A stretch of 64,000 nt of DNA, taken from an uncultured Elusimicrobia bacterium (GTDB lineage: Bacteria; Elusimicrobiota; Endomicrobiia; DTEH01). Position numbers and translations under genes: made by a program. The DNA lies in contig CAZLOB010000038.1 of assembly GCA_964561135.1 (NCBI GenBank), positions 6,427-70,426 of the forward strand. Reading direction: 5' to 3'. Shown here piece after piece: positions 1 through 64,000 of this stretch. The notes beneath the pieces were generated by a model that saw nothing but the letters and a program-made list of their open reading frames with translations, did not search any database and was not told where the DNA came from. The first letter of the stretch is position 1. Each line of letters begins with the position of its first letter.

Positions 1-603
1 TTCTTTATAAGGTCTTGGTTTTCTTACAGGCCATTTGTGATACATTTTAAGTTCTCTAACAACACCATTTTTTGTTTTTAGTTTACATATTACATCTTCA
101 ACAGTAAATTTGCCAGTTTTAATTTCTATAATTTCAGACTCTCCGACATCTGGTGGTATCAAGATATAATGTTTCGCTATTGGTGTTTCTTGTACGTATC
201 CAATAATATCTCCACCTGCAACTTTATCATTTACCTTTTTTGTAGGCACAAAATCCCAAAGCTTTCCCCTATCCAAAGCCACTGCAGACACACCTCGTGA
301 GATAAAAAAACCAGAAATACTTTCAATTGTTTTTAATGGTCTTTGTATACCATCATATATAGTAGTAATCAACCCGGGACCTAGCTCTACACATAAAGGT
401 TCTCCTGTTGTTTCAATTTCATCGCCAACTGATAGTCCTGTAGTTGGTTCATATACTTGGACAAAAAATTTGTCTTCATATAATCTAATCACTTCGCCAA
501 TCAATTTTTCTTTACCTACACGGACTACATCATACATTTTTATCTCCGGGATACCTGTACCAACAACTAAAGGACCTGAAACTTTTACTATCCTTCCTTT
601 CAT
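1..603 (-). CDS. atpA: V-type (A/V) ATP synthase catalytic subunit A, N-terminal ~200 aa. Partial; the gene continues past the window start.
   Basis: The ORF track missed this because it has no in-window stop. The minus-strand reading frame is open from the ATG (rc of 601-603) to position 1. Translation begins MKGRIVKVSGPLVVGTGIPEIKMYDVVRVGKEKLIGEVIRLYEDKFFVQVYEPTTGLSVGDEIETTGEPLCVELGPGLITTIYDGIQRPL, which matches the conserved V-ATPase A N-terminal beta-barrel region (SGPLV...IYDGIQRPL). Confidence 0.7.
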   Translation of the reverse strand, partial: MKGRIVKVSGPLVVGTGIPEIKMYDVVRVGKEKLIGEVIRLYEDKFFVQVYEPTTGLSVGDEIETTGEPLCVELGPGLITTIYDGIQRPLKTIESISGFFISRGVSAVALDRGKLWDFVPTKKVNDKVAGGDIIGYVQETPIAKHYILIPPDVGESEIIEIKTGKFTVEDVICKLKTKNGVVRELKMYHKWPVRKPRPYKE

Positions 604-606
604 AAA

Positions 607-924
607 TTATACTTCCTCTAATTTTATACTTGTAGCAATTGTTACTAATTTTTTATATTTTTGTTTGGCAACATTTTTTATTCCATAAACATCCGAGAAA
701 GGGATAACAATTTTTTCTTTATCAAAATCTGGATATGTTTTTATTAATATTTGATAAACACTTTCAGTAACAAAAATTTTTTCATACTCAACATCTTTAG
801 CAACATTTTTGAAAATTTCAACAACTTCATCTTCATTTGCTAAATTTACATAAAACATATCCCAACTAAAAGGTTTGTATATCACAATTGATTCATAGTC
901 ACCTATAACAGCTATTTTTTTCAT
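607..924 (-). CDS. atpF: V-type ATP synthase subunit F
   Basis: I used the internal start MKKIAVIGDYESIVIYKPFSWDMFYVNL (~105 aa), which is typical of V-ATPase subunit F in size and N-terminus. It lies 4 nt upstream of subunit A. The longer 135-aa ORF-track version would run through the adjacent tRNA-Glu, so I rejected it. Confidence 0.55.
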   Translation of the reverse strand: MKKIAVIGDYESIVIYKPFSWDMFYVNLANEDEVVEIFKNVAKDVEYEKIFVTESVYQILIKTYPDFDKEKIVIPFSDVYGIKNVAKQKYKKLVTIATSIKLEEV

Positions 925-937
925 AACCAAAAAAATT

Positions 938-1012
938 TGGCTCCAACGGGATTTGAACCCGTGCTTGCGGCTTGAGAGACCGCTGACCTGAACCAGGCTA
1001 GTCGATGGAGCC
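938..1012 (-). tRNA. tRNA-Glu (anticodon CUC)
   Basis: The reverse complement folds as a cloverleaf. Acceptor stem GGCTCCA/TGGAGCC with discriminator A; D stem GACT/GGTC; anticodon stem GCGGT/GCCGC with loop CTCTCAA (anticodon CTC); T arm ACGGG-TTCAAAT-CCCGT. No encoded CCA. Confidence 0.8.
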
Positions 1013-1120
1013 ATATAATGTTTGTAAGTTTAATTTATTAAAATCATTAAACAAATTCAAGACTTAACTAAAAAACATCATTATGTTGAAAAATTATTTC
1101 AAAATTTTATAAAATTAAAT

Positions 1121-3013
1121 TTGTCAAAAATGATAATAATGAAAAAGTTTAAAAAATTTTCTTTTCTTATTCTTATTATTTATTTAATATTTTTTTCTCC
1201 CATTTTTTCGATATATCTTTTTGGTGTTGTTCCTCATATCACTGGAGAATTTATAAAAGGCCAACCAAGAAGTAGAGTTAAAATCTGCAATGAAGCAAAT
1301 ATTCTTCGTAAAAAGGGAGCCCCTTCTATAGAAATTGCGAGAACTTTAGGTACCATTGGCACAAAAAAAATTGCTGTTATTATTGTTGACTTCTCAGATC
1401 AAGAATTTACTGAATTACCCCAATCAAACATAACTTTTCAAAAGCTAAAAGAATATTACAATGAAGTCTCATATGGCAAATTACAACTTGATATTACATT
1501 TTTCCATCAAAATGGTTCAACAAAAATAATAACAGGACAAGAAATACCATTTAGAATGCCAAAACCCATGGAATATTATGGTCGAGATACAGATAATACC
1601 TTAGCACAATTAGTGAAAGATGCAATCAAAGCTACAAATGGTACTGTAGACAAAAGATCTTATGATTATGTGATGGTATTACATGCTGGATATGGTAACG
1701 AGTCAACAAATAATAAAGAAGATATTTGGTCTGTATATGTTGATTGGGATGACGCTATAAATGGTTTTACAGACGGTACTATTGTCCCTGAAAAAGAGCT
1801 TTATGCTTCTGCAGTAGGTGTCGTTTGTCATGAATTTGGACATCAGTTAGGATTGCCAGATTTGTATTATGGTCAAGAAAGTATTGTAGGTAGATGGTGT
1901 CTAATGGATTATGGTGTTTGGAATGGAGAACCACAAGGTTCATCACCAGCTCACTTGTCTGCTTGGTGTAAACAATTTTTAGGTTGGCTTGAAGTTGAAA
2001 CCGTTACTTCTACTAAAAAGAACATATCGTTGCCTTATATAGAAAGAAATTCTTCAGCAATAAAAATCTTAATTAAAACAGCTAGTAATCCACAAAAAGA
2101 ATATTTTTTATTAGAGTATAGAAGAAAAATTGGATTTGATGCATTCCTCCCAGCAGAAGGATTATTAATTTGGTATATTGATGATAACATTGCTTCTGAC
2201 GAAAATAGGCTAAAAGATAACAATATAAATTCAGGGGAACCGCATTATGGAGTTGATCTAATTGAAGCAGATATGACACCAGCTGGAAAAGACATTGAAA
2301 ATGAAGGTGATCCTTTTCCTGGAGATAAAAATATTACACAGTTCTTCCCACAAGAATATAACATCACAGCTTATAATGGAAATCCTATTAACATGATTAT
2401 ATCTGATATTGAGTTAGACAAAAATAATGCTTATTTTAACATAATTTGTTTTTCAGGTTTATATGTTAAAGTAACTCGCTTAGATGCAATTCCATTAAAC
2501 AATGTTAGAATTGATTTATATAAATATAAAGAAAATATTTCTACCTATACTTATACTTCATTGCAAGGAAGTACAGCAATAGAATTATCTACAGGTATTT
2601 GGAGCGTAACTTATTCATTACAAAATTACACAACTTATTATGAAACTATAGAAATTTTTCCTGAACAACTTATAATAAAAAAAGTCATTTTAAGATACGA
2701 TCCAAGTTTAGTTTTATCAAAAAATGAGTTTATTGTTGGTAATAACTATCTCGATTATACTACACTGAACAAAATTGTATTTAGATATAATGTTGAAGGG
2801 CCAACTGATGTGAAAATTATCGTTTATACTATTTCAGGTAATGTTATTAAAACTTTTGAAAAATATCACGAAAAAGAAGGTTATTATGAAGAAATTTGGG
2901 ATAATGTAAAAGACAAAAATGGTAATGAGTTACCAAGTGGAGTGTATTTTGTAGTCTTTAAGTCGAAGTATTTCAGTAAAGTAGAAAAATTTATTGTAAA
3001 ACAAAAATTATGA
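1121..3013 (+). CDS. Secreted zinc metalloprotease, M6 (immune-inhibitor-A)-like, with C-terminal T9SS/FlgD-Ig-like sorting domain
   Basis: N-terminal signal peptide (MKKFKKFSFLILIIYLIFFSPIFS). Zinc motif VVCHEFGHQLGLPDLYY (HExxHxxGxxD). The C-terminal ~75 aa (KIIVYTISGNVIKTFEKYHEKEGYYEEIWDNVKDKNGNELPSGVYFVVFKS...) matches the T9SS type-A CTD pattern. Confidence 0.6.
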   Translation: MSKMIIMKKFKKFSFLILIIYLIFFSPIFSIYLFGVVPHITGEFIKGQPRSRVKICNEANILRKKGAPSIEIARTLGTIGTKKIAVIIVDFSDQEFTELPQSNITFQKLKEYYNEVSYGKLQLDITFFHQNGSTKIITGQEIPFRMPKPMEYYGRDTDNTLAQLVKDAIKATNGTVDKRSYDYVMVLHAGYGNESTNNKEDIWSVYVDWDDAINGFTDGTIVPEKELYASAVGVVCHEFGHQLGLPDLYYGQESIVGRWCLMDYGVWNGEPQGSSPAHLSAWCKQFLGWLEVETVTSTKKNISLPYIERNSSAIKILIKTASNPQKEYFLLEYRRKIGFDAFLPAEGLLIWYIDDNIASDENRLKDNNINSGEPHYGVDLIEADMTPAGKDIENEGDPFPGDKNITQFFPQEYNITAYNGNPINMIISDIELDKNNAYFNIICFSGLYVKVTRLDAIPLNNVRIDLYKYKENISTYTYTSLQGSTAIELSTGIWSVTYSLQNYTTYYETIEIFPEQLIIKKVILRYDPSLVLSKNEFIVGNNYLDYTTLNKIVFRYNVEGPTDVKIIVYTISGNVIKTFEKYHEKEGYYEEIWDNVKDKNGNELPSGVYFVVFKSKYFSKVEKFIVKQKL

Positions 3014-3888
3014 AAAAATTTATTTATCTAATTTTTATTATTCTTACAATGTTAACATTCTCTTTATCTAATGAAATTAATAATGTGTCAATATCCAACA
3101 GCTATATGCTATCTTCTGAGCAATCTGTTACAGACAATCATAGTTTCAACGCAATCTCAAATCCTGCAATGTTAGCATTCAACTCACAAATTGGGTATTT
3201 ATTAGAATACAACAAACTATTTTATTATGCTCAATCAAATTTTGACAGTATTGGTTTCCTAATTGGTAAAAAAGCTTTTGGTATAGTTATCAACAATTTC
3301 TCATCAGGAAAAATAAGTATAAAAGATATTGAAGGAATTAATACAGGTCAAACTATAGATTATTCTTTAACATCATTTAATTTTGCAGCTGCAATAAGAT
3401 TTACTTTTAATAAATCTGGTAACCTTGCCGGAGGAATTACAGGAATTGTAAACTGGGAAAGAATAAACGTCGAAACAATTACCTATGATGCTAACTTTGG
3501 ACTAGTTTATAACTACGAAAATAAAAACGCTTGTCTTCGATTAGGAACAGTAATCAAAAACATATCTTCAAAAAATACAGCTACCTATCACTGTGGTGTA
3601 TCGATTAAAAGTGGTTCTTTATTTATTATTTGTGGTTATGAAAATAAATTTATAAATAGTTTAAATGAGAAAATAAAATTAGCTGCTATGCTTGATCTAC
3701 CAGTTTTTTATTCTATAATCAAAAATATATCTTTTGGAGTAGGTTATCTTTTCAGTACACAAAATTATATACAACAATTAACATTTGGTTTAAGTATAAA
3801 TTTCAAAATTGTAAGCTTGAACTATTCTTTTGCAACTCATCAATATTTAGGTTCTTCACAAAATTTTCGAATTGGAATAGAACTATAA
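3010..3888 (+). CDS. Outer-membrane beta-barrel protein, possibly PorP/SprF- or PorV-like T9SS-associated
   Basis: Signal peptide and an N-terminal NPA motif (SFNAISNPAMLAF). Alternating hydrophobic beta-strand pattern. Sits immediately downstream of, and overlapping by 4 nt, a CTD-bearing cargo gene. Confidence 0.35.
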   Translation: MKKFIYLIFIILTMLTFSLSNEINNVSISNSYMLSSEQSVTDNHSFNAISNPAMLAFNSQIGYLLEYNKLFYYAQSNFDSIGFLIGKKAFGIVINNFSSGKISIKDIEGINTGQTIDYSLTSFNFAAAIRFTFNKSGNLAGGITGIVNWERINVETITYDANFGLVYNYENKNACLRLGTVIKNISSKNTATYHCGVSIKSGSLFIICGYENKFINSLNEKIKLAAMLDLPVFYSIIKNISFGVGYLFSTQNYIQQLTFGLSINFKIVSLNYSFATHQYLGSSQNFRIGIEL

Positions 3889-4974
3889 ATACTTTCTTGT
3901 ATACAACACAGTACCTATTAGAAAAAATATGATATTAGGTATCCAAACACTTAAATAAGGATTAATTACCCCTGTTTCTCCCAATGTACGCAAAAAGGAT
4001 AAAAATGTCCAATAAACTATAAATACTAATATTACATAAACAAGACTATTTAACTTACCATGCTGAGAAGAAGAAATCTGACCCAATGCAATAGCAAAAA
4101 AAACTATAATAAAATTAAGAAAAGCAATCGAATATCTAAAACTTATCTCTGTAAGAATTCTGTTTGAAGATTCTCCTCTAAATTTACAAATTTTTACTAC
4201 TTGTTTTAATTGATTTAAATTCAGTTGATCAAGTTGCATTGTAGAAAAATTATATTTAAAGTTTTCAACATCAACTGGAAGCAAATATCTATAATTTTTT
4301 ACAATCTTTTCTACGACTGAAGCATTATTGTAGAATTGTTGTATTATAGCATTAGAAAGAATTAGCGAAAGATTATCTTTTATGCCTTCGTTAGAAAAAA
4401 TTTGAAATTTAATTCTCCCATTTTGATATTGCTGCATCAAAAATGAATAAACTTTGTTATTGGTTTTATCATATTTATCTATAAAAATATAAGTCAAAAG
4501 ATCTCCATGATAAAAATAATAAAATAAATCTTTAAGAAAATCTTTCTCGAATTTTTCTTTTTTTATCTTAGTATAAAAAATTTCTTGTGCTTTATAAAAA
4601 TTTTTTGTTGCAACTTTATCATTTACAAAAAATGAAAAAATACTAAAAAGTAACCCCATAACCAACCAAGTTACAAAAAATTGTTTTGTGTCAATCCCCA
4701 AAGTTTTAATCGCTATAATTTCTCTATAATATGTAAAAAAAGAAACGGATAATACAGTTGATAACATTAACGAAATTGGAAGTGTTTGAACGAACCAAAG
4801 AGAAACATGTAATGACAGAAAATTTATTACATCAACGAATTTTGGCTTATGCAAAATAAAATCACCAAATCGCCAAAAAACTTCTGATAAAGCAAAAACA
4901 AATATAAAAAATACCTGTACAGGAAAAAAAATAGATAAAAACTCTTTTAAAAAATATATTTGTAACTTTTTCAT
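3883..4974 (-). CDS. LptF/LptG-family (YjgP/YjgQ) LPS export permease
   Basis: ~360 aa. N-terminal KKLQIYFLKEFLSIFF... TM bundle, then a large periplasmic domain and C-terminal TMs; matches the LptF/G family pattern. Second gene of a tandem pair. Confidence 0.5.
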   Translation of the reverse strand: MKKLQIYFLKEFLSIFFPVQVFFIFVFALSEVFWRFGDFILHKPKFVDVINFLSLHVSLWFVQTLPISLMLSTVLSVSFFTYYREIIAIKTLGIDTKQFFVTWLVMGLLFSIFSFFVNDKVATKNFYKAQEIFYTKIKKEKFEKDFLKDLFYYFYHGDLLTYIFIDKYDKTNNKVYSFLMQQYQNGRIKFQIFSNEGIKDNLSLILSNAIIQQFYNNASVVEKIVKNYRYLLPVDVENFKYNFSTMQLDQLNLNQLKQVVKICKFRGESSNRILTEISFRYSIAFLNFIIVFFAIALGQISSSQHGKLNSLVYVILVFIVYWTFLSFLRTLGETGVINPYLSVWIPNIIFFLIGTVLYTRKYL

Positions 4975-4976
4975 TT

Positions 4977-6080
4977 TTACAAAATTATAGACAAAATAAA
5001 AGACAAAATTAGTAAAAATATATTTGGCAAGTACATAATAAACGCTATAGTAACAAAATTCGGAGAAATATTAGCATTTTCAACAAAAGACATACTTCCA
5101 ATAAGCAAAAAATAATACACACAAATAATAACAATTGCAAAAACAAAACTAAGTGATTTAGCATTTCTTTTAATCCTAGATCCAACTACAATTCCTATAA
5201 TCGTAAACACAACTATACTTAAAGATATTGTATGCCTTAAAAAATATTCGGCCAAAATAAATTTTTTATAATTTATAATGGTTGTTTTATAAAATTCTTG
5301 TAGAAGTTCTTTATTAGACAATTCACGCAAATTTAAAGATTCTGTAACAATTTTTTTAATTTGGCTGTTAGGTATTACAAATTTATAACTATCAAAATTA
5401 ATGTATGTCAACTGAGATGGAAGAGTTTTATCAAAAGTTAAAATTTCTCCTTGGTGCAAATTAAATATGATGTCCACATTACTATTTATAAAAACTTCAG
5501 CAACTTTGGCAAATATTGTTTGGATTATATCTTTTTCAATTGGACTAAAAATATATACGTTATATAAGACAAACTCATTCTTTTTTTGTTCAACAAATTT
5601 TTGATATACAATTTTTTTATTTTGCAAAACAACACTATAACTATTAAAACTCACATAGGGTTTTGATATAACATAATTTATGAACGTATACCTAAATTGT
5701 TTATAACTTTTTGGAACATAAACTGTATTAAAATAAAAGATAATTATTGTAAGCAAAACTGATAAAATAACTAAATTTTTAAAATAAAAACTTTTTTTAA
5801 CACCCATTGTTTGTAAAATTACACTTTCACTCGTCTCATTTAACATAGAAAAAGTAAACAGCACAGATATCAATAAACTTATCGGTATAGTCAATGAAAA
5901 AATAGAAGGTAAAAGATATAAACAAAGCTTTATACTTGTTACAAATTCTGTTTTGTAAGTTAGTAGAGAACTAATTAATTGATATATGTAACTTAATAAA
6001 AACAACAAAGAAGTTACACCAAAATAAATAAAAAAATAAGAAAAAAATGTTTTCAAAATATATTTATTGATTATTTTCAT
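4977..6080 (-). CDS. LptF/LptG-family (YjgP/YjgQ) LPS export permease
   Basis: MKIINKYILKTFFSYFFIYFGVTSLLFLLSYIYQLISSLL...LPSIFSLTIPISLLISVLFTFSMLNETSESVILQTMGV: characteristic permease N-terminus. Paired with the adjacent paralog. Confidence 0.5.
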   Translation of the reverse strand: MKIINKYILKTFFSYFFIYFGVTSLLFLLSYIYQLISSLLTYKTEFVTSIKLCLYLLPSIFSLTIPISLLISVLFTFSMLNETSESVILQTMGVKKSFYFKNLVILSVLLTIIIFYFNTVYVPKSYKQFRYTFINYVISKPYVSFNSYSVVLQNKKIVYQKFVEQKKNEFVLYNVYIFSPIEKDIIQTIFAKVAEVFINSNVDIIFNLHQGEILTFDKTLPSQLTYINFDSYKFVIPNSQIKKIVTESLNLRELSNKELLQEFYKTTIINYKKFILAEYFLRHTISLSIVVFTIIGIVVGSRIKRNAKSLSFVFAIVIICVYYFLLIGSMSFVENANISPNFVTIAFIMYLPNIFLLILSFILSIIL

Positions 6081-6192
6081 TATTTATATTTCAAAAAATT
6101 TTTTAAAAATATGTAAAAATCTTGTGTATTTTTATATATAACTATACACAATTTGTAAAGAATTATCCACAAAATATAAAAAAATCAAACAC

Positions 6193-9100
6193 ATGTTAAA
6201 AGGAAAGATTTTCTTATTCATATTTATAATACTTTCCTACAATATTTTATTTTCACAAGAAAACGTAGAGGAAAACAAAATTAAATTTGACCAAAAAAAA
6301 TGGAATCGAATAAGAGAATGTATAGAAAACAATCTCCCATTATACGAGGAAGAAAAATCAACAAAAGTAGTTACAAAACCTTCTGTTGCTACTCCAACAA
6401 CTATAGAGTTTATTGAAGGAACACAACTTACTATTAATGGACGGAAACTTATTGGTATGGAAATCACATCAGTCAACTATCCATACAAACCTAATTATAA
6501 TAGAACAGATATAAATATGCGACAAGAATTACAAGTATCAGTGAAAGGAAAAGTAGGAAAGAATATAGATGTAAATATAGACATAGATGACACACAACCT
6601 GATAAACGAGATATATCTATTATATATCGTGGTGAAGGAGTAGACGTAACGCCTGGAGCTGTTGGGTACAAAGCAAAGCCTGGAGCTTTTATCCAAGAAA
6701 TAGCTTTTGGAGATATTCAACTTAGCCTACCAAACACAGAATTTGTAGGTTATTCAAGACAAGTTTTTGGGATAAAAGCTATTGTTCAATATGATCGTGC
6801 ACGAATGTATTTAATCGCTTCACAATCAAAAGGTAATTTTGAAACAAAAAGATTTACAGGAAAAACTGAGTTTGAACGAAAAATTATTTCTGACACATCG
6901 TATATACGAAGAAAATACTACAAAATTTTATTCGGTAATCATAAAATTAAAAGAGAAACAGTCAAAGTTTACTTAGATACTTTAGATCCGCAACGAGATC
7001 CTGCAACACTTATTGAACTTACAGCACAAGCTTTTCATATATCAACTTTTACTTATTCTGGTAAATTTGAACAGTTAGCTTTAGGGAAAGATTATGTTAT
7101 CGATTATTCCTTAGGTATTATAACTTTTTATAGACACATACAACCGAATTATATAATTGCAATTGACTACTTTGATGAGAACTCTGGTCTTACTTTAAGA
7201 GAACTTGCTAATACAACAAATTATATCCTAATAAAAGATAAAGATGAGACACCAAATATTACAACCGAATTGTTAAACAGATATTATATTGGTAGGACAA
7301 ACATTATCCGTGATGATGGCACAGGTAATTTTTTGTTAAGAATTATCGACAAAAGTGGCCGTATTTTAAATCCTGAAATAGATAAAATTCAACCTGACGA
7401 CAAAGACATCCCTGTTTATAAAACAGGAAATGTTGGTGATATTAAAGTTGATTTTGAAAACGGAATCATATATTTTGACCAAGAAAAACCTTTTGCAGAG
7501 GATTGTTATTATAAAACTCCAATAAGTAGATATGATATTCTTGTGGAGTATAGATATAAGTCTAAAACATATTTTTTAAAACCATTTATTGTACCTTATT
7601 CAGAACGTGTTGTTGTTGATGGAAAACTTCTACAACGTAATGTTGACTATTGGTTAGATTATGATTCTGGAATACTTTCCTTTTTGCGTGAAGAAGACAT
7701 AAAAGAAAATAGTATAATTGAAGTAAGTTATGAATACAGTATGTTAGGATTACAAGGTGGTGAAACAATATTAGGAAGTAGGTTAGAATTACCTTTGTCA
7801 AACAAATTATTTATAGGTGGAAGCTGGATCGGCAATCTACCTTCAAAAGGTTCTTCAGTGCCTGATATAAGAACAACGCCTTCATCATTGCAAATCTGGG
7901 AAACAGATGCAAGAATCACTTCTGTTAAAATTCCTCTTTTACCTTTACAGATAAATTCTATCTCTGCTGAATATGCTGAAAACGAAAAAAATCCTAATAT
8001 ATGGGACAAAGCCGTTGTTGAAAACATGGAAGGGATAACTTTAGAAGATAGTGTTTCAACATATAGACATATGTGGTATTATAGTTCTTGTAGTGATATA
8101 TATATTCCTGGAAGGTATGACGATAAAACTGATAAACTTGTTGAAGGAGAATTAAACTGGGAAAACGAAGATGTTCCTGTACAAGAAATAAACCCAAATA
8201 GACAAACTACTTACGATAAACAACAAGTGTTGAAAATAAATTATAATTTGTATTCATCACAAGAAGTTGCTATGGCATATTTATTCTCAAAATATGGTCT
8301 TGATTTCTCAAAAAAGTTATATTTAGAAATGGAGTATTATAGCAATGCTGGTGGTGGCGAGTTATATCTTGATCTTGGTCATCCTAGTGAAGACATTGAT
8401 GGTGACGGAGTTTTAGATACGGAAGACAAAAATTCTAACGGTAGATTAGATTTTAATGAAGATACAGGTTTTGAGTATAACAGAGATAACAAGATATACT
8501 ATATAGGCGGAAGTAATGGTAAACTGGACACTGAAGACATTGATGGTGATGGTATACTAAATACAAATGATATTCTCGCTGGGACATACAAAATTTCTGA
8601 TTTAAATTTTACTGGATGGGTATCAACCATCGTTCCTATATCAATAACAGACAAAACAATGTGGACATCTATAAAACAAGTGAGATTAAGAATAAAAGGA
8701 AAAGGAAAAAATGGTGTTGTGAAAATAGCAAAGATTTCTGTTGTAGGAAATAAGTTTGAAATTCATACTCCTCAAAATACAGAAATCTATGCTGTCAACA
8801 ACGAAAATGATCCTACTTATAAAAAACTTTCAGAACTTGAAGAATATACTTCTATATACGGTACACAATATAAAGAGAGACTAGTTGAACAAGCATTAGC
8901 TGTAAAATATAATCTTGACCCAACTTATTCTTCATCAGTTATAACTTTATCATTTTCTCGTGGACAAGATTTTACTTATCACCGTAAATTTAATTTCTTT
9001 TTATTTAATAAAACTGGCAATGAAATTGTATTTAAATTACGTATCTATACGGACCAAAATAACTATCTTGAGTTTTCTACACAAACTATAAGATGGACAA

Positions 9101-11346
9101 ATGAATGGAAAAAATTTAGTATAGAACAAATAGATATAAATAATGACCATGTACCTGATAAATGGGAAATACTAGAAAATTCGGCTTCAGGTGGATCTTG
9201 CCATACTTACGGGACGCCAAACTTGCGCGGTATAACAAAAATTGAGTTTATTATTGAAAACCCACTTAATTCTTCTCAAGAAGGAATTCTTTATATTAAT
9301 GATGTATACCTTTCTGAAAGTTGGAAACGAAAAGGTATCGCAAGAAAAATAGAAACAAGTTTGTCTATTCCGGGATGGATAAACTTTGGTGGGTATAGCC
9401 GTTCTGTAGACAGAAAGTTTGAAACGTTTACCAGTGCTATAACAAACCAAGATAATATATCAGTGAACAGTTTCTTTGATTTTATAAAATTAAAATTTAT
9501 GCCGATAAGTTTTAAAGGAAAACAAGAAAAAACAGTCACTCCGTCAGCATTGAAATCAGGTGAACTTGTTTCAACTCTTGAAGAAGGTAAAAGAATTTAT
9601 ACTGAAGGAAGTATAAACACTTCCATAAATGTCAAACATCTACCCCAAATCGGACTAACATATTCAAAATCTATTAGTTCAGCAACAGCGTTAAATCGTA
9701 CAGATATAAAAGATAACTATCAAACTACAATAAGCTACTACAATCCATTAAAAAAATATATACCATTAACTAGTATATCCTTATCTTATGGTGAAGAAAA
9801 ATTATTGTTATACCCATGGGAAGTAGGGTCTTCCACTCCACCAATCATGGATAATACAAAAAATATAAGAATACATTTACCATTTGAATTTTGGAATAAA
9901 CTGAGTTTAGATGCAAGATTTTCTACAAAAAATATATTTTCTGAAAATAGAATATTTTATAAAAAACCCGCTGAAGAGTTTATAATACCAGAACTTGACT
10001 CTAAAACAGATATTTTTGACTACTACACAAAACTTACTTTTTTTACCCTTTATAATTTACAAAAAACATACCAGTTGTATTACACAACAAATTCTATAGT
10101 TACAGATCGATACGAAAAAAGAAATGAATATGCTACCGAATTAAATTCTTCAATAAATTTATTAAAGTTTTTCTCACCAAACATTGGGTACAGAATGAAT
10201 ATTTACGAAGATTTCAACTTTCCTGTTTCCGACAAAAAGGATATAACACGGAACGCATCTGGTAATTTCTCAGTAAATTTTATGCCTAAAGATGTACTAA
10301 ACATTAAACCTATCCAGACACTGCGATTGTATTATTCTTTTAACATAACTGCCGGTGATAGATACGAAAAAATACCTAAAAACGAAAAATATATAGATCT
10401 TTATAATTTTAAAAACATTGATTTGTTTTGGTACAAAACCGAAGTTTCTACAATTACAGAGCTAAGAAGGAATATGTTTGAACGAAAAGAACAAAGAATT
10501 ACAAGTAGTTGGAAATTATTTGAAGGTCTTTCATTAAAAGGTAATCTAAGCTTTCTTGCGAAAACAGACATAAATCTCACTTATTTTGATTCTGTTGAAG
10601 AAAAGGAGGAAACCTTATCAAAATCTATCGTTTATACAAAAATGTGGCCTGATTTAACCTCTACTTTATACGATATAGAAAATATAATAAATCTCTTTGT
10701 TAAACAAAACAAGATAAAAAATACTAGATTGGATTTGTCATACTCATACAAAATAACCGAAACTAAAAAAGTAAATCTTGAACAAAATATAAAACATAAA
10801 GAAGTTCTAAGCTTTAGTTTATTTGACGACTATCAAATTGTTTCAAGTTATGAAAGAAATTATTTAGATACCTACAGTTTTATTCATTCTTTAAAAACTC
10901 TTATGTCATTTACAGATATAATTGGATTCCAAATAAGTTTCCCCTTTTTCGGACAAAGATTAACACCAAAATATGAGTTTAGAAAAGATTACGCTGAAGA
11001 TGCTCGTAAATTACCAACTAAAAATATAACTACTCATTCACTAACTCTAACTTATTACGCTGACATTACTCCTCAACAAGGAATAAAATTGTTTGGCAAA
11101 ACTATCCCATTGCAAAACAGATTAAGAATAAATTCTAACTTATCATATACACGAAAAGAAAGTCCTATTGATATTACACATAATAACACGGACAACTTCT
11201 CTTTTTCTGCACGTGGTGATTACGATGTGTCAAAATATATTAACCTCACTGTTGAATTAGCAACAAATGTCAATATAAACCGTGTAGTAAAAACAGAAAC
11301 AAACTATAGGTTTTCTTTAAAAGGGCAAGTTATCATAAGATTCTAA
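6193..11346 (+). CDS. Giant (1717 aa) secreted outer-membrane protein with thrombospondin-type-3-like Ca-binding repeats and a C-terminal beta-barrel signature. Candidate SprA/Sov-like T9SS translocon or novel OM protein.
   Basis: Signal peptide MLKGKIFLFIFIILSYNILFSQ. Aspartate-rich repeats DIDGDGVLDTEDKNSNGRLDFNEDTG and DTEDIDGDGILNTNDI. The terminal sequence ...NYRFSLKGQVIIRF ends in Phe, as is typical of OM beta-barrels. Confidence 0.5.
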   Translation: MLKGKIFLFIFIILSYNILFSQENVEENKIKFDQKKWNRIRECIENNLPLYEEEKSTKVVTKPSVATPTTIEFIEGTQLTINGRKLIGMEITSVNYPYKPNYNRTDINMRQELQVSVKGKVGKNIDVNIDIDDTQPDKRDISIIYRGEGVDVTPGAVGYKAKPGAFIQEIAFGDIQLSLPNTEFVGYSRQVFGIKAIVQYDRARMYLIASQSKGNFETKRFTGKTEFERKIISDTSYIRRKYYKILFGNHKIKRETVKVYLDTLDPQRDPATLIELTAQAFHISTFTYSGKFEQLALGKDYVIDYSLGIITFYRHIQPNYIIAIDYFDENSGLTLRELANTTNYILIKDKDETPNITTELLNRYYIGRTNIIRDDGTGNFLLRIIDKSGRILNPEIDKIQPDDKDIPVYKTGNVGDIKVDFENGIIYFDQEKPFAEDCYYKTPISRYDILVEYRYKSKTYFLKPFIVPYSERVVVDGKLLQRNVDYWLDYDSGILSFLREEDIKENSIIEVSYEYSMLGLQGGETILGSRLELPLSNKLFIGGSWIGNLPSKGSSVPDIRTTPSSLQIWETDARITSVKIPLLPLQINSISAEYAENEKNPNIWDKAVVENMEGITLEDSVSTYRHMWYYSSCSDIYIPGRYDDKTDKLVEGELNWENEDVPVQEINPNRQTTYDKQQVLKINYNLYSSQEVAMAYLFSKYGLDFSKKLYLEMEYYSNAGGGELYLDLGHPSEDIDGDGVLDTEDKNSNGRLDFNEDTGFEYNRDNKIYYIGGSNGKLDTEDIDGDGILNTNDILAGTYKISDLNFTGWVSTIVPISITDKTMWTSIKQVRLRIKGKGKNGVVKIAKISVVGNKFEIHTPQNTEIYAVNNENDPTYKKLSELEEYTSIYGTQYKERLVEQALAVKYNLDPTYSSSVITLSFSRGQDFTYHRKFNFFLFNKTGNEIVFKLRIYTDQNNYLEFSTQTIRWTNEWKKFSIEQIDINNDHVPDKWEILENSASGGSCHTYGTPNLRGITKIEFIIENPLNSSQEGILYINDVYLSESWKRKGIARKIETSLSIPGWINFGGYSRSVDRKFETFTSAITNQDNISVNSFFDFIKLKFMPISFKGKQEKTVTPSALKSGELVSTLEEGKRIYTEGSINTSINVKHLPQIGLTYSKSISSATALNRTDIKDNYQTTISYYNPLKKYIPLTSISLSYGEEKLLLYPWEVGSSTPPIMDNTKNIRIHLPFEFWNKLSLDARFSTKNIFSENRIFYKKPAEEFIIPELDSKTDIFDYYTKLTFFTLYNLQKTYQLYYTTNSIVTDRYEKRNEYATELNSSINLLKFFSPNIGYRMNIYEDFNFPVSDKKDITRNASGNFSVNFMPKDVLNIKPIQTLRLYYSFNITAGDRYEKIPKNEKYIDLYNFKNIDLFWYKTEVSTITELRRNMFERKEQRITSSWKLFEGLSLKGNLSFLAKTDINLTYFDSVEEKEETLSKSIVYTKMWPDLTSTLYDIENIINLFVKQNKIKNTRLDLSYSYKITETKKVNLEQNIKHKEVLSFSLFDDYQIVSSYERNYLDTYSFIHSLKTLMSFTDIIGFQISFPFFGQRLTPKYEFRKDYAEDARKLPTKNITTHSLTLTYYADITPQQGIKLFGKTIPLQNRLRINSNLSYTRKESPIDITHNNTDNFSFSARGDYDVSKYINLTVELATNVNINRVVKTETNYRFSLKGQVIIRF

Positions 11347-11394
11347 ATATTGAATTTTTGTGAACTAAATTTTATATTTTAGAAGGAGAATCAC

Positions 11395-11877
11395 ATGAAG
11401 TATACCATTAATAAAGCAACTGTATTTGATGTATCACACATTTATAACCTTATTAATAAGTATGCTAAAAAAAATTTGATGTTACCAAGGGTTATTAACG
11501 AAATCTATGAACGACTACAAGAATTTTTTGTTGCACGAATTAAGAAAAAAAATATTATTATTGGTTGCGCATCGTTGCATATTATATGGACCGGTAAAAA
11601 AGATGAAGTTCTTGCAGAAATACGTTCTTTAGCAGTAGAGAAAAGGTATCAAAACAGAGGTATTGGGACAGCACTTGTTAAAAAATTAGAAGAAGAAGCA
11701 AAAAAATTAGGTATCAAAAAAATATTTGCTCTAACTTATATACCCGATTTTTTTCATAAACTTGGATATGAAACAATTTCACGAGAACTCCTCCCCTACA
11801 AAATTTGGACCGAATGTATAAACTGTCCCTTTTTTATAAACTGTAAAGAAGTACCAGTTATCAAAGTGTTAAAATGA
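11395..11877 (+). CDS. GNAT-family N-acetyltransferase (ArgA short-form-like)
   Basis: Acetyl-CoA-binding motif AEIRSLAVEKRYQNRGIGTALVKKLEEEAKKLGIKKIFALT. RBS GGAGA upstream. Confidence 0.7.
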   Translation: MKYTINKATVFDVSHIYNLINKYAKKNLMLPRVINEIYERLQEFFVARIKKKNIIIGCASLHIIWTGKKDEVLAEIRSLAVEKRYQNRGIGTALVKKLEEEAKKLGIKKIFALTYIPDFFHKLGYETISRELLPYKIWTECINCPFFINCKEVPVIKVLK

Positions 11878-13922
11878 AATTCTTAGATACAAAAGAACAA
11901 CTTTTATCTTTGATAGAAGAAATTTTTATAAATATCTTACCTCAATACCTTCCTTCTTCTGAAATACGTGAACAACAAATAAATATGGCTAAACAAATAT
12001 TGCTAAGTTTTATTGAAAACAAAAAAATTGTTGTTGAAGCACCAACTGGTATCGGCAAAAGTTTGGCTTATCTTGTACCTGCTGTAGTTTATCTTAAAGA
12101 ATTACAAAAAAATACAAGAATTATTGTGTCAACATATACAAAAACTTTGCAACAACAATTACAAAAAAAAGATCTTCCTTTAATAGAGAAAATTGTTGAT
12201 TACTTATATAAAGATAAAATTTGGTACACAACATTTTTTGGCAGCGAAAATTATATTTGTCTTTTCAAATTTTATGAACTAAAAAAAGATTTACTTACAC
12301 AAGACGAAATTCTTAAAATTATAAATATAGAAAACTGGCTTAAAACAACTCAAACAGGTTGTGTTGAAGAGATAGAGGTTGAACAAGACTTTTGGCATGA
12401 GATAAACCGTGAAAGTGATTTGTGTAGAGCTAAACATTGCAAGTTTTACTCAGAATGCTTTTATTATAAAAATTTAAAACAACTTAAAAACATGGATATT
12501 ATTATCATAAATCACCATTTGTTTTTTGCAAACATATTAGCACTAAACAACTTAGTTCCAAAAAGAAATAAAGAAACAGAAGAAATTATCATTTTTGACG
12601 AAGCCCATAATTTAGAAAATGTTATTTATCAATGGTTTGGTGAAGAAATTTCAAACAATCAAATCAAGTTTTTATGTAAACAGGTATATAACATAAAAAA
12701 ACAACGTGGATTAGTTACAAAACTACATTCACTACCCGAAAACTTAAAACAAAATATAATAGATTCTGTAATATCAGTCTTAGAACAAACTGAGGAATTT
12801 TTTGCACAAATAAATCTCAAATTGTTACAAGCTAAACCCGAAGTAAGGATCTTTGTACCAAACATTGTTGAGAATACTTTAATACCAGAGTTAAGCAAAC
12901 TTTTTAACTTGTTAAGTTCAGCAAAGAATTTAGTCTCAAAACGTGAAGAAGTTTTTAAACTAACTGTTTTTACAAAACGTATAGTAAAATTTATAAAAAT
13001 TATTGCAATGTGGCTAAAATGTGAAGATACAAAAAATTATATCTACTGGGTTGAAAAAGAAGAAACAAAAAGAAAAAAATTAAAAATAATACTAAGAATT
13101 ACACCTATTGACCTTACTAAAGAGATGCAGGAATACGTATATTCTGTATACGACAAAATTGTTTTCACATCAGCTACATTATGTGTAAACTACGACTTTA
13201 AATTTTTTAAATCTTCTGTAGGTTTATTTCCAGAAATAATACCAAATTCTACAACATCTAACGAACTTATTCTTAGTTCCTCGTTTGATTATAAAAATAA
13301 TGTAGTAATTTATCTCCCAGAAGGTGTTCCTAATCCAAAACATGAGTATGAAGAATTTAAAGAAGTGATTATTGATATAATAGAAAAACTTATTAAACTT
13401 ACAGAAGGCAACACATTTGTTTTGTTTACAAGTTTTGAACTTATGAACTGGGTTGTTGAACATTTCAAACTAGATTATAAATTATTTGTTCAAACAACTT
13501 CAAAGTACAAATTGTTAGAACAATATAAAAAGACTGAAAACTCAGTTTTGTTTGGTGTAAACACTTTTTGGCAAGGAGTTGATATCCCTGGCGAAAAACT
13601 TATCTCTATAATTATACCGAAACTGCCTTTTGATGTCCCAGACCATCCTATCATAGAAGCAAAAACTGAAAAAATTGAATCAGAAGGAAAAGATTCTTTT
13701 AAAGAATATCTTTTACCAAATGCTATTTTAAAACTTAAACAAGGGTTTGGTAGGTTGATACGACGTAAAACAGACTGGGGTATAATAAGTATATTAGACC
13801 CTAGAATAACAACTCAATGGTATGGTAAATATTTTCTAAAATCATTACCTGAATGTAAAATTACAACTGATTTTAATACATTAAAAGATTTTTTTTATAC
13901 TAAAAAAGGTTATAAAAAATGA
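11874..13922 (+). CDS. dinG: DinG/Rad3(XPD)-family ATP-dependent DNA helicase with Fe-S cluster
   Basis: Walker A APTGIGKSLAYLVPA; DEAH box IIFDEAHNLE; four-Cys Fe-S insertion CRAKHCKFYSECFYY; C-terminal helicase motifs. Confidence 0.75.
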   Translation: MKFLDTKEQLLSLIEEIFINILPQYLPSSEIREQQINMAKQILLSFIENKKIVVEAPTGIGKSLAYLVPAVVYLKELQKNTRIIVSTYTKTLQQQLQKKDLPLIEKIVDYLYKDKIWYTTFFGSENYICLFKFYELKKDLLTQDEILKIINIENWLKTTQTGCVEEIEVEQDFWHEINRESDLCRAKHCKFYSECFYYKNLKQLKNMDIIIINHHLFFANILALNNLVPKRNKETEEIIIFDEAHNLENVIYQWFGEEISNNQIKFLCKQVYNIKKQRGLVTKLHSLPENLKQNIIDSVISVLEQTEEFFAQINLKLLQAKPEVRIFVPNIVENTLIPELSKLFNLLSSAKNLVSKREEVFKLTVFTKRIVKFIKIIAMWLKCEDTKNYIYWVEKEETKRKKLKIILRITPIDLTKEMQEYVYSVYDKIVFTSATLCVNYDFKFFKSSVGLFPEIIPNSTTSNELILSSSFDYKNNVVIYLPEGVPNPKHEYEEFKEVIIDIIEKLIKLTEGNTFVLFTSFELMNWVVEHFKLDYKLFVQTTSKYKLLEQYKKTENSVLFGVNTFWQGVDIPGEKLISIIIPKLPFDVPDHPIIEAKTEKIESEGKDSFKEYLLPNAILKLKQGFGRLIRRKTDWGIISILDPRITTQWYGKYFLKSLPECKITTDFNTLKDFFYTKKGYKK

Positions 13923-14797
13923 AAATAGGTGTTCATTGTTCAATTAGAAACGGTTATAAACATGCGTTAGAAGAAGCAAACTATCTTGGTTGCAACTGTC
14001 TACAAATGTTTACTCATTCACCCCGTATATGGAAAACTTCGTTGCCAACTATTCAAGAAATCGAAGAATTTAAATTGTTAAGAAAGAAACTAAATTTATC
14101 ACCCTTAGTACTACACACAGCTTATCTTCCTAATCCTGCAAGTTCTAACGAAGAGATTTATCAAAAAACAAAAAAGTTGTTAAAATTAGAATTTGAATTA
14201 TCTTTTCTTTTCGATGCGGATTATATTGTAATGCATCCGGGTAGTTATTCTGAAGGTAAAACTTTTAAAAATGGTGTCTTGCAAATAGTAAAATGTATAG
14301 ATTATTGTTTTGAATATATTTTGGGAAAATACAACAAAATAACTTTTATGTTATTATTAGAAAATGTTTGTGGCAATGGTCGCAAAATTGGCAGAACTTT
14401 TACTGAGTTAGCAGAGATAATACATAAAAGCAAATTCAGTAGATACATCGGCATTTGTATTGACACAGCACACGCTTTTTCTTACGGATACAACATAAAA
14501 ACAGAAGATGGAATTAAGTCTATGTTGGAAGAAATAAACCAAACCATAGGAACAAAAAAAATAAAAGTAATTCATTTAAACGATTCAAAAACACCTTTAG
14601 GAAGCAAAATTGATCAACATTACCATATAGGGAAAGGATACATTGGTAATGGTGGTTTTAAACACATACTAAAATACTTTTCTAATTATCCTCTTATCCT
14701 TGAAACACCAAAAGAGTGTCCTTTTGACCAAACTTCTTATATGGATATAAAAAACATAGCGGTAGTAAAGAAAATAATAGAAAAACTTACTACCTAA
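13919..14797 (+). CDS. nfo: Endonuclease IV (AP endonuclease, TIM-barrel)
   Basis: MKIGVHCS...; LENVCGNGRKIGRTFTELAEII; CIDTAHAF; HLNDSK. These match conserved Nfo metal-binding blocks. Confidence 0.8.
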   Translation: MKIGVHCSIRNGYKHALEEANYLGCNCLQMFTHSPRIWKTSLPTIQEIEEFKLLRKKLNLSPLVLHTAYLPNPASSNEEIYQKTKKLLKLEFELSFLFDADYIVMHPGSYSEGKTFKNGVLQIVKCIDYCFEYILGKYNKITFMLLLENVCGNGRKIGRTFTELAEIIHKSKFSRYIGICIDTAHAFSYGYNIKTEDGIKSMLEEINQTIGTKKIKVIHLNDSKTPLGSKIDQHYHIGKGYIGNGGFKHILKYFSNYPLILETPKECPFDQTSYMDIKNIAVVKKIIEKLTT

Positions 14798-14857
14798 ATA
14801 TAACACTTTCCAACCAACTTTACTTTTAAAAAATTACTTAAAAAATTTTTTTACCTA

Positions 14858-14903
14858 TTGACATTTTGTGTACAAAGTGGTATAAAGTGGTATAAAATGG
14901 TAA
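14858..14903 (+). promoter_or_regulatory. dcw-cluster promoter with MraZ operator (three 10-bp-spaced direct repeats)
   Basis: -35 TTGACA (14858-14863), 17-nt spacer, -10 TATAAA (14881-14886). Overlapping direct repeats: AAAGTGGTAT (14874-14883), AAAGTGGTAT (14884-14893), AAAATGGTAA (14894-14903). Confidence 0.5.
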
Positions 14904-14905
14904 CA

Positions 14906-15334
14906 ATGAAAAAAGTTTTTATTGGTATATCGTATCTCACATTGGATAAGAAAGGAAGAATTTTTTTACCTCAAAAATTTAGGTTTAAAAAAAAGTATGT
15001 CCTCACCTATGGTATTGACAACTGTGTTGCGATTTATCCTTATCAGGAATGGCTTAAGACAACAAAAAAAATTGAAAATATATCTTTAAAAGATAAATCA
15101 TACCAAAGAATTTTTAACAGAATATTTTTTGCTCAAGCAGAAATTGTAGAACTTGATAACCAAGGTAGGCTACTCATCCCTAAAAAATTTAAAGACAAAT
15201 ACTCTTTATCAAACGAAGTTGTGTTAGTAGGAAACAGAAACAAAGTTGAACTTTGGTCAAAAGAAGAATGGGAAAAATATTATAAAAATGCAGAAAAAAT
15301 TTTAAATCAAATAAAATCACAAATCGAAATCTAA
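14906..15334 (+). CDS. mraZ: Transcriptional regulator MraZ
   Basis: MKKVFIGISYLTLDKKGRIFLPQKFR and a second repeat LDNQGRLLIPKKFK (tandem DxxGR motifs). First gene of the dcw cluster. I chose the start after the operator repeats. Confidence 0.8.
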   Translation: MKKVFIGISYLTLDKKGRIFLPQKFRFKKKYVLTYGIDNCVAIYPYQEWLKTTKKIENISLKDKSYQRIFNRIFFAQAEIVELDNQGRLLIPKKFKDKYSLSNEVVLVGNRNKVELWSKEEWEKYYKNAEKILNQIKSQIEI

Positions 15335-15342
15335 TCCATTAA

Positions 15343-16245
15343 ATGCATATACCTGTATTTGCAGACAAAATTGTTGAATTTTTACAACCAGAAAATGGCA
15401 AAATTTATGTTGATGCAACGATAGGTTGTGGTGGTCATACTAAAAAAATTTTCTCTGTAGCACCAAAATGTATTGTTGTTGGCATTGACTTTGATGAACA
15501 AGCAGTAAAATATTGTCAACAACATCTTAGCCAATTTTTGGACCAAAAAAATTTATTTATTTTCAAAGACAACTTTGTCAATATAAAAGAAATTCTTAAA
15601 AAAATAAATATAGAAAAAGTTGATGGTGTGATATTTGATTTTGGTATCTCAACTTTACAATTAAAAACGAACCGTGGTTTTAGTTTCAATGACGATAATT
15701 TAGATATGAGGATGGATACAAATCTATTGTTAACAGGTTACGATGTAGTAAATACTTTTCCCCAAGATGAGTTAACAAAAATTTTTCTAGAATACGGTGA
15801 AGAAAAGCATAGTAAACTTATAGCAAAAAAAATTGTTGAATATAGAAAAACAAAAAAGATATCTTCTGCGAAAGAACTTGCTGAAGTAGTTTGCTCTATA
15901 CTTAAACAAAAATGTAAAAAAGTTTTTCTTAGAGATATAAAACAAGAAATCAAATATAAATTTCATCCTGCAACAAAAATCTTTCAGGCATTGAGAATTT
16001 ATATAAACAACGAACTCAAAAATATATATGATGGCGTAAATAACGCTATTGATATCCTTGCTCCAAACGGAAAAATAATAACAATATGTTATCATTCGTT
16101 AGAAGATAGAATTGTTAAAAACATTTTTAAAACAAGAAAAGATATAAAGGTTTTAACAAAAAAACCTTTAACACCACAAACAGAAGAAATACTGTTAAAC
16201 AGATCTGCTCGTAGTGCTAAACTTCGTGTTGCACAAAAAGTATGA
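15343..16245 (+). CDS. rsmH: 16S rRNA m4C1402 methyltransferase RsmH (MraW)
   Basis: HIPVFADKIVEFL...YVDATIGCGGHTKKI matches the SAM-binding motif of MraW; position in the dcw cluster. Confidence 0.85.
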   Translation: MHIPVFADKIVEFLQPENGKIYVDATIGCGGHTKKIFSVAPKCIVVGIDFDEQAVKYCQQHLSQFLDQKNLFIFKDNFVNIKEILKKINIEKVDGVIFDFGISTLQLKTNRGFSFNDDNLDMRMDTNLLLTGYDVVNTFPQDELTKIFLEYGEEKHSKLIAKKIVEYRKTKKISSAKELAEVVCSILKQKCKKVFLRDIKQEIKYKFHPATKIFQALRIYINNELKNIYDGVNNAIDILAPNGKIITICYHSLEDRIVKNIFKTRKDIKVLTKKPLTPQTEEILLNRSARSAKLRVAQKV

Positions 16246-16523
16246 AAAAACATAAAAAAGAAAATAATGTTAGAAGAATTTATATAATCACGAGTATATT
16301 TTTAGCTATTGCAGTACTATTCTATTTAAGGCAACAATATATTATAATTAAACTTCAAAAAGAAATAAATAATTTATATGAACAGCTTCTTGTAGAAAGA
16401 AACAGAAACAAAGAATTAGTTTTAACTTTTCAAGCACTTATTAGTACACAACGGCTCCAAGATTATGCTAAAAAATTAAATTTTGTTCCTGTTAAACAAA
16501 ACGATTATATTTTTGTTAAATAA
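16242..16523 (+). CDS. ftsL: Cell division protein FtsL-like (small bitopic coiled-coil)
   Basis: 93 aa, single TM (IYIITSIFLAIAVLFYL) followed by a coiled coil; located between rsmH and ftsI. Confidence 0.5.
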   Translation: MKKHKKENNVRRIYIITSIFLAIAVLFYLRQQYIIIKLQKEINNLYEQLLVERNRNKELVLTFQALISTQRLQDYAKKLNFVPVKQNDYIFVK

Positions 16524-16528
16524 TTATT

Positions 16529-18238
16529 ATGGATAAGAAACGGTTTTATATTTTAAAGATTTTCTTAATTGTTGTGTTACCTTTGATACTTATATTTAGA
16601 GTATTTGTTATTCAAGTCTGGCAACGGGAAGTTTTCCTTCCTGTTGTCGAAAAACAACTAACATCAAAAATCAAAATCAACATACCACGTGGCGATATTT
16701 TAGATAGAACAAATAAAATATTAGCAACTTCAATAGAAGTAGCTCGTATTTATCTTAACTCAAAAGAATTTTTGGATGGTGTACAAAAATTAAAAAAATC
16801 TAACCCTTCAGCAAATCAATATAATATCTCTCTTATTTGTTCAACATTTAACATTCCTAAAGAAACACTTTTCTCAATATGTAAAAAACATAGAAGGTTT
16901 TGTTTGGCAAAAGAGGTGGATTTAGATGTCGCTTTTAAACTTAAACATATTCCTGGTATTGAAATAGATACATATCTGAAACGTTTATATCCTTATTCTC
17001 CTATTGAAAGTCATGTTGTTGGAAGAGTAAATTATGAACACAAAGGATATTCTGGTATAGAATATGAATATGATAATATATTGTCTACTTTAAGAAAAAA
17101 AGAGCTTGTTGTTTATAAAAGTGGTACTTTACAAAAACGTGTTGCTCGTTTAGCTAATATCGCTGATTTATCAGATTTTGTAAATGATAAACAAAATTGT
17201 TCAATAGTTTTGACAATTGATATAAATCTTCAAAGTAAAATAGCAGATATATTAAAAAAGTATTACAAAACATACTCCCCCGCATCAATTATGTGCATTA
17301 TTCAAGATTCTAACACAGGTGAAATTCTTGTGTTATCAATCTTGCCAGAAACAGATGCACCTTTAATAAATCAAACAATAAATTGTATCTATGAACCAGG
17401 GTCTGTCTTCAAGATTTTTCCTATGGCAGTATTTTTAGAAGAACGAAAAATCAATCCGGATGACATAATTGATTGTGAAGATGGTAAGTTTTCATATTCT
17501 GGTATAACTATTAAAGATGTTAAACCCTATAAATTCTTAACTGTTAAAGATATAATTGTTTTTTCTTCCAATATAGGTATGGCAAAACTATATCTGAAAT
17601 ATGCTAATTTAAAAAAGTTTTTAGAATACCAAAATTTGTTTGGATTTGGAAACCAAACAGGAATAGAACTTCCTCAAGAAGCACAGGGTTTCTTGCCTTC
17701 TTATGAAAAATGTAATTCTCTAACACCGCTATATATTAGTTTTGGTCATGGATGTGCAACTACACCTCTCCAAATAGTAAATGGTTATACAATGGTGGCA
17801 AATAATGGTGAGTTATTACAACCATTTATTGTAAAAGCTATTTTAACAAAAAACAAGGTTATTTACAAAGGACAAAGACAAGTGATACGAAAAGTTATTT
17901 CAGAAAAGACAACCAATGTAATTAAAGAGATGCTCTATCAAACTGTAGAACGTGGTACTGCACAAAAAACAAAAATACCCGGTATAAAAATTTGTGCAAA
18001 AACTGGTACTGCCCAAAAGTTTGATTTTCAATTACAAAAATATTCACCTACAAAGTTTTTCATGAGTTGTTGCGGTTTTTTCCCAAAAGAAAAACCTCTC
18101 TTCACGATAGGTGTATTTGTTGACGAACCTCAAGGTGTTCAATTAGCTTCAGAAATTGCTGTACCAATATTTAAAGAAGTCGTGCTTGAACTAATAAACT
18201 ATTATAATAACACAAAATTTTATGCAAAAGCATATTAA
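16529..18238 (+). CDS. ftsI: Penicillin-binding protein 2 / FtsI transpeptidase
   Basis: N-terminal TM. Transpeptidase motifs SVFK (PGSVFKIFP), SSN (FSSNIGMAKL), KTG (KTGTAQK). Confidence 0.8.
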   Translation: MDKKRFYILKIFLIVVLPLILIFRVFVIQVWQREVFLPVVEKQLTSKIKINIPRGDILDRTNKILATSIEVARIYLNSKEFLDGVQKLKKSNPSANQYNISLICSTFNIPKETLFSICKKHRRFCLAKEVDLDVAFKLKHIPGIEIDTYLKRLYPYSPIESHVVGRVNYEHKGYSGIEYEYDNILSTLRKKELVVYKSGTLQKRVARLANIADLSDFVNDKQNCSIVLTIDINLQSKIADILKKYYKTYSPASIMCIIQDSNTGEILVLSILPETDAPLINQTINCIYEPGSVFKIFPMAVFLEERKINPDDIIDCEDGKFSYSGITIKDVKPYKFLTVKDIIVFSSNIGMAKLYLKYANLKKFLEYQNLFGFGNQTGIELPQEAQGFLPSYEKCNSLTPLYISFGHGCATTPLQIVNGYTMVANNGELLQPFIVKAILTKNKVIYKGQRQVIRKVISEKTTNVIKEMLYQTVERGTAQKTKIPGIKICAKTGTAQKFDFQLQKYSPTKFFMSCCGFFPKEKPLFTIGVFVDEPQGVQLASEIAVPIFKEVVLELINYYNNTKFYAKAY

Positions 18239-19757
18239 AAAAATTATAGAAAATCTAAGTATTACAAAAATTTATAATAAAGAACTGTTGGACACTACGG
18301 TCGTTTCTGGAATCAAATATAACTCAAAAGAAGTCAAAGAAGGCGATATTTTTGTATGTTTAACTGGTGAACATACGGACGGTAATTTGTTTATAAACGA
18401 AGCTGTATCTAAAGGAGCAAAGGCTATTATTACACAAAAAGAAGTAATACAACAAAAAATTAATTGTCCTATAATTGTGGTAGCTGATATAAACTCTGCT
18501 TTAGCACAAATTTCAAACAGTTTTTACGATTATCCATCAAAGAAAATTTTGTTGATAGGTGTTACTGGTACAAACGGAAAAACAACTGTTTGTTATTTGT
18601 TAGAATCGATTTTTTCAGCAGCTGGATACAAAACTGGAGTTATTGGAACAATTAATTATAGATACAATACAAAATTGTTCGAAGCTATACACACAACACC
18701 GTTTTCTTGCGACCTTCAAAAGATTCTTTATGAGATGGTCAAAGAAAAAATAGAAGTTGTGATAATGGAAGTGTCTTCTCATTCTTTAGTTCAGAAACGT
18801 GTTGAAGGATGTGAATTTGATATTGCTATTTTCACGAATTTGTCTTCGGAACATTTGGATTATCATAAAACAATGGAGAACTATTTTGAAGCAAAAAGTT
18901 TGTTGTTTAAAAACCTAAAAGAAGAAAAAAAAGAAATTTTTGCTAATTCAAGCTTAGGTAATAAAACTTGTGTAATAAATTATAAAGATGAATATGGAAA
19001 AAAACTTATAAATCTGTGTAGCATAAAGAATATTTTACTTTATCGTATAAACAATAAAAATAATAAAAATGGTAACTATCCAATATTTTCTGCAATAAAT
19101 ATAAAATATTCTCCTCTATCAACAGAATTTGAAATTATTAACTGTTTAAACAAAATAAAAATTTATTCAAACCTTATTGGGAAATTCAATGTTGAGAATA
19201 TCTTAGCTGCGTTTGTAGCTGCTTATTCACAAAAAATTGATGTAAATACTATTGTAGAAGGTATAAAAAATGTGAAGTGTATTCCTGGAAGATTAGAAAA
19301 GGTTGAAATACCAGCAAATTTTTCTGTAATAATTGATTATGCTCACACTCCTGATGCTTTAGAAAAAGTACTTAAAACATTAAAATCTATCCCACATAGA
19401 AAACTAATTGTTGTTTTTGGTTGTGGAGGAGACAGAGATAGAAGTAAACGGCCAATAATGGGCTCAATCGCTACAACAATAGCTGATTATGTTATTGTAA
19501 CTTCTGATAATCCAAGGACAGAAGATCCTAACAAAATTTTATTAGATATAGAACTTGGTATTAAGAAAGCAGGAAATACAAATTATGAAATCATACCTAA
19601 TAGAAAAGACGCGATATTTAAAGCGTTATCTATTGCTTCAGATAATGATATAGTTCTTTTAGCTGGTAAAGGACACGAAACCTACCAAATTATTGGTACA
19701 CAAAAAATACATTTTGATGAACGCGAAGTTGTCTACGAATTTTTTAACAAAAAATGA
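18222..19757 (+). CDS. murE: UDP-MurNAc-L-Ala-D-Glu:meso-diaminopimelate ligase MurE
   Basis: GVTGTNGKTT P-loop; DNPRTEDP (the DNPR motif specific to meso-DAP-adding MurE); cluster position. Confidence 0.85.
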   Translation: MQKHIKKIIENLSITKIYNKELLDTTVVSGIKYNSKEVKEGDIFVCLTGEHTDGNLFINEAVSKGAKAIITQKEVIQQKINCPIIVVADINSALAQISNSFYDYPSKKILLIGVTGTNGKTTVCYLLESIFSAAGYKTGVIGTINYRYNTKLFEAIHTTPFSCDLQKILYEMVKEKIEVVIMEVSSHSLVQKRVEGCEFDIAIFTNLSSEHLDYHKTMENYFEAKSLLFKNLKEEKKEIFANSSLGNKTCVINYKDEYGKKLINLCSIKNILLYRINNKNNKNGNYPIFSAINIKYSPLSTEFEIINCLNKIKIYSNLIGKFNVENILAAFVAAYSQKIDVNTIVEGIKNVKCIPGRLEKVEIPANFSVIIDYAHTPDALEKVLKTLKSIPHRKLIVVFGCGGDRDRSKRPIMGSIATTIADYVIVTSDNPRTEDPNKILLDIELGIKKAGNTNYEIIPNRKDAIFKALSIASDNDIVLLAGKGHETYQIIGTQKIHFDEREVVYEFFNKK

Positions 19758-21190
19758 ATTTTAAACTAAAAAATAAAATATCGATCAGCAAATTTTTAGA
19801 AATAACATCAGCTAATATTTTGTCTCCATTAAAACAAAACTATTATATTTCAAAAGTTGTCACTGATACACGAACATATGAAGGTAAAGGAGGTATATTT
19901 TTTGCAATAAAAGGAAAAAAATTTGATGGTCATAATTTTATAAATCAAATAATTGACAAAATAGATTTTGTTGTAATTTCTGACCCAAATTTTATTATTG
20001 AAAGAAAAAAACAGAAGTTTATTATTGTAAAAGACACGGTTTTAGCATTAGATAATTTAGCTCAATTATACAAAAATTCCTTTCCAAATGTAAAAACTAT
20101 AGCTGTTGTTGGAAGTAATGGCAAAACTACTACAAAAGAATTGATCAAATTTGTTTTATCAAAAAAATATGATGTGGTTTCAACATACCAAAATCAAAAC
20201 AACTTAATTGGTACTGCTTACACTTTATTCTCAATTTCTTCTAAAACTGAATATTGTATATTAGAACTTGGCATATCACTTCCAGAAGAAATGGATATTC
20301 TTGGTAAAACTGTCCAACCAGATTGTGTTGTCATGACAAACATTGGCAGAGAGCATCTTGAATTTTTAAAAACAATAGAAAATGTTTTCCAAGAAGAAAA
20401 AAAAATAATAAATTATTTAAAAGAGAATGGTATCTTAATTTTAAACAAAGACGATGCTTATCTAAAAACCATCCATTGGACTGGTAATAAAAAGTGTTAT
20501 GGAATATATAATTTTGCAAATAATTTAGATGTTTACACTGAAGATATTAAATTTTATTCATCACATACAGAAATCAAAGTCGTTCTACATGACATTTTGG
20601 GACTAATATTTAGACTGCCAACTATTAAAACAAAACTTATGGGTATCTATAATGTATACAACATTCTTGCTTGCATAACTTGTACATATTTTTTCTGCAC
20701 AGAAGATCTAAATTTTATTTGTGAATCTATAAATGAATTCGAACCCATTCTAATGCGTGGCACACGTTTTGAACTTAATGGTAACATAATTATTGATGAA
20801 AGTTACAATGCCAACCCTGATTCTATGCAAATCACAATAACTGAATTTCTTAAAATTTTCAAAGATAAACAAAAAATTTTAGTATTGGGTGATATGTTAG
20901 AACTTGGAGAACATTCTGTTGGTGAACATTTGAAACTTAAAAACTACATTGATTTTGATCGTATTCATTCTCTTTATTTGATTGGTGAAAATATGAAACT
21001 ATTATACGACAGTTTACCACAAAAATATAAAGAAATAACAAAGCATTACTTTGACAAAAATTCTTTATTAAACGATTTAAAAAATCTTGTTTTAACAAAC
21101 AAAGGATTATATATATTATTTAAATCATCTCATGCGGTAGGTTTATCAGAAGTTGTTGAAAATTTAAAAAAATTGAAACAACAAACATGA
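19754..21190 (+). CDS. murF: UDP-MurNAc-tripeptide:D-Ala-D-Ala ligase MurF
   Basis: AVVGSNGKTTTKE P-loop; Mur ligase middle and C-terminal domains; cluster position. Confidence 0.85.
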   Translation: MNFKLKNKISISKFLEITSANILSPLKQNYYISKVVTDTRTYEGKGGIFFAIKGKKFDGHNFINQIIDKIDFVVISDPNFIIERKKQKFIIVKDTVLALDNLAQLYKNSFPNVKTIAVVGSNGKTTTKELIKFVLSKKYDVVSTYQNQNNLIGTAYTLFSISSKTEYCILELGISLPEEMDILGKTVQPDCVVMTNIGREHLEFLKTIENVFQEEKKIINYLKENGILILNKDDAYLKTIHWTGNKKCYGIYNFANNLDVYTEDIKFYSSHTEIKVVLHDILGLIFRLPTIKTKLMGIYNVYNILACITCTYFFCTEDLNFICESINEFEPILMRGTRFELNGNIIIDESYNANPDSMQITITEFLKIFKDKQKILVLGDMLELGEHSVGEHLKLKNYIDFDRIHSLYLIGENMKLLYDSLPQKYKEITKHYFDKNSLLNDLKNLVLTNKGLYILFKSSHAVGLSEVVENLKKLKQQT

Positions 21191-22266
21191 TATACTATTT
21201 GTCGAACTTATCAACAATATTTTTTGCATTTAATATTTTTAGATATATTACTTTTAGAGCATTTTTAGGATTTTTGATTGGTTTTATTATTTGTATAATT
21301 ATTATGCCTAAATTTATAAAATATGTAAAATCAAAACAGTTTGTACAAACCATACGTGAAGACGGTCCAAAAACACATTTTTCTAAACAACACACACCTA
21401 CGATGGGTGGTGTTGTTATTCTTGTTTCGTTAGTTATATCTATTATTCTAACAGCTAGATTGAATAGGTTCGTAATATGGTGTATTTTAACCATAATTTA
21501 TCTTGGAATATTAGGTTTCATTGACGATTATTTAAAGATTATAAAAAAACATCCCCGCGGTGTCTCTGCAAAATATAAACTTTTATTCCAAACAATTTTT
21601 GCTTTAATTTTATGTATATACTTATATATTCATCCAGCTAACTACCACTACATGTCTCATCTACATATCCCTTATCTAAAACAAACATTTATCAATTTAG
21701 GCATTTTTTATTTTTTAATAATAATGCTTACTTTTATTGGTGCATCTAACGGTATAAATCTTGCTGATGGTCTTGACGGGTTAGCTATAGGTAATATAAT
21801 TTTTGTAAGTATAACATATGCAATTTTAAGTTATGTTGCAGGAAACTACAAAATCTCTTCTTACTTAAAATTAATTTATGTAGCGGGAAGCGGTGAGTTA
21901 TCTATTGTTTTAGCATGTCTAGCTGGAGTTGGATTAGGATTTTTGTGGTACAATTCGTATCCAGCATCAATTTTTATGGGCGATACTGGATCACTTTTTT
22001 TAGGTGGACTTATAGGCATTATAGCTGTTTTTATAAAACAAGAGCTGCTACTTATAATTGCAGGAGGTATTTTTGTTGCCGAGGCTTTATCTGTTATTCT
22101 ACAAGTAGTTTATTACAAAAAAACAAAAAGACGTATTTTCCTTATGGCACCGTTACACCATCATTATGAACTTAAAGGTTATCCTGAACCAAAAATTACA
22201 GTAAGATTTTGGATAATAAGTATATTATTATCAGTAATTGCCTTAGCTTCGTTAAAAATACGATAA
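21187..22266 (+). CDS. mraY: Phospho-MurNAc-pentapeptide translocase MraY
   Basis: ASNGINLADGLDGLAIG; DTGSLFLGG; PLHHHYELKG. Hallmark MraY motifs. Confidence 0.9.
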   Translation: MIYYLSNLSTIFFAFNIFRYITFRAFLGFLIGFIICIIIMPKFIKYVKSKQFVQTIREDGPKTHFSKQHTPTMGGVVILVSLVISIILTARLNRFVIWCILTIIYLGILGFIDDYLKIIKKHPRGVSAKYKLLFQTIFALILCIYLYIHPANYHYMSHLHIPYLKQTFINLGIFYFLIIMLTFIGASNGINLADGLDGLAIGNIIFVSITYAILSYVAGNYKISSYLKLIYVAGSGELSIVLACLAGVGLGFLWYNSYPASIFMGDTGSLFLGGLIGIIAVFIKQELLLIIAGGIFVAEALSVILQVVYYKKTKRRIFLMAPLHHHYELKGYPEPKITVRFWIISILLSVIALASLKIR

Positions 22267-22268
22267 AA

Positions 22269-23633
22269 ATGATTGAAACATACAAAAAAATAGGATTATT
22301 AGGTTTAGGGATTAGTAATTTATATCTTGCGAACTATTTAGCTAAGTTGGGATACAAAGTTTTTGTAACTGAAGAATTACATAAAGAAAAAATAAAAAAA
22401 CAAATTGATAAACTTGACCCAACAGTTGAATATGAATGTGGAGGACATAGCGAAAAAATTTTGAATTGTGACTTAATAATAAGGTCGCCTAGTATCCCAT
22501 ACCACCACTTCTTAATCGAACAAGCAATAAAAAAAGGCATTCCTATTTTTACAGAACTTGAGTTCACATATCAGATACTAAAATATAAAACAAAAAAACA
22601 TCCGATAATCGTTGCAATAACAGGTACTAACGGAAAAACAACAACAGTATCTTTATTAAGTAACATCTGTCAAAACTATAAAAAAACTGTTGTTTGTGGA
22701 AATATTGGAGAACCATTTGTAAAATTTATCAATGATATTGACAACGAAACAATTGTAGTAATTGAAGTTTCAAGTTATCAATTAGAAGATATCATAGAAT
22801 TTAAGCCTGACATAGGTTGTATTCTAAATATTACAGAAGATCATTTGGAACATCACAAATCAATGCAAAACTATATTAATGCAAAATTTAATCTTTTCAA
22901 AAACCAAGATAATAATAACTTTGCTGTAGTAAACTATGACGATGAAAACATAAAAAAATTTATCCACAGAATTGAAAAATCTAACATATTTTTTTTCAGT
23001 ACAGAAACTTATATTAGCAATGGTGCATGGTTGGACAAAAAAAATATGCAGGTTATAATAAATTCAAAATTTGACAACTCTTGCGTCAAAATAGAAACAT
23101 CTCTTGTTGGAGAACATAATTTACAAAATCTTACAGCAGCAGTATGTTGTAGTAGATTATTAAAAATTCCTACAAATATTATTGAGGAAACAATAAAAAA
23201 TTTCAAAGGTGTAGAACACAGGTTGGAATTTGTCCGCAAATTAAACGATGTTATTTTTATTAATGATTCAAAATCTACTAATGTTAATTCTACACTTGTT
23301 GCTTTAAAAAGTTTTTCTAAACCAATCCATTTAATACTTGGTGGTAGAGACAAAGGTTCACCATATACGCCGCTTATCCCTTTTATTAAAGAAAAAGTGA
23401 AAAGCATCCTTCTTATTGGTGAAGCAACTGAAATTATATATAGTCAATTAAAAAATGTTGAATCTTGTTCTATTTACAAATGTGAAACTTTAGAAAATGC
23501 AGTTAAAAAAGCTTATGAAATTGCAAAAGCAGGTGATATAGTCCTTTTATCTCCGGCATGCAGTTCGTTTGACCAGTTTGAAAATTTTGAACATCGTGGC
23601 AGGATTTTTAAACAATTAGTAAATTCGTTATGA
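22269..23633 (+). CDS. murD: UDP-MurNAc-L-Ala:D-Glu ligase MurD
   Basis: Start at internal MIETYKKIGLLGLGISN (the ORF-track start at 22209 would overlap mraY). ITGTNGKTTT P-loop. Confidence 0.85.
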   Translation: MIETYKKIGLLGLGISNLYLANYLAKLGYKVFVTEELHKEKIKKQIDKLDPTVEYECGGHSEKILNCDLIIRSPSIPYHHFLIEQAIKKGIPIFTELEFTYQILKYKTKKHPIIVAITGTNGKTTTVSLLSNICQNYKKTVVCGNIGEPFVKFINDIDNETIVVIEVSSYQLEDIIEFKPDIGCILNITEDHLEHHKSMQNYINAKFNLFKNQDNNNFAVVNYDDENIKKFIHRIEKSNIFFFSTETYISNGAWLDKKNMQVIINSKFDNSCVKIETSLVGEHNLQNLTAAVCCSRLLKIPTNIIEETIKNFKGVEHRLEFVRKLNDVIFINDSKSTNVNSTLVALKSFSKPIHLILGGRDKGSPYTPLIPFIKEKVKSILLIGEATEIIYSQLKNVESCSIYKCETLENAVKKAYEIAKAGDIVLLSPACSSFDQFENFEHRGRIFKQLVNSL

Positions 23634-24745
23634 CAAAATTACAATCTGAATTAAATAAAATTCCCAAATTGTATTGCTATAATGGGTTATTTTTTATTTC
23701 AATAATTTTATCTATTTTTGGTTGCTTAATGTTGTTTTCAGCAACTGTGTGTAAAACAACTCCAACATATATATTTATCAAAAAACAAATAATCGCGTTT
23801 GTTATCGGGATATCGATATGTATTATTTTTGCAAATATTAATCACACCACTGTTTTAAAAAAGCTAACATACCCTTTATGTGTTTTTACCTTTTTATTAC
23901 TTATCATTGTCTTATTTTTCCCAAAGGTAAAAGGTGCTCATAGATGGATACAAATACCGTTTTTTGGTTCATTTCAACCTTCAGAACTTGCTAGGATAAC
24001 TTCGGTGTTGCTCACAGCAAAATTTTTAGATAAATACAGAAGTAAAATAACAAATGGTAAAAAAGAATTTTGGATTTTAAACAGTATAATTTTTTTATTT
24101 TGTTTTTTAATTTTGCTTCAACCTGATGCTGGCATACCAATGATAATTTTTATTACAACTTTTTCACTTTTTTTCTGTTATTCTGTAAAAATAAGACATT
24201 TGTTTAAGATAGGAATGGTGATTATTTTAATATTTTTAATTGCTTTATCTTCGCAACGATATAGAGTTGAAAGAATTTTATCTTTAGACGATTCAAAAAA
24301 CCCTTATTCTTATCAAATTAAACAATCAATTTTTGCGTTATCTAAAGGAGGTTTTTTAGGTTGTGGTATTGGAAAAGGTTTGTTTAAAGAGTACTACTTA
24401 CCCGAGTACCATACTGATTTTATGTTCTCGATGATAGGTGAAGAAATTGGTTTCATAGGAAGTGTTGCAACTATTATTTTTTATGTTATTTTATCAATAC
24501 TTGGATTTTCTATTGCATATAAAACATCTTTAACATATCAAGGATATTACGGCAGTATATTATCTTTAGGACTAACCTTAAACATTATAATACAAGCTTT
24601 TATGAGCATAGCGGTAGCAACAAAGATTTTTTTACCAAAAGGTATTGGTCTTCCGTTTATTTCTTATGGTGGTACTTCGTTAATTATGAACTTTTTAAGT
24701 ATAGGAATTATTTTAAATATTTGTAAGACAAAGTTGTTAAAATGA
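23630..24745 (+). CDS. ftsW: SEDS-family peptidoglycan glycosyltransferase FtsW
   Basis: Ten predicted TMs and a SEDS-like layout; located between murD and murG. Confidence 0.8.
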   Translation: MTKLQSELNKIPKLYCYNGLFFISIILSIFGCLMLFSATVCKTTPTYIFIKKQIIAFVIGISICIIFANINHTTVLKKLTYPLCVFTFLLLIIVLFFPKVKGAHRWIQIPFFGSFQPSELARITSVLLTAKFLDKYRSKITNGKKEFWILNSIIFLFCFLILLQPDAGIPMIIFITTFSLFFCYSVKIRHLFKIGMVIILIFLIALSSQRYRVERILSLDDSKNPYSYQIKQSIFALSKGGFLGCGIGKGLFKEYYLPEYHTDFMFSMIGEEIGFIGSVATIIFYVILSILGFSIAYKTSLTYQGYYGSILSLGLTLNIIIQAFMSIAVATKIFLPKGIGLPFISYGGTSLIMNFLSIGIILNICKTKLLK

Positions 24746-25863
24746 AACTTCTTGTTGTTACCTCTCCTACAGGCGGACATTTTTATCCTGCTATAGAAGT
24801 TTGTAAGAAACTTCTACCTTATTGTGAACAAATAATTTTTGTAGTCCAAAAAAGTACTAAATTTCTTAATATAATTCAGCAAGAATTTAAAGAGTTACAA
24901 AAAATAAAAATTGAATTTGTAACAGCTCCAAAGTTTCCTCGTAAAAATTTATTATTATTTTTCAAATTTTTCTTTTTGTTTTTCTCTTCGTTAATAGAAA
25001 CTTTCGTAATCTTGTTGAAATACAAACCAGAAATAATTTTTTCTACAGGCGGATATACTTCAGTCCCTGTAATTTTAAGTAGTAAACTTTTATTCCCATT
25101 TATACCAATTGTGATACATGAACAGAATTGTGTTGCAAGTTTAACAACAAAGTTTTTATCAATCATAGCAACTAAAGTATGTACAGGTTTTGAAATTAAA
25201 AAAAATAAAAAATATATTTATACTGGAAACCCTATTAGAGAGAAATTTCTTTTAAAAGTTTCAAAGGAAGAAACTATAAAACAAATAAATTTTGATGAAA
25301 ACAAACTTATTTTATTAGTTTTTGGTGGCTCTCAAGGTGCTCAAAGTATAAATAATGTTGTAACAAAATTCCTTAAAGAAAATAAAGAACTTAATTTACA
25401 AGTTGTTCATATTACTGGACAATTTGATTTCTCTAATGTAATAACAAAATATCAAACAATAAATATCAAAAATTTGGTGTTGCCTTATACTGAAAATATT
25501 CATAAGTTTTACACAATTGCAGATCTTGTTATATGTCGTGCAGGTGCTATGACTATCACAGAACTTATCTACTTTAAAAAACCAGCAATATTAATCCCGC
25601 TACCAATAGCAGCTGAGTTACATCAAAATTATAACGCTGAATTTTTAAGAAAACATGGATGCGCAAAAATTGTATATCAACGTGGCAACTGGTATACAAA
25701 ATTTAGCAAAGTTTTATTAGATTTAATCACAAATCCTCAAAAGATAACTGAAATGCAAAAAAATTATGATTCAATTCAACAACCATTTGTTAGTATTGAC
25801 ACCGTAATAAAAAAAATATATAACAAAAAATATGCAAAAAGAACAAAATGTAATAATTTATAA
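24742..25863 (+). CDS. murG: UDP-GlcNAc:lipid I GlcNAc transferase MurG
   Basis: N-terminal TSPTGGHFYPAIEV (G-loop); C-terminal ICRAGAMTITEL. Confidence 0.85.
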   Translation: MKLLVVTSPTGGHFYPAIEVCKKLLPYCEQIIFVVQKSTKFLNIIQQEFKELQKIKIEFVTAPKFPRKNLLLFFKFFFLFFSSLIETFVILLKYKPEIIFSTGGYTSVPVILSSKLLFPFIPIVIHEQNCVASLTTKFLSIIATKVCTGFEIKKNKKYIYTGNPIREKFLLKVSKEETIKQINFDENKLILLVFGGSQGAQSINNVVTKFLKENKELNLQVVHITGQFDFSNVITKYQTINIKNLVLPYTENIHKFYTIADLVICRAGAMTITELIYFKKPAILIPLPIAAELHQNYNAEFLRKHGCAKIVYQRGNWYTKFSKVLLDLITNPQKITEMQKNYDSIQQPFVSIDTVIKKIYNKKYAKRTKCNNL

Positions 25864-26476
25864 CAAAAAACTGTTAGAAACTTTACAAAAAAATCTTATT
25901 AAAAACGGTTTTGAAACAAAAGTTTTTGACGATATTGATTCTGCCAAAACATATATTTGTTCTAAAATAGGAAAAGACAAAACAATTGGTATTGGTGGGT
26001 CACAAACAGTACGCAGTATTGGTTTATTAGATGAACTTAAATCTTTAGGAAATAAAATCATAACCCACACTTCTGAAATGGACGCTCAAACAAGAATTAA
26101 TGTTTGGCTTGAAGCACAAAGAGCAGATTTTTATCTTGCCTCACCACAGGCTGTCACGATAAACGGAGAACTTATTTTCATTGATGCTTATGGTAACAGA
26201 GTAGCAGCTTGTATTTTTGGTCCTAAAAAAGTTTTTCTTATATGTGGTGTTAATAAAATAGTAAAAGATATAGAAACTGGCATTTGGCGTGCAAGAAATG
26301 TTTCTGCTGTTATAAACAACATTCGTCTTAAACGTAACAATCCATGTATCACAACAGGTTTTTGCCAAGATTGTGATTCAAAAACAAGAATATGTAATAT
26401 TCTTGTTGTACTTTATAAGAGACCTCAATATACAGATTATGAAATACTTTTAATAAACGAAAATTTAGGATTCTGA
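25832..26476 (+). CDS. LUD-domain (LutC/YkgG-like) protein
   Basis: FYLASPQAVTINGELIFIDAYGNRVAACIFGPKKVFLICGVNKIVKDIE resembles the LUD/DUF162 core. Cys-rich C-terminus. Overlaps the murG 3' end by 32 nt. Confidence 0.4.
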   Translation: MQKEQNVIIYNKKLLETLQKNLIKNGFETKVFDDIDSAKTYICSKIGKDKTIGIGGSQTVRSIGLLDELKSLGNKIITHTSEMDAQTRINVWLEAQRADFYLASPQAVTINGELIFIDAYGNRVAACIFGPKKVFLICGVNKIVKDIETGIWRARNVSAVINNIRLKRNNPCITTGFCQDCDSKTRICNILVVLYKRPQYTDYEILLINENLGF

Positions 26477-26478
26477 AA

Positions 26479-27006
26479 ATGAAAGTGATACTAAAAGAAG
26501 AACAAATTAAAAAGATAATTCATACACTTGCAAAAAAAGTTATAAAAAAATATAAAAATCTTAACAACCTTGTTATTATTGGAATACATACAAATGGAGT
26601 ATATATTGCCCAACGTCTTATAGAGAAAATTAAAAAATTAACAAAAAAGACAATAAAATTAGGTTATCTTGACATAACTTTTTATCGTGATGATATTGGA
26701 TATAAGAAAGAAATACTTCAACCAAAAGAAACAAAAATTGATTTTGATATAACAGACAAAGATGTTCTTTTAGTAGATGATGTTATTTATACCGGAAGGA
26801 CGATTCGTGCAGCAATGGACCAAATACTTGAAGTTGGTCGTCCAAAAAGTATTTCTGTATTAGTTTTAATTGACCGTGGTTTAAGAGAATTACCAATTTT
26901 TGCAGAATTTGTGGGTAAAAAAATTAAAACTACACACACACAACAAATTGAACTATTGTTAAAAGAAACCGGTGGCAATGACACGATAGTTTTATATAAA
27001 AAATAA
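26479..27006 (+). CDS. pyrR: Bifunctional pyrimidine operon regulator / uracil phosphoribosyltransferase PyrR
   Basis: PRPP-binding motif [19 protein letters not shown]. Confidence 0.85.
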
Positions 27007-27007
27007 T

Positions 27008-27955
27008 ATGTTGAAACAAACCTACAAGTTTAATCACAAACATCTATTAGGTTTAGAACATCTATCAAAAGAAGATATTGAACTTATCCTTGAGACTGCG
27101 AAACCTTTTAAAACAATTTTTACAAGAACTATAAAAAAAGTTCCTACTTTAAGAGGTAGAAGTGTTGTCTTGTTGTTTTATGAACCTTCTACAAGAACAC
27201 GAACTTCTTTTGAACTCGCTGCAAAACGTCTTTCTGCTGATACTGTCAACATAGCAGTACAAACATCAAGTGTACAAAAAGGTGAGTCATTAATAGATAC
27301 AGCAAAAACATTAGAATCAATGAAAGCAGATTTTATTGTTATTCGTCATTTTTTTTCAGGTGCACCATATCTTTTAGCAGAAAATGTTTCTTCTTCTATA
27401 ATCAACGCTGGAGATGGGTTTCATGAACATCCGACACAGGGACTTCTTGATATTTTTACAATAAAAGAAAAAAAGGGTAAAATTGAAAATTTAAAAATAG
27501 TTATTGTTGGCGATATTTTACACAGTCGTGTTGCAAGGTCTAATCTCTGGGGGTTAACAAAACTTAAAGCTAAGATAGTTCTTTGTGGTCCTCCAACACT
27601 TATACCAAAAGATATTGACAAAATTTTTCCACAAATTGATATTGAATATAATTTAGACAAAGCTATAAAAGATGCTGATGTGATTAATATCTTAAGAGTA
27701 CAGTTTGAACGACAGCTTGAACATTTATTTCCTTCAGTAAGAGAATATAGTTTGCTTTATGGTATGACAAAAGAACGTCTTGCTAAAGCAAAAAATAATG
27801 TATTGATCCTTCATCCGGGACCGATGAACCGCGGAATAGAAATTACGACTGATGTAGCAGATAGTATAAACTCAGTGATAAATGAACAAGTAACAAATGG
27901 AATAGCTGTACGTATGTCTGTTTTGTATCTTTTATCTTTAACACAACAAAAATGA
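27008..27955 (+). CDS. pyrB: Aspartate carbamoyltransferase catalytic subunit
   Basis: STRTR ([11 protein letters not shown]), HPTQ ([11 protein letters not shown]), HPGP ([10 protein letters not shown]). Confidence 0.9.
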
Positions 27956-29232
27956 AGCTTTTAATCAAAAATGGTATTGTAGTAGAACCTTCAAAAAAAT
28001 TGCAGCAACAATTAGATGTATTAATAGATAATGGTAAAATTGTAAAAATAGCAAAAAAAATTGATTTAAAAGAAAAAACAGAAATAATAAATGCAAAAAA
28101 TTGTATTGTATGTCCAGGACTGATAGATATTCATACACATCTTCGTGAACCTGGTAACGAAGAAGAAGAAACAATTGCTACCGGAACAAAATCAGCAGCA
28201 GCTGGTGGGTTTACAACTGTATTTTGTATGCCAAATACTAACCCACCTATAGACAATCAAGCAACAGTAGAACTTGTAATGCTTAAAGCAAAAAATGAAG
28301 GAGTAATAAATGTTCTCCCTATTGGATGTATAACAAAACAACGTAAAGGTGAAGAACTTACTGAAATTGGCGAACTTAAGAACGCTGGTGTTGTAGCAAT
28401 TTCTGATGATGGTTCACCAGTGAAAAATTCTAAAATAATGCGTCGTGCTTTAGAATATGCGAAAATGTTTGATTTGGTTGTTATCTCGCATTGTGAAGAT
28501 ACTGATTTAAGTAAAGATGGAGTTATAAACGAAGGAAAAGTTTCAACACAACTTGGTCTTCGTGGTATACCTAAAGAAGCAGAAGAAATTATGGTAATTC
28601 GTGATATAATTTTAGCATCTTTAACACAAAGCAGGCTTCATATTACCCATGTCTCAACAAAAGGAGCAATAGAATTTATTCGTCAAGCTAAAAAAAATGG
28701 TGTAAAAATTACCTGCGACGTCACACCACACCATTTTGTGTTAACTGAAGAGAAACTTTTAGAACGACCATATGATACAAATTTAAAGATGAACCCTCCA
28801 CTTAGAACACAGGAAGATGTCAATGCTATAATTGATGGGTTAAAAAATGATGTTATTGATTGTATATCTTCTGACCATGCACCACATACTATAGAAGAAA
28901 AAAACAAAGAATTTGATTTAGCCCCTTTTGGTATTATTGGATTGGAAACAGTTCTACCTTTATGTATTACTTATCTTTATCACTTACATAAAATTCCTTT
29001 AATAAAACTATTAGAAAAATTAACAACAAATCCAGCAAAAATCTTTAACTTGAAAACTAAAGGAAGAATAGATGAAGGTTTTGATGCTGATATAACAATT
29101 TTTTCTTTAGACGAAGAGTTTGTTGTTAAAAAATTTTATTCAAAAAGTACTAACTCACCTTTTATCGGATGGAAACTAAAAGGTAAAATAAAATATACGA
29201 TTTGTAACGGAAAAGTTGTTTTTAAAGACTAA
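27952..29232 (+). CDS. pyrC: Dihydroorotase (class I)
   Basis: [10 protein letters not shown]; [10 protein letters not shown]; size and order after pyrB. Confidence 0.9.
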
Positions 29233-29237
29233 AAGAT

Positions 29238-30815
29238 TTAATTCGTTTCTTTTTCTAAACATTCTTGTAAACGTTTTTCTGCCTGGGGCGATAAGTTTAA
29301 AAATTCTATTCCCGTTCTGTATTGATTATAATTGTTCTCTAATCTTGTAGAATGTTTAACTTTGGCTATTGTCTCTATAGTAAAGTTAGGTAAATAAAGT
29401 TCGACTTCAAGAAATGTACCAACAGGAAGATCTTCGTTTGATATAAATTGTAATCCTCTTAAAGATATATTTCTTGTTTTTGCTAATATGGGAAATACAG
29501 CTTTCATATCTTCAGCTGTAAGTTTTTTATATGCAAATGAGATTTCTTTGTTCACACGAACAAATTTTCGTTCTTCAATAGAAAACAATTTTTTTGAAAC
29601 AAAAATGTCTACTATATTTTTGTCTATTTTTCCTTGGTCTGCCATTTCATAAAGTGTTTTTATTGCATCTTGTTGTGAGAAAGGTGGTTTATAAGGACGG
29701 TCATAACTTATCAGTGCATCATAAATATCTGCAACACATAAAATCCGTGCTAATAAAGGTATCTGTTCACCTTTAAGACCGTACGGATATCCGCTACCGT
29801 CCATAAATTCGTGGTGTAAAGAAGCTATATATGGTACATCTTTATATTCTTGTGGAAAATGTATTTTTGACAGTATGTCATAAGTTAGTGTAGCATGTGT
29901 TTTCATAATTTCATATTCTTCAGGAGTAAACCTACCTTGTTTTAATAAAATACTATCAGGGACACCAATTTTGCCTATATCATGTAATATTGCAGCATAT
30001 TCTAAAACTTTTTTTTCAGAAATATCTAAATTCATTGCTTTAGCAATATTTATAGCGTATCTCATAACACGTAATGAATGACCTTTAGTGGCTGGGTCGC
30101 GTGCATCAACTACTGCTGCAAAAGATTTTAATAGACTTTCAAGTAACAACTGTATTTGTCCATAAAGCTGTGCGTTAATTATAACATTAGTAATTTCATT
30201 ACACAACAACACTAATATTTCTTCATCTTTTTTTGAAAACCCTTTTTTACTTTTCTTGTTCAAAACTTCAATCACACCAATAACATTGTTAGATTTATCA
30301 AATACTGGGACAGAAAGAATCGTTTTTGTCCTAAATTTTATTTTTTGATCTATAATTGGAGAAAACCTTTTATCTTTATAAACATCGTCATTTATTCTCA
30401 CAATTTGGCCTGTCTTAGCAACATATCCTGCAATACCTTCACCTATTGGTAACACAATTTCTTCAACGAATTCTTCAGCAACTATTGTCCATAAAATGTT
30501 CGCTTCTTTATTAACTAAAAAAATGCTGCTTCGTTCAGCGTTTAATAAATCTGAAATTGAATGAGCAATAAAATTAAATAATACATTTATATCAGTACAA
30601 TAGATTAATTGTGATATAACGTTGTACACATTTTTATAAAACAACAAAGAACTTATTTTGAAGTTGAAATAAAGAAAAACAAATGTAATGATAAGTAAAA
30701 ATAAAAGAAAAGATAAAACAATCGAATGTTTTGAAACAAATATTATCAATATGTAGAAAATGATACCAAAAAGAAAAAAGAACAGCAAAAAATTTTTTTT
30801 ATGCATTTTATGCAT
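29238..30815 (-). CDS. Membrane-anchored GAF / HD-GYP c-di-GMP phosphodiesterase with C-terminal PilZ domain
   Basis: Two N-terminal TMs. GAF block (LLNAERSSIFLVNKEANILWT...GIAGYVAKTGQIVRINDD). HD-GYP block (HSLRVMRYA...ILHDIGKIGVPD...HHEFMDGSGYPYGLKG). C-terminal PilZ motifs RKFVR (RxxxR) and NISLRGLQF (D/NxSxxG). Confidence 0.7.
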   Translation of the reverse strand: MHKMHKKNFLLFFFLFGIIFYILIIFVSKHSIVLSFLLFLLIITFVFLYFNFKISSLLFYKNVYNVISQLIYCTDINVLFNFIAHSISDLLNAERSSIFLVNKEANILWTIVAEEFVEEIVLPIGEGIAGYVAKTGQIVRINDDVYKDKRFSPIIDQKIKFRTKTILSVPVFDKSNNVIGVIEVLNKKSKKGFSKKDEEILVLLCNEITNVIINAQLYGQIQLLLESLLKSFAAVVDARDPATKGHSLRVMRYAINIAKAMNLDISEKKVLEYAAILHDIGKIGVPDSILLKQGRFTPEEYEIMKTHATLTYDILSKIHFPQEYKDVPYIASLHHEFMDGSGYPYGLKGEQIPLLARILCVADIYDALISYDRPYKPPFSQQDAIKTLYEMADQGKIDKNIVDIFVSKKLFSIEERKFVRVNKEISFAYKKLTAEDMKAVFPILAKTRNISLRGLQFISNEDLPVGTFLEVELYLPNFTIETIAKVKHSTRLENNYNQYRTGIEFLNLSPQAEKRLQECLEKETN

Positions 30816-30926
30816 TTTTAAAAAACCAACTAGCCTGTATTTTCTTACTTATATACAAAATTAAAATTTTTTTGTCAATTACTTATTGAATTTGAAAAGA
30901 AAATAAAGTATAAAACAAAAAATAAC

Positions 30927-30999
30927 GGGGTGGTAGTTCAGTTGGGAGAACATCCGCTTGGCGTGCGGAAGGTCGGGGGTTCAACTCCCCTCCACTCCA
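30927..30999 (+). tRNA. tRNA-Ala (anticodon GGC)
   Basis: Acceptor GGGGTGG/CCACTCC with a G3:U70 wobble (the Ala identity element). D arm GTTC-AGTTGGGA-GAAC; anticodon stem TCCGC/GCGGA with loop TTGGCGT; T arm GGGGG-TTCAACT-CCCCT; discriminator A. Confidence 0.85.
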
Positions 31000-31231
31000 A
31001 AATAAGTTTGTTTAGTTGATAAGTGAATGTGTTAATGGAAGGGATTATAGGGTTTGTTGAGTTATAGAGTTTTGTTTTTTTGTTTGAAATCTGCGGTTTT
31101 TTAATAGGTGTCATCCTTGATTGTTCTTTTATCCATGGGACCCTTAGTAGCGTATAGTGGTCAGATTTATCCAACAAAATATGGTATGATATAACTTACT
31201 GCTACCAATTTGATATTTACATACAAAATTT

Positions 31232-32173
31232 TTACTTTACAAATTCGAAAACTAAAGAAATCCTGTGAATATAACCTAACTCTTCACCAAAATATGTAAC
31301 CGCATAATCTAAAGAAGATCTAACACCAATAGCCGAGATTTTTTCCCACGAAGTTTCTTTACCTATTTCTGTTTTTACTCCAACTCCGAAACACCATCCT
31401 TTTTGAAGATCAACATTGTCTATTTGGTTATATCCAACACGAACAAAATATTTGTCTTGATATATATATTCTGCACCTGTATAAAACTTAATATTTGCAT
31501 CTTGTGGTTTTTCAATATCTAACCCAATAGATATATTATTTTTAGGTTTATATCCAGCACCAAATCTTATACTGAAAGGCAAGTTGTTTACTACATCCGA
31601 AACAATTATTTGTGTCCCTAAATTCTGCACATTAAGACCAAAAGAAAATTTTTCTATTAAAAACAATCCTGAAATATCAGCTGCGAAACCGTTTGCATTA
31701 TATTGACCATATTTTTGTAGAATACTTTTAACACTAATACCAAGGTTTAAATTTTTTGTAAAACTTCTCGCAAAAGTTAATACAATAGCAGCGTTGTATA
31801 TATCTTGTGCGTTTTCAATAAGACCACCGTTCTCATCACGAAATTCAAACCCACCACCAAAAGACAAGTAGTTCACAGCAACACCTACTGATTGTTTACC
31901 GAAAGGATATACAAAACCTAAGTAAGTACTATTTATTCCTTCAAACCATTGTAGATACGAAATAAATAATTCTGGATAAAGAACCAGAGTTGTCCCTGCA
32001 GGATTAAAATATATACTATTAACATCATCTGATATCCCAACGAACGCATTTCCCATACCAGCAGGTCTGCTACCAGGTGTAATTTTTAAAAACAATGCTG
32101 TTGAAGAACTTTTGTTATCTCCAGCAAAAAGAAAATAAACAAAAATAAGAATTATAATTAAGTATTTCTTCAT
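31232..32173 (-). CDS. Outer-membrane beta-barrel protein (PorV/PorP-SprF/FadL-like), downstream of giant T9SS-CTD cargo
   Basis: Internal start MKKYLIIILIFVYFLFAG avoids overlap with the upstream gene. Conserved N-terminal block PGSRPAGMGNAFVGISDDVNSIYFNPAGT. Terminal ...SLVFEFVK. Confidence 0.4.
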   Translation of the reverse strand: MKKYLIIILIFVYFLFAGDNKSSSTALFLKITPGSRPAGMGNAFVGISDDVNSIYFNPAGTTLVLYPELFISYLQWFEGINSTYLGFVYPFGKQSVGVAVNYLSFGGGFEFRDENGGLIENAQDIYNAAIVLTFARSFTKNLNLGISVKSILQKYGQYNANGFAADISGLFLIEKFSFGLNVQNLGTQIIVSDVVNNLPFSIRFGAGYKPKNNISIGLDIEKPQDANIKFYTGAEYIYQDKYFVRVGYNQIDNVDLQKGWCFGVGVKTEIGKETSWEKISAIGVRSSLDYAVTYFGEELGYIHRISLVFEFVK

Positions 32174-32192
32174 ACATTTTATTTTTATAATT

Positions 32193-35100
32193 TTATTTTT
32201 TAATAACAACTTGTTTTTTAGTAACAACATATTTCTTTCCTGACATTTCTTCAACTATAATTTTGCAAACATATACACCACTACCAACTTTTTGTTTTGC
32301 TTGGTTATCACATAACCATTCATATTGTTTATTTTCACCAGCAGAAGGATCAAGTTCTTCTTCTTTTACAAGTTCACCTAAAATGTTATAAATTCTTAAA
32401 GTAACTTTTTTTGCTGGATTTAATAATGAATATCTTAAAGTCACTTTACCAATTGAAGATGGATTAGGAAAAGTATACACACTATCTTTAAAAACTTCCT
32501 CTGCTGTAATAATATTTATGAAAAATTTCGATATATAAGTTGGCGAGGTGTTACCTGCGTTATCAACCAATGTTATATTTATTCTATATTCTCCATTAAT
32601 ATTCTGCTCGGGAAATGATAACAAAATAAGATAAGTAGTTGCGCTAATCTGTGTTAGTGATTTTATTGTTGAAACTTCTTTACCATCGGGACGATAAAGT
32701 CTAACATTTTGTGCTGAAAGATTTACTCCTGAACCACCTGTTTCTGTAAAAATTATTTGAATAGAACTAACTGCAACAGTAAATTTAGCGCCATCTTGTG
32801 GCCAAACAGATATAACTATTGGTGATGAAGTATCAGTTGCATATAGCTCTTGTAATTTCTTAAAGTTCACAGTAACAGAGGAAACAAGTGTGAGATCAAA
32901 ATCTATAACTTTTGCAAAAAAAGTCCTTGTTCCAGGTATGTTGCCAGTGTATACTGCTTTCACTTGACCATTAACATCTGTATAACTTGATAAAATAATA
33001 AACATATCATCTTGTGGTTTACTATCAACATATATTAAAACTTGTTTTTGTCCGATAGAAGGTATAGATGAAGAAATGATATTTCCGTATTGATCTTTAA
33101 GTGTCACCGTTATAATCACAGAACTTCCTATTAAAACATCATACGCAGTTGATTCTATTGTTGAGACAGTAGGTGACGGTTTCCCAGCAATAAGATCACT
33201 ACCTGGTAAAAACATAACAGCTGCTGTCGATAAAATTGTTTGGTTATCTGTTATATTATAAGCAGTGATAAATTTTAATTCTGCTTTTGTAGATGACAAC
33301 GTAGCAAAAGTTTGTCCTAAACTATTTGTTTTATCCTGTGGTTGAATAATTATATTCTGGGAACCAGTTACTGAAATTGACGCATCTTTATTAGCAACGG
33401 GTTGATTTGCAACATCTTTTAATGTTATAACAACATTTATTGTTGAACCAACAACAGCTTCATAATATTTTGTATAACTATCAATAATAGTCACACTTGA
33501 GAAAAATACACTTACTGCCCTTGTTATCCAAAACGTTTGTGATGCAGATTGTAATCCAGGATAAAAAACTGTAATGTTTTGTACGCCTGCTTCATTATCT
33601 CTGTATCTAAAACGCGCTTCTCCTAACACCATATTTACAGAATTACCTATCTCTACATTCGCTGTTGAACTTATAAAAGCATAATCTGAAGATGTTGTCT
33701 CTAAATAAACAATTCCTTCAATATCAACATCTTTATTTCCTTTTTCATCCTGTGCTTGGACAATAATTATTTGTGATGAAGACCCAGTAAGCAATTCCTG
33801 CCCAGCAGTAATAAATACAAGTTTTGTTGCAATAATATTATCAACTTGGAAACTCCCTGTTTGAACTGTTAAACCTACACCGTCTTCATCTTCAGGTGTA
33901 ATACGTATAGCTGTGGACACATCTTTATTGGGAAGGTCTTTTGTTGAATCCCAAATGAATGTATGTTCTTCACCTGATAAAGAAGCAAGTAAGTTTTCTG
34001 TTGGTTCTGAAGCGATCCATCTTGTAGCTGGTTTCCAATTACCATCTGTATCACGAAATTCTACTTTTATTTTACAATAATTATACGGCTCAGGTTTATC
34101 ATCTTCATCTATCAACCAATACTTTATTGTTACCAACCCTGTTTGTTCAGTAGATGGTGTTTCAATGACAACTTTTGGTGGTGTCCCTCTTACAACAAAT
34201 GTCTTAATTTCTGTGGCTTGTCCTGACGCTTCGTTTATTGATAAAACTACTGGTAAAGAAGTAGAATATATGTTATATGAATACGTTGCAATAGTTATAC
34301 TATATGGATTTTCAGCATAGAACCTATATTTTATTCTACCACCACTCCTACCAATACTACCAAACGGATAATTTATATTACTTAACACAAAATGGTATAT
34401 CTCACCATTAGTATAATCGCCATCATTACCCACACCTACTTTAAGTTGCATACCAAATTGTTCTGTTGTTTGGAATATAAGGTCATCGTTCAAATCAACC
34501 CATACTTGGACAGTAGTCGGCGGGTTACCATTACTTGCTAACCCAAGGTCAAAATATTTCACCTGAAATTCAACAGAACCAAATCTATCTATATAATTTG
34601 GTTCAACACCATCATCTACAAAACCACTAAAACCGCTATATACAATAGTAGGATCCCAATAAATTATGCTGTTAACCAAATCATCAGGTAAAAATGGTCT
34701 TGTATAATCTCTAAATGTTAAAACAGAATTTTTTGCACGAACATTAAAACATGCAGAAATTGTTGCTGTGTTTGTGTCAAGAACAATATTATCAAAAGTA
34801 TGTATGATATTGTTTGCAGTAATAAATGTAGTATATGTGGTAGCGGGTTGCAAGTTAGCAATATAAATTTTGTTTGTATTATTGAGTGGTGAACTATTAA
34901 ATGTGAGACCATTTGAATTTAAGAAAGTGAAACTTGTATATTCAATTTTAGTAATAGTTCCACCTAATGATAGTCCGTAATAAAAAAATTCTGTTCCAGA
35001 AACTATGTCATAACTTTTATCTTCAGCAAGTTTTCGCGTTACAATAGTAGGGGCTGCAGGATGACCAACAAATTCTATTGTTGCACCATCTTTGTTTTCA

Positions 35101-37475
35101 AAACATGCCCCAATATAATTGGGGTCTGAAAAATCGCATAAGTTAACTATTTTTTGTACATTTTTATCTTTTGATTCCGCGATTGTTACAAAAACATACT
35201 GTTCTCCTGGTGATATAGGTGATGCTCTATGTGTTAACCTAAACTTAACTTCTCCATTATCACTTATATAATCCTCATCATGAGTTAACAACCTTGACTG
35301 TACACCTGATTTTGTTCCATAAACTTGCCATTTATCTCCATCAGGTCCGTAACCATAACTTACAATCCATACTTCTGATTTTGTTGTAGAACTTGTTGTA
35401 ACAGATGTTATATCATTTGTCCCACCAGGGCCATCAACACCACCATCGTCGTAACGTAACATTGGTGTGTCATAAGAAAACAGTATAGTATTCCACCCAT
35501 GTGATTTTGTTTCATAAAGTTGATCTAAATAATTAAATTTTAACATATTTGAGGTATGCCAAGCATGAGCCGCTTGCGGCATTGAAAATTGTCCCCAGAT
35601 TCTTGTAAGACCCGGAATTCTATCATGATTTTGACTTATAACCCAAGAATTTTCTTTTGTAAATTCTTGTTTATATGGTGTATTGGCAAATTCTGTTGCA
35701 GAACCTAAGAAACAATTTTTCAACCATATTTGTGAAACATATCCTGTATTTTCTTCACCTTCTATATAAATATCACCACATTTGTTATCACTATAGTATT
35801 CATCAACACATAAATTGTCTATTGATGAATGTGACGCAAAACCATAACCTACATCATAACCAACATCGCCAGCATTACCAGTAGACACGTTCATCACAAA
35901 AATATTACCGTCAGAACCATATCTTACACGTATACCACCAACCTTGTTTGACCAACACTTGTTTGCACCTACATAGTTATATTTTGAACTTGACTCCAAA
36001 GCAATACCATACACACGATTGTTAAAACATTCATTGTTTATAATTACATTTTTGTTTGACCTAATTAGCGAAATACCTTCTTCTGCAAGTTGGTTATATA
36101 CTTTGTTTGAAGCAACTAAGTTTTTGTTAGAATCTTCAAAATATATCCCACGGATTTTGTTGTTATAAATCTCGTTGTATGAAATTTCGTTTTCAGAAGA
36201 ATTATCAAATCTTATCCCATATCCAACATTGCCACCTATATTTGAATAAATTTTGTTATTTCTTATATCTGACTTTTCTGTATTTTTAAACCACACACCA
36301 GCACGAACACAACTTCTTATTATATTTGATACTATCCCTTGAGAATACCACCAACGATTTATTCTTTTACAATTCTTAAACAATATCCCTGTATCAGGTG
36401 AAGAAGAAATGTCACAATTATAAAATTTTATATAATCTTTTGTACCATCAATAGGAGCACCAACACCAATGAAAACTATCCCATACAATTCATATCCTTC
36501 TGGTGTCGTTGTATCCCACAATCCTGTATGATGAACAACCACATTTTCCATTCTCATACCTACAGATGTTTCTTTATTTCGCTTCAAAGTTAAAATATAA
36601 TCAGCACTAATACTTATTGTCCTTTTAACAAATTCAGGATCAGGTTTGTCATGATTTGCCGGATTAGGATCGATTCCTACAATTTCCATATACCCTAAAT
36701 TTGTAGCGGCACCTAAATACAAATCTAATGTTGTATTGATAATTGGATTATAGAAATATATGTTTTTATTATTTTCTATTTCTTCAAAAATAAAACTACC
36801 CGGCGTGTTTATTAAAAGCATACCGTTGTTTATTAGCTTACCAGAACCATATACAGAAAAATTTACAATTGTAGATGAAACTACCTTAAATATACAATCT
36901 TTATCTATAGTAAGATTTAAAGTGTTAATAACAACATTTGAGTTTAAAGAATTACTACCAAAAACAACTTCAAACTTTGACCCATTATACTCATTTTTTG
37001 CAAGTTCTATATCTGAAAAGATGTTGATATCTACCCTTACATCTGATGTATCTATATTGATTACAAAATCGTTATTTTCTACCAACTTAAGCTTTTGGCA
37101 GGAAAGGTAGAACTTATCGTTTTCATTAGATGAATTTATTATTATTTGAGCAGCATTCCCACAATATATATCACCACTTATTGTTAAAGTGCTTCCTGTA
37201 ACACCATCAGAAACAAATCTTAATGTAGCATATTTATCTAAAGTTAATGATGCTGCAGAACATATTGCAGTAGTATCAATTATAATTATAAATCCTTGTG
37301 AAATTACAACATCATCACCTACTGTAGGAATAGTCCCGCTATCCCAAGTATTAGGTGAATTCCATAAAAGTGGTACTCCAGCTGTTCCCGTAGAAGTTAT
37401 AACTGCTGTATACCCTATTGAAGAAAATAATATGTAAAAAAGTAAAAAAGATATGAATAACTTTGTTTCTTTCAC
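32193..37475 (-). CDS. Giant (1760 aa) cell-surface protein: right-handed beta-helix (PbH1) repeats plus multiple Ig-like domains plus T9SS C-terminal sorting domain
   Basis: Signal peptide MKETKLFISFLLFYILFSSIGYTAV. Beta-helix repeats (NNKIYSNIGGNVGYGIRFDNSSENEISYNEIYNNKIRGIYFEDSNKNLVASNKVYN...). C-terminal CTD (KVTLRIYNILGELVKEEELDPSAGENKQYEWLCDNQAKQKVGSGVYVCKIIVEE...). Confidence 0.7.
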   Translation of the reverse strand: MKETKLFISFLLFYILFSSIGYTAVITSTGTAGVPLLWNSPNTWDSGTIPTVGDDVVISQGFIIIIDTTAICSAASLTLDKYATLRFVSDGVTGSTLTISGDIYCGNAAQIIINSSNENDKFYLSCQKLKLVENNDFVINIDTSDVRVDINIFSDIELAKNEYNGSKFEVVFGSNSLNSNVVINTLNLTIDKDCIFKVVSSTIVNFSVYGSGKLINNGMLLINTPGSFIFEEIENNKNIYFYNPIINTTLDLYLGAATNLGYMEIVGIDPNPANHDKPDPEFVKRTISISADYILTLKRNKETSVGMRMENVVVHHTGLWDTTTPEGYELYGIVFIGVGAPIDGTKDYIKFYNCDISSSPDTGILFKNCKRINRWWYSQGIVSNIIRSCVRAGVWFKNTEKSDIRNNKIYSNIGGNVGYGIRFDNSSENEISYNEIYNNKIRGIYFEDSNKNLVASNKVYNQLAEEGISLIRSNKNVIINNECFNNRVYGIALESSSKYNYVGANKCWSNKVGGIRVRYGSDGNIFVMNVSTGNAGDVGYDVGYGFASHSSIDNLCVDEYYSDNKCGDIYIEGEENTGYVSQIWLKNCFLGSATEFANTPYKQEFTKENSWVISQNHDRIPGLTRIWGQFSMPQAAHAWHTSNMLKFNYLDQLYETKSHGWNTILFSYDTPMLRYDDGGVDGPGGTNDITSVTTSSTTKSEVWIVSYGYGPDGDKWQVYGTKSGVQSRLLTHDEDYISDNGEVKFRLTHRASPISPGEQYVFVTIAESKDKNVQKIVNLCDFSDPNYIGACFENKDGATIEFVGHPAAPTIVTRKLAEDKSYDIVSGTEFFYYGLSLGGTITKIEYTSFTFLNSNGLTFNSSPLNNTNKIYIANLQPATTYTTFITANNIIHTFDNIVLDTNTATISACFNVRAKNSVLTFRDYTRPFLPDDLVNSIIYWDPTIVYSGFSGFVDDGVEPNYIDRFGSVEFQVKYFDLGLASNGNPPTTVQVWVDLNDDLIFQTTEQFGMQLKVGVGNDGDYTNGEIYHFVLSNINYPFGSIGRSGGRIKYRFYAENPYSITIATYSYNIYSTSLPVVLSINEASGQATEIKTFVVRGTPPKVVIETPSTEQTGLVTIKYWLIDEDDKPEPYNYCKIKVEFRDTDGNWKPATRWIASEPTENLLASLSGEEHTFIWDSTKDLPNKDVSTAIRITPEDEDGVGLTVQTGSFQVDNIIATKLVFITAGQELLTGSSSQIIIVQAQDEKGNKDVDIEGIVYLETTSSDYAFISSTANVEIGNSVNMVLGEARFRYRDNEAGVQNITVFYPGLQSASQTFWITRAVSVFFSSVTIIDSYTKYYEAVVGSTINVVITLKDVANQPVANKDASISVTGSQNIIIQPQDKTNSLGQTFATLSSTKAELKFITAYNITDNQTILSTAAVMFLPGSDLIAGKPSPTVSTIESTAYDVLIGSSVIITVTLKDQYGNIISSSIPSIGQKQVLIYVDSKPQDDMFIILSSYTDVNGQVKAVYTGNIPGTRTFFAKVIDFDLTLVSSVTVNFKKLQELYATDTSSPIVISVWPQDGAKFTVAVSSIQIIFTETGGSGVNLSAQNVRLYRPDGKEVSTIKSLTQISATTYLILLSFPEQNINGEYRINITLVDNAGNTSPTYISKFFINIITAEEVFKDSVYTFPNPSSIGKVTLRYSLLNPAKKVTLRIYNILGELVKEEELDPSAGENKQYEWLCDNQAKQKVGSGVYVCKIIVEEMSGKKYVVTKKQVVIKK

Positions 37476-37577
37476 AATAAAAGTCCTTACTAAAATACCT
37501 AATGGCGACTAATAATAAACTTAAATATTTTTTGAAATTTTTAGTTTAACAAAATCTTTAGTTAATCTTTATTAAAT

Positions 37578-37817
37578 TTATTTTTTACCTTTTTTCCCTT
37601 TACGTGCCATTTTTGCTCTTGATATATCACCATTTTTATCTATAAAATAAAGATAACCATCTTCTTTTTTTACACCAACTTTTGCTACTTTTTGTGGTTT
37701 ACCAGCTTTTTTTCTACCGCGAGCCATCTTCACTCTTGATACATCACCATCTTTATCCACATAGTACAAATATCCTTCTTCTTTTTTTACACCAACTTTT
37801 GCTACTTTTTCCGCCAT
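37578..37817 (-). CDS. Small basic protein consisting of two tandem ~37-aa repeats (unknown family; possible nucleic-acid-binding)
   Basis: MAEKVAKVGVKKEEGYLYYVDKDGDVSRVKMARGRKKAGKPQ | KVAKVGVKKEDGYLYFIDKNGDISRAKMARKGKKGKK. The duplication is also visible at the nucleotide level (shared ccatcttctttttttacaccaacttttgctactttttg). Lys-rich tails. Confidence 0.5.
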   Translation of the reverse strand: MAEKVAKVGVKKEEGYLYYVDKDGDVSRVKMARGRKKAGKPQKVAKVGVKKEDGYLYFIDKNGDISRAKMARKGKKGKK

Positions 37818-37853
37818 TTTTTTGTACCTCCTTTTTTAGAATTTTTTAATTTT

Positions 37854-38978
37854 TTAAAGTTTGATTTCAGGATAAACAAAAATGTTGTCATTAAAATCTT
37901 TTATTATCACAGAATTTCTTGTTTTCGAAATTATAGTTGAAGGTTCAACAATAGATTTACTCATTTCTGTTGTATGAACAACAAGATTAGGTATTGCAAA
38001 CCAAGAAATTTGGCTTCTTAACTGTCTTATAATTTTTACCCCTACTGAAAAAGGTGTCCTAAAATGGGAAGTTCCTTCAACAATGTCACACTGTAATAAC
38101 TGATAAGGTCTTATTCTTAATCTTAAAAGTTTATTAAACAGCTCTGTTAAAATTTGAACTTTATCATTTATTCCTTTAAGCAAAACAGTGTTTGAAGAAA
38201 GTACAATACCATTCTCACAAAGTTGGTGACAAACATATTCAGTATAACTGTTTAACTCTTTTGGATGGTTTACCATGATGTTCAAATATATGGGTTGATA
38301 TTTTTTCAGAATATTACATAATTTAGATGTAATTCTTTGAGGCAGAACAATAGGTATTCTTGTTTCTATTCTAATAACAAATATATGTGAAATTTGTCTT
38401 AGATGTTTCAAAATATATTCTAATTTTTCGTCAGACAAAGTTAAAGGATCACCTCCTGAAAGTATTACATGATTAATTTCTTGATGTTGTTTAAGATATC
38501 TTAATACAAACTGAAATTCGTTATTTGTTATTTCATATTCTTCTTTTCCAACAAAATTTTTAAACGAGCAAAACCTACAATATGCAGCACAACGGTTTGT
38601 TAACAAAATTGTAATTCTGTCTGGATAAAAATGAATCACTTCTGGTGGTAGAAAAGGATTATTTTTTTTATTATCACTTTGTATTTTTTGAGTAGTCAAT
38701 TCTTCGGGCAAGATTTTTATTTCATTTATTGTAGGAATAAATTGTTTTCTTATAGGACAGTTAGGATCATTTTTGTCAATAATAGATAAAAGATAGTTTG
38801 TGACAGCAAATTTAAACTTGGTATGTAGAAGACCTCTTTGTTCTTCAATTGTAAGATTTATTTCGCGGATAAGTTTATGATAATCTGAAATTCTATTTTT
38901 AAGTTGTATAAACCAATTTAGTGAAAAACTTTGATGAACTTTTTGTAAACTAGTTTTGTAACTTGTTTCTAAACTCAT
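37854..38978 (-). CDS. KamA-family radical-SAM aminomutase (lysine 2,3-aminomutase-like)
   Basis: Radical SAM CxxxCxxC in the KamA arrangement (LLTNRCAAYCRFCSFKN) and the SGGDPL motif. Confidence 0.8.
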   Translation of the reverse strand: MSLETSYKTSLQKVHQSFSLNWFIQLKNRISDYHKLIREINLTIEEQRGLLHTKFKFAVTNYLLSIIDKNDPNCPIRKQFIPTINEIKILPEELTTQKIQSDNKKNNPFLPPEVIHFYPDRITILLTNRCAAYCRFCSFKNFVGKEEYEITNNEFQFVLRYLKQHQEINHVILSGGDPLTLSDEKLEYILKHLRQISHIFVIRIETRIPIVLPQRITSKLCNILKKYQPIYLNIMVNHPKELNSYTEYVCHQLCENGIVLSSNTVLLKGINDKVQILTELFNKLLRLRIRPYQLLQCDIVEGTSHFRTPFSVGVKIIRQLRSQISWFAIPNLVVHTTEMSKSIVEPSTIISKTRNSVIIKDFNDNIFVYPEIKL

Positions 38979-39215
38979 TTATTTTTTAAAAAATTTGTCT
39001 AACGAATATTGCAAATTTTCTCTTGTAATAAGATTTTCTTTAAGCCAACTGTCAATAACAGACTTTGAAAACCTGTACTGTCTACCAATTTTTGAAGCAG
39101 GAATTTTTTTTTCTCTAATAAGTTTATAAATTTTTGATTTACCAATGCCTAAATATTTTGAAAGTTCTTTTACATCCATTATTTCTTTAAATGTTGCAGA
39201 ATCATTTTGTTTCAT
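38979..39215 (-). CDS. Excisionase/MerR-superfamily helix-turn-helix (HTH_17-like) small DNA-binding protein
   Basis: VKELSKYLGIGKSKIYKLIREKKIPASKIGRQYRFSKSVIDSWL follows the HTH_17 pattern. Its stop abuts the kamA-like start (0-nt gap). Confidence 0.6.
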   Translation of the reverse strand: MKQNDSATFKEIMDVKELSKYLGIGKSKIYKLIREKKIPASKIGRQYRFSKSVIDSWLKENLITRENLQYSLDKFFKK

Positions 39216-39344
39216 AGTTTAAAAAATTTTTGATTTTATATTAGAAATTAAATTTTTATCTTTTTGTTATATTTACCAAATTTTATTTTCTTTTGTCAAT
39301 AGTTGCCAAAATTTTTTAAAAATTATTATCTTTTATACAAAAAT

Positions 39345-39992
39345 TTAGTAATATGTGTGTCTAATATATAATGGAACAAGTTGTTTATAATCTATGACTT
39401 CATATAAATTCTCATATTTGCTTAAAAACAGTTGTATAATTTGCTTTGATGAAAAGTTAAGCTTGACAAAAAGGTTTGCATTAATTTCAACAAAGTTAGG
39501 TATTATAAAAAAGTCAGCATTTTTAAAATTTATCTTGTTCTGTTTTACATATCCGTATTTTAATATTTTTTGTACCTTCTTGTTTTTTATTATATAATCA
39601 CAAAAATAAAACTCGTTTTTTACCGATGGAAACAAAATCGTTATTTTAGTAGTATCTTCAATTTCATATTTTTTAACAAATTCGTACAACAACATTGAAA
39701 ACGAAGTTGTTGTAACAATTTTTACTTTTAAATATTTTGCCAACAATTTAATGAAACTAAGTCCTATTCGTAATCCAGTAAAACTTCCAGGACCAACATT
39801 AACTGCTAATAAATTTAAATCGTCTAAAGAAAGTTTTGATTTGTTCAATATTTTATCTAAAATTTTCGTTAAATTTTCAGAATGGTCTAACGAATTTTTT
39901 GAAAAACAAAAAATCTTGCCATTTTTGTATACAGCCATTGAAAGAAGATGTGTTGAAGTATCTACTGCAAGAATTGTATTTCTAACTTTCAT
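39345..39992 (-). CDS. tsaB: tRNA t6A37 biosynthesis protein TsaB (YeaZ)
   Basis: ILAVDTSTHLLSMAVYKNGKI and VNVGPGSFTGLRIGLSFIK. Confidence 0.75.
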   Translation of the reverse strand: MKVRNTILAVDTSTHLLSMAVYKNGKIFCFSKNSLDHSENLTKILDKILNKSKLSLDDLNLLAVNVGPGSFTGLRIGLSFIKLLAKYLKVKIVTTTSFSMLLYEFVKKYEIEDTTKITILFPSVKNEFYFCDYIIKNKKVQKILKYGYVKQNKINFKNADFFIIPNFVEINANLFVKLNFSSKQIIQLFLSKYENLYEVIDYKQLVPLYIRHTYY

Positions 39993-40455
39993 TTACAATA
40001 ATTTCTCTTTTTGAAGAAGAAACTATTTTCAAGTTAATTTTAACTATTTTTGAATTTTTGATATTTCTCAACAAAGATTCTGTTTTGAAAGAAATTTTGT
40101 TCGCCCATTCAAAACAAAATACTTGGTTTCTTTTTTCCAAATCAACATTTTCTATTAGATCATAAATTATGTCTCTAACAAATTTTTTTTCAATACGGTA
40201 AAAATCAATATGAAAAAGTTTATTTTTTTTATTAATGATTTCTGTGACATACAAAAAGGTTGGACTTTTAATTTGTCTTTCATTAAAACCAAGCCCTTTT
40301 GCTATACCTTTAACAAACTCTGTTTTCCCGCTTCCTAAATTTCCGTATAATAAAAAAAATAAAACTTTGTTATTTTTAAGATAAGACTTTAAGATTTTGT
40401 TTGCAACGATATGTGTTTGTACAGTAGAAGATGTAATATAATGCATTCTATTCAA
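39982..40455 (-). CDS. tsaE: tRNA t6A37 biosynthesis ATPase TsaE (YjeE)
   Basis: LYGNLGSGKTEFVKGIAKGLG P-loop; overlaps the tsaB start by 11 nt. Confidence 0.8.
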   Translation of the reverse strand: MNRMHYITSSTVQTHIVANKILKSYLKNNKVLFFLLYGNLGSGKTEFVKGIAKGLGFNERQIKSPTFLYVTEIINKKNKLFHIDFYRIEKKFVRDIIYDLIENVDLEKRNQVFCFEWANKISFKTESLLRNIKNSKIVKINLKIVSSSKREIIVNES

Positions 40456-40699
40456 TCACTTTATATACGACATCTCCTTTGCGACAACGTTGTTCAACTT
40501 TGATCCCTACGGAATCACCTTTTTTTGCAACATCAACTTGTTTATGTTCCATCTGCATTGAATCTACTGTTTGTACAAAATCAGTTGTATGTCCTATTAT
40601 ATGAATTTTATCTCCTACTTTGAGTTCTCCTTCAAGTTTCACTGCTATAACAGAAATTTTTGCATAATAATCTTCAACTACACCTATCCTTTCTTCCAT
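40448..40699 (-). CDS. Small beta-barrel protein resembling EF-Tu domain 2
   Basis: 83 aa. VGDKIHIIGHTTDFVQTVDSMQMEHKQVDVAKKGDSVGIKV...KGDVVYKV follows the EF-Tu domain-II pattern. Confidence 0.3.
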   Translation of the reverse strand: MEERIGVVEDYYAKISVIAVKLEGELKVGDKIHIIGHTTDFVQTVDSMQMEHKQVDVAKKGDSVGIKVEQRCRKGDVVYKVIE

Positions 40700-40735
40700 A
40701 AATTTTGTTCACCTCCTTTTTAGTAGAACAATTTT

Positions 40736-41344
40736 TTAAGTAATTTTTACTAAAATATCACTTATAATATTTGCGGCTTCGTCAGCACGGTCAGCTGCGT
40801 TTGACAGATGTCTATATACTTCTCTTGTTTTTAAAATTTTTTTAATATCATCTGACTCAAACAATTTAGCAAGTGCTTCACGATATTTATGTTCAACAAA
40901 ATTTTCTGTTTTCTTTGCACGAACAATATGTTCAGCACAAACGGCCGGATGCGATTTTATACATTTTAACGCTAAAACAATTTCTTTTGCAGCATTGTTT
41001 ATTGCTTCCACCATTTCTTTCATATACTCATCTGCTTCTATTTTAAACAACATCATTTCTTCAACAGTACTTTTTGCATAATCAACAATATCGTCAATTG
41101 CACGTGATAGCGCAAAAATATCTTCTCTATCAAAAGGTGTAATAAACGCACGGTTCAAATCGTCAATAATAATACGTCTTAATTCATCTGCTTCTTCTTC
41201 AGCTTTAGCAACTTTTTTCATATTTTCATCATTTATATTATTTAAGAACTCTAACAAATACTCAGTCCCCTGTTGAACTTTTTCTGCTTGTTGTATCAGC
41301 ATACCTAAAAAATCTTTACTTTTAGGAAACAAATTTATCCCCAT
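40736..41344 (-). CDS. DUF47/PhoU-like (YkaA, TIGR00153) protein
   Basis: Start at MGINLFPKSKDF with an AAGGAGA SD 7 nt upstream. ITPFDREDIFALSRAIDDIVDYAKS is the DUF47 signature. Confidence 0.65.
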   Translation of the reverse strand: MGINLFPKSKDFLGMLIQQAEKVQQGTEYLLEFLNNINDENMKKVAKAEEEADELRRIIIDDLNRAFITPFDREDIFALSRAIDDIVDYAKSTVEEMMLFKIEADEYMKEMVEAINNAAKEIVLALKCIKSHPAVCAEHIVRAKKTENFVEHKYREALAKLFESDDIKKILKTREVYRHLSNAADRADEAANIISDILVKIT

Positions 41345-41379
41345 TTTGTTTCTCCTTTTTATCACAATACAACTTATTT

Positions 41380-42648
41380 TTATAAACTCCCAGGTTCTAC
41401 GAAACCTGCTTCTTTTATATCTAAAGATAGTTTTAGAGAACCAAACTGAATTATTTTAATGTTCTTATTTAAATTTTCCTTTGGTATATATATATAAATC
41501 TTTCTATTCGCAAAATCAATTTTTTCAATTATACCTAAACTAATAACCTCATGTGTTTCGTCTAACAATGCTACCATGACTTCGTTAAAATTGTTTTTTA
41601 TTACATTCTTAATTTTTTTAACACCATAAATTTTTTTTATTTCTTCTATTTCTTTTTGGTTTAAAAATTTTTCAGAAACAACATATAAACCTTCAACCCC
41701 TGACAGTTTTTCTATCCACAAAACATTGGATGATATTTCTTTTTGTATTTGAAGTTGTTCTCCTGTAAGAAAATACACGCGGTCTGTTTTTATATCATCA
41801 AAATTAAACATAATCTTTTCAAGTTGTGAAAAATATTTTTTATAAACAAACTCGCGTAACTTCTTTCGTTCTTCAGCAGAAGTAGGTGTTACTTTTTTTG
41901 ACACAGTAAGTTTTATAACCTTATCTTTTGGTAAGGTTGTAACTAAATGTTCAACTTCGTTTTTCCTTTGAAGAAGAACCACAGCAAAGTTTGTACCTAA
42001 AGCTCTTAAAAGTTCTATTTCTGAATTTCTTAATATCCTTCCACCATCACCTAAAACCCATCCTGGCGTATCTATAATTATAATATCAGAATTTTCAATA
42101 CCGTATTTGACCAGCTTTGTAAATCCACATAAATAATATAGAAAATGTTCTGATGGAGAATGAGAACCCACAAAATAAAGTTTTTGTGGTTCAACTTCAG
42201 TCATAAAAAGGACTGGTTTTTTAATTATCGCAACTCCTAATGTGGAAGGAGGACCTATATCTGACTGTCCTGTGTCACAGTCTAAAACTGACGGAATTAA
42301 ATTTTTTGCTAAAAGTTTGTTCACTATATACGTAGTGAGAAATGTCTTACCAGTGTCAACTTCACCAAAAATTATCATTGAATTAATTTTCTTGGATATC
42401 AAATAATCAACAACTTTATCCCAATCTTCAGGTATGGTTCTTGCTTGCAATTTCTCAACTAAATCTAAATTTTCAATTTCAAACACTGCTTCCGTATGTA
42501 CTTCAATAGGTATTCTCTTCCCTGTAGGAATAAAAATTTCTTCATTTTGAAATTTTTTACCAATTGCTTCAACCTCTCCTGAGACAATTTTTATTCTGTT
42601 TGGACCAGAAACTAAATATAGACCTTTTTGAAAAACTTCTCTCTTCAT
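41380..42648 (-). CDS. Clp1/Grc3-like P-loop NTPase (COG1341-type polynucleotide kinase-like)
   Basis: N-terminal beta domain; Walker A FGEVDTGKTFLTTYI; Walker B-like IIIIDTPGWV; C-terminal domain. The layout resembles archaeal/eukaryotic Clp1. Confidence 0.45.
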   Translation of the reverse strand: MKREVFQKGLYLVSGPNRIKIVSGEVEAIGKKFQNEEIFIPTGKRIPIEVHTEAVFEIENLDLVEKLQARTIPEDWDKVVDYLISKKINSMIIFGEVDTGKTFLTTYIVNKLLAKNLIPSVLDCDTGQSDIGPPSTLGVAIIKKPVLFMTEVEPQKLYFVGSHSPSEHFLYYLCGFTKLVKYGIENSDIIIIDTPGWVLGDGGRILRNSEIELLRALGTNFAVVLLQRKNEVEHLVTTLPKDKVIKLTVSKKVTPTSAEERKKLREFVYKKYFSQLEKIMFNFDDIKTDRVYFLTGEQLQIQKEISSNVLWIEKLSGVEGLYVVSEKFLNQKEIEEIKKIYGVKKIKNVIKNNFNEVMVALLDETHEVISLGIIEKIDFANRKIYIYIPKENLNKNIKIIQFGSLKLSLDIKEAGFVEPGSL

Positions 42649-42661
42649 TTTTTAAAACTTA

Positions 42662-43060
42662 TTATTTTTTAAACCTTAACGAAGGCAAAAGTTTATAAAG
42701 GATATCTTTTTCAATTTTATAGATTTTCTGTTTATTATTGATGCGAAGTTTTAATTTTTTACTATTAGACATAACTTTAACATTTCTCAAATATATGTTA
42801 TTTTTATCAATCTTTTCAACAACTGCTTCATAGGTGTTAATTTTATCTTTTACAATTACATGGTCTCCTTTTTTTATCTCACTAACTTCTTGTTCCTTTA
42901 TTAAATTTTCTAAACACATGTTCACAATACCAATATAAATAGGTACTTTTTTATATAAATTATAAGCTTGTTCCACGATTTCTTCAGCAGGTATCCCTTT
43001 TTTGATATAATTAACCAAAATCTCTAACATTTGTGGAAATTCAGATTCTTTATATGTCAT
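42662..43060 (-). CDS. Hypothetical protein (132 aa)
   Basis: Intact ORF, co-directional with downstream genes; no recognizable motif. Confidence 0.3.
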   Translation of the reverse strand: MTYKESEFPQMLEILVNYIKKGIPAEEIVEQAYNLYKKVPIYIGIVNMCLENLIKEQEVSEIKKGDHVIVKDKINTYEAVVEKIDKNNIYLRNVKVMSNSKKLKLRINNKQKIYKIEKDILYKLLPSLRFKK

Positions 43061-43099
43061 AACTTTTTTAAATCTTCAATGCTAAACTTAAAAATATGA

Positions 43100-43916
43100 T
43101 CCAAATCAATATTTCATACGTTCATATAAATTTTCTAATAGGAGGATATTTAATATCTCTCACTATTTGTGTTAATTTATAACATTACAGAACTATCTTT
43201 AACAAATTCCATTATTTTTTATATATTTTTATCCCATCTCCAATTCTTTTCGCAGCAAACTATATCGTATGATAAACTTCCTGTGATTCCCTTGCTTTAC
43301 TAGCATGACATATAATGGACATTCTGTATTCTTTCGCATATTCAAAAAATTTTTTAAACAAAGCAACACTATATTTTGACTCATCTCCAACTAAATCTAT
43401 CCCCTACAACACTGTCACCAAAATATTTCTCAGCAATTTTCGTTGTTTTCCAATTTTGTTTTTTCAATAATTGTGTACCTATATAGACACAAAATTATTC
43501 CAACTTTTTCAGCAAACTTTTTTCTCAGTATTTGACACCGGTAAGAACATTTCTAACAACATCTATCTTTTTCTGAAGAATTCTATTTGTTTGCAAAGTT
43601 AAAGCGAAACTTATTTCTAAATACTTAATATTTTTTCTCTGCTGCCTTTTCACAAACTTCTTAACTTACACGTTCTAACACACCTGGAAATTTTATTATA
43701 TCATAAAAAAGTCAAAAGTTTTAAGAAACTCTATAAGTGATTTACATTTTGTGATACTTGAACATATTCACGAAGTTTATCAACATAGTATGTTGGCAGT
43801 TTAAAATTATGTTTTATAGCTGACTCAAAAATCGTCTCAACTCGGGCAGAATCATCTAAATATTTATGTAGGTCAATTTTTGGTAGTAATGATATAATTT
43901 CCTTTTTTATACTCAT
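43100..43916 (-). pseudogene. add: Degraded adenosine deaminase (add) pseudogene
   Basis: Minus-strand N-terminal fragment MSIKKEIISLLPKIDLHKYLDDSARVETIFESAIKHNFKLP aligns to the ADA N-terminus (LPKxDLHxHLDGSxRxxT), but HxH has become HKY and DG has become DD. It is followed by a stop. Downstream, in other frames, remnants IDLVGDESKYSVALFKKFFEYAKEYRMSIICHAS (the GDE...HAGE block) and FAAKRIGDGIKI (RIGHG changed to RIGDG) are interrupted by stops and frameshifts. Confidence 0.5.
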
Positions 43917-44005
43917 AATAGGTGGGGGCAAAATTATACAAAATAAAAAATTAATTGTCAAGAAGAGTAAAAAAGTCAAAAGTTGAAGGTTAAAAGTTTT
44001 TTTCT

Positions 44006-44031
44006 GTAGCCGACCCTTAAGGGTCGGCTAC
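44006..44031. terminator. GC-rich perfect hairpin (11-bp stem, 4-nt loop) downstream of carB; terminator-like
   Basis: GTAGCCGACCC-TTAA-GGGTCGGCTAC. On the plus strand it is flanked by a 5' TTTTTTT run and a 3' U-rich TATAATTCTGCTATAATTCT. On the carB (minus) strand the 3' side is A-rich, so strand assignment is ambiguous. Confidence 0.35.
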
Positions 44032-44060
44032 TATAATTCTGCTATAATTCTACTATATAT

Positions 44061-47000
44061 CTACATATTTGTTTGGAACCATTTTTGTAATGGAAGGACA
44101 TCGAAATTTATCTTTTGTTTTTGCTCATTATAATTTTTTCTTAGTTCTTTAATAGATTCAACGACAGATTTTGCTGCTTCTAATGTTGTGATTACAGGAA
44201 TATTATTAACAGTAGCAGTTCTACGGATAAGGAAACCGTCTGAAAAAGATTTTCCTTTACCTGTAGGCGTGTTTATCACAAGTTGTACTTCATGGTTGGA
44301 AATTATATCAACTATATTTGGCCTTCCTTCGGAAAGTTTGTTTATTTTTTGACATTGGATACCATGTTTTGTAAAAAATTCGGCAGTACCTGAAGTAGCG
44401 ATAAGTTTAAAACCTAAATTAAAAAGTTCTTTTGCTATTTTTAAAGCTTTTGGTTTATCTTTATTATTTAAACTAAACAATATTTTACCGTTTAGTGGAA
44501 TGTTGCTGTTAGCAGCAAATTGTGATTTTGCATAGGCTAAAGGAAATGTTTTGTCAATACCCATAACTTCGCCAGTGGAACGCATCTCAGGTGATAAAAC
44601 TATATCTACATCAGCAAATTTTTGAAATGGTAAAACAACTTCTTTTACAGTGTAATATTTAAGGTTGAAAACTTTGTCTTGTGAAAAATTATATTTTTTT
44701 AATAAATCTTTAATCTTATGTCCCAACATTACTTTTGTAGCAACTTTTGCAATAGGTAATCCTACTGATTTTGAAACATAGGGCACAGTTCTTGAAGCAC
44801 GTGGGTTAACTTCTAATACATATATAACACCATCTTTGATTGCTAACTGTAAATTCATCAATCCCTTTACTTTTAACTCTTTTGATAGAACCTTTACATA
44901 TTTACATATTGTTTGTATTTGTTGACTTGTTAATGAAACTGGTGGTATCACGCACGCACTATCTCCAGAATGTACACCTGCAGCTTCAATATGTTCCATA
45001 ATACCTGCAATAAAAACTTCATCAATATCACATACTGCATCTACATCAAGTTCAATAGCTTCTTCTAAAAACCGATCAATTATTACAACATTTGAAACGT
45101 CTTTTGTTAACGAAGTTTCAAAAAGCTCTGATAAATACTCTTTTAAAGAATCTTCATCGTATATAACTTCCATTGCCCGTCCACCTAAAACATATGAAGG
45201 TCTTACAATAACAGGATATCCAATTTTTTGAACAATCATTAATGCTTCTTTATAACTTCTTGCATAACCATGTTCAGGATAAGGCAACTTAAGTTTCTTT
45301 AACACTTTTGCAAAAAGTTCTCTATCTTCAGCTAAAGCAATACTTTCAGGCTGTGTACCTAAAACTTTTACACCATAATCTTTTAATTTTTTTGATATAT
45401 TTAGTGGTGTTTGTCCTCCAAATTGTAACATGACACCTAAAAGTTTAGTTCTTGTCTTTTTAGCTATCTCTTCTTCTGTTTTATATACATTATATACATC
45501 TTCAAAAGTGATCGGTTCAAAATAAAGTTTGTCTGCTGTATCATAATCAGTTGATACTGTTTCAGGATTACAGTTAATCATAATCGCTTCATACCCTTCT
45601 TCTTTTATAGCCATAACAGCGTGAACACAACAATAATCAAATTCAATCCCTTGACCTATACGATTAGGTCCCGAACCTAAAACTATTACTTTGTCTTTAT
45701 TTTTATGATACTCTATTGATTCATTGAAGCAATGTATTAATTCTTCTTTATCAGATAAAGAATATTCTTCTCTATATAAAACACCGTCATATGTTGAATA
45801 AAAATATGGGGTATACGACTCAAACTCTGCTGCACAAGTGTCTACTACTTTATAATTCGGGAACAAATTGTTTTTTATTCTAAATTTGGCAATTCTATCT
45901 TCAGTAGTTTTAATCAAGTTTGCAATATGTCTATCTGAAAACCCAAAACTTTTTGCTTTAACTAAAACTTTAGTAAATTCTTTATTCTTTTTTTTGTTTT
46001 TTAAACTTTTAATCTCTTTTTCCAATTCGATAATTTCTTTAATTTGATATATAAACCATTTATCTATTTTTGAAAGTTCAAATATTTCTTCGGGTGTTTT
46101 ATTCAACATTAAGGCATATTTGATGTTAAAAATTCTGTCACAATTCGGGTTTCTTAATTTATATTCAATATTCTTAAGTATCTCTTGTTTTTTTTCTTCA
46201 GGTAAACTATCAAATTGTTCAATAAAATTTTCTGTATCTAAACCACTCCTTCCAATTTCTAACCCACGTAAAGCTTTCTGCAATGCTTCTTTAAATGTTC
46301 GTCCAATTGCCATTACTTCCCCAATAGATTTCATCTGTGAACCTAAAATTTGATAAGAATAGTCTTTTTTACCATCTTTTGAAACAGGCCTAAACTTTTC
46401 AAAAGCAAACTTCGGAATTTTTACAACAACATAATCTATTGTTGGTTCAAAACATGCAGGAGTTTTTTTAGTTATATCATTAGGAATTTCATCTAAAGTA
46501 TATCCAACAGCTAAAAGAGCAGCTATTTTCGCAATAGGGAAACCAGTTGCTTTTGACGCCAAAGCTGAAGATCTTGACACACGCGGATTCATCTCTATTA
46601 TAACGATCCTGCCTGTTTTAGGATTAACAGCAAACTGTATGTTTGACCCGCCAGTTTCAACTCCTACTGCACGAATACACTTAAACGCCATATCACGCAT
46701 CCTCTGATATTCTTTATCAGTTAATGTTTGTGCTGGAGCAACAGTTATTGAATCCCCTGTATGTACTCCCATTGGATCAAAATTTTCTATAGTGCAGACT
46801 ACAACACAGTTGTCTTTACAATCACGCATTACTTCAAGCTCATATTCTTTCCATCCATCAAGATATTCTTCAATAAGTATCTCTGAAATCATTGACGATT
46901 GTAACGCATTTTTTGCTGCTTCAACAAATTCTTCTTCATTAAAAACAATTTTTGAACCTGTCCCACCTAAAGTAAACGAAGGACGTATTATCAAAGGAAA

Positions 47001-47489
47001 ACCAATTTCTTTTGCAACTTTTACCGCTTCATCTAAACTATATGCGAAACCACTTTTCGGTAAATCAAGACCAGCTTTCATCATTGTTTCTTTAAACAAC
47101 TTTCTATCTTCACCACGACGTATCGCATCAACTTTTGCTCCAATAAGTTCAACATTATATTTTTCTAAAACCCCCATTTCGTAAAGTTTAACAGCTAGAT
47201 TTAAAGCTGTTTGTCCACCTAAGGTTGGTAATAACGCGTCAGGCCGTTCTTTCTCTATGATACGTTCTAAAATTTCAGGAATTAGAGGTTCAACATAAGT
47301 AGTATCAGCAAATTCAGGATCTGTCATAATTGTTGCAGGATTTGAATTGACAAGTACTACTTTGTATCCTTCCTTTTTTAAAGCTTTGATAGCCTGTGTA
47401 CCAGAATAATCAAATTCACATGCTTGCCCAATAACAATAGGGCCTGAACCAATAATAAGTATTTTTTTGATATCTTTACGTTTTGGCAT
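44061..47489 (-). CDS. carB: Carbamoyl-phosphate synthase large subunit
   Basis: 1142 aa. Duplicated ATP-grasp halves ([19 protein letters not shown]...; [19 protein letters not shown]...) and a C-terminal MGS-like domain. Confidence 0.95.
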
Positions 47490-48678
47490 TTTTGTATTTT
47501 TTGATTAATTCAACAAATTTATAAAACAAATATTTAGAATCGTTTGGTCCAGGAGCTGACTCTGGATGGTATTGTACTGCAAATATTGGTAATTTTTTAT
47601 GTTCGACTCCTTCACAAGAATAATCATTTAGATTAATATGTGTAACCCTTAAATCTTTATTACCCTTAACATAATAATTACCTTCATCCTCTTCAATTTC
47701 AACAGCAAAATTATGGTTTTGCGAAGTAATCTCAATTTTTTGCGTATCAAAATTTTTTACTGGATGGTTTATCCCATGATGACCAAATTTTAGTTTATAA
47801 GTTTTCCCACCAAAAGCTAAAGCTATCATCTGACAGCCTAAACAAATACCAAAAACAGGTAAATACTTATTGTAATTGACCATATACGAGATTAATTTTT
47901 CCAACATTTTATAAACATATGGCACACCTTCTGGATCACCGGGACCGTTTGAAAAAAATATCCCGTCCGGCATAAGATTGAGAATCTTATCCAATGAAGT
48001 ATCTGCAGGGACAACAACTAATTCACATCCTACTTTTCTTAGCCATCTTAATATGTTAAATTTACAACCACAATCTACAACCACAACTTTATATTTTTGT
48101 GTTTCATCATCAAAGTTAACAAATAAATTTTTGTTTAACGCATAGTTTATAATATCATCCTTACCTTTTTGTTTAAAAGGTTCATAAATTTCTTTACAAG
48201 TAACTTTTTTTACTAGATCTTGCCCTATGATAGGAGGAACTTTTTGAACTTTTTCATACAATTTTTTTAGATCTTTTTCTAACGAAATTATTCCTCGCAT
48301 TGACCCTTTAGTTCTAATATATTTTGTCAAAGCACGTGTATCCACACCTTCTAAACCAACGATTTTGTATTTTTTTAACAAAAATTCAATATTATGTTTT
48401 GCTTGCCAATTCGAAAAATTTTTCGAAAACTCTGATACTACAAAGGCTTCAACTTGTACCTCTACAGATTCAAAATCGTAATATGTAATACCATAATTAC
48501 CAATGTGTGGATAAGTCATAATAACAATTTGTCCTTTATATGAAGGATCTGTAAGAATTTCTTCGTATCCAACCATACCTGTATTAAAAATTACCTCGCC
48601 AGAGGCTTCTTTGGGAAAACCAAAAATTCTTCCTCTAAAATACACTCCCGTCTCTAACATTAGTACACCATCATACAT
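47476..48678 (-). CDS. carA: Carbamoyl-phosphate synthase small subunit (glutamine amidotransferase)
   Basis: GATase catalytic triad context [15 protein letters not shown] and HHGINHPV; overlaps the carB start. Confidence 0.9.
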
Positions 48679-48766
48679 ACTATTACTCCTCTATTGCAGA
48701 GATTAAACCTATGAAAAAAAGATGTGAAAAAACTAAACTAAAAAGGAAGGGATTTTTTTACTATCT

Positions 48767-49384
48767 TCAAATTTCTAATAATTTTTTAACTTTTTCTCTA
48801 AAAACTTTAAGATCAATAGGTTTTGCTAAATAATCCTCTGCACCTGCTGAAAAAATTTTTTGTCTGTGTTCAGGTGAATCGTATCCTGTAACAGCCAAAA
48901 TTTTTATTTCTTTAAGTTTTGGGTTATTTTTTATCTCTGTACACACTTTAAATCCGTCCACACCGGGTAAAAGAAGGTCTAAAACTATTAAATCTGGCAT
49001 GTATTCGTTAACAGTAATTCCTGCTGAAAACCCATCATATACTGATTTTACATCAATATTGTTAAAATCACTTAACGCTTCTTTAACAAAATCGTGAACA
49101 AAAGGTTCATCATCTACAACCAAGATTTTATATACGATTATTTTATCAATATTTTCTTTTATTTCCTTAATTGAATAATTTTGTGCCAACATCTCTTTTA
49201 TACGTTTTAACCTCAACAACGACTCTTTCTCATTATACAATCTAAACCCGCCTTCCATGTAATCTACCACACGTAGTAAACCTATATCTGTGTAATATTT
49301 TATTGTTGATATGGGGACGTTAGCACGTTCAGCAAGTTCTCCTATTTTTAATAAACCAAGTTGAAGACGTTTCTCTTTATTCAT
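48767..49384 (-). CDS. Unusual one-component regulator: N-terminal MerR-family HTH fused to a C-terminal receiver (REC) domain
   Basis: Start at MNKEKRLQLGLLKIGELAERANVPISTIKYYTDIGLL (MerR HTH). C-terminal REC block (ILVVDDEPFV...LIVLDLLLPGVDGF...ILAVTGYDSPEH...YLAKP) carries the conserved Asp and Lys positions. Confidence 0.6.
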   Translation of the reverse strand: MNKEKRLQLGLLKIGELAERANVPISTIKYYTDIGLLRVVDYMEGGFRLYNEKESLLRLKRIKEMLAQNYSIKEIKENIDKIIVYKILVVDDEPFVHDFVKEALSDFNNIDVKSVYDGFSAGITVNEYMPDLIVLDLLLPGVDGFKVCTEIKNNPKLKEIKILAVTGYDSPEHRQKIFSAGAEDYLAKPIDLKVFREKVKKLLEI

Positions 49385-49524
49385 TTTTAAACTTCTTACT
49401 TGTTTTTTGTAACTTTTATAAGACAATATATCAACAAACCTATAACTATACTCCAACTTATTAACATAAAAAATAATGAACTAAGTTTCATACTTTTTAT
49501 GATACAAAATCAGTCAGTATAATG

Positions 49525-50649
49525 TCAAGTTTTGATACGAGAGTTTATTTTTATAATATCTCCATCTTGCACAATATAATCCTTACCACAAATTTTGACA
49601 TCTCCATTTTGGTACAAAAGTTTTAAATCCGGCGTTTGTTTAAATTTTTCAAATGGTATAACTTCAGCATTGATAAACCCTTCTTTTAGATCTGAATGTA
49701 TTTTACCAGCTGCATCTAAAATTGATGAATTTTCTTTTATCAACCATGCTCGATGTTCATCCCCAACTATAGTATAAAAAGTTATAAGATGTAAAATTTT
49801 CACTGAATTTTTAATGAAATTTTTCAATTCTGAACTTGGCACACTATACTCTTTCCTTAAACTTTCTTTTTCTTCATTAGAAAAATCTGCTAAACTAAGT
49901 TCAAATTTCACACATAAAGGCAAAACTGAACAGTTAGTATAAGAACTGATTTCAACAATTTTTTTCTCAAGTTCTTTTCTGTCAACATTTTCATCATAGT
50001 TTAGCACATATAAAAAATTTTTTGTTATTAACAGTTGGTTAATAAATGACAGAAGTTCTTTATTTTGAAACTTTATTTTGTTTTTATTTATAAATTCTCT
50101 TATTTCAGCAAGATTTTTACTGTTTCCATAATTGTTACACAACTTAAAAATTTCTTCCAAAAACAGTATTTCTTCTTCTGTGACAGTTTTATTACCTACT
50201 TTTTGTCTATGTTTAAGTTTTTCAAGATGTTTGGATATAACTTCGATATCAGCAAGAACAAGTTCAAAATTTATAATGTCTATCTCTTCGATAGGATCTA
50301 TTTTCCCAATAGAACTTGGAACAGTGTCGTCAAAAAAATATCTTACCACATGTACCACTGCATCTACTTCACGAATGTTAGCTAAGAACCTGTTTCCCAA
50401 TCCTTCACCTTTTGATGCACCTTTCACTAACCCTGCAATATCTACAAACTTTATTATTGGGTAAACTTTTTTTTGCGGTTTTAAAACAGAAGTTATAAAT
50501 TCAAACCTTTCATCATAAACTTCAACAATACCTATATTAGGTTGTATAGTAGTGAAAGGGAATTTTTCTATTGACACAGAAATTTTGGTAAGTAAATAGA
50601 AGAGAGAAGACTTCCCTACATTTGGTAAACCTATTATACCAATTTCCAT
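49525..50649 (-). CDS. ychF: Ribosome-binding ATPase YchF (Obg-family)
   Basis: MEIGIIGLPNVGKSSLF G1 motif, ~370 aa, with a C-terminal TGS-like domain. Confidence 0.85.
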   Translation of the reverse strand: MEIGIIGLPNVGKSSLFYLLTKISVSIEKFPFTTIQPNIGIVEVYDERFEFITSVLKPQKKVYPIIKFVDIAGLVKGASKGEGLGNRFLANIREVDAVVHVVRYFFDDTVPSSIGKIDPIEEIDIINFELVLADIEVISKHLEKLKHRQKVGNKTVTEEEILFLEEIFKLCNNYGNSKNLAEIREFINKNKIKFQNKELLSFINQLLITKNFLYVLNYDENVDRKELEKKIVEISSYTNCSVLPLCVKFELSLADFSNEEKESLRKEYSVPSSELKNFIKNSVKILHLITFYTIVGDEHRAWLIKENSSILDAAGKIHSDLKEGFINAEVIPFEKFKQTPDLKLLYQNGDVKICGKDYIVQDGDIIKINSRIKT

Positions 50650-50652
50650 TTT

Positions 50653-51759
50653 TTATTTTTTTACAACCACAAGATTATCTGCGTGTACAACTTCTTCATA
50701 AACAAACTGTGGATATAATTTTTTAATCTGTTGTGTTTTCTTTTGTTTAAGTAATTCAACTTCTTGAGCGTCATAATTTACAATACCGCGAGCAATCTCT
50801 TCTCCATCGATAGAACAAATACTTATAACATCGCCTTTGTTAAAAAAACCTTCAACTTTTTTTATTCCCACAGGAAGTAAACTCTTCCTTTGTTCCAGTA
50901 TAGCCTTTGCAGCACCGTTATCTATAAAAATTTTTCCTTTAGGTCTACTGATATATTTTATCCATTTTTCCCGTGATGATATTTTAGAAGCAGACATTAC
51001 TAAAAATCTGCTACCAACTTTTTTACCATCAACAATGTCTACAACAACATCTTTTTTTAATCCGTTTGCAATAACTACTTCCACACCGTTTAAAACGCAT
51101 ATTTTTGCAGCTTCAAGTTTTGTTTTCATCCCGCCTGTACCACAGAAAAATTTTGTTTTAGAAGAAATTATACATCTTTTTTCTATTTCTTCAATATTAT
51201 CTATTTCTTCAACAATTTTTGCGTCAGGATATTTGTTAGGATCTTTGTCATAGATACCATCTACATCCGTCAACAATATTAACATATCAGCATCGAGTTT
51301 TGCTGCAACAACAGCTGATAATGTATCATTATCGCCAACCTTGATTTCTTCAACTGCAACAGTATCATTTTCGTTTATTATAGGCACAACATCCATTTTT
51401 ATTAAATTTTTTAAAGTATTTCTTATATTCAGATATCTTTGACGGATATCAAAATCTTCTCTTGTTAACAAAACTTGTGCTACTTTTATACCATATGGTC
51501 TAAACACATCAATATATTTGTTCATTAACAATGGTTGACCTATCGCCGCGTATGACTGTTTCTCAACAACACTTTTAGGTTTCACAGCAACTTTATATTC
51601 TTTAAGGCCCATAGCAATAGCACCTGAAGATACTATAATTACTTGATGACCGTTATCTTTTAGTTTTTTAACTTGTCCAGCAATAGATTTTAAAAAATCG
51701 TCCCCACCTTTTATTATCAAATGGGAACCAATTTTTATAACTATAAGCTTTTTATTCAT
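50653..51759 (-). CDS. proB: Glutamate 5-kinase with C-terminal PUA domain
   Basis: LIVIKIGSHLI... amino-acid-kinase fold, C-terminal PUA-like region, 368 aa. Confidence 0.8.
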   Translation of the reverse strand: MNKKLIVIKIGSHLIIKGGDDFLKSIAGQVKKLKDNGHQVIIVSSGAIAMGLKEYKVAVKPKSVVEKQSYAAIGQPLLMNKYIDVFRPYGIKVAQVLLTREDFDIRQRYLNIRNTLKNLIKMDVVPIINENDTVAVEEIKVGDNDTLSAVVAAKLDADMLILLTDVDGIYDKDPNKYPDAKIVEEIDNIEEIEKRCIISSKTKFFCGTGGMKTKLEAAKICVLNGVEVVIANGLKKDVVVDIVDGKKVGSRFLVMSASKISSREKWIKYISRPKGKIFIDNGAAKAILEQRKSLLPVGIKKVEGFFNKGDVISICSIDGEEIARGIVNYDAQEVELLKQKKTQQIKKLYPQFVYEEVVHADNLVVVKK

Positions 51760-51780
51760 AATTTAAACTATATAAACTTT

Positions 51781-53106
51781 TTACCTTTTATTCAACTTAT
51801 ACAAAAAAGGATAAAACAATTCTTTACTAAAATCTAAAACGGATTTTATTCCTAAAACTGTCAAAAGAAACTCTTTTGTATCAACATGTTCGACTTCTTT
51901 TACCTCATAAAATTTGTTTCTAAAAATAAAAACGACTATTGTTCTTAATAAACTTGATAACAAAAATAAAGTTAACAACTTAGAACCGTTTACTATAGCT
52001 GGTAAATGGTTTGCCAACCAACCTGAAAGCATTGTACCAAAAAATATAAACAATCCATTTGTAAAATTAAAATACCCTACACAACGTGTTCTTGTTTCTT
52101 GAGATGCTACATCAAAAATAAAATTCACAGTTGATAAGTTAAATCCTGCCCAAACATATCCTGCAAAGCTATTGATCAAAATCAAATATAAAAAATTTTT
52201 TGAAAAAATCCATAATATCGGTAATATACAAATTAACAATCCACTTACTTTAATCACTTTAGCATTACCAATTTTATCTGCAGTTTTGCCCCAAAACGGC
52301 AAAAATATCAATCCTGTTAACACTGCTGATAATGACACAATTGTATATTCTAAATATGACATCTTTAACTCTCTTAACATATATACATAAAAAAATGGAG
52401 CTGCAATAAAAACTGAAAAGTTTAACAGTGACACAAAAAATACATATTTTACAAAATTACTCTCTTTAATCCTTCTAACAAAATCAAAATATGAAAAAGT
52501 TTTTTCTGGTAAAATTCTTATTTCAATATCATCCATTTTGCTAATAAAATAACCTGAAATCAACCTTGCAATACCAGCTAAAAAAAATAAAACTACAAAT
52601 CCTAAAAACTTATCTTTTACAACAGATAAAAACCATCCTGCCACAAAGGATGCAGTTAAACTAATAAATCCTAAAACTTTACCACGCCAAGAAAAATACT
52701 TGCCATACTTATCTTTGTCAACAGTATCACTCATTAAAGACCACCAAGCTGGGGCTGCCGCTGAAGTTGCAGTAGAAGAAATTATAGTTAAGATTATAAA
52801 CCAAATTATTCTAACATTTTGTGGAACAAAAAGCAAACTTATAATAAACACATAACTTATTCCATGTATGAATACAAACCGTGTTATAATTTTTAATCTA
52901 CTTTTTAATCTGTCAACTATTTCACCAACTTTCAATTGAACAATAGAACCAAATAGTTGAGGTAATGCATTTAATAAAGCAATATGAATATTTTTTGCAC
53001 CTAATATCAACCCAAACGGAATAATATAGTTCATTGTAAAACCCATCATTATAGAAGCAAAAATACCATCCAAAAATGAGTAATATAAACTTCTTGAATT
53101 ATTCAT
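51781..53106 (-). CDS. MFS-type transporter
   Basis: About 12 hydrophobic segments in a 6+6 arrangement with a central loop; 441 aa. Confidence 0.55.
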   Translation of the reverse strand: MNNSRSLYYSFLDGIFASIMMGFTMNYIIPFGLILGAKNIHIALLNALPQLFGSIVQLKVGEIVDRLKSRLKIITRFVFIHGISYVFIISLLFVPQNVRIIWFIILTIISSTATSAAAPAWWSLMSDTVDKDKYGKYFSWRGKVLGFISLTASFVAGWFLSVVKDKFLGFVVLFFLAGIARLISGYFISKMDDIEIRILPEKTFSYFDFVRRIKESNFVKYVFFVSLLNFSVFIAAPFFYVYMLRELKMSYLEYTIVSLSAVLTGLIFLPFWGKTADKIGNAKVIKVSGLLICILPILWIFSKNFLYLILINSFAGYVWAGFNLSTVNFIFDVASQETRTRCVGYFNFTNGLFIFFGTMLSGWLANHLPAIVNGSKLLTLFLLSSLLRTIVVFIFRNKFYEVKEVEHVDTKEFLLTVLGIKSVLDFSKELFYPFLYKLNKR

Positions 53107-53141
53107 ATGAAGAGAAAAGCGATGGGTAATTAAATTATTAA

Positions 53142-54446
53142 TTATTTAAGAAATTCTTCCATTTCTTCTTCAGTTAATTTTTCACTTATTGACTTTAAAA
53201 ATTCAGCATTAGATTTTGTTTGTTTCAACGCAGCAATCAATTTTTCCATAGCCTCGATAGGTGGCAACTGCATTAAGACTTTCCTTAACACCCATATTTT
53301 CTTAAGATCTTTTTCAGGTATCAAAAGTTCTTCTTTTCTTGTCCCAGAACGAGTGATATCAATAGCTGGGAACACACGTCTATCAGCTAATCTTCTATCA
53401 AGGTAAATCTCCATATTACCAGTACCTTTGAACTCTTCAAAAATAACATCATCCATTCTTGACCCTGTTTCTACTAGCGCAGTTGCTATAATAGTTAAAG
53501 AACCGCCTTCCTCAACATTCCTTGCAGAACCAAAGAATCTTTTTGGCCGTTGTAGAGCAGTTGAATCTAACCCGCCAGAAAGAACACGACCACTTGAAGG
53601 GGTTACTGTATTATATGCTCGTGCTAACCTCGTAATAGAGTCAAGTAAAATAACTACATCATACTTATGTTCTACCAAACGTTTTGCTTTTTCTAAAACC
53701 ATTTCTGCAACTTGTATGTGTCTATCAGCAGGCTCGTCAAAAGTTGAAGATATAACCTCACATTTTACTGACCTCATCATATCGGTTACTTCTTCAGGTC
53801 GTTCATCAATAAGTAATGCTATAAGTTTTATCTCAGGATGGTTCTTTGTTATTGCATTTGCAATTTTTTGTAATAGTACTGTTTTTCCGGTTCTTGGTGG
53901 TGCGTTAATTAGAGCACGTTGTCCTTTACCTAAAGGAGTCAACAGATCTATAATACGTGTTGAAATTTCATCAGGTGTGGTTTCCAATACAATACGTTTG
54001 TTTGGATACAAAGGTGTTAGATTATCAAACAAAGGTCTTCCACGAAGTTCTTCAGGTTCAATTCCATTAACAGTTTTTATTTGTAATAAAGCATAATATT
54101 TTTCATCATTTTTTGGTGGCCTAACATAACCACCAACAGTATCACCTTTTCTTAATCCAAAACGTTTTATTTGAGAAGGCGAGATATAAATATCTTCATC
54201 ACTTTGTAGATAATTAAAGTTTGGTGATCTTAAAAAACCGAACCCGTCAGGTAAAATTTCTAACACACCTTCAGAGTACATAAGACCGTTTGTCTGTGAT
54301 TGTACTTCTATAATTTTTGATATTAGCTGTTGTTTTCTTAATCCTTCAATATTTTCTATTTTAAGTTCTTTAGCAAGTTTTGTAAGTTCTTGCATCTTCA
54401 TCTTTGCTAAAGATGACATATCAAAGGTTACTTGTTGCATTGGCAT
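53142..54446 (-). CDS. rho: Transcription termination factor Rho
   Basis: N-terminal RNA-binding OB (FGFLR..., [11 protein letters not shown]); Walker [15 protein letters not shown]; Q-loop and R-loop blocks; 434 aa. Confidence 0.9.
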
Positions 54447-54735
54447 AATTTTTTACCCCCTGATAAGAAAGTTTATATAAAAACTAGTTTTGACAAGATT
54501 TTTCAACCACATTGCTTATACCTTTTGGAAGGTTCATCTTTTATGAAAACTTTTGTTAAATCTTTTAAAAACATTGTTAAGTCTGATTTATTTAGACATG
54601 ATATTCAAAAAATGAATAGAATAAATTTTTGTTTTCACACAAACTAAAAATTATAAGGAAAGAAATTATTAAGTTATATACTTTTTAGAAAATACAAAAT
54701 AAATTTTTTTTTGTCAATAGGTAAAAAAAAATTAT

Positions 54736-54772
54736 AAAAGCAGGGGGTACTTTTTAGATACCCCCTGCTTTT
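54736..54772 (-). terminator. Rho-independent terminator downstream of the 54780..55604 gene
   Basis: AAAAGCAGGGGGTA-loop-TACCCCCTGCTTTT, 14-bp stem. On the minus-strand transcript it is followed by AUAAUUUUUUUUUACC. It lies 8 nt after the stop codon. Confidence 0.55.
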
Positions 54773-54779
54773 ATCTAAA

Positions 54780-55604
54780 TTATTGTTGCATTTCACCCTG
54801 CTGATATTGCTGATGGTCCTGTTGATATTGTTGATCACCCTGCAGATATTGCTGATAGTCCTGTTGATATTGTTGTTCACCTTGCTGATATTGCTGATGG
54901 TAATACTCTAATTGTTGCTGATTTTGAATTTGTTTTTGTTCTAAGAGTTGTTCTTGAATTTGAGCTTGAGTTTGTATACGTAGCTGAATTTGTGCCATAA
55001 TTTCTTCTTTTAGTTCAACAGGTAATTCGATTTTTCCTTCCTTTATATCAGAAAGAATTTTTTGTCTTGCAACAACATCAACATCTCCTTCCTCACCTTT
55101 CATTGTCTCTTTAACTACTGCCAAAGCATGTTCCACAGGAATACCTTGTTCTACAAGAGATTCCAATACTTCAACAGACTTAGATGTTCTCTCACCTTTA
55201 TGTTTTTTTATCTCTTTTTCTAACTCAAGTTTTGCTTTATCAATTTGTCTTTTTATCATATTTGTTGTCTTCTCAATATCTTTCTCACATTTTTTAACAT
55301 CATTAGTACCAACCCATTTTTCCACACGTTCACAAATCTTTACAGCAAGTTGAACTGGTGGCACTTCTGCTTGTTCAATTTTTTCTTTTAGTTTTGCAAT
55401 GATTTGTTCTTTTTGTTCCTCAGTTAATTTTGTTTTTTCTAACCTTGCTTCAACTATTTTTACTATTTCATCAACATCTACTTTAAACTGCTGAGGTTCA
55501 ACAATTACATCAACATCTACATCAACATCTATATCAGCTTCGGTACTAAATAATAGTAAAGATGTCAATAACATTGTTAAACTTAGTGTAATTATTTTTT
55601 TCAT
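54780..55604 (-). CDS. Secreted coiled-coil protein with D/V N-terminal repeat and a C-terminal Gln/Tyr-rich tandem repeat (last gene of the ECF sigma operon)
   Basis: Signal peptide MKKIITLSLTMLLTSLLLFS; DIDVDVDVDV; one LTEEQ (LTxxQ-like) motif. C-terminus (Q,Y) repeat array QQYQQGEQQYQQDYQQYLQGDQQYQQDHQQYQQGEMQQ, encoded by ~18-21-bp DNA repeats. Strong SD AAGGAGGT. Confidence 0.5.
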   Translation of the reverse strand: MKKIITLSLTMLLTSLLLFSTEADIDVDVDVDVIVEPQQFKVDVDEIVKIVEARLEKTKLTEEQKEQIIAKLKEKIEQAEVPPVQLAVKICERVEKWVGTNDVKKCEKDIEKTTNMIKRQIDKAKLELEKEIKKHKGERTSKSVEVLESLVEQGIPVEHALAVVKETMKGEEGDVDVVARQKILSDIKEGKIELPVELKEEIMAQIQLRIQTQAQIQEQLLEQKQIQNQQQLEYYHQQYQQGEQQYQQDYQQYLQGDQQYQQDHQQYQQGEMQQ

Positions 55605-55628
55605 TTTTGGCTACCTCCTTTTTTATTA

Positions 55629-55709
55629 GTCTACTTTTTCTTCCGAAGTGGATTTATAAAACTTTCATCACCTCCTTTCCCCACTATAAATTGGAAGAAA
55701 AAAGTAGAC
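55629..55709 (-). promoter_or_regulatory. Long imperfect inverted repeat (16/17-bp arms, 48-nt loop) in the leader of the 54780..55604 gene; loop carries SD plus mini-ORF MKVL
   Basis: Arms GTCTACTTTTTCTTCC (55629-55644) and GGAAGAAAAAAGTAGAC (55693-55709). On the minus-strand RNA the loop contains GGAGGTG then ATGAAAGTTTTATAA (55654-55668). Confidence 0.3.
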
Positions 55710-55714
55710 AAAAA

Positions 55715-56401
55715 TTACATTCTTACAACATTAACTTTCTTAACCACATCTTTTTCAAAAGAACCTTTTTTGATCCTAATCTTTACTGGAAATTCTCCTT
55801 CTTTAACAGCTCTTACTTTAATCACCAAATAATTTTCTTGAGGTTTCAAATCTCCCTCCCAATAAACCACTCTCTTTCCTTCAGAAGTAACAATTCCCTC
55901 AGGAAGTTCTATTTCAACTTTTGCATTTTTTAACTCTTTTTTAGCAGTAAGCTTTATCCTTATATATCCCCTTTCTTGAAGTAACAAATTATCCCTAATT
56001 TCATAACCTGCCAAATTGTACTCTCCATATGAATATCTTAGGTATGAGTAAGGTTGCACAAAAGTTATTCTATCTTTGTTTAGAAATATCGCAAAAATAA
56101 TTACAAAAATAATCACCATAACAACAGCATATCTTAAAAACAACACACCTAACTTTTTCTCTAACATGCTTTCATAACTTAACTGCCTCAATTTTGAATG
56201 AAGAACATAAGAAAAATTTTCTTTTAATTGAGGAACTTTTAAAAACGACAAATTTTCTTTGATTTTTAAATAATAATCCAATTCTTGCCTACAATCATCA
56301 CATTTTTCTAAATGCTGTTTTAAAAAAACTTCTTGTTGTTGAGTAAGCTCTTTGTCAAGATATTTTTGTATAAGAAACTTTATTTTTTTACATTCTTTCA
56401 T
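55715..56401 (-). CDS. Zinc-binding (ZAS-type) anti-sigma factor, single-pass membrane protein
   Basis: Start MKECKK with a GGAGG SD. HxxxCxxC motif QHLEKCDDCRQE. TM LFLRYAVVMVIIFVIIFAIFL. Periplasmic C-domain. Confidence 0.6.
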   Translation of the reverse strand: MKECKKIKFLIQKYLDKELTQQQEVFLKQHLEKCDDCRQELDYYLKIKENLSFLKVPQLKENFSYVLHSKLRQLSYESMLEKKLGVLFLRYAVVMVIIFVIIFAIFLNKDRITFVQPYSYLRYSYGEYNLAGYEIRDNLLLQERGYIRIKLTAKKELKNAKVEIELPEGIVTSEGKRVVYWEGDLKPQENYLVIKVRAVKEGEFPVKIRIKKGSFEKDVVKKVNVVRM

Positions 56402-56458
56402 TTTCTTCCTCCTTTCCACTATAATAGACAAGAAATCTTTTAAAAATGTTCCCAGAGA

Positions 56459-57751
56459 TTAAAAATATAAACCTATCCCAAAAGAATAGTTTTGTGTTTT
56501 GTAAGAATACAAAGCGTTAGATGAGTCTGATGTTGAATTAGTGTAATTGAAACTAACCTCAAACTGATTTGTTAGTTTTATTCGTAGGGAGCTATAAAAT
56601 GAATTAATTTTATCCTTTCTGTCAACTTTAAATGATTTGTCTATGATATTAGCACCTATTGAAATTGAAACTTTTTTAAATCTTTTTTCTATTCTGCTAT
56701 TGAGAAACAAACTAGTATAGGAATATAAATCTGACTGTGTATTTTTTATCTTATAACCAGCATCTGCTTTTAAAAGACCAATTTTGAAAGATAAGATATA
56801 TTCTGTTGTTACGCCATTTAACAACTTATAATTAGTATCAAGATATTCATCTGTATTACAACCTGCAGAAATTTCTAAAATTAAATCATCTAAATACATT
56901 TCAGTTTTTATCTTTGAAGCAAGATTTCTTAGCAATGGTCTATCTTCAATATAATACCCTCCAGATAGGACCAAATCAATATTAAACTTAGGTATTAATT
57001 CAAACTTTAAACTTCCAAAAAAATTTTTGAAATTATAGTTATTATATTTCAAATAATTTTTTAAAACTGAACTTAAAGAAACACTAACAGTCTCATCAAA
57101 AAATAAAACTGAAACATAAGTTGAGTATGAAGAATCGCTTAAACCTAATAACTCATAATACATTTCTGGAACATAGTTTATATTTGTTTCGTATCCATAG
57201 CTTCCCTGTAGATATATCACAACATTTTTAGCAACATATTTTCTGTAATCAATTCCAAATTTTTCTAACACATCTTGTGCTTTAAGTAAGTTTATAGAGT
57301 AAGGATAATTTTTTTGCAGAACTTTATATTTTTCAATTGCGGCTTTTTTATCCTTTAATTTCAAATAAGAAACAATCATAAGATACAAACTTTGATCATA
57401 AATAAACCTATCAGTATGTGTTTTTTCTAAAAATCCAATAGCTTCTTTGTATTTTTTAAGTTTAAATTTTGTCACACCCAAATTATAGAATAAACTTGAC
57501 GAAGAATAACCGCAATAATAAGATTTTTCAAAATACTCTTCTGCTAAAGTATAATTCCCAATTTTAAAATAACAAATGCCCAAATAATATCCTATCTTAG
57601 GATCTTCCTCTATTTTGCTTTTCTTAGAAGAAAGAATTCGAATAGCTTCTTCATATCTTTGCGATTTTATCAAACCTTCTATATAAGAAGAATCATCTTG
57701 GCTAGAAAACAAATAAGAAACAAATACCAAAAAAAACATCAAAACTTTCAT
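56459..57751 (-). CDS. TPR-repeat N-domain fused to C-terminal outer-membrane beta-barrel
   Basis: Signal peptide. TPR-like repeats (AIRIL...YYLGICYFKIGNYTLAEEYFEKS...AIGFLEK). C-terminal alternating pattern ending in ...NYSFGIGLYF (terminal Phe). Confidence 0.5.
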   Translation of the reverse strand: MKVLMFFLVFVSYLFSSQDDSSYIEGLIKSQRYEEAIRILSSKKSKIEEDPKIGYYLGICYFKIGNYTLAEEYFEKSYYCGYSSSSLFYNLGVTKFKLKKYKEAIGFLEKTHTDRFIYDQSLYLMIVSYLKLKDKKAAIEKYKVLQKNYPYSINLLKAQDVLEKFGIDYRKYVAKNVVIYLQGSYGYETNINYVPEMYYELLGLSDSSYSTYVSVLFFDETVSVSLSSVLKNYLKYNNYNFKNFFGSLKFELIPKFNIDLVLSGGYYIEDRPLLRNLASKIKTEMYLDDLILEISAGCNTDEYLDTNYKLLNGVTTEYILSFKIGLLKADAGYKIKNTQSDLYSYTSLFLNSRIEKRFKKVSISIGANIIDKSFKVDRKDKINSFYSSLRIKLTNQFEVSFNYTNSTSDSSNALYSYKTQNYSFGIGLYF

Positions 57752-58305
57752 TATTCTAAAAGTTCCTTCGCTTCTTTTAATATTAAACTTTTTAAAATCT
57801 GCCTTGCACGATATAACCTTGTTTTAACAGTATTCAAATTCTTTCCCAAAATTTCCGCAATCTCTTCGTATGATTTTCCTTCAAATTCATAAAGTATTAA
57901 TACTATTTGAAACTTATGTGGAATTTTAAGAATTAATTTTCTTAACTTTTCTGCTTTTATTTTTTTATCTAAATCTTCATCAAATTTTTCACTTTCATAT
58001 ACCTCATGACCAACATTTTCAAAACTAATTTCTGCAACAGACCTAAATTTTTTGGCAATATTATTTATCACATTACAAGTGACTCTATAAACCCATCTAT
58101 CAAAAGGACCACGGAACTTATATAAATTTATTTTTTTAAAAATTCTTAATATTACTTCTTGGCAAATATCTTCTGCAAGGTGTAAATCTTGAGTTTTAAA
58201 ATATGCTATGTTATAAATTTTTTGCTGATATATTGAGATAAGTTCTTCAAAAGCGTTTATATCTCCTTTTTGGGAACGAATTATTAATTCTTTTTCTTTA
58301 TCCAT
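57751..58305 (-). CDS. ECF (sigma-24 family) RNA polymerase sigma factor
   Basis: Region 2 (YNIAYFKTQDLHLAEDICQEVILRIF) and region 4 HTH (SYEEIAEILGKNLNTVKTRLYRARQIL). Its stop overlaps the next start. Confidence 0.85.
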   Translation of the reverse strand: MDKEKELIIRSQKGDINAFEELISIYQQKIYNIAYFKTQDLHLAEDICQEVILRIFKKINLYKFRGPFDRWVYRVTCNVINNIAKKFRSVAEISFENVGHEVYESEKFDEDLDKKIKAEKLRKLILKIPHKFQIVLILYEFEGKSYEEIAEILGKNLNTVKTRLYRARQILKSLILKEAKELLE

Positions 58306-58347
58306 GCATTTAAATTATAGACAGAAAAAAAACTCAAAATGTTCCTA

Positions 58348-58377
58348 TTGACTTTAGAATTTTTTATTTTGTATAAT
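58348..58377 (+). promoter_or_regulatory. Sigma-70-like promoter for ndk
   Basis: TTGACT, 18-nt spacer, TATAAT; ~38 nt upstream of the ndk ATG. Confidence 0.4.
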
Positions 58378-58414
58378 TTTATATAGAAAATTACCTTAAT
58401 TAATTTCAACAGCT

Positions 58415-58930
58415 ATGAAAAAACATCAATACACTTTAGTAATAATTAAACCTGATGCACTAGTAAAATCTTTGACTGGTAACATATTAACAAGGTTATC
58501 AGAAGCAAAATTAAGAATAATAGGTGCAAAAGTAGTAAAAGTTACAAGAGAACTTGCAGAAAAACACTATGCTCATTTAAAAGACAAACCATTTTTTGAA
58601 GATCTTTACGAATATTTTTCTGGCAAAGCATATGGTCCTGAATATGAGCGCATTTTAGTGTTTGTTTATGAAGGTGAAGATGCTATTGAACGTGTAAGGA
58701 AAATAGCAGGAGCTACAAACCCGCTTGAAGCAGATCCTACTACAATACGCGGTGCTTATGGTAGGATAAATAAAAAGGGTATTATGGAAAATGTGATACA
58801 TTGTTCTGACTCAGAAGAAGCTGCTGAAAGAGAAATAAAGTTGTGGTTTAAACCAGACGAAATTGTTGAACCTATATATCCTACAAAAGTTGTATATAAA
58901 GATAATTATCCAGTTGTTGAATGGGCATAA
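58415..58930 (+). CDS. ndk: Nucleoside diphosphate kinase
   Basis: TLVIIKPDAL and NVIHCSDSEEAAEREIKLWF (active-site His region). Confidence 0.9.
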   Translation: MKKHQYTLVIIKPDALVKSLTGNILTRLSEAKLRIIGAKVVKVTRELAEKHYAHLKDKPFFEDLYEYFSGKAYGPEYERILVFVYEGEDAIERVRKIAGATNPLEADPTTIRGAYGRINKKGIMENVIHCSDSEEAAEREIKLWFKPDEIVEPIYPTKVVYKDNYPVVEWA

Positions 58931-59099
58931 CAGTAGTAGTTTAGAAAAAAGTTAAAGGTTAAAAGTAGAAAGTTTTAATTTTAGTTGCAAACCATACTTT
59001 GTGATAAAAAAGTAAAAAAACTGTAAGCCGTACCTTTTAAGGAGCCTAGTAATATTTTATCAGATTAAGCTTCTGCAACAACAAAAATAAATAACCGTA

Positions 59100-60161
59100 A
59101 TGAAATTTATTATCCGAATTATTTTTATATCAATCTTATCTTTAATACTTTCTGCAGAAGAACTATATTACCCCACATATATTACAGGCAGTGGTGTACC
59201 TATAAATGAATACACTTTATTTGCAAACAGTGGTTGGGATGGTAACTGGTATGTTGGGTCTAATATGTGTTGGATAAAAAAGTTTGATAAAACTTTACTT
59301 CCTGATAAAAAATTTTTTTCAAGATTTTTTATTGGTGCAAAACTTGGCAGAGCTAAGACAAAATCAAAACCTGCTTCACCACCATGGGAAAAAGATTATA
59401 TTGATGGTAACATTTATGTAGGTGTATCTTCAACACCAGCCTGGCGTGCAGATCAACGATATTTTTTATGTAAAGTATCAGATATACCTACTGAAGGTGA
59501 CTGGGAAAATGCAATTACAACAACTGGTGAGGCAAGATGGTTTTATACAGAAATTCCTATTGAAAAAGTTGATTTTGAAAAAGACATTTGGGTTTGTATT
59601 TATTCAAATACAGAATATTTAAACTCAGCCTCATCTTCACCTATACTTGCAGGTGCTTGGCGTGAACGTCCTCAAAGAAATTTTAATGTTTGGCTAAACA
59701 ACGAAATTCACTGTGCACCACCTATAGATCCTTCAACTTCACTGAAGACAGAAATACGTGCATTTGACCCTGCAATAATTATAAAACTTGTTCCTTTAGG
59801 TGCTGAGAATCTTCCTGTGAATATACAAGTTGTAAGTATTCAAGATGGTAGGCAACAAGATGATGAAAAAATTTTTTATGTAACATCATTAACACCCAAC
59901 ATTGAACGTATGTATATGGAAATTTCACAGGATAACATAGAGTATAAAAAAATTTCCAAATATTTGTATTCACAACCATATGTATTCAACTTATCAATTT
60001 CAATGATACCACCGGAGATTTCCGGCGATTTTTATATTAGGTTTGCTGCAGAAGATATTTTTGAAAATAAAGGGACTACACAAGAAATAAAACTCTCTAT
60101 CACAAGAGAAAAAGAAGAAATAATACAACAACCTGAAGGAAAAAAGAAGAAAAAGAAATAA
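59100..60161 (+). CDS. Secreted hypothetical protein (353 aa) with poly-Lys C-terminus
   Basis: Signal peptide MKFIIRIIFISILSLILSA; no recognizable catalytic motif; ends ...QQPEGKKKKKK. Confidence 0.35.
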   Translation: MKFIIRIIFISILSLILSAEELYYPTYITGSGVPINEYTLFANSGWDGNWYVGSNMCWIKKFDKTLLPDKKFFSRFFIGAKLGRAKTKSKPASPPWEKDYIDGNIYVGVSSTPAWRADQRYFLCKVSDIPTEGDWENAITTTGEARWFYTEIPIEKVDFEKDIWVCIYSNTEYLNSASSSPILAGAWRERPQRNFNVWLNNEIHCAPPIDPSTSLKTEIRAFDPAIIIKLVPLGAENLPVNIQVVSIQDGRQQDDEKIFYVTSLTPNIERMYMEISQDNIEYKKISKYLYSQPYVFNLSISMIPPEISGDFYIRFAAEDIFENKGTTQEIKLSITREKEEIIQQPEGKKKKKK

Positions 60162-60162
60162 G

Positions 60163-60900
60163 TTGCTGATTAAAAAAAACTTTTCAAAACTAATGATACC
60201 ATTAAAAGATAATATTCCATCATATAGAAAACCTTTTGTAAACTATCTTATAATTATAGCAAATACTTTAGTTTTTATCTACCAATATTTTTTACTTCCT
60301 TCAAAACATGAGATTCAACAATTAGTATATAATTACGGCTTTATCCCTTATAGGTTTATAACAGAATTTAATAATTCATGGTATACATTATTTTCTTGTA
60401 TGTTTCTCCATGGTGGATTTTTACATTTTTTAGGCAACATGTGGTTTTTATACATTTTCGGTGACAATGTTGAAGATATATACGGTCATATTAAGTTTCT
60501 ATTAATTTATATCATATGCGGTATTTCAGCAACGTTTGTTCAATTCATTTTCTCACCAACATCTACAATACCTATTATAGGTGCCTCAGGCGCTATCTCC
60601 GGTGTTTTAGGTTCATACTTTATATTCTTTCCTACAGCAGGTGTGTTAACTTTGATACCTTTTGGTATTTTTTCACGAATTGTGGTTTTACCAGCAGTGA
60701 TATTTTTAGGTTTTTGGTTCATATTTCAACTATTTAGTGGTACACAAACTTATGCATTACAAGTTGTTACAGGCAGAGACATTGGAGGCGTTGCATATTG
60801 GGCACATATAGGTGGGTTTATTGCAGGACTTTCTATTGCAATGTTTACTAAAAAGAAAAGAAAAATAAGAAGAATTAAAACTTATTGGTACTACTTATGA
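60163..60900 (+). CDS. Rhomboid-family intramembrane serine protease
   Basis: Catalytic GxSG (IGASGAISGVLGSYF) and a downstream His (AHIGGFIAG); six predicted TMs. Confidence 0.75.
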   Translation: MLIKKNFSKLMIPLKDNIPSYRKPFVNYLIIIANTLVFIYQYFLLPSKHEIQQLVYNYGFIPYRFITEFNNSWYTLFSCMFLHGGFLHFLGNMWFLYIFGDNVEDIYGHIKFLLIYIICGISATFVQFIFSPTSTIPIIGASGAISGVLGSYFIFFPTAGVLTLIPFGIFSRIVVLPAVIFLGFWFIFQLFSGTQTYALQVVTGRDIGGVAYWAHIGGFIAGLSIAMFTKKKRKIRRIKTYWYYL

Positions 60901-61247
60901 TACAACATTATGAATTTGGAAAAATAATAGTTAACAACAAAATCTATACCTCAGATATAATCATTTGTAAAGAAGAAGTTTTACCAAACTGGTTAAGAAA
61001 AGAAGGGCATCAACTTTGCTTAGACGATATAAAAGATGTGCTTAATAAAGCTAAACCAAAACTTTTGGTGATTGGCTGTGGGGCAAATTCTGTAATGTCT
61101 GTTTTAGAAGAAGTTAAAACATACTGTGCACAAAACAAAATTGAATTATATATATTAAATTCATACGATGCTGTGAATTTATACAACAAATTTGTCCAAG
61201 AAAATAAACATAAAGAATGTGTTTTTTGTTGCCACCTTACATGTTAG
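60885..61247 (+). CDS. Mth938-like (DUF498) domain protein
   Basis: MIQHYEFGKIIVNNKIYTSDIII...PKLLVIGCGANSVMSVLEEV...IELYILNSYDAVNLYN matches the Mth938-like fold signature. Confidence 0.45.
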   Translation: MVLLMIQHYEFGKIIVNNKIYTSDIIICKEEVLPNWLRKEGHQLCLDDIKDVLNKAKPKLLVIGCGANSVMSVLEEVKTYCAQNKIELYILNSYDAVNLYNKFVQENKHKECVFCCHLTC

Positions 61248-61255
61248 GTATGTTT

Positions 61256-61729
61256 TTACAACAGTAAACTAATCTCCAGCTTTGGCAGTGGAAGTTTTAC
61301 GAACTCAATTTTTGCTTCTTCAAACAACGGTTTAAAACTATCATCAGTATAATCTGTCGCAGTAACAAACCGTTTGATCTTTGCGTTAACAATCATTTTC
61401 GCACAAATGATACATGGTGAATGTGTACAATACATTGTTGAATCAGTAATATCTACACCATGTATTGCAGCTTGAATAATAGCGTTTTGTTCAGCATGTA
61501 CAGCACGACAAAGTTCGTGTCTTTGTCCTGAAGGAATACCAAGTTGTTCTCTTAAACAACCGAGTTCTAAACAATCTTTGGTACCAGATGGTGCACCGTT
61601 ATATCCTGTTGCCAATATTCTTTTATCTCTTACAATAACAGCACCAACATGATGCCTTTTACAAGTAGACCGTTCTGCAACTAGAAACGCTAATTTTAAA
61701 AAATATTCATCCCAAGAAATTCTTTGCAT
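61256..61729 (-). CDS. dCMP deaminase (ComEB-like cytidine/deoxycytidylate deaminase)
   Basis: Zinc motifs HAEQNAI and PCIICAKMI; 157 aa. Confidence 0.8.
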
Positions 61730-62311
61730 TTATGATTTTGAGTCAGAAAAAGAATTAAAAATTTTTAACAAAATCTTATCAATTTTTTTATATAAAGCAG
61801 AAATTGAGGAGTTGTTAAAAACAAAAAAATCAGCGTGTTTTTTACATAGATGTATTTGTTGTTGAGTTTTTTTGTTAGAACATTCTTTTTTTTCTATTTC
61901 TAAAAATTCTTTATAAGTTTTAGGATCGCCTTCACGAGCACGTTTTTTTAAAAATTTAAACCTTATTTTTTTTGGTGCAGTGATATATAAAAGAAAGAAT
62001 CTATCCTTAAATTTTTTCTTAAATTCTTTTATCTCACCCACAGTCCGTATGCTATCAACAACAATTTTGTCACAACTTTTTATTTTTTTTAAAAGTCGTT
62101 TAGCTAAATATCCACTACCATACTGTGCTCTTAGTTTATTACCAAGTAATATTAAATTTTCGCGTGAAAGAACAATATTTCTTTTAGAGGCTATTTCTCG
62201 TAATATGTCTGATAAAGAAAATACTGTAAAACCTTTCTTATTTAAATATTTACATACTTCTCCTTTACCAGCAGCATTAGGTCCACTAAGTCCTATCACT
62301 AATCTACTCAT
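61730..62311 (-). CDS. P-loop nucleoside-monophosphate-kinase-like protein
   Basis: GLSGPNAAGKGEV (GxxGxGKG P-loop as in adenylate/cytidylate kinases). Adjacent to dCMP deaminase, separated by 0 nt. Confidence 0.4.
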   Translation of the reverse strand: MSRLVIGLSGPNAAGKGEVCKYLNKKGFTVFSLSDILREIASKRNIVLSRENLILLGNKLRAQYGSGYLAKRLLKKIKSCDKIVVDSIRTVGEIKEFKKKFKDRFFLLYITAPKKIRFKFLKKRAREGDPKTYKEFLEIEKKECSNKKTQQQIHLCKKHADFFVFNNSSISALYKKIDKILLKIFNSFSDSKS

Positions 62312-62493
62312 TACATAAGATCTTCTGCACCTAAAGTTTTCTTTTTCCCCTCAGACTTAACTTTTTCAACAGCGTTTTTTACCATTTCTTCAACTTTTTT
62401 AGACAACGCTTCAATAAACCCTTCTGAAGTTCTCAATCCCTGCTCTTTTACCATCTTTTTTACTTTACTTACAACTACTAATACATCAGCCAT
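62311..62493 (-). CDS. 60-aa histone-fold protein (archaeal HMf-like; alpha3-truncated bacterial histone candidate)
   Basis: MADVLVVVSKVKKMVKEQGLRTSEGFIEALSKKVEEMVKNAVEKVKSEGKKKTLGAEDLM. Compare archaeal HMfB ...ERVSDDARITLAKILEEMGRDIASEAIKLARHAGRKTIKAEDIELAV. Shared R-x-S, EEM, G-(R/K)-K-T and AED(I/L) at the same spacing. The protein ends right after AEDLM. Confidence 0.5.
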   Translation of the reverse strand: MADVLVVVSKVKKMVKEQGLRTSEGFIEALSKKVEEMVKNAVEKVKSEGKKKTLGAEDLM

Positions 62494-62534
62494 AAATTTA
62501 TCCTCCTTTTAAGCAACAAATTTTATTATTTGAT

Positions 62535-63572
62535 TTATTTAAAGAAATGTTTCATGAACTGGATCCATTGAGATGAAACTGTCTTAAGTTGTCCAGTAGC
62601 TTCTTCTAACGGTACAGGAACAACTTCGTTACCTTTTAATGCCACCATATACCCAAACTTCCCTTCTAAAACAAGTTCTACTGCTTTTACTCCAACCCTT
62701 AGTCCTAATATACGGTCAAAAAGTGTTGGTGCACCACCGCGTTGGATATGCCCTATAACAGCAACTCTTGTTTCAATACCAGTATTTTTTTCAATAATAT
62801 CAGCAACTTGTTCTCCAATACCACGTTTTTTAAGTATCATATGGCCAAATTCATCAAGTTCTTCTTTTTCTGTTTTTAACCCAGGCAAAATAACACCTTC
62901 GGAAACAATCACTAAAGCAGTCTTTTTACGTTCATAAACTTTCTTTAGATGTTCACACATTTTTTCTATATTAACTTCTTCCTCAGGGATTAAGATCCAG
63001 TCAGCTGCTGATGCGATCCCTGTAAACAAAGCGACCCAACCTGCATGCCTCCCCATGACTTCTAATACCATAATCCTTCTATGTGATCTTCCAGTATCAA
63101 GAAGACGTTCTGCTGCGTCAACTGCAACAGTTACTGCTGTATCAAACCCAAATGTATAATCAGTTACACCAAGATCGTTATCCATTGTTTTAGGTACACC
63201 AACAACAGGAAAATTTTTTTCTTTATAAAGTTTTGTTGCAACACCAAGTGTATCTTCTCCGCCCATTGCAATAACAGCATCAAGTTGTAATTTTTTTAAT
63301 GTTTCAACACATTTTTCTGTCCCATTCTCTTTTTTATACGGATTTGTTCTTGAAGTACCGATAATTGTACCACCTTTGTTTATAATATACTCAACATCCT
63401 GTAATGTCAACGGAACACTTTTAGCTTCTAACATCCCCTTCCATCCATCTAAAATACCAACACATTCAATACCTTCTGACAAAGCTCTATAAACTACACC
63501 TCTTATTGCAGGGTTTAACCCAGGACAATCCCCACCACCTGTGAGTATACCAATTTTTTTTATTTTGTTCAT
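62535..63572 (-). CDS. 6-phosphofructokinase (PfkA family; residues suggest the PPi-dependent type)
   Basis: GILTGGGDCPGLNPAIRGVV; MGGEDT; PKTMDNDL (Lys in the TIDND block, Glu/Asp in the GGDG position, as in PPi-PFKs). Confidence 0.8.
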   Translation of the reverse strand: MNKIKKIGILTGGGDCPGLNPAIRGVVYRALSEGIECVGILDGWKGMLEAKSVPLTLQDVEYIINKGGTIIGTSRTNPYKKENGTEKCVETLKKLQLDAVIAMGGEDTLGVATKLYKEKNFPVVGVPKTMDNDLGVTDYTFGFDTAVTVAVDAAERLLDTGRSHRRIMVLEVMGRHAGWVALFTGIASAADWILIPEEEVNIEKMCEHLKKVYERKKTALVIVSEGVILPGLKTEKEELDEFGHMILKKRGIGEQVADIIEKNTGIETRVAVIGHIQRGGAPTLFDRILGLRVGVKAVELVLEGKFGYMVALKGNEVVPVPLEEATGQLKTVSSQWIQFMKHFFK

Positions 63573-63603
63573 AGTTGTTACTCCTCTTTTATTTAAAAAT
63601 TAC

Positions 63604-64000
63604 TTATGGTACTTCAATAGTGTTCAAAATTTGCTTTATTATATCTTCAGTTGTGATTTCTTCAGCCTCAGCTTCGTATGAAAGAATAATCCTATGTCTT
63701 AATACATCATAAGCAACTGATTTTATATCATCAGGTATAACATAACCCCTATGGTTTAAAAAAGCATAACATTTTGATGATAAAACTAAATATATTGATG
63801 CACGTGGTGAAGCTCCATACATTATAAAAGGTTTAATATCAGCGAGATTATAATCTTGTGGATTCCTTGTTGCATCAACAATGTTCAAAATATAATCTTT
63901 TAATTTCTCATCTATATAAATTTCGTCAATTATTTTTCTTACTCTTAAAATTTCTGCCGGTGAAATTATTGGTCTAACACTATTAAATTTTTCCTCTAAA
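63604..64000 (-). CDS. MoxR-like AAA+ ATPase, C-terminal part. Partial; the 5' end lies beyond the window.
   Basis: The minus-strand frame is open to the window edge (…LEEKFNSVRPIISPAEILRVRKIIDEIYIDEKLKDYILNIVDATRNP...YGASPRASIYLV...RGYVIPDDIKSVAYDVLRHRI), which is the MoxR lid-domain signature. The ORF track's 94-aa version starts at an internal TTG. Confidence 0.6.
   Translation of the reverse strand, partial: LEEKFNSVRPIISPAEILRVRKIIDEIYIDEKLKDYILNIVDATRNPQDYNLADIKPFIMYGASPRASIYLVLSSKCYAFLNHRGYVIPDDIKSVAYDVLRHRIILSYEAEAEEITTEDIIKQILNTIEVP

What the first reader, a model, noticed from the sequence alone, without database searches (positions are those of the whole stretch)
39345..42648. Clp1-like polynucleotide-kinase-type P-loop protein in an operon with DUF47, an EF-Tu-domain-2-like mini-protein and tsaE-tsaB
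The 422-aa protein has the three-part Clp1/Grc3 layout: an N-terminal beta domain, a GxxxxGKT P-loop and a DTPGW Walker-B-like box. That is an RNA 5'-kinase family mostly known from eukaryotes and archaea. It is followed, co-directionally and with tiny gaps, by a DUF47/PhoU-like protein, an 83-aa EF-Tu domain-II-like barrel, and the t6A tRNA-modification genes tsaE and tsaB. This suggests an RNA/tRNA processing or repair context that has not been described for bacteria.
Basis: partly seen in the sequence, partly recalled or inferred. Interest (0 to 1): 0.55.

Follow-up and report, generated by a model that had tools for sequence, protein, structure and literature searches.

The report
Bacterial Clp1-type kinase with hidden partner
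The 422-aa protein is a real Clp1/Nol9-type polynucleotide 5'-kinase, a kind already reported in bacteria, but its conserved partner is an unnamed 132-aa protein just upstream (often with a RecJ-like nuclease), not the tRNA-modification genes downstream.

Summary

The proposed operon logic fails. In 80 related genomic loci, TsaE and the EF-Tu-domain-2 mini-protein are never adjacent, and DUF47 follows the kinase only in Endomicrobiia. The tsaE-tsaB junction appears only in the window and a 78%-identical relative, where the mini-gene is broken.

The conserved neighbour lies outside the reported coordinates. It is a 132-aa protein (42662-43060) with no family assignment, directly upstream in 71 of 77 loci. 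A RecJ-like DHH phosphoesterase with intact catalytic motifs precedes it in 37 of 62 loci, including one contig with archaeal ribosomal genes. Surrounding genes are mostly nucleoside salvage and nuclease genes.

Best reading, from context only: the kinase phosphorylates 5'-OH ends so a 5'-phosphate-stimulated exonuclease can degrade them. Bacterial Clp1 kinases are published, so the kinase is not new. The three-domain form and its partner module appear undescribed.

The parts
41380..42648 (-). Clp1/Nol9-type polynucleotide 5'-OH kinase, 422 aa. N-terminal beta domain is aa 1-88 (42385-42648). PNK domain is aa 89-275 (41824-42384). C-terminal domain is aa 276-422 (41383-41823).
42343..42366 (-). 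Walker A / P-loop, GEVDTGKT (aa 95-102)
   Evidence: Translation. G95, D98, G100 and K101 are invariant in 81 relatives.
42265..42282 (-). Walker B region, DCDTGQ (aa 123-128)
   Evidence: Translation. D123, D125, G127 and Q128 are invariant. Aligns with ELDVGQ of C. elegans and human Clp1.
42058..42069 (-). Clasp motif, TPGW (aa 194-197).
   Evidence: T194, G196 and W197 are invariant. Aligns with NTCGW of C. elegans and human Clp1. Motif definition from PMC6777427.
41839..41868 (-). Lid segment, RKKLREFVYK (aa 261-270)
   Evidence: R261, L264 and R265 are invariant. Aligned with the arginine-rich lid segment of C. elegans and human Clp1.
42662..43060 (-). 132-aa protein of an unnamed family. 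This is the conserved partner of the kinase. It has three N-terminal helices, an SH3/Sm-like beta barrel and a C-terminal WPSLxF tail (L at the Trp position in this window).
43060..43916 (-). Adenosine deaminase pseudogene. It is a remnant of the nucleoside-salvage block that flanks the kinase pair in relatives.
   Evidence: tblastn pieces in different frames cover residues 1-315 of intact homologues. The gene is intact in L082/L083 and fragmented in L081.
40736..41365 (-). DUF47/PhoU_div protein. It is a class-level (Endomicrobiia) neighbour of the kinase.
   Evidence: Pfam PhoU_div, E 2.7e-19. Directly downstream in L002, L003, L005, L079, L081-L083 only. Paired with a PiT transporter in L009. 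No PiT in the window.
40448..40699 (-). 83-aa stand-alone EF-Tu domain-2-like barrel. It is not part of the conserved kinase module.
   Evidence: GTP_EFTU_D2, E 4e-9. Best PDB sequence hit is Pbp11 (7anu), E 1e-4. Absent from 80 related loci. Split in L081.
39982..40455 (-). tsaE (t6A ATPase subunit). Its position here is lineage-specific.
   Evidence: TIGR00150, 70 bits against a cutoff of 60. Not near the kinase in any of 80 loci.
39345..39992 (-). tsaB (t6A dimerisation subunit). Its position here is lineage-specific.
   Evidence: TIGR03725, 109 bits against a cutoff of 69. Adjacent only in the window and L081.

Best explanation
The 422-aa protein is a catalytically intact, three-domain Clp1/Nol9-type polynucleotide 5'-hydroxyl kinase. 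Its functional unit is not the DUF47 / EF-Tu-D2 / tsaE / tsaB string. It is a two-gene pair with the 132-aa helical plus Sm-like-barrel protein encoded immediately upstream. In most other lineages this pair extends to a three-gene module headed by a RecJ-like DHH phosphoesterase.

Inferred mechanism: the kinase uses ATP to convert 5'-OH ends of RNA or DNA fragments into 5'-phosphate ends. The small protein acts as a non-catalytic nucleic-acid-binding or adaptor subunit. The 5'-phosphorylated ends are then degraded by a 5'-phosphate-stimulated exonuclease of the RecJ/NrnA type. This feeds nucleotide and nucleoside (and phosphate) salvage.

In this Endomicrobiia lineage the block is eroded. The adenosine deaminase gene is a pseudogene and no DHH gene lies nearby. 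tsaE-tsaB were brought next to the block by a recent rearrangement.

Shown: family membership, motif conservation, fold and neighbourhood statistics. Inferred: kinase activity, the partner's role, coupling to the nuclease and the physiological purpose.
For: Identity:
- CLP1_P, E 2.3e-34.
- The four kinase motifs are invariant in 81 relatives.
- Foldseek TM 0.66-0.70.
- Prokaryotic Clp1 enzymes are demonstrated 5'-kinases that prefer RNA but also act on DNA (PMC6777427 and PMC10598085).

Module:
- orf132 is directly upstream in 71/77 loci. These loci carry source labels of Elusimicrobiota, Caldiserica, Riflebacteria, Hydrogenedentota, Lindowbacteria, Mcinerneyibacteriota, Melainabacteria and Hadarchaeota. 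Flanking genes differ between groups.
- The reverse look-ups from two divergent orf132 proteins both land next to CLP1_P. One is on a contig with archaeal ribosomal genes S3Ae and S15.
- One 456-aa protein fuses the orf132 N-terminus to CLP1_P.
- DHH is directly upstream of orf132 in 37/62 loci. DHH motifs I-IV and GGGH are invariant in 40 members. Its best matches are archaeal RecJ profiles and M. jannaschii RecJ2.

Mechanistic plausibility:
- A 5'-phosphate promotes M. jannaschii RecJ1.
- RecJ2 shows 5' exonuclease activity only on 5'-phosphorylated substrates (PMC5615345).

Context:
- Neighbours include MTAP/PNP, adenosine and cytidine deaminases, a dNK-like kinase, a HAD hydrolase of the TIGR02253 family, PLD/NucT-like and ComEC-type MBL nucleases, ComEA, NrdD, PiT-DUF47 and a canonical RecJ.
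Against: - No biochemical or expression data exist for this clade.
- The window itself has no DHH gene within 64 kb. The coupling therefore cannot be shown for this genome.
- The polarity of the module's DHH enzyme is unknown. Its closest solved relative, M. jannaschii RecJ2, is mainly a 3'-5' exonuclease.
- Part of the salvage-gene context could be inherited synteny within related candidate phyla rather than functional linkage.
- The tight spacing and start/stop overlaps with tsaE-tsaB in the window probably mean co-transcription here.
Confidence: 0.55

Rival explanations
1. The kinase works with DUF47, the EF-Tu-D2 barrel and TsaE/TsaB in a bacterial tRNA processing, repair or modification pathway.
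For: - The genes are co-directional with gaps of 14 and 36 nt and overlaps of 8 and 11 nt. No terminator-like site lies between them.
- The same order occurs in a 78%-identical relative.
- The 83-aa protein's best solved relative is Pbp11, a tRNA-binding protein of Pyrococcus abyssi.
- Eukaryotic Clp1 associates with the tRNA splicing endonuclease (abstract listed).
Against: - TsaE and the mini-protein occur in 0 of 80 related loci. DUF47 is directly downstream in 4 of 68.
- At 66% identity the downstream genes are HAD, DUF3006 and MnmA.
- The mini-protein gene is split in the 78% relative.
- The Pbp11 match is far below the NCBIfam cutoff, 24 bits against 100.
- No tRNA gene, ligase or endonuclease lies nearby. 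The only tRNAs in the window are at 937 and 30927.
Confidence: 0.07
2. An RNA repair or rRNA/tRNA maturation kinase, a prokaryotic counterpart of Grc3/Nol9 or Clp1. It phosphorylates 5'-OH ends of cellular RNA. These ends are then either trimmed by the RecJ-like nuclease, as Rat1 follows Grc3 in ITS2 processing, or sealed by a ligase encoded elsewhere. The 132-aa protein would be the RNA-recruiting subunit.
For: - The three-domain fold is shared with Clp1, Grc3 and NOL9.
- Sequence profiles favour NOL9-type N and C domains.
- On one archaeal-type contig the module sits between the ribosomal protein genes S15 and S3Ae.
- Prokaryotic Clp1 enzymes prefer RNA. Saito and co-workers suggest a pre-rRNA role for prokaryotic Clp1.
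- The partner's barrel resembles Sm, RimP-C and PUA_4 barrels.
Against: - No ligase, HEPN or other endonuclease is found in any neighbourhood.
- orf132 has no conserved catalytic-type residues.
- Bacterial neighbourhoods are dominated by nucleoside-salvage and DNA-uptake or nuclease genes.
- The S15/S3Ae location is a single contig, and two DHH-family genes sit there next to the pair. My recollection, not checked here, is that archaeal RecJ genes commonly lie at that position, which would make the ribosomal context say little about function.
Confidence: 0.28
3. A P-loop NTPase of the Clp1 fold that has lost kinase activity, as yeast Clp1 has, and serves only as a scaffold. Alternatively, it is a different P-loop family (MobB/ArgK/SIMIBI GTPase) that has been misassigned.
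For: Yeast Clp1 is an inactive family member (PMC6777427). Weak secondary hits to CbiA, MobB and SRP54 appear in relatives.
Against: - All four kinase motifs are invariant across 81 sequences.
- CLP1_P is hit by 81 of 81 relatives, with E down to 4e-40. MobB is hit by 5 of 81 at E >= 0.019.
Confidence: 0.05

Closest known systems
Eukaryotic Clp1 (C. elegans Clp1, PDB 4ohv; human CLP1)
   Different: Only 15-18% sequence identity. No Pcf11, TSEN or CPSF partners. Instead it is encoded with a 132-aa helical plus Sm-like protein and often a RecJ-like DHH nuclease.
Nol9/Grc3 with Las1 (pre-rRNA ITS2 nuclease-kinase machine)
   Same: NOL9 gives the best sequence-level PDB hits (6e-10). Relatives hit the Cupin_NOL9 and NOL9_C profiles. 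The logic of a kinase encoded or assembled with a partner, followed by an exonuclease, is similar.
   Different: The partner is not a HEPN endonuclease. It has no Rx4-6H-type motif and no conserved catalytic residues. The associated nuclease is a DHH-family exonuclease rather than Rat1/Xrn2.
Characterised prokaryotic Clp1 enzymes (Thermus scotoductus Ts-Clp1; Pyrococcus Ph/Pf-Clp1)
   Same: Same CLP1_P kinase domain and motifs. They are demonstrated 5'-OH kinases on RNA and, less efficiently, on DNA.
   Different: Ts-Clp1 is described as lacking both N- and C-terminal domains, and Ph-Clp1 as lacking the N-terminal domain. This clade has both. No partner protein or neighbourhood was reported for those enzymes.
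Bacterial Pnkp-Hen1 RNA repair system
   Same: A polynucleotide 5'-kinase encoded in an operon with a partner, acting on broken nucleic-acid ends.

Membership tests
Clp1/Nol9/Grc3 polynucleotide 5'-OH kinase family (Pfam CLP1_P, PF16575) | Profile match above the curated cutoff | tested here: met
   119.3 bits against a cutoff of 26.6, E 2.3e-34, covering profile positions 1-187 of 188. 81 of 81 relatives match.
Clp1/Nol9/Grc3 polynucleotide 5'-OH kinase family | Walker A, GxxxxGK[S/T] | tested here: met
   G95-EVDTG-K101-T102. Invariant in 81 sequences.
Clp1/Nol9/Grc3 polynucleotide 5'-OH kinase family | Walker B, [D/E]hhQ | tested here: met
   D125-T-G-Q128, with D123 also invariant. Aligned to ELDVGQ of C. 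elegans and human Clp1. The two middle residues, T and G, are not hydrophobic, but the aligned VG of C. elegans and human Clp1 shares the G.
Clp1/Nol9/Grc3 polynucleotide 5'-OH kinase family | Clasp motif, [T/S/L]xGW | tested here: met
   T194-P-G-W197, invariant.
Clp1/Nol9/Grc3 polynucleotide 5'-OH kinase family | Lid motif (RxxxxR as given by Saito et al.) | tested here: inconclusive
   Invariant R261 and R265 (R-x3-R) are followed by K270 (R265-x4-K). They align with the arginine-rich lid segments of C. elegans and human Clp1. I could not map the exact residue equivalence. Ts-Clp1 also carries K at one lid position.
Clp1/Nol9/Grc3 polynucleotide 5'-OH kinase family | Three-domain fold (N beta domain, PNK domain, C domain) | tested here: met
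Clp1/Nol9/Grc3 polynucleotide 5'-OH kinase family | ATP-dependent phosphorylation of 5'-OH polynucleotides | not testable with these tools
   Needs a biochemical assay. It has been shown for Ts-Clp1 and Pf/Ph-Clp1 only.
A conserved operon linking the kinase to t6A genes (TsaE/TsaB) | Adjacency conserved across relatives | tested here: not met
   0 of 80 loci have TsaE or the EF-Tu-D2 protein. The adjacency is seen only in the window and in L081.
Las1-Grc3-type nuclease-kinase complex | HEPN endonuclease partner | tested here: not met
   The conserved partner orf132 has no family hit. Its fold is three helices plus an SH3/Sm-like barrel. Its only near-invariant residues are M1, T2, E7, P24, Y36, P40, Y42, G44, C49, G65, L121, W125, P126, L128 and F130.
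Sm/LSm fold (for the 132-aa partner) | Sm-type beta barrel recognised by fold or profile | tested here: inconclusive
DUF47/PhoU_div with PiT phosphate transporter | DUF47 profile match, and an adjacent PiT (PHO4) gene | tested here: inconclusive
   The profile match is met: 69.8 bits against a cutoff of 24.4. No PHO4 homologue is found in the 64-kb window. PiT-DUF47 are adjacent in L009, two genes upstream of the kinase.

The most novel reading that the evidence does not exclude
A compact module made of a RecJ-like DHH nuclease, a small Sm-like adaptor and a three-domain Clp1 kinase is shared by an archaeal lineage and at least seven bacterial (mostly candidate) phyla. In it, 5'-phosphorylation licenses exonucleolytic processing. 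This would be a prokaryotic counterpart, and possibly a forerunner, of the eukaryotic kinase-plus-exonuclease logic of Grc3/Nol9 followed by Rat1/Xrn2. It would also mean that the N- and C-terminal domains thought to be eukaryotic additions to Clp1 already existed in prokaryotes.
Probability: 0.35. Interest if true: 0.65.

Novelty: new variant of a known kind. Interest (0 to 1): 0.45.

Why it matters
Clp1-family kinases are central to eukaryotic tRNA splicing, mRNA 3'-end formation and rRNA processing, yet their prokaryotic roles are unknown. Published surveys describe bacterial Clp1 as a bare kinase domain of unclear function.

This clade has the full three-domain architecture, a dedicated and previously unnamed partner protein, and a recurrent RecJ-like nuclease. 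It therefore offers a concrete, testable hypothesis: a kinase-licensed 5'-3' degradation or salvage pathway. It also bears on where the eukaryotic N- and C-terminal domains came from.

For annotation, the result shows that the apparent link to t6A genes in this window comes from local gene order and is not evidence of a pathway.

Tried and rejected
- **Defence or phage link.** No relative of the kinase was found in the IMG/VR viral contigs. No PADLOC hit was found for the kinase, orf132, DUF47, the mini-protein or the DHH protein.
- **Promoter and terminator scan of 38800-44200.** Promoter-like sites were no more frequent than in shuffled sequence. The only minus-strand terminator-like site lies inside the kinase gene. 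The scan is not informative beyond showing no terminator between genes.
- **Family searches for orf132.** Pfam and NCBIfam gave nothing above threshold.
- **Fold search against afdb50.** The library was not available.
- **Literature.** A search for 'COG1341' found no papers. None of the ten papers listed for Clp1, RecJ and archaea contains both Clp1 and RecJ. Two searches failed on term syntax.
- **NrnA paper.** Its text did not state a 5'-phosphate requirement under the terms I searched. I relied on the M. jannaschii RecJ paper instead.
- **Clustering artefact.** My single-linkage clustering wrongly merged a HAD hydrolase into the 'CLP1' cluster. The apparent second Clp1 genes in L002, L005, L009-L011 and others are HAD hydrolases.
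- **Cluster member names.** The exact window proteins carry no source names.
Full report
**1. Observation**

All genes of the finding lie on the minus strand. Reading 5' to 3' on that strand:
- a 132-aa ORF (42662-43060)
- the 422-aa protein (41380-42648)
- a DUF47 protein (40736-41365)
- an 83-aa protein (40448-40699)
- TsaE (39982-40455)
- TsaB (39345-39992)

Profile searches confirm each label:
- 422-aa protein: CLP1_P, E 2.3e-34
- DUF47: PhoU_div, E 2.7e-19
- 83-aa protein: GTP_EFTU_D2, E 4e-9
- TsaE: TIGR00150, above cutoff
- TsaB: TIGR03725, above cutoff

Spacing between successive genes from the kinase to tsaB is +14, +36, -8 and -11 nt. No terminator-like site lies between them. The quoted sequence motifs are present.

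**2. The 422-aa protein is a Clp1-family kinase with all three domains**

- PDB sequence hits are NOL9 (6e-10), C. elegans Clp1 (1e-5), human CLP1 and Grc3.
- In an alignment of 81 relatives at 37-93% identity, the following are invariant:
  - Walker A: G95, D98, G100, K101
  - Walker B: D123, D125, G127, Q128
  - Clasp: T194, G196, W197
  - Lid: R261, L264, R265
- The motif definitions come from Saito et al..
- The AlphaFold2 model is confident: pLDDT 94.4, pTM 0.91.
- Some relatives hit N- and C-domain profiles at the sequence level: Cupin_NOL9 22 of 81, CLP1_N 10 of 81, NOL9_C 13 of 81.
- The MobB/ArgK alternative is excluded.

**3. What is already known**

- Saito et al. 2019 (PMC6777427) catalogued bacterial Clp1 proteins. 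They found them in 14 of 1,543 species.
- They showed that Thermus scotoductus Clp1 phosphorylates ssRNA and, less efficiently, ssDNA.
- NCBI names close relatives of the window protein 'Clp1/GlmU family protein'. JGI names them 'polynucleotide 5'-hydroxyl-kinase GRC3/NOL9'.
- A bacterial Clp1 kinase is therefore not new.
- Those papers describe bacterial Clp1 as essentially a bare PNK domain. They treat the N- and C-terminal domains as eukaryotic acquisitions. They did note a class of prokaryotic proteins with a long N-terminus.
- The clade studied here clearly has all three domains.

**4. The proposed operon is not conserved**

I fetched 80 genomic loci encoding relatives. I searched their ORFs with the window proteins and clustered all ORFs.

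- TsaE and the 83-aa protein are absent from all 80 loci.
- A TsaB/Kae1-like ORF occurs once, 5 kb away.
- DUF47 directly follows the kinase in 4 of 68 loci, all Endomicrobiia.
- A 78%-identical relative (L081) has the window's order, but its mini-protein gene is split into two frames.
- A 66%-identical relative has, in order, the kinase, DUF47, HAD hydrolase, DUF3006 and MnmA.
- The link to tsaE-tsaB is therefore a recent, lineage-specific juxtaposition.
- The 83-aa protein is a genuine EF-Tu domain-2-like barrel. Its best solved relative is the tRNA-binding protein Pbp11. It travels with tsaE here, not with the kinase.

**5. The real conserved partner**

*The 132-aa ORF*
- It is found directly upstream, on the same strand and often with overlapping stop and start, in 71 of 77 loci.
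- By their record titles, these loci come from Elusimicrobiota, Caldiserica, Riflebacteria/Ozemobacteraceae, Hydrogenedentota, Lindowbacteria, Mcinerneyibacteriota, Melainabacteria and Hadarchaeota.
- Reverse look-ups from two divergent members again land next to CLP1_P. One is on a contig with the archaeal ribosomal genes S3Ae and S15.
- The family has no Pfam, NCBIfam or PADLOC model.
- The family is small, with 95 representatives among 1.84 billion proteins.
- One 456-aa member fuses its N-terminal helices to a CLP1_P protein. This could equally be an assembly or frameshift artefact.
- Its model (pLDDT 83) has three helices followed by a small beta barrel.
- Sub-threshold profile hits are to PUA_4, LSM, Tudor and RimP-C barrels.
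- It has no conserved catalytic-type residues. I therefore read it as a binding or adaptor subunit.
- The window's copy carries L at the near-invariant Trp of the C-terminal WPSLxF tail.

*The DHH protein*
- A 474-aa DHH/DHHA1 protein sits directly upstream of the small ORF in 37 of 62 loci, and within 6 kb in 49 of 80.
- Its catalytic motifs are invariant in 40 members: H49, D50, D51, D53; D104; D124-H125-H126; D179; G412-G-G-H415.
- Its best matches are archaeal RecJ profiles, M. jannaschii RecJ2 and TM1595.
- The window has no such gene.

**6. Wider context**

Neighbouring genes recur by group:
- Elusimicrobiota-like genomes: MTAP/PNP, adenosine deaminase, a dNK-like P-loop kinase, an AP_endo2 TIM-barrel protein, DUF3006 and PLD/NucT-like or ComEC-type MBL nucleases.
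- Riflebacteria: ComEA, ComEC-type MBL, then the DHH gene, orf132 and the kinase, then NrdD.
- Another group: PiT, DUF47, PNP, MTAP, the kinase, HAD and PLD.
- Lindowbacteria: pyrimidine nucleoside phosphorylase, RecJ, DUF3006, PNP, adenosine deaminase, cytidine deaminase, orf132 and the kinase.

The common theme is nucleic-acid breakdown and nucleoside or phosphate salvage.

In the window the adenosine deaminase gene upstream of the pair is a frameshifted pseudogene at 43060-43916.

**7. Mechanism**

Shown:
- a catalytically intact Clp1-type kinase
- a tightly linked small partner
- frequent linkage to an intact RecJ-like phosphoesterase

Inferred:
- The kinase converts 5'-OH ends to 5'-phosphate ends.
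- The partner helps to bind substrate or to bridge the two enzymes.
- A 5'-phosphate-stimulated exonuclease then degrades the strand.

The inference is made plausible by M. jannaschii data. A 5'-phosphate promotes RecJ1. [quoted passage not shown]

The main rival is a role in rRNA or tRNA maturation or RNA repair, analogous to Grc3/Nol9 followed by Rat1. The evidence cannot exclude it. It shares the same kinase-then-exonuclease logic but differs in the substrate.

The inactive-scaffold and wrong-family readings are very unlikely.

**8. Verdict**

The kinase is a member of a known family, already reported in bacteria.

Three things appear new within the limits of the literature I could search:
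- the three-domain architecture in bacteria
- the unnamed partner family
- the recurrent module of RecJ-like nuclease, small partner and kinase, shared with an archaeal lineage

Interest is moderate. The mechanism rests on genomic context only. This particular genome carries an eroded version of the block.

Noticed in passing
window 43060-43916 (-): Adenosine deaminase pseudogene between carB and the 132-aa ORF. tblastn pieces in different reading frames cover most of intact homologues. The gene is also fragmented in the 78% relative L081 and intact at 66% identity (L082). This suggests ongoing gene decay in this Endomicrobiia lineage.
   Followed up: partly
window 43933-43961 (-): A perfect sigma-70 consensus (TTGACA, 17 nt spacer, TATAAT) lies just upstream of the adenosine deaminase pseudogene. 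It may drive transcription of the whole pseudogene, orf132, kinase and downstream string. Overall, promoter-like sites in the region were not enriched over shuffled sequence.
   Followed up: no
window 37578-37817 (-): A 79-aa, very basic protein made of two roughly 38-aa repeats (KVAKVGVKKE(E/D)GYLY(Y/F)(V/I)DK(D/N)GD(V/I)SR(V/A)KMAR). It has a strong Shine-Dalgarno sequence and no family hit.
   Followed up: no
window 37854-39215 (-): An excisionase-type HTH_17 protein of 78 aa abuts a KamA-family radical SAM aminomutase of 374 aa with zero gap. The HTH protein also hits PADLOC mad1 at 6.5e-10. In the 78% relative L081 the HTH gene is kept (92% identity) but the KamA gene is absent.
   Followed up: partly
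window 32193-37475 (-): A 1760-aa predicted surface protein with an N-terminal signal-like segment, a repeat-rich region and a C-terminal sorting-type domain. Not analysed.
   Followed up: no
L081 8991-9235: In the 78%-identical relative the EF-Tu-domain-2 mini-protein gene is split into two frames (aa 1-34 and aa 38-83). It is either a pseudogene or an assembly error.
   Followed up: partly
P0257: A 456-aa protein joins the N-terminal helices of the 132-aa family to a CLP1_P kinase through a low-complexity linker that replaces the kinase's N-terminal domain. It is either a natural fusion or a frameshift or assembly artefact. I did not look up its contig.
   Followed up: partly
L085 3208-7681: On a contig with archaeal-type genes (S15, S3Ae, RIO1, LAGLIDADG), two tandem DHH proteins precede orf132 and the kinase. 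The module therefore lies between the ribosomal protein genes S15 and S3Ae.
   Followed up: no
window 40736-41365 (-) compared with L081-L083: DUF47 is much better conserved than its neighbours: 88% and 81% identity, against 78% and 66% for the kinase and 74% and 57% for orf132. It stands alone without a PiT transporter in the window.
   Followed up: partly

What the first reader, a model, noticed from the sequence alone, without database searches (positions are those of the whole stretch)
43100..43979. Decaying adenosine deaminase gene with successive loss of the zinc-ligand histidines
The recognisable ADA blocks are present but disrupted. HxHLDG has become HKYLDD and is followed by a stop. 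The GDE...HAGE block reads HASKARE after an apparent frameshift. RIGHG has become RIGDG, and further stops follow. The region (~860 nt) is otherwise ORF-free on both strands. This looks like recent pseudogenization of purine salvage in this lineage. The 82-aa ORF in the track (43731..43979) is only the N-terminal relic.
Basis: seen in the sequence. Interest (0 to 1): 0.5.

Follow-up and report, generated by a model that had tools for sequence, protein, structure and literature searches.

The report
Dead adenosine deaminase gene, lost repeatedly
The region is a genuine, heavily decayed remnant of an adenosine deaminase gene in a hot-spring Endomicrobiia bacterium; this is ordinary gene decay, and the only notable point is that sister lineages have broken the same gene independently.

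Summary
Window 43061-43915 (minus strand) is the relic of an add (adenosine deaminase) gene. It lies between carB and a conserved 132-aa ORF, exactly where relatives carry an intact 340-350-aa add gene.

Compared with the closest intact orthologue (P0001/L001), the relic has:
- 9 frameshifting indels
- 4-5 nonsense substitutions
- an in-frame 21-nt deletion
- a 3' deletion running up to the ATG of the next gene
- loss or replacement of key motifs: HRH to HKY, HAGE to HASK, RIGHG to RIGDG, with CLTSN and NTDD deleted

Ten independent metagenome assemblies, several from Great Boiling Spring, Nevada, carry the same indels. Sequencing error is therefore excluded. SNP density in the relic is 3-8 times that of the flanking genes. 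One stop codon and the HAGE histidine are still polymorphic between strains.

"Recent" is not supported. The decay predates all sampled strains and probably covers a large part of the time since the split from sister species.

New finding: add was disabled independently at least three times in this genus-level clade (window lineage, L002/L019, L020-22). All outgroups keep it intact.

A perfect sigma-70-type promoter upstream of the relic is retained. It probably still drives the downstream operon. This is an ordinary pseudogene and of modest interest.

The parts
43061..43915 (-). Relic of the add (adenosine deaminase) gene. It runs from the ancestral ATG (43915-43913) to the deletion junction directly before the ATG of the next gene. 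About 855 nt remain of an ancestral ~1029 nt.
   Evidence: tblastn of P0001; Pfam PF00962 at 75.9 bits; nucleotide alignments to the intact orthologue L001; lesion table.
43933..43961 (-). Sigma-70-type promoter TTGACA-17 nt-TATAAT (12 of 12 consensus matches) upstream of the relic. The -35 box and a C-rich box before the ATG are conserved in relatives.
   Evidence: Promoter scan; upstream sequences of 11 related loci. That it still functions, driving the downstream operon, is inferred.
43731..43915 (-). Residual 61-codon N-terminal ORF (MSIKKE...NVNHL, stop TAG 43733-43731). It ends because of a 1-nt deletion after 43752. Gene callers annotate it as a 61-aa fragment with a weak A_deaminase hit.
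43851..43868 (-). HKYLDD, ancestral HRHLDG. The second metal-ligand His is changed to Tyr (CAT to TAT) and the invariant Gly to Asp (GGT to GAT).
   Evidence: The motif is intact in L001-L006, L023 and L024.
43296..43310 (-). CHASK, ancestral CHAGE. The His is retained in the window and the catalytic Glu is changed to Lys. Strains L007 and L016 carry 43307 C>A, which turns this His into Asn.
43233..43247 (-). RIGDG, ancestral RIGHG. The catalytic His is changed to Asp.
43096..43752 (-). Span holding the indels. Frameshifting indels, with the base after which each lies: -1 (43752), -1 (43712), -2 (43641), -1 (43525), -2 (43465), +1 (43404), -7 (43221), -20 (43174, removes CLTSNVQ), -37 (43128, removes the NTDD region). 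In-frame changes: a 3-nt insertion (43567) and a 21-nt deletion (43096).
   Evidence: from the alignment. The second alignment splits the 37-nt gap into 32 + 5 nt.
43114..43663 (-). Span holding the nonsense substitutions in the ancestral frame: TAC>TAA (43663-43661), GGA>TGA (43527-43525; polymorphic, other strains keep GGA), AAA>TAG (43262-43260), GAG>TAA (43179-43177) and TCA>TGA (43116-43114; the alignment here is uncertain).
43061..43064 (-). 3' deletion junction. About 95 nt are missing: the last ~27 codons, the stop codon and the 4-nt spacer. The relic now abuts the ATG (43060) of the 132-aa ORF.
42662..43060 (-). Intact downstream gene of 132 aa (no family match). It directly follows add in all relatives. 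It is listed as context and is probably co-transcribed.
44061..47489 (-). carB, the intact upstream neighbour. It anchors the synteny.

Best explanation
This is a vertically inherited (unitary) pseudogene of add, the zinc-dependent adenosine deaminase that converts adenosine to inosine.

The ancestor of this thermophilic Endomicrobiia lineage carried add between carB and a 132-aa gene, as the first gene of an operon driven by a TTGACA/TATAAT promoter. In the window's lineage the enzyme stopped being needed and the gene drifted. It now has 9 frameshifts and 4-5 stop codons. Metal-binding and catalytic residues are replaced, two catalytic motifs are deleted, and the 3' end is missing up to the next gene's start codon. 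It cannot encode an active deaminase.

The decay is fixed in the natural population and is still going on, because strains differ by further lesions. The same gene was broken independently in two sister lineages. The most likely cause is therefore relaxed, or possibly reversed, selection on adenosine deamination across the clade, not an accident in one strain.

The promoter and 5' end are probably kept because they still transcribe the downstream genes, which makes the relic a long untranslated leader.

Shown: the gene's identity, the lesions, their fixation, the elevated polymorphism and the independent losses. Inferred: the reason for the loss, the promoter's present role and the timing.
For: - Identity and orthology. 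The closest intact protein is P0001 (342 aa, E 2e-74). It passes the NCBIfam equivalog TIGR01430 adenosine deaminase at 310 bits (cut-off 216.6) and matches solved bacterial and mammalian ADA structures. Its contig L001 has the order carA-carB-add-132aa-CLP1_P-PhoU_div, identical to the window. Five GTDB MAGs of Endomicrobiia and two further metagenome contigs show the same order.
- Lesions are listed.
- Not an artefact. The 1000-nt spacer is 98.5-99.8% identical in 10 assemblies from different samples and pipelines (JGI, ENA, Logan). Every frameshift of the relic is shared, and only two gaps differ: one extra 1-nt deletion in L009 (43464) and a 12-nt insertion in L008 in the carB-proximal spacer.
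- Relaxed constraint. SNP density is 4.3 per kb in the relic against 0.5-1.8 per kb in flanking genes. Identity to L001 at ancestral codon positions 1/2/3 is 0.77/0.84/0.65, against 0.82-0.92/0.89-0.96/0.61-0.69 for the neighbours.
- Ongoing decay. The TGA at 43527 is derived and other strains keep GGA. In L007 and L016, 43307 C>A removes the HAGE histidine.
- Independent losses. L020-22 are 96-97% identical in flanking DNA to L001, which is intact. They share GAA>TAA at codon 81, a 37-nt deletion and a ~229-nt deletion. L002 and L019 share a +1 frameshift at codon 304 and CAA>TAA at codon 334, and L019 has one more frameshift. None of these lesions is shared with the window. Add evolved under purifying selection between L001 and L002 (0.93/0.95/0.73 identity at positions 1/2/3), so it was functional after the lineages split.
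- Promoter. It matches the consensus 12 of 12, and the -35 box is conserved in relatives. In L001 add and the next gene are 4 nt apart.
Against: - No expression data are available, so neither silence of the relic nor read-through into the downstream genes is shown.
- SNP counts come from a few assemblies that share variants. Seven of the 39 SNPs sit at one contig end (L010) and may be an assembly artefact. Without them the density is about 3.5 per kb.
- The reason for the loss is untested, because only 64 kb of the genome is available. An alternative deaminase or salvage route could exist elsewhere.
- Promoter-like matches in this AT-rich region are as frequent as in shuffled sequence (15 found, 11.8 expected). 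Only the 12/12 match and its conservation single this one out.
Confidence: 0.93

Rival explanations
1. The frameshifts and stops are sequencing or assembly errors in an AT-rich, homopolymer-rich region, and the gene is really intact.
For: Several 1-nt indels lie in or next to A/T runs. One assembly (L009) differs by a 1-nt deletion in an A run.
Against: Ten independent assemblies from different samples and assemblers share all indels. The lesions also include nonsense substitutions, deletions of 7, 20, 21 and 37 nt, a ~95-nt 3' deletion, and replacement of invariant catalytic residues. Homopolymer errors cannot produce these.
Confidence: 0.01
2. The gene is still functional through recoding: programmed frameshifting, stop-codon reassignment or a split enzyme.
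For: None specific. Three fragments are still recognisable in different frames.
Against: All three stop codons (TAA, TAG, TGA) occur in the ancestral frame, while neighbouring genes end normally. The NTDD metal and catalytic aspartates and the CLTSN strand are deleted. The catalytic Glu is changed to Lys and the catalytic His to Asp. Polymorphism is elevated.
Confidence: 0.01
3. The relic has been exapted. It persists because it carries the operon promoter and serves as a needed 5' leader, or because its 61-codon N-terminal ORF encodes a small protein, and is not simply a remnant awaiting deletion.
For: - The 12/12 promoter is retained in the window and a conserved -35 box in the decayed L020-22 copies.
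- The downstream genes are tightly packed and lack an obvious promoter of their own.
- The 5' 54 codons are somewhat better conserved (0.81/0.91/0.75) than the rest (about 0.78/0.84/0.61).
- No SNP was seen in 43731-43915 in 8 assemblies.
Against: - The absence of SNPs in 185 nt is not significant (about 2 expected).
- The invariant His and Gly inside the 61-aa ORF are replaced.
- There is no Rfam match and no sign of a structured RNA.
- Most of the relic (43061-43730) shows elevated polymorphism and large lineage-specific deletions, so its sequence is not constrained.
- A promoter role explains retention of the first ~50 nt only.
Confidence: 0.3
4. Add was inactivated only once, in the common ancestor of the window, L001, L002 and L020-22 lineages, by a lesion that is not visible. 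All copies, including the 'intact' L001 ORF, have been decaying since.
For: Three of the four sampled lineages in this clade show damage.
Against: - No lesion is shared between lineages.
- L001 against L002 shows a strong codon-position signature of purifying selection (0.93/0.95/0.73).
- L001 retains every catalytic motif and passes the equivalog cut-off.
- L020-22 differ from the intact L001 by only 3-4% in flanking DNA.
Confidence: 0.05

Closest known systems
Bacterial adenosine deaminase Add (TIGR01430 / Pfam PF00962; solved structures such as 6n91, 6n9m and mouse ADA 1a4l/2ada)
   Same: The relic clearly descends from this family. It keeps the order of conserved blocks (LPKxDLHxH, FLxTFDF, GxDLxGDE, CHAGE, RIGHG), and its orthologues in relatives are full members.
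   Different: There is no open frame. One metal-ligand His, the ligand Asp, the catalytic Glu and the catalytic His are replaced or deleted, and the C-terminus is missing. It is a dead descendant, not a member with enzymatic function.
Unitary pseudogenes in bacterial genomes, decaying by frameshifts, nonsense mutations and a bias towards deletions (general knowledge of bacterial pseudogene dynamics; not tested against a specific paper here)
   Same: Small indels, AT-ward nonsense substitutions and progressively larger deletions occur at the original chromosomal position. Polymorphism is elevated. L022, then L021/L020, form a nested series of increasing decay.
   Different: The host appears to be a free-living or particle-attached hot-spring thermophile with otherwise dense coding: this is the only ~1-kb non-coding gap in 64 kb. 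It is not a host-restricted symbiont with many pseudogenes. The relic has also persisted unusually long relative to species divergence.
Pseudogene-rich intracellular Endomicrobia of termite-gut flagellates (recalled from the literature; not examined here)
   Same: Same bacterial class (Endomicrobiia), according to the record titles of the related MAGs.
   Different: The window shows no general gene decay, and the samples are geothermal. The loss is specific to one gene and recurrent across lineages. It is not part of genome-wide erosion.

Membership tests
Adenosine deaminase (Add; PF00962 / TIGR01430), functional member | Significant sequence similarity to the family profile | tested here: met
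   The stitched translation scores 75.9 bits on PF00962 (cut-off 27). tblastn with P0001 gives E 1e-40 and 2e-21. The intact orthologue P0001 scores 310 bits on TIGR01430 (cut-off 216.6).
Adenosine deaminase (Add; PF00962 / TIGR01430), functional member | One uninterrupted reading frame of about 330-350 codons | tested here: not met
   There are 9 frameshifting indels, 4-5 in-frame stops and a truncated 3' end. The longest ORF is 82 aa.
Adenosine deaminase (Add; PF00962 / TIGR01430), functional member | Zinc ligands: the two His of HxH, the His of HAGE and the first Asp of (N/S)TDD. Residue roles come from established mouse ADA structural work; motif correspondence was checked against PDB alignments. 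| tested here: not met
   HRH has become HKY (second His changed to Tyr). The NTDD region is deleted. The HAGE His is retained in the window but changed to Asn in strains L007 and L016.
Adenosine deaminase (Add; PF00962 / TIGR01430), functional member | Catalytic Glu of HAGE and catalytic His of RIGHG | tested here: not met
   HAGE has become HASK (Glu changed to Lys). RIGHG has become RIGDG (His changed to Asp).
Unitary pseudogene of add | Lies at the orthologous chromosomal position of an intact gene in relatives | tested here: met
   The order carA-carB-add-132aa-CLP1_P-PhoU_div is found in L001, L003-L006, L023 and L024 with add intact. The nucleotide alignment runs through both flanks.
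Unitary pseudogene of add | Disabling lesions are real, meaning reproducible in independent data | tested here: met
   The same indels are present in 10 assemblies from different samples.
Unitary pseudogene of add | Evolves without protein-level constraint | tested here: met
   SNP density is 4.3 per kb against 0.5-1.8 per kb in the neighbours. There is excess divergence at ancestral codon positions 1 and 2. A stop codon and a ligand His are polymorphic. Caveat: the sample is small and the variants are not independent.
Unitary pseudogene of add | No functional product (no protein, no activity) | not testable with these tools
   This needs proteomics or an enzyme assay.

The most novel reading that the evidence does not exclude
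Loss of adenosine deaminase is favoured, not merely tolerated, in this thermophilic Endomicrobiia clade. It has happened at least three times independently, and intact and decayed alleles coexist in strains only 3-4% apart. This could reflect a shift to dependence on partner organisms or on another purine route at high temperature. In parallel, the dead gene may be kept as a promoter-bearing leader for the downstream CLP1_P/PhoU_div/TsaE operon. If so, the nested series of alleles would be a natural time course of pseudogene decay in a free-living thermophile.
Probability: 0.15. Interest if true: 0.45.

Novelty: new member of a known kind. Interest (0 to 1): 0.25.

Why it matters
In itself this is one more bacterial pseudogene, and its main use is to prevent mis-annotation of the 61- or 82-aa ORF as a gene.

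It is worth slightly more than that for three reasons:
- The host is an uncultivated hot-spring Endomicrobiia with otherwise compact, intact coding.
- The relic is old but still recognisable.
- The same gene has been disabled independently in at least three closely related lineages, while one strain (L001) and all outgroups keep it.

This pattern points to a clade-wide change in purine nucleoside metabolism that could inform cultivation attempts. It also gives a small natural series for studying how fast and by which steps pseudogenes erode outside host-restricted bacteria.

Tried and rejected
- Hidden RNA genes. An Rfam scan of 42000-44600 at E<=1 gave only a chance miRNA-family hit (22 bits against a gathering score of 63). 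ARAGORN found no tRNA there.
- A second deaminase in the window. tblastn with ADA hits only the relic. A Pfam scan of 40 window ORFs found no other A_deaminase and only one amidohydrolase, a dihydroorotase-like protein next to pyrB. This covers 64 kb only.
- Source genome. The GTDB representative scan returned no identical contig. The best match was 81% (L002).
- Sample origin. Searching papers for accession numbers placed two samples at Great Boiling Spring and one outgroup contig in a paper on thermostable Cas12a orthologs. The origins of L001 and L019-22 were not found. A published GBS Elusimicrobia co-assembly (GBS-CoSAG_05, 32.3% GC) may or may not be this organism. This was not tested.
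- Terminators and promoters. The terminator scan found none. Promoter-like sites are at chance frequency apart from the 12/12 site.
- A selected 61-aa N-terminal peptide. There is no significant evidence for it.
- Loss of the ribosome-binding site of the 132-aa gene. The GGAG found upstream of that gene's ATG in L001 and L002 was removed by the 3' deletion. Only 7 of 40 genes in the window have such a motif, so its loss says little.
- Rfam on L001 and L002, including the GC-rich carB-add spacer of L001 and the 230-nt insertion of L002: no match.

Full report
**What is in the sequence.** The window is AT-rich (29% G+C). On the minus strand carB (44061-47489) is followed by a 1000-nt stretch with no ORF longer than 82 aa on either strand. 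After it come a 132-aa ORF (42662-43060), a 422-aa CLP1_P-domain protein and a PhoU_div protein.
- MSIKKEIISLLPKIDLHKYLDDS...
- FLKTFDFF
- VLERVS*EVCEKAAEKKY
- GIDLVGDESKYSV...CHASKARE
- RIGDG

**Is it more than chance?** Yes.
- An unguided tblastn of an intact relative (P0001) against the whole window hits only this place, in three pieces in two frames, with E 1.3e-40 and 2e-21.
- My stitched translation scores 75.9 bits on Pfam A_deaminase (cut-off 27).
- It retrieves intact 340-351-aa proteins from Endomicrobiia metagenomes at up to E 2e-74 and 51% identity.
- P0001 passes the NCBIfam equivalog model for adenosine deaminase (TIGR01430, 310 bits, cut-off 216.6).
- P0001 aligns end to end with solved bacterial and mammalian ADA structures, with HRH, HAGE, RIGHG and NTDDP conserved.

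**Orthology.** The contig that encodes P0001 (L001) has the gene order carA-carB-add-132aa-CLP1_P-PhoU_div-...-TsaE-TsaD, the same as the window. The DNA aligns through the promoter, the gene and into the next gene. Five Endomicrobiia MAGs from GTDB (L002-L006) and further metagenome contigs (L019-L024) carry add at the same place. The relic is therefore the vertically inherited copy and not a stray fragment.

**Lesions, relative to L001 and L002.**
- Frameshifting indels, with the base after which each lies: -1 (43752), -1 (43712), -2 (43641), -1 (43525), -2 (43465), +1 (43404), -7 (43221), -20 (43174) and -37 (43128).
- In-frame changes: a 3-nt insertion and a 21-nt deletion.
- Nonsense substitutions in the ancestral frame: TAC>TAA (43663), GGA>TGA (43527), AAA>TAG (43262) and GAG>TAA (43179). 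A further TCA>TGA (43116) lies in a poorly aligned stretch.
- A 3' deletion of about 95 nt removes the last ~27 codons, the stop codon and the spacer. The relic now abuts the ATG of the 132-aa gene.
- Motif changes: HRHLDG to HKYLDD, CHAGE to CHASK and RIGHG to RIGDG. CLTSN and NTDD are deleted.

Residue roles come from established knowledge of ADA structures. Only the second of the three zinc-ligand histidines is lost in this window. The ligand aspartate is deleted, and the catalytic Glu and His are replaced. The ancestral start codon is at 43915. The 82-aa ORF in the track begins 21 codons earlier, at a TTG inside the promoter.

**Not an artefact.** The exact 132-aa protein occurs on at least 13 contigs from JGI, ENA and Logan assemblies. 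In the ten retrieved (L007-L016), the 1000-nt spacer is 98.5-99.8% identical to the window. Every frameshift of the relic is shared, and only two gaps differ: a 1-nt deletion in L009 and a 12-nt insertion near carB in L008. Gene callers in those projects also found only a 61-aa fragment with a weak A_deaminase hit. Two of the samples are from Great Boiling Spring, Nevada: the 70 C sediment metagenome 3300020139 (PMC6624737) and an in-situ corn-stover enrichment, 3300005298 (bioRxiv 10.1101/2022.12.01.518715). The organism is thus a hot-spring Endomicrobiia and not a termite-gut symbiont.

**Relaxed constraint and ongoing decay.**
- Across those assemblies the relic carries 4.3 SNPs per kb, against 0.5-1.8 per kb in carB, the 132-aa gene, CLP1_P and PhoU_div. 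The figure is about 3.5 per kb if a cluster at one contig end is discounted.
- Against L001, identity at ancestral codon positions 1/2/3 is 0.77/0.84/0.65. Flanking genes show 0.82-0.92/0.89-0.96/0.61-0.69. Positions 1 and 2 have diverged far more than in any functional neighbour, yet a codon signature remains.
- A rough Jukes-Cantor calculation from these numbers suggests the gene has been unconstrained for roughly a third to three quarters of the time since this lineage split from its sister species. This is inference, and saturation at AT-rich third positions makes it crude. "Recent" is not the right word.
- Polarising the SNPs with outgroups shows that the TGA at 43527 is derived, since other strains keep GGA. 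Strains L007 and L016 have changed the HAGE histidine to Asn (43307 C>A). Lesions are still accumulating, and they differ between strains.

**The same gene is dying in sister lineages.** A tree of the flanking 1.7 kb gives three groups: (L001 with L020-22), (L002 with L019), and the window. These are about 80-85% identical to one another. Outgroups L023/24 and L003-6 are 62-74% identical to them. Add is intact in all outgroups and in L001.
- L020-22 are 96-97% identical to L001 in flanking DNA. They share GAA>TAA at codon 81, a 37-nt deletion and a ~229-nt deletion covering codons 112-187. L020 and L021 add a 60-nt deletion and further frameshifts, which gives a nested decay series.
- L002 and L019 are 99.9% identical to each other and come from different sources. 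They share a +1 frameshift at codon 304 and CAA>TAA at codon 334 but keep all catalytic motifs. L019 has one more frameshift, at codon 218.
- None of these lesions is shared with the window.
- Add evolved under purifying selection between L001 and L002 (0.93/0.95/0.73).

At least three independent inactivations are therefore the best reading. That points to clade-wide relaxed selection, or possibly selection for loss, on adenosine deamination. I could not test the reason, because only 64 kb of this genome is available. Within the window there is no other ADA-family gene. The only other amidohydrolase is a dihydroorotase-like protein beside pyrB.

**Why the relic persists.** This part is inference.
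- A 12-of-12 TTGACA-17-TATAAT promoter lies at 43961-43933.
- The -35 box, the spacing and a C-rich box (CCCxCCT) just before the ATG are conserved in relatives, including the decayed L020-22 copies.
- In L001 add and the next gene are 4 nt apart, and the following genes are tightly packed.

The simplest reading is that add was the first gene of an operon and that its promoter is still needed. The relic would then be transcribed as an ~850-nt leader. This explains retention of the 5' end only. The rest appears to be slowly deleted: 855 of 1029 nt remain, and the deletions are lineage-specific.

**Other readings considered.** No Rfam family or tRNA lies in the region. Recoding is excluded by the deleted catalytic motifs and by the presence of all three stop codons. 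A functional 61-aa peptide has no significant support.

**Verdict.** This is an ordinary unitary pseudogene. It is otherwise the only long non-coding gap in a densely coding 64-kb window. The modest added interest is the recurrent, independent loss of add in a thermophilic Endomicrobiia clade and the natural series of decay stages it provides.

Noticed in passing
L002 4340-5400 and L019 1-1047: The sister lineage carries an early-stage damaged add gene. A +1 A insertion at codon 304 gives a 306-aa ORF, and CAA>TAA occurs at codon 334, while all catalytic motifs are intact. Both lesions are present in two independent assemblies. L019 has an extra 1-nt deletion at codon 218. Whether the 306-aa product is active is unknown.
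   Followed up: partly
L020, L021, L022 (about 2290-3049 in each): These strains are 96-97% identical to L001 (intact add) in flanking DNA but carry a nested series of add deletions: 37 nt and ~229 nt shared by all three, and 60 nt more in L020 and L021. L020 also has HRH changed to HRL and LDG to LDD. The Gly-to-Asp change parallels the one in the window.
   Followed up: partly
window 43916-43930, and the 15 nt before the add ATG in L001-L006, L020-L024: A C-rich box (CCCACCT, CCCGCCT, CCTCACCT or CCCTTCCT) sits where a Shine-Dalgarno site would be and is conserved across all lineages in a 29% G+C genome. It has the sense of the anti-SD sequence, not its complement. Only 7 of 40 window genes have an SD-like motif, and several have a TATAAT within ~15 nt of the ATG, which suggests short or absent leaders.
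   Followed up: no
window 44006-44031: A perfect G+C-rich palindrome (GTAGCCGACCC TTAA GGGTCGGCTAC) lies just downstream of carB and is unique in the window. It is followed by an A run and then TTTT, so the terminator scan did not call it. Assembly L008 has a 12-nt duplication (CTACAGAAAAAA) beside it.
   Followed up: partly
L001 9658-10000: The carB-add spacer of L001 is about 340 nt and contains a comparatively G+C-rich segment that is absent from the window. It has no Rfam match.
   Followed up: partly
L002 5357-5587 and L019 about 817-1047: A ~230-nt insertion lies between add and the 132-aa gene in this lineage only. Its content is unknown.
   Followed up: no
L009 3413-4594: In one assembly of the window's species the CLP1_P gene is called as 393 aa instead of 422, with 2 gap positions relative to the window. 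This is either an assembly error or a strain-level frameshift.
   Followed up: no
window 6193-11346 (+) and 32193-37475 (-): Two very large ORFs (1717 and 1760 aa) were not examined.
   Followed up: no
window 14858-29232 (+): A dcw cell-wall cluster (mraZ, mraW, a transpeptidase, three Mur ligases, mraY-like, ftsW, murG-like) is followed by a LUD-domain protein, a PyrR-like phosphoribosyltransferase, pyrB and a dihydroorotase-like gene. All appear intact.
   Followed up: partly
window 42662-43060 (-): The 132-aa protein that always follows add in this class has no Pfam or NCBIfam match. It is conserved (46-77% identity) across all related loci.
   Followed up: partly

Follow-up and report, generated by a model that had tools for sequence, protein, structure and literature searches.

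ECF sigma factors usually autoregulate, and their genes adjoin those of their own regulators and targets (PMC7826278). Several described systems resemble parts of the locus reported here. In SigW/RsiW, an ECF sigma factor that directs its own promoter is paired with an adjacently encoded zinc anti-sigma factor. In FecI/FecR/FecA, an outer-membrane barrel is genetically linked with an ECF sigma factor and a membrane anti-sigma factor, and has a periplasmic domain available for contact with the latter. Slam/type 11 systems, which have been described in Proteobacteria, combine an N-terminal periplasmic TPR domain and a 14-strand barrel with a Sec-exported partner encoded nearby (PMC8406197). Finally, the ECF102 cluster of Pseudomonas, SigX-CfrX-CmpX-OprF, holds an outer-membrane porin that is thought to be regulatory (PMC7826278).

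The locus under study lies in a 64-kb window, by which we mean the whole stretch of DNA analysed, and comprises four genes and the following associated features, given in the direction of transcription.

58315..58347, minus strand: P1, an ECF-type promoter-like motif, TAGGAACATTTT-N-TGTCTATAA, a pattern match upstream of the sigma gene
57751..58305, minus strand: ECF (group IV) sigma factor, 184 aa, from Sigma70_r2 and Sigma70_r4_2 matches
56459..57751, minus strand: TPR-plus-barrel outer-membrane protein (OMP), 430 aa, from TPR Pfam matches and an AF2 model with a 14-strand barrel
57664..57257, minus strand: TPR domain of the OMP, residues about 30-165
57220..56462, minus strand: barrel of the OMP, residues 178-429, 14 strands in the AF2 model
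56422..56454, minus strand: P2, an internal ECF-type promoter-like motif, TGGGAACATTTTT-N-TGTCTATTA, a pattern match between the barrel and anti-sigma genes
55715..56401, minus strand: single-pass zinc-type anti-sigma factor, 228 aa, from zf-HC2 and RsiW matches
55628..55710, minus strand: two-tier RNA hairpin in the spacer ahead of gene 4, from folding z-scores and covariation
54780..55604, minus strand: gene 4, encoding a secreted, acidic, all-helical protein, 274 aa, from its ORF, tandem repeats and an AF2 model
about 55536..55498, minus strand: (Asp-Val)4 stretch of gene 4, D26-V33, invariant, at the mature N-terminus
54792-54901, minus strand: Q/Y heptad repeats of gene 4, a 42-nt x 2.6 tandem repeat encoding QQYQQ[G/D]x
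54734..54774, minus strand: intrinsic terminator directly behind gene 4: stem of 17 bp, 7 of them GC pairs, then AATTTTTTTT

An ORF check confirmed the four genes, all on the minus strand, in the order sigma, TPR-barrel, anti-sigma and gene 4. In TAATG, the stop codon of sigma and the start codon of the barrel gene have one base in common, and the TPR-barrel gene is, to judge from these overlapping codons, translationally coupled to the sigma gene. We compared gene order in every related locus with enough flank. The identical four-gene order, together with the stop/start overlap, was present in all 8 independent lineages fetched, which where named all belong to the Elusimicrobia/Endomicrobiia, and both persist where three of the four proteins are only 33-36% identical. 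The neighbours of the cluster in related loci include ndk, rho, MFS and RNR genes, among others. Because the order recurs in every such locus, the arrangement is, by this comparison, not a matter of chance. The terminator after gene 4 is the only terminator-like site within 54400-58500, and that scan found none between the four genes; given the internal P2 motif, the cluster is probably more than one simple transcription unit. An initial annotation of this DNA had described a tightly packed, co-directional ECF sigma/anti-sigma cluster, an outer-membrane TPR-barrel protein encoded between these regulators, an overlap of the sigma stop with the barrel start, a barrel ending in Phe, a secreted helical last product with a Q/Y-repeat tail and a terminator behind it; ORFs, domains and gene order bear out this description throughout. 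It had also predicted an ECF-type promoter upstream of 58305, where P1 was found, and had proposed looking for conservation of the four-gene order in relatives, which the 8 lineages provide. P2 and the structured RNA before gene 4 had escaped it.

The sigma factor matches PF04542 and PF08281, and its small size and possession of sigma2 and sigma4 only place it among the ECF (group IV) factors. It scores 85.6 bits against TIGR02937 (cutoff 42.9), and is 51-67% identical to its orthologues. A co-encoded cognate anti-sigma factor, and an upstream motif with an AAC-containing -35 and a GTC/CGT-type -10 element, likewise accord with the ECF family. The anti-sigma ORF spans 56431..55715, but its true start is likely the ATG at 56401, which has GGAGG ahead of it and yields 228 aa. 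Its only significant Pfam match is zf-HC2 (32.1 bits; cutoff 22.2). The residues C4, H30, C34 and C37, which make up the C...HxxxCxxC set, are invariant in 4 lineages, and an HxxxCxxC motif with an upstream Cys in the N-terminal anti-sigma domain assigns the protein to ZAS class I (RsiW-like). Beyond a transmembrane segment at about 84-107, residues from about 108 to 228 form a basic periplasmic domain with a pI of 9-10 in all lineages. Among close relatives no part of the protein is better conserved than this C-terminal domain (69-72%, versus 59-62% for the anti-sigma domain), and its conservation also exceeds that of the OMP barrel.

The pair shares with SigW/RsiW a sigma2/sigma4 sigma factor whose best sub-threshold named models are SigW-like, a one-transmembrane zf-HC2 anti-sigma factor with the C...HxxxCxxC signature and a PDB profile match to the RsiW N-domain (5wuq, E 1.4e-5), and a self-directed promoter motif. 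The locus differs in that the sigma and anti-sigma genes are non-adjacent, a sigma-coupled OMP gene being inserted between them; in that a second, predicted promoter separately serves the anti-sigma gene; in that Pfam has no match for the anti-sigma periplasmic domain; and in that its host is a diderm of the Elusimicrobia.

P1 and P2 follow the consensus TGGGAAC-N18-TGTCTA. They are the sole PWM sites in the 64-kb window, P1 scoring 33.0 bits and P2 41.7 bits, the top score in the window, while no site above 12 bits arose in 20 shuffles. Only 12 nt separate the GTCTA of P1 from the sigma ATG, so the sigma leader would be very short and would lack a Shine-Dalgarno sequence. P2 is located 26 nt 5' of the anti-sigma ATG, with GGAGG lying between. 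A motif orthologous to P1 was found in L001/L005, L002/L011, L003, L010 and L014, and was absent from the orthologous position in L006 and L013. The P2 motif is at its position in all loci, including the distant L006, L013 and L014; its TGGGAAC and TGTCTA are invariant in an alignment of five loci from four lineages, and it stays invariant where the flanking spacer has diverged. A strict form of the motif has 22 matches in 195 kb, 21 of them at the two orthologous positions. P2 is, on these alignments, better conserved than P1. From their ECF-like form and their position, we infer that both motifs are recognised by the sigma factor encoded here.

The hairpin in the spacer before gene 4 has two stems, an outer one of about 16 bp and an inner one of 6 bp, separated by an internal loop, and its 12-nt apical loop displays the Shine-Dalgarno-like GAAAGGAGGUGA. 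Folding z-scores range from -3.1 to -6.8 in 7 of 8 loci, and a covariance model built from 5 loci retrieves both left-out loci (E about 1e-6). Of the cells in the alignment, 97% are paired, and double changes occur in 18 of the 22 pairs, a degree of covariation matched by none of 500 shuffles. Rfam 15 gave no match at gathering score in the window, and none overlapping 55628-55710 at E<=1. The STAB-SD sequence is a 5' mRNA stabiliser in the highly expressed cry3A gene of Bacillus thuringiensis. Like STAB-SD and ribosome standby sites, the hairpin presents a Shine-Dalgarno-like GAAAGGAGG well upstream of the real ribosome-binding site; here, however, a long covarying hairpin carries the motif in its apical loop, within a polycistronic spacer of a diderm phylum, and the role of the motif is putative. 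The term STAB-SD itself is in use (PMC7509114, PMC12970973).

The product of the second gene has a signal-peptide-like N-terminus, TPR Pfam matches at residues 27-150 and a C-terminus that reads ...GIGLYF; an aromatic beta-signal ending in F is found in all orthologues. It is predicted to be a Sec-exported outer-membrane protein. AF2 models were made of this protein and of the gene 4 product, each as a single-chain monomer. The OMP model shows a plugless barrel of amphipathic strands with very short loops and a polar lumen; the short loops and missing plug, taken from the model, would suit a channel more than a ligand-gated receptor. The TPR domain, which is basic, is better conserved than the faster-evolving barrel. 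The barrel family has very few relatives and no significant Pfam match, and phmmer with the barrel against 1.84 billion representatives recovered its own family only.

The initial annotation had likened this arrangement to TonB-dependent signalling. Genetic linkage of a barrel to an ECF sigma/membrane anti-sigma pair, with a periplasmic domain available for anti-sigma contact, is indeed common to FecI/FecR/FecA and to this locus, but the barrel here has 14 strands rather than 22, with no plug and no STN signalling domain. None of 6 OMP members matched Plug, TonB_dep_Rec or STN at E<=1, the cluster contains no TonB/ExbBD genes, and the anti-sigma factor, with no FecR domain at E<=10, is RsiW-like rather than FecR-like. 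The analogy is therefore loose, and we reject membership in the TonB-dependent transducers. The annotation had also named findings that would undo its proposal, among them a lack of co-conservation, against which the 8 lineages speak, and a generic BamD/TPR lipoprotein. The OMP is not of the BamD type because it lacks a lipobox Cys, with no Cys in its first 59 residues, and its TPR domain is followed by a 14-strand barrel of 250 residues.

The gene 4 product has a signal-peptide-like N-terminus without a lipobox. Its (Asp-Val)4 stretch forms an amphipathic N-terminal strand; the AF2 model (pLDDT 77.6) has a helical core and a helix over residues 196-273 that bears the Q/Y repeats, in a tail that is disordered or of low complexity. 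The mature protein has a pI of about 5 in 6 of 7 lineages, the exception being L011 (pI 8.7). The family has very few relatives, and none of its 14 clusters has a significant Pfam match. Of 14 aligned orthologues, 13 retain one [L/F/Y]TxEQ motif, which L006 has lost. It was this motif that had suggested a CpxP/Spy-like protein. As membership the suggestion fails: gene 4 has one motif rather than two, is much longer and carries a Q-rich tail, and searches gave no LTXXQ (PF07813) Pfam match, no PDB sequence match and no CpxP/Spy fold match. The likeness to CpxP/Spy, and to RseB, is one of logic, namely a periplasmic protein induced, together with a negative regulator, by the pathway that it may dampen.

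We tentatively propose, with somewhat less than even confidence, that the cluster encodes an envelope signalling circuit that is lineage-specific and regulates itself, with a SigW/RsiW-like ECF sigma/zinc anti-sigma pair at its core. Its best reading has sigma and OMP as a positive arm and anti-sigma and gene 4 as a negative arm. The anti-sigma factor would tether sigma to the inner membrane and receive the input through its basic periplasmic domain. The OMP, produced one-to-one with sigma from P1, would put its basic TPR domain into the periplasm as a sensor or positive arm. The acidic gene 4 protein, produced with the anti-sigma factor from P2, would be the chief output and would also pair in the periplasm with the TPR and/or anti-sigma domains; in this capacity, as co-anti-sigma factor or adaptor, it would have an RseB/CpxP-like role without homology to either. 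On an envelope signal the anti-sigma factor would lose its activity, probably through regulated proteolysis of the kind that acts on RsiW; freed sigma would then fire P1, giving more sigma and OMP, and P2, giving excess anti-sigma and gene 4 protein, and the result would be a self-limiting pulse. The hairpin may uncouple the fate of the gene 4 message from that of the regulator genes, by serving as a processing site and/or by binding 30S subunits, so that the downstream message is stabilised or primed. The basic TPR and anti-sigma C-terminal domains hint at charge complementarity with acidic gene 4, a weak indication drawn from computed charges.

It is important to note three observations that run against the circuit: the complementarity fails for gene 4 of L011, P1 is missing in L006 and L013, and the barrel has neither long loops nor a plug.

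There are other possible explanations for the cluster. The first, which we consider unlikely, is that it is a secretion module in which the OMP is a Slam/type 11-like translocon and gene 4 its cargo, sent to the surface or the medium with the invariant (Asp-Val)4 strand as targeting signal, while sigma and anti-sigma only control or monitor expression of the two. The AF2 model has the Slam/DUF560 layout, an N-terminal periplasmic TPR domain followed by a 14-strand barrel, at a similar size (PMC8406197), and a plugless barrel with short loops and a polar lumen would suit export. BcsC, PgaA and PelB, which are among the OMP's PDB matches, also fuse TPR domains to a barrel and are exporters, and gene 4 is Sec-exported, always co-encoded, and has an invariant N-terminal strand and a disordered or low-complexity tail. 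Against this, no member matches DUF560 or an exporter-barrel family even at E<=1-10: PF04575 (DUF560) matched neither of two barrel domains at E<=10 nor any of 6 members at E<=1. Type 11 cargo have a TbpB-like beta-barrel domain and are encoded near TonB-dependent receptors (PMC8406197), whereas gene 4 encodes an all-helical non-lipoprotein with no TbpB-like domain and no such receptor nearby; with neither sequence match, cargo type nor neighbourhood, we do not assign the locus to Slam/type 11. Nor do we assign it to the BcsC/PgaA/PelB exporters, which have 16 strands (a count that sets PgaA apart from DUF560 barrels; PMC8406197), far longer TPR arrays and adjoining glycosyltransferase/synthase genes, of which there are none in any of the loci. 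Furthermore, the barrel gene is coupled to sigma, and the anti-sigma gene and P2 stand between it and gene 4.

The second is a plain stress regulon, also unlikely in our estimation, in which the periplasmic domain of the anti-sigma factor senses alone, the OMP is a sigma-dependent porin and gene 4 a stress-induced structural or chaperone-like protein, neither of them signalling. The barrel is most similar, among PDB matches, to the monomeric 14-strand porins CymA and OmpG, and both OMP and gene 4 lie downstream of sigma-type promoter motifs. OprF is an OmpA-like 8-strand protein. ECF102 is a precedent for a porin-containing ECF cluster (PMC7826278), but its porin belongs to a different family, it has no TPR domain, and the locus here has no mechanosensitive channel and another gene order. 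A porin needs no conserved periplasmic TPR domain, yet the TPR domain is the better conserved part of this OMP, and the co-conservation, the position flanked by sigma and anti-sigma, and the coupling in all lineages exceed what is usual for a target gene.

OMP C-termini trigger cleavage through DegS/RseA in E. coli, and MucE does so through AlgW/MucA in Pseudomonas. That the OMP is a sentinel, left unassembled in the periplasm when BAM capacity falls so that its C-terminal aromatic signal or TPR domain triggers anti-sigma cleavage, is improbable: the beta-signal ending in F in all orthologues, OMP production stoichiometric with sigma through the overlapping codons and a barrel evolving faster than the periplasmic TPR part would suit it, but a C-terminal Phe is generic for OMPs, the conserved cluster holds no DegS-/AlgW-like protease or PDZ protein, and the idea is pure analogy to these E. 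coli and Pseudomonas systems.

Returning to the autoregulated signalling circuit, the OMP would be its sensor and gene 4 its periplasmic adaptor or output. What is new here is the P1 motif upstream of sigma, the P2 copy inside the cluster and the covarying hairpin before gene 4. The four-gene cassette that carries them stays intact throughout a small group of Elusimicrobia, and a role for it in sensing envelope stress is plausible.

The initial annotation had read the stretch at 54780-58305 as an envelope module of four co-directional genes with a possible role in stress sensing, and four minus-strand open reading frames are indeed found there.

Features of the module in the window
58347..58315, minus strand: P1, ECF-type promoter-like motif TAGGAACATTTTGAGTTTTTTTTCTGTCTAT, pattern GGAAC-N16-19-GTC, just upstream of the sigma gene
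58305..57751, minus strand: gene 1, ECF sigma factor, 184 aa; Sigma70_r2 and Sigma70_r4_2; passes the ECF superfamily model TIGR02937
57751..56459, minus strand: gene 2, TPR-barrel protein (OMP), 430 aa; TPR matches in residues 27-150; C-terminus ...GIGLYF
56454..56422, minus strand: P2, ECF-type promoter-like motif TGGGAACATTTTTAAAAGATTTCTTGTCTAT, in the 57-nt spacer from the barrel stop to the anti-sigma ATG
from ATG 56401 (mechanical ORF start TTG 56431), minus strand: gene 3, anti-sigma factor, 228 aa; zf-HC2 over cutoff
55628-55710, minus strand: two-tier hairpin whose apical loop carries the invariant Shine-Dalgarno-like GAAAGGAGGUGA
55604..54780, minus strand: gene 4, 274 aa, with a signal-peptide-like N-terminal segment
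54774..54734, minus strand: terminator, 17-bp stem plus T-run; the sole terminator-like site in 54400-58500

As had been described, the stop codon of the sigma gene overlaps the start of the barrel gene, by one base (TAATG) in the window and by 4 nt in all other lineages, and the two genes are translationally coupled. The terminator claimed behind the last gene is likewise there, right behind gene 4, so the earlier description holds. The anti-sigma factor likely starts at ATG 56401, 8 nt past a GGAGG, and its orthologues begin MKxC at the matching point.

The sigma and anti-sigma factors form a core of known families, ECF on the one side and ZAS, RsiW-like, on the other. The best named models for gene 1 are SigW-like, all of them scoring under their cutoffs. 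The anti-sigma factor had been called a zinc protein, with which both the zf-HC2 match and the invariant residues C4, H30, C34 and C37 agree, and its family profile has a match, with E 1.4e-5, in the N-terminal domain of RsiW (5wuq). A hydrophobic segment at ~84-107 divides this N-terminal part from a periplasmic domain of ~120 residues, which has no Pfam match, is the best-kept part of the protein among close relatives (69-72%) and has a basic pI of 9-10 in every lineage. Its sequence pattern looks strand-like, and we suspect an Ig-like sandwich.

Upstream of 58305, a search for a promoter of ECF type finds P1 by both pattern and matrix match. The motif, with a -35 GGAAC, a spacer of ~18 nt and a -10 GTCTA, has the general ECF form of promoters of the RpoE and SigW type. 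In the window, whose G+C content is 25-33%, the pattern GGAAC-N16-19-GTC matches twice, about as often as expected by chance over 64 kb (1.78). The two sites, nearly identical in sequence, stand out by their positions. With a matrix of 12 sites, P2 scores 41.7 bits and P1 33.0 bits; no other site in the window, nor any in 20 shuffles, is above 12 bits. Across 195 kb of window and related loci (numbered L001 to L016), 21 of the 22 matches to the strict motif fall at positions orthologous to P1 or P2. P2, the better conserved of the two, occurs in all loci, and in five aligned loci from four lineages, the distant L006 included, its TGGGAAC and TGTCTA are invariant while the remaining spacer varies; P1 is missing only in L006 and L013, where the sigma gene lies close behind the upstream gene. 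We infer that this sigma factor reads P1 and P2. ECF sigma factors mostly autoregulate, according to the ECF re-classification paper (PMC7826278). There is no terminator between the genes, and therefore the likely transcripts are one from P1 to the terminator, carrying all four genes, and one from P2 to the terminator, carrying the anti-sigma gene and gene 4. The -10 element of P1 lies 12 nt from the sigma ATG with no Shine-Dalgarno sequence between them (58305-58347, minus strand), and a sigma message made from P1 would have no leader or next to none; the length of the P1 leader differs among orthologues.

The order sigma, TPR-barrel, anti-sigma, gene 4 holds in relatives wherever a locus has sufficient flank, namely in the lineages of the window (which takes in L003, L004 and L009), L001 (with L005), L002 (with L011), L010, L006, L013, L014 and L016, and the partial loci L012 and L015 are compatible with it. 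In the distant clade (L006, L013, L014 and L016) identity to the window proteins falls to 51-53% for the sigma factor and to 33-42% for the other three, from which we conclude that the gene order has survived long divergence. The flanks are ndk and rho in the window clade, and response regulator-GGDEF-Sigma54_DBD genes and a ribonucleotide reductase in the distant clade; since they differ, the four genes travel as a unit. Where a source is named, it is an uncultured Elusimicrobia MAG or one of several Endomicrobiia/Endomicrobia MAGs.

The barrel protein has exceedingly few relatives. Among 5.8 billion proteins, whether the query was the protein or the alignment, they form six clusters, the rest being TPR-only noise, and phmmer with the barrel domain against 1.84 billion representatives gave nothing credible beyond its own family; a repetitive 2274-aa protein with E 4e-6 in the barrel-domain search is regarded as spurious. 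Scanning a genome collection with the single barrel protein found no relative, and scanning it with the barrel alignment recovered L005 and L006. A metagenome scan with the anti-sigma alignment returned four loci only, all of the same family.

The neighbourhoods hold further genes. In the distant clade (L006 3204-5369, L013 1-2988, L014 1-2954, L016 1-2617) the module always lies behind a GAF histidine kinase, a response regulator, a GGDEF protein and a ~360-aa protein whose sole match is Sigma54_DBD, and this may be an extra regulatory input; behind the module there is always an ORF of 93-105 aa and the ribonucleotide reductase. L011 carries, at 6657-7754 (minus strand), between gene 4 and rho and on the opposite strand, a 365-aa outer-membrane-protein-like ORF with a signal peptide and aromatic-rich C-terminal strands. 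Beyond ndk in the window (59100-60900, plus strand) lie a 353-aa secreted protein without a Pfam match and then a rhomboid intramembrane protease; the pair recurs in L001 (31-1818) and the secreted protein in L005 (3464-4495), and neither is present in other lineages. The rhomboid, two genes upstream, was considered as the anti-sigma protease or a part of the module and was set aside, being a neighbour in the window and L001 lineages only. We also discarded the database protein P0031 (249 aa, JGI; source name MepM/NlpD), in which the sigma C-terminus (…KIPHKFQIVLILYE) is joined to the middle of gene 4; it is probably an assembly chimera or a deletion variant, and its source name is misleading.

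Structure prediction of the TPR-barrel protein (AF2, six-sequence alignment, pLDDT 74.5) gives TPR-type helices at ~30-165 and then, at 178-429, 14 long strands linked by very short turns. In Foldseek searches of the PDB the best matches are to the 14-strand porin OmpG, and BcsC aligns over the full length. Along the strands, a face rich in Leu/Ile/Phe alternates with one rich in Ser/Tyr/Lys/Asn, the latter of balanced charge, and the terminal Phe noted in the window is found in all orthologues. The N-terminus is without Cys, so the protein is not a lipoprotein. The TPR part is kept better than the barrel, at 55-63% against 44-54% among close relatives. By sequence the barrel falls in no described family: its sole family match is a sub-threshold one to BBP2_2 (best E 0.001) in three of six members. 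The likeness to TonB-dependent signalling drawn in the initial annotation is only a loose one: the module is not of FecIRA type and the barrel proteins match neither TonB-receptor nor plug models.

Gene 4 had been likened to CpxP and Spy, but it is not a protein of that kind. It has no significant Pfam or NCBIfam match, nor does any of the 14 clusters of its family have a significant match in Pfam. The conserved features are a signal peptide, a DxDVDVDV stretch that never varies and lies where the mature N-terminus is predicted, an [L/F/Y]TxEQ motif (ISEET in L006), a VEVLExLVExGIPVEHAL block, an invariant Cys91 and a Q-rich C-terminal region. A conserved disulfide is ruled out, C91 being the only invariant Cys. 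AF2 (13 sequences, pLDDT 77.6, pTM 0.65) models the protein as all-helical, with a disordered (DV)4 N-terminus and a C-terminal helix of 78 residues. Gene 4 is a Sec-exported protein, and its mature form is acidic (pI ~5) in six of seven lineages, a charge opposite to that of the TPR and anti-sigma periplasmic domains.

The QQYQQ[G/D]x heptads are encoded in the window by a 42-nt unit, repeated 2.6 times with 89% matches, at the 3' end of gene 4. The repeat sequence is not conserved; Q/Y-rich tails recur in several orthologues. In the window the protein has 274 aa and in L003, whose barrel protein is 100% identical, 262 aa. The copy number and ending of the repeat (window 54792-54901; L003 3029-3817; database protein P0027) vary between near-identical strains, with lengths of 274 against 262/263 aa; the tail is a hypervariable tandem repeat. 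Over the repeat and the terminator (54734-54849, minus strand), Rfam Thr_leader scores 30.7 bits, under its gathering score of 55, and we treat this as a chance resemblance.

An invariant GAAAGGAGGTG lies in the 110-nt spacer that separates gene 4 from the anti-sigma gene, with inverted repeats on either side whose sequences differ between loci. The same two-tier hairpin fold is found in seven of eight loci, with z-scores from -3.1 to -6.8.

Hairpins orthologous to that of the window
L001, 5393-5474
L010, 5699-5782
L015, 586-660
L013, 5904-5975
L014, 5904-5979
L006, 8325-8399

In the remaining L002/L011 lineage the loop motif is kept and the long stem is replaced by two small hairpins. A covariance model built from five loci recovers the two distant loci left out, at the orthologous place and with E ~1e-6. 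In the covariance-model alignment, which was itself fitted to the model, 97% of the cells are paired and double changes occur at 18 of 22 pairs, and none of 500 shuffles reaches the observed values; the covariation score of 0.73 falls to 0.07-0.16 when the partners are slid. An anti-SD pairing suggested by a MAFFT/RNAalifold alignment of the spacer proved misleading, being out of register, and the covariance-model alignment was used instead. No Rfam family matches the hairpin, and only two tRNAs in the window reach gathering score. The loop is complementary over up to 12 nt to what we take to be the usual 3' end of 16S rRNA, the window having no rRNA gene of its own, and the ribosome-binding site and ATG of gene 4 lie 10-25 nt past the hairpin. 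A mini-ORF behind the loop's Shine-Dalgarno-like sequence (MKVL* in the window) was rejected because neither its length nor its presence is conserved across loci, as were small ORFs in L001 (26 aa) and L002 (36 aa), which overlap the hairpin and are not conserved. We read the hairpin as a putative element that controls gene 4 after transcription. It could be a site of RNase III-type processing, or, by analogy with STAB-SD or standby sites, its loop could offer 30S subunits a place to bind and thereby stabilise or prime the message that follows.

Elsewhere, the window encodes a 1717-aa ORF with no Pfam family at E<=1e-5 (6193-11346, plus strand); a 1760-aa protein with right-handed beta-helix/NosD, Big_1 and FlgD-Ig matches, probably a large surface protein (32193-37475, minus strand); and a protein with GAF, HD-GYP-type HD_5 and C-terminal PilZ domains (29238-30815, minus strand), which would carry a phosphodiesterase and a receptor domain for c-di-GMP on one chain.

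Our proposal for the module is as follows. The anti-sigma factor would sequester the sigma factor until inactivated by a cue from the envelope, probably proteolytically, in the manner of RsiW. The sigma factor would then fire P1, giving more sigma and OMP as a positive arm, and P2, giving excess anti-sigma and gene 4 as a negative arm and output. For the OMP we tentatively prefer the role of a sensor or positive component, and for gene 4 that of an adaptor or feedback component, because the OMP gene is placed with sigma, the periplasmic parts are better kept and the charges are complementary. A doubtful alternative is an export pair of Slam-like architecture with gene 4 as its cargo. The module is not a Slam/DUF560 system by sequence or neighbourhood, the barrel proteins match no DUF560 model, and it is not an exporter of the BcsC/PgaA/PelB type. 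Just as doubtful is the reading in which the barrel and gene 4 are passive targets of an ordinary ECF regulon; were they mere targets, this would be an ordinary lineage-specific ECF regulon. We consider it very unlikely that the circuit is a sentinel-OMP device monitoring barrel assembly.

The sensor and adaptor reading can be extended to TonB-independent trans-envelope signalling, in which a small outer-membrane channel of 14 strands, extending a TPR arm into the periplasm, would signal to the RsiW-like anti-sigma factor through the acidic, periplasm-spanning helical gene 4 protein, tuned post-transcriptionally by the hairpin with its 12-nt anti-16S sequence. In its boldest version gene 4 would be a co-anti-sigma factor that is exported via the barrel and so removed from the periplasm. 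We regard this extension as unlikely; if the boldest version were true, sigma activity would mirror the state of the outer membrane in secretion or permeability, making the circuit a counterpart, in the diderm envelope, of the FlgM/sigma-28 export checkpoint.

We found this arrangement described neither in the main text of the ECF re-classification paper (PMC7826278) nor in searches on Elusimicrobia ECF systems or TPR/14-strand/anti-sigma combinations. Our conclusion is that this ECF circuit is real, conserved and confined to its lineage, with a familiar core logic and a mechanism that we infer, and that what is new in it are two undescribed accessory protein families, both without a Pfam family or a structural relative, and an undescribed, strongly covarying cis-RNA.

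ECF sigma/anti-sigma pairs are a major bacterial route of envelope sensing. To our knowledge there are few ways to bring the outer membrane into such a circuit: TonB-dependent transducers, and OMP C-termini acting via DegS. The pair of promoter motifs predicts both a positive and a negative feedback arm. The parts are small and self-contained and their own promoter sites are the only ones in 64 kb, so the circuit should be easily rebuilt in E. coli, as a test of whether signals can pass to an anti-sigma factor from a barrel of non-TonB type. The pair of sigma factor and promoter may be of use as an orthogonal switch, too. To the known designs the module adds one of four parts, compact and strictly inherited together, from a diderm phylum that has been little studied.
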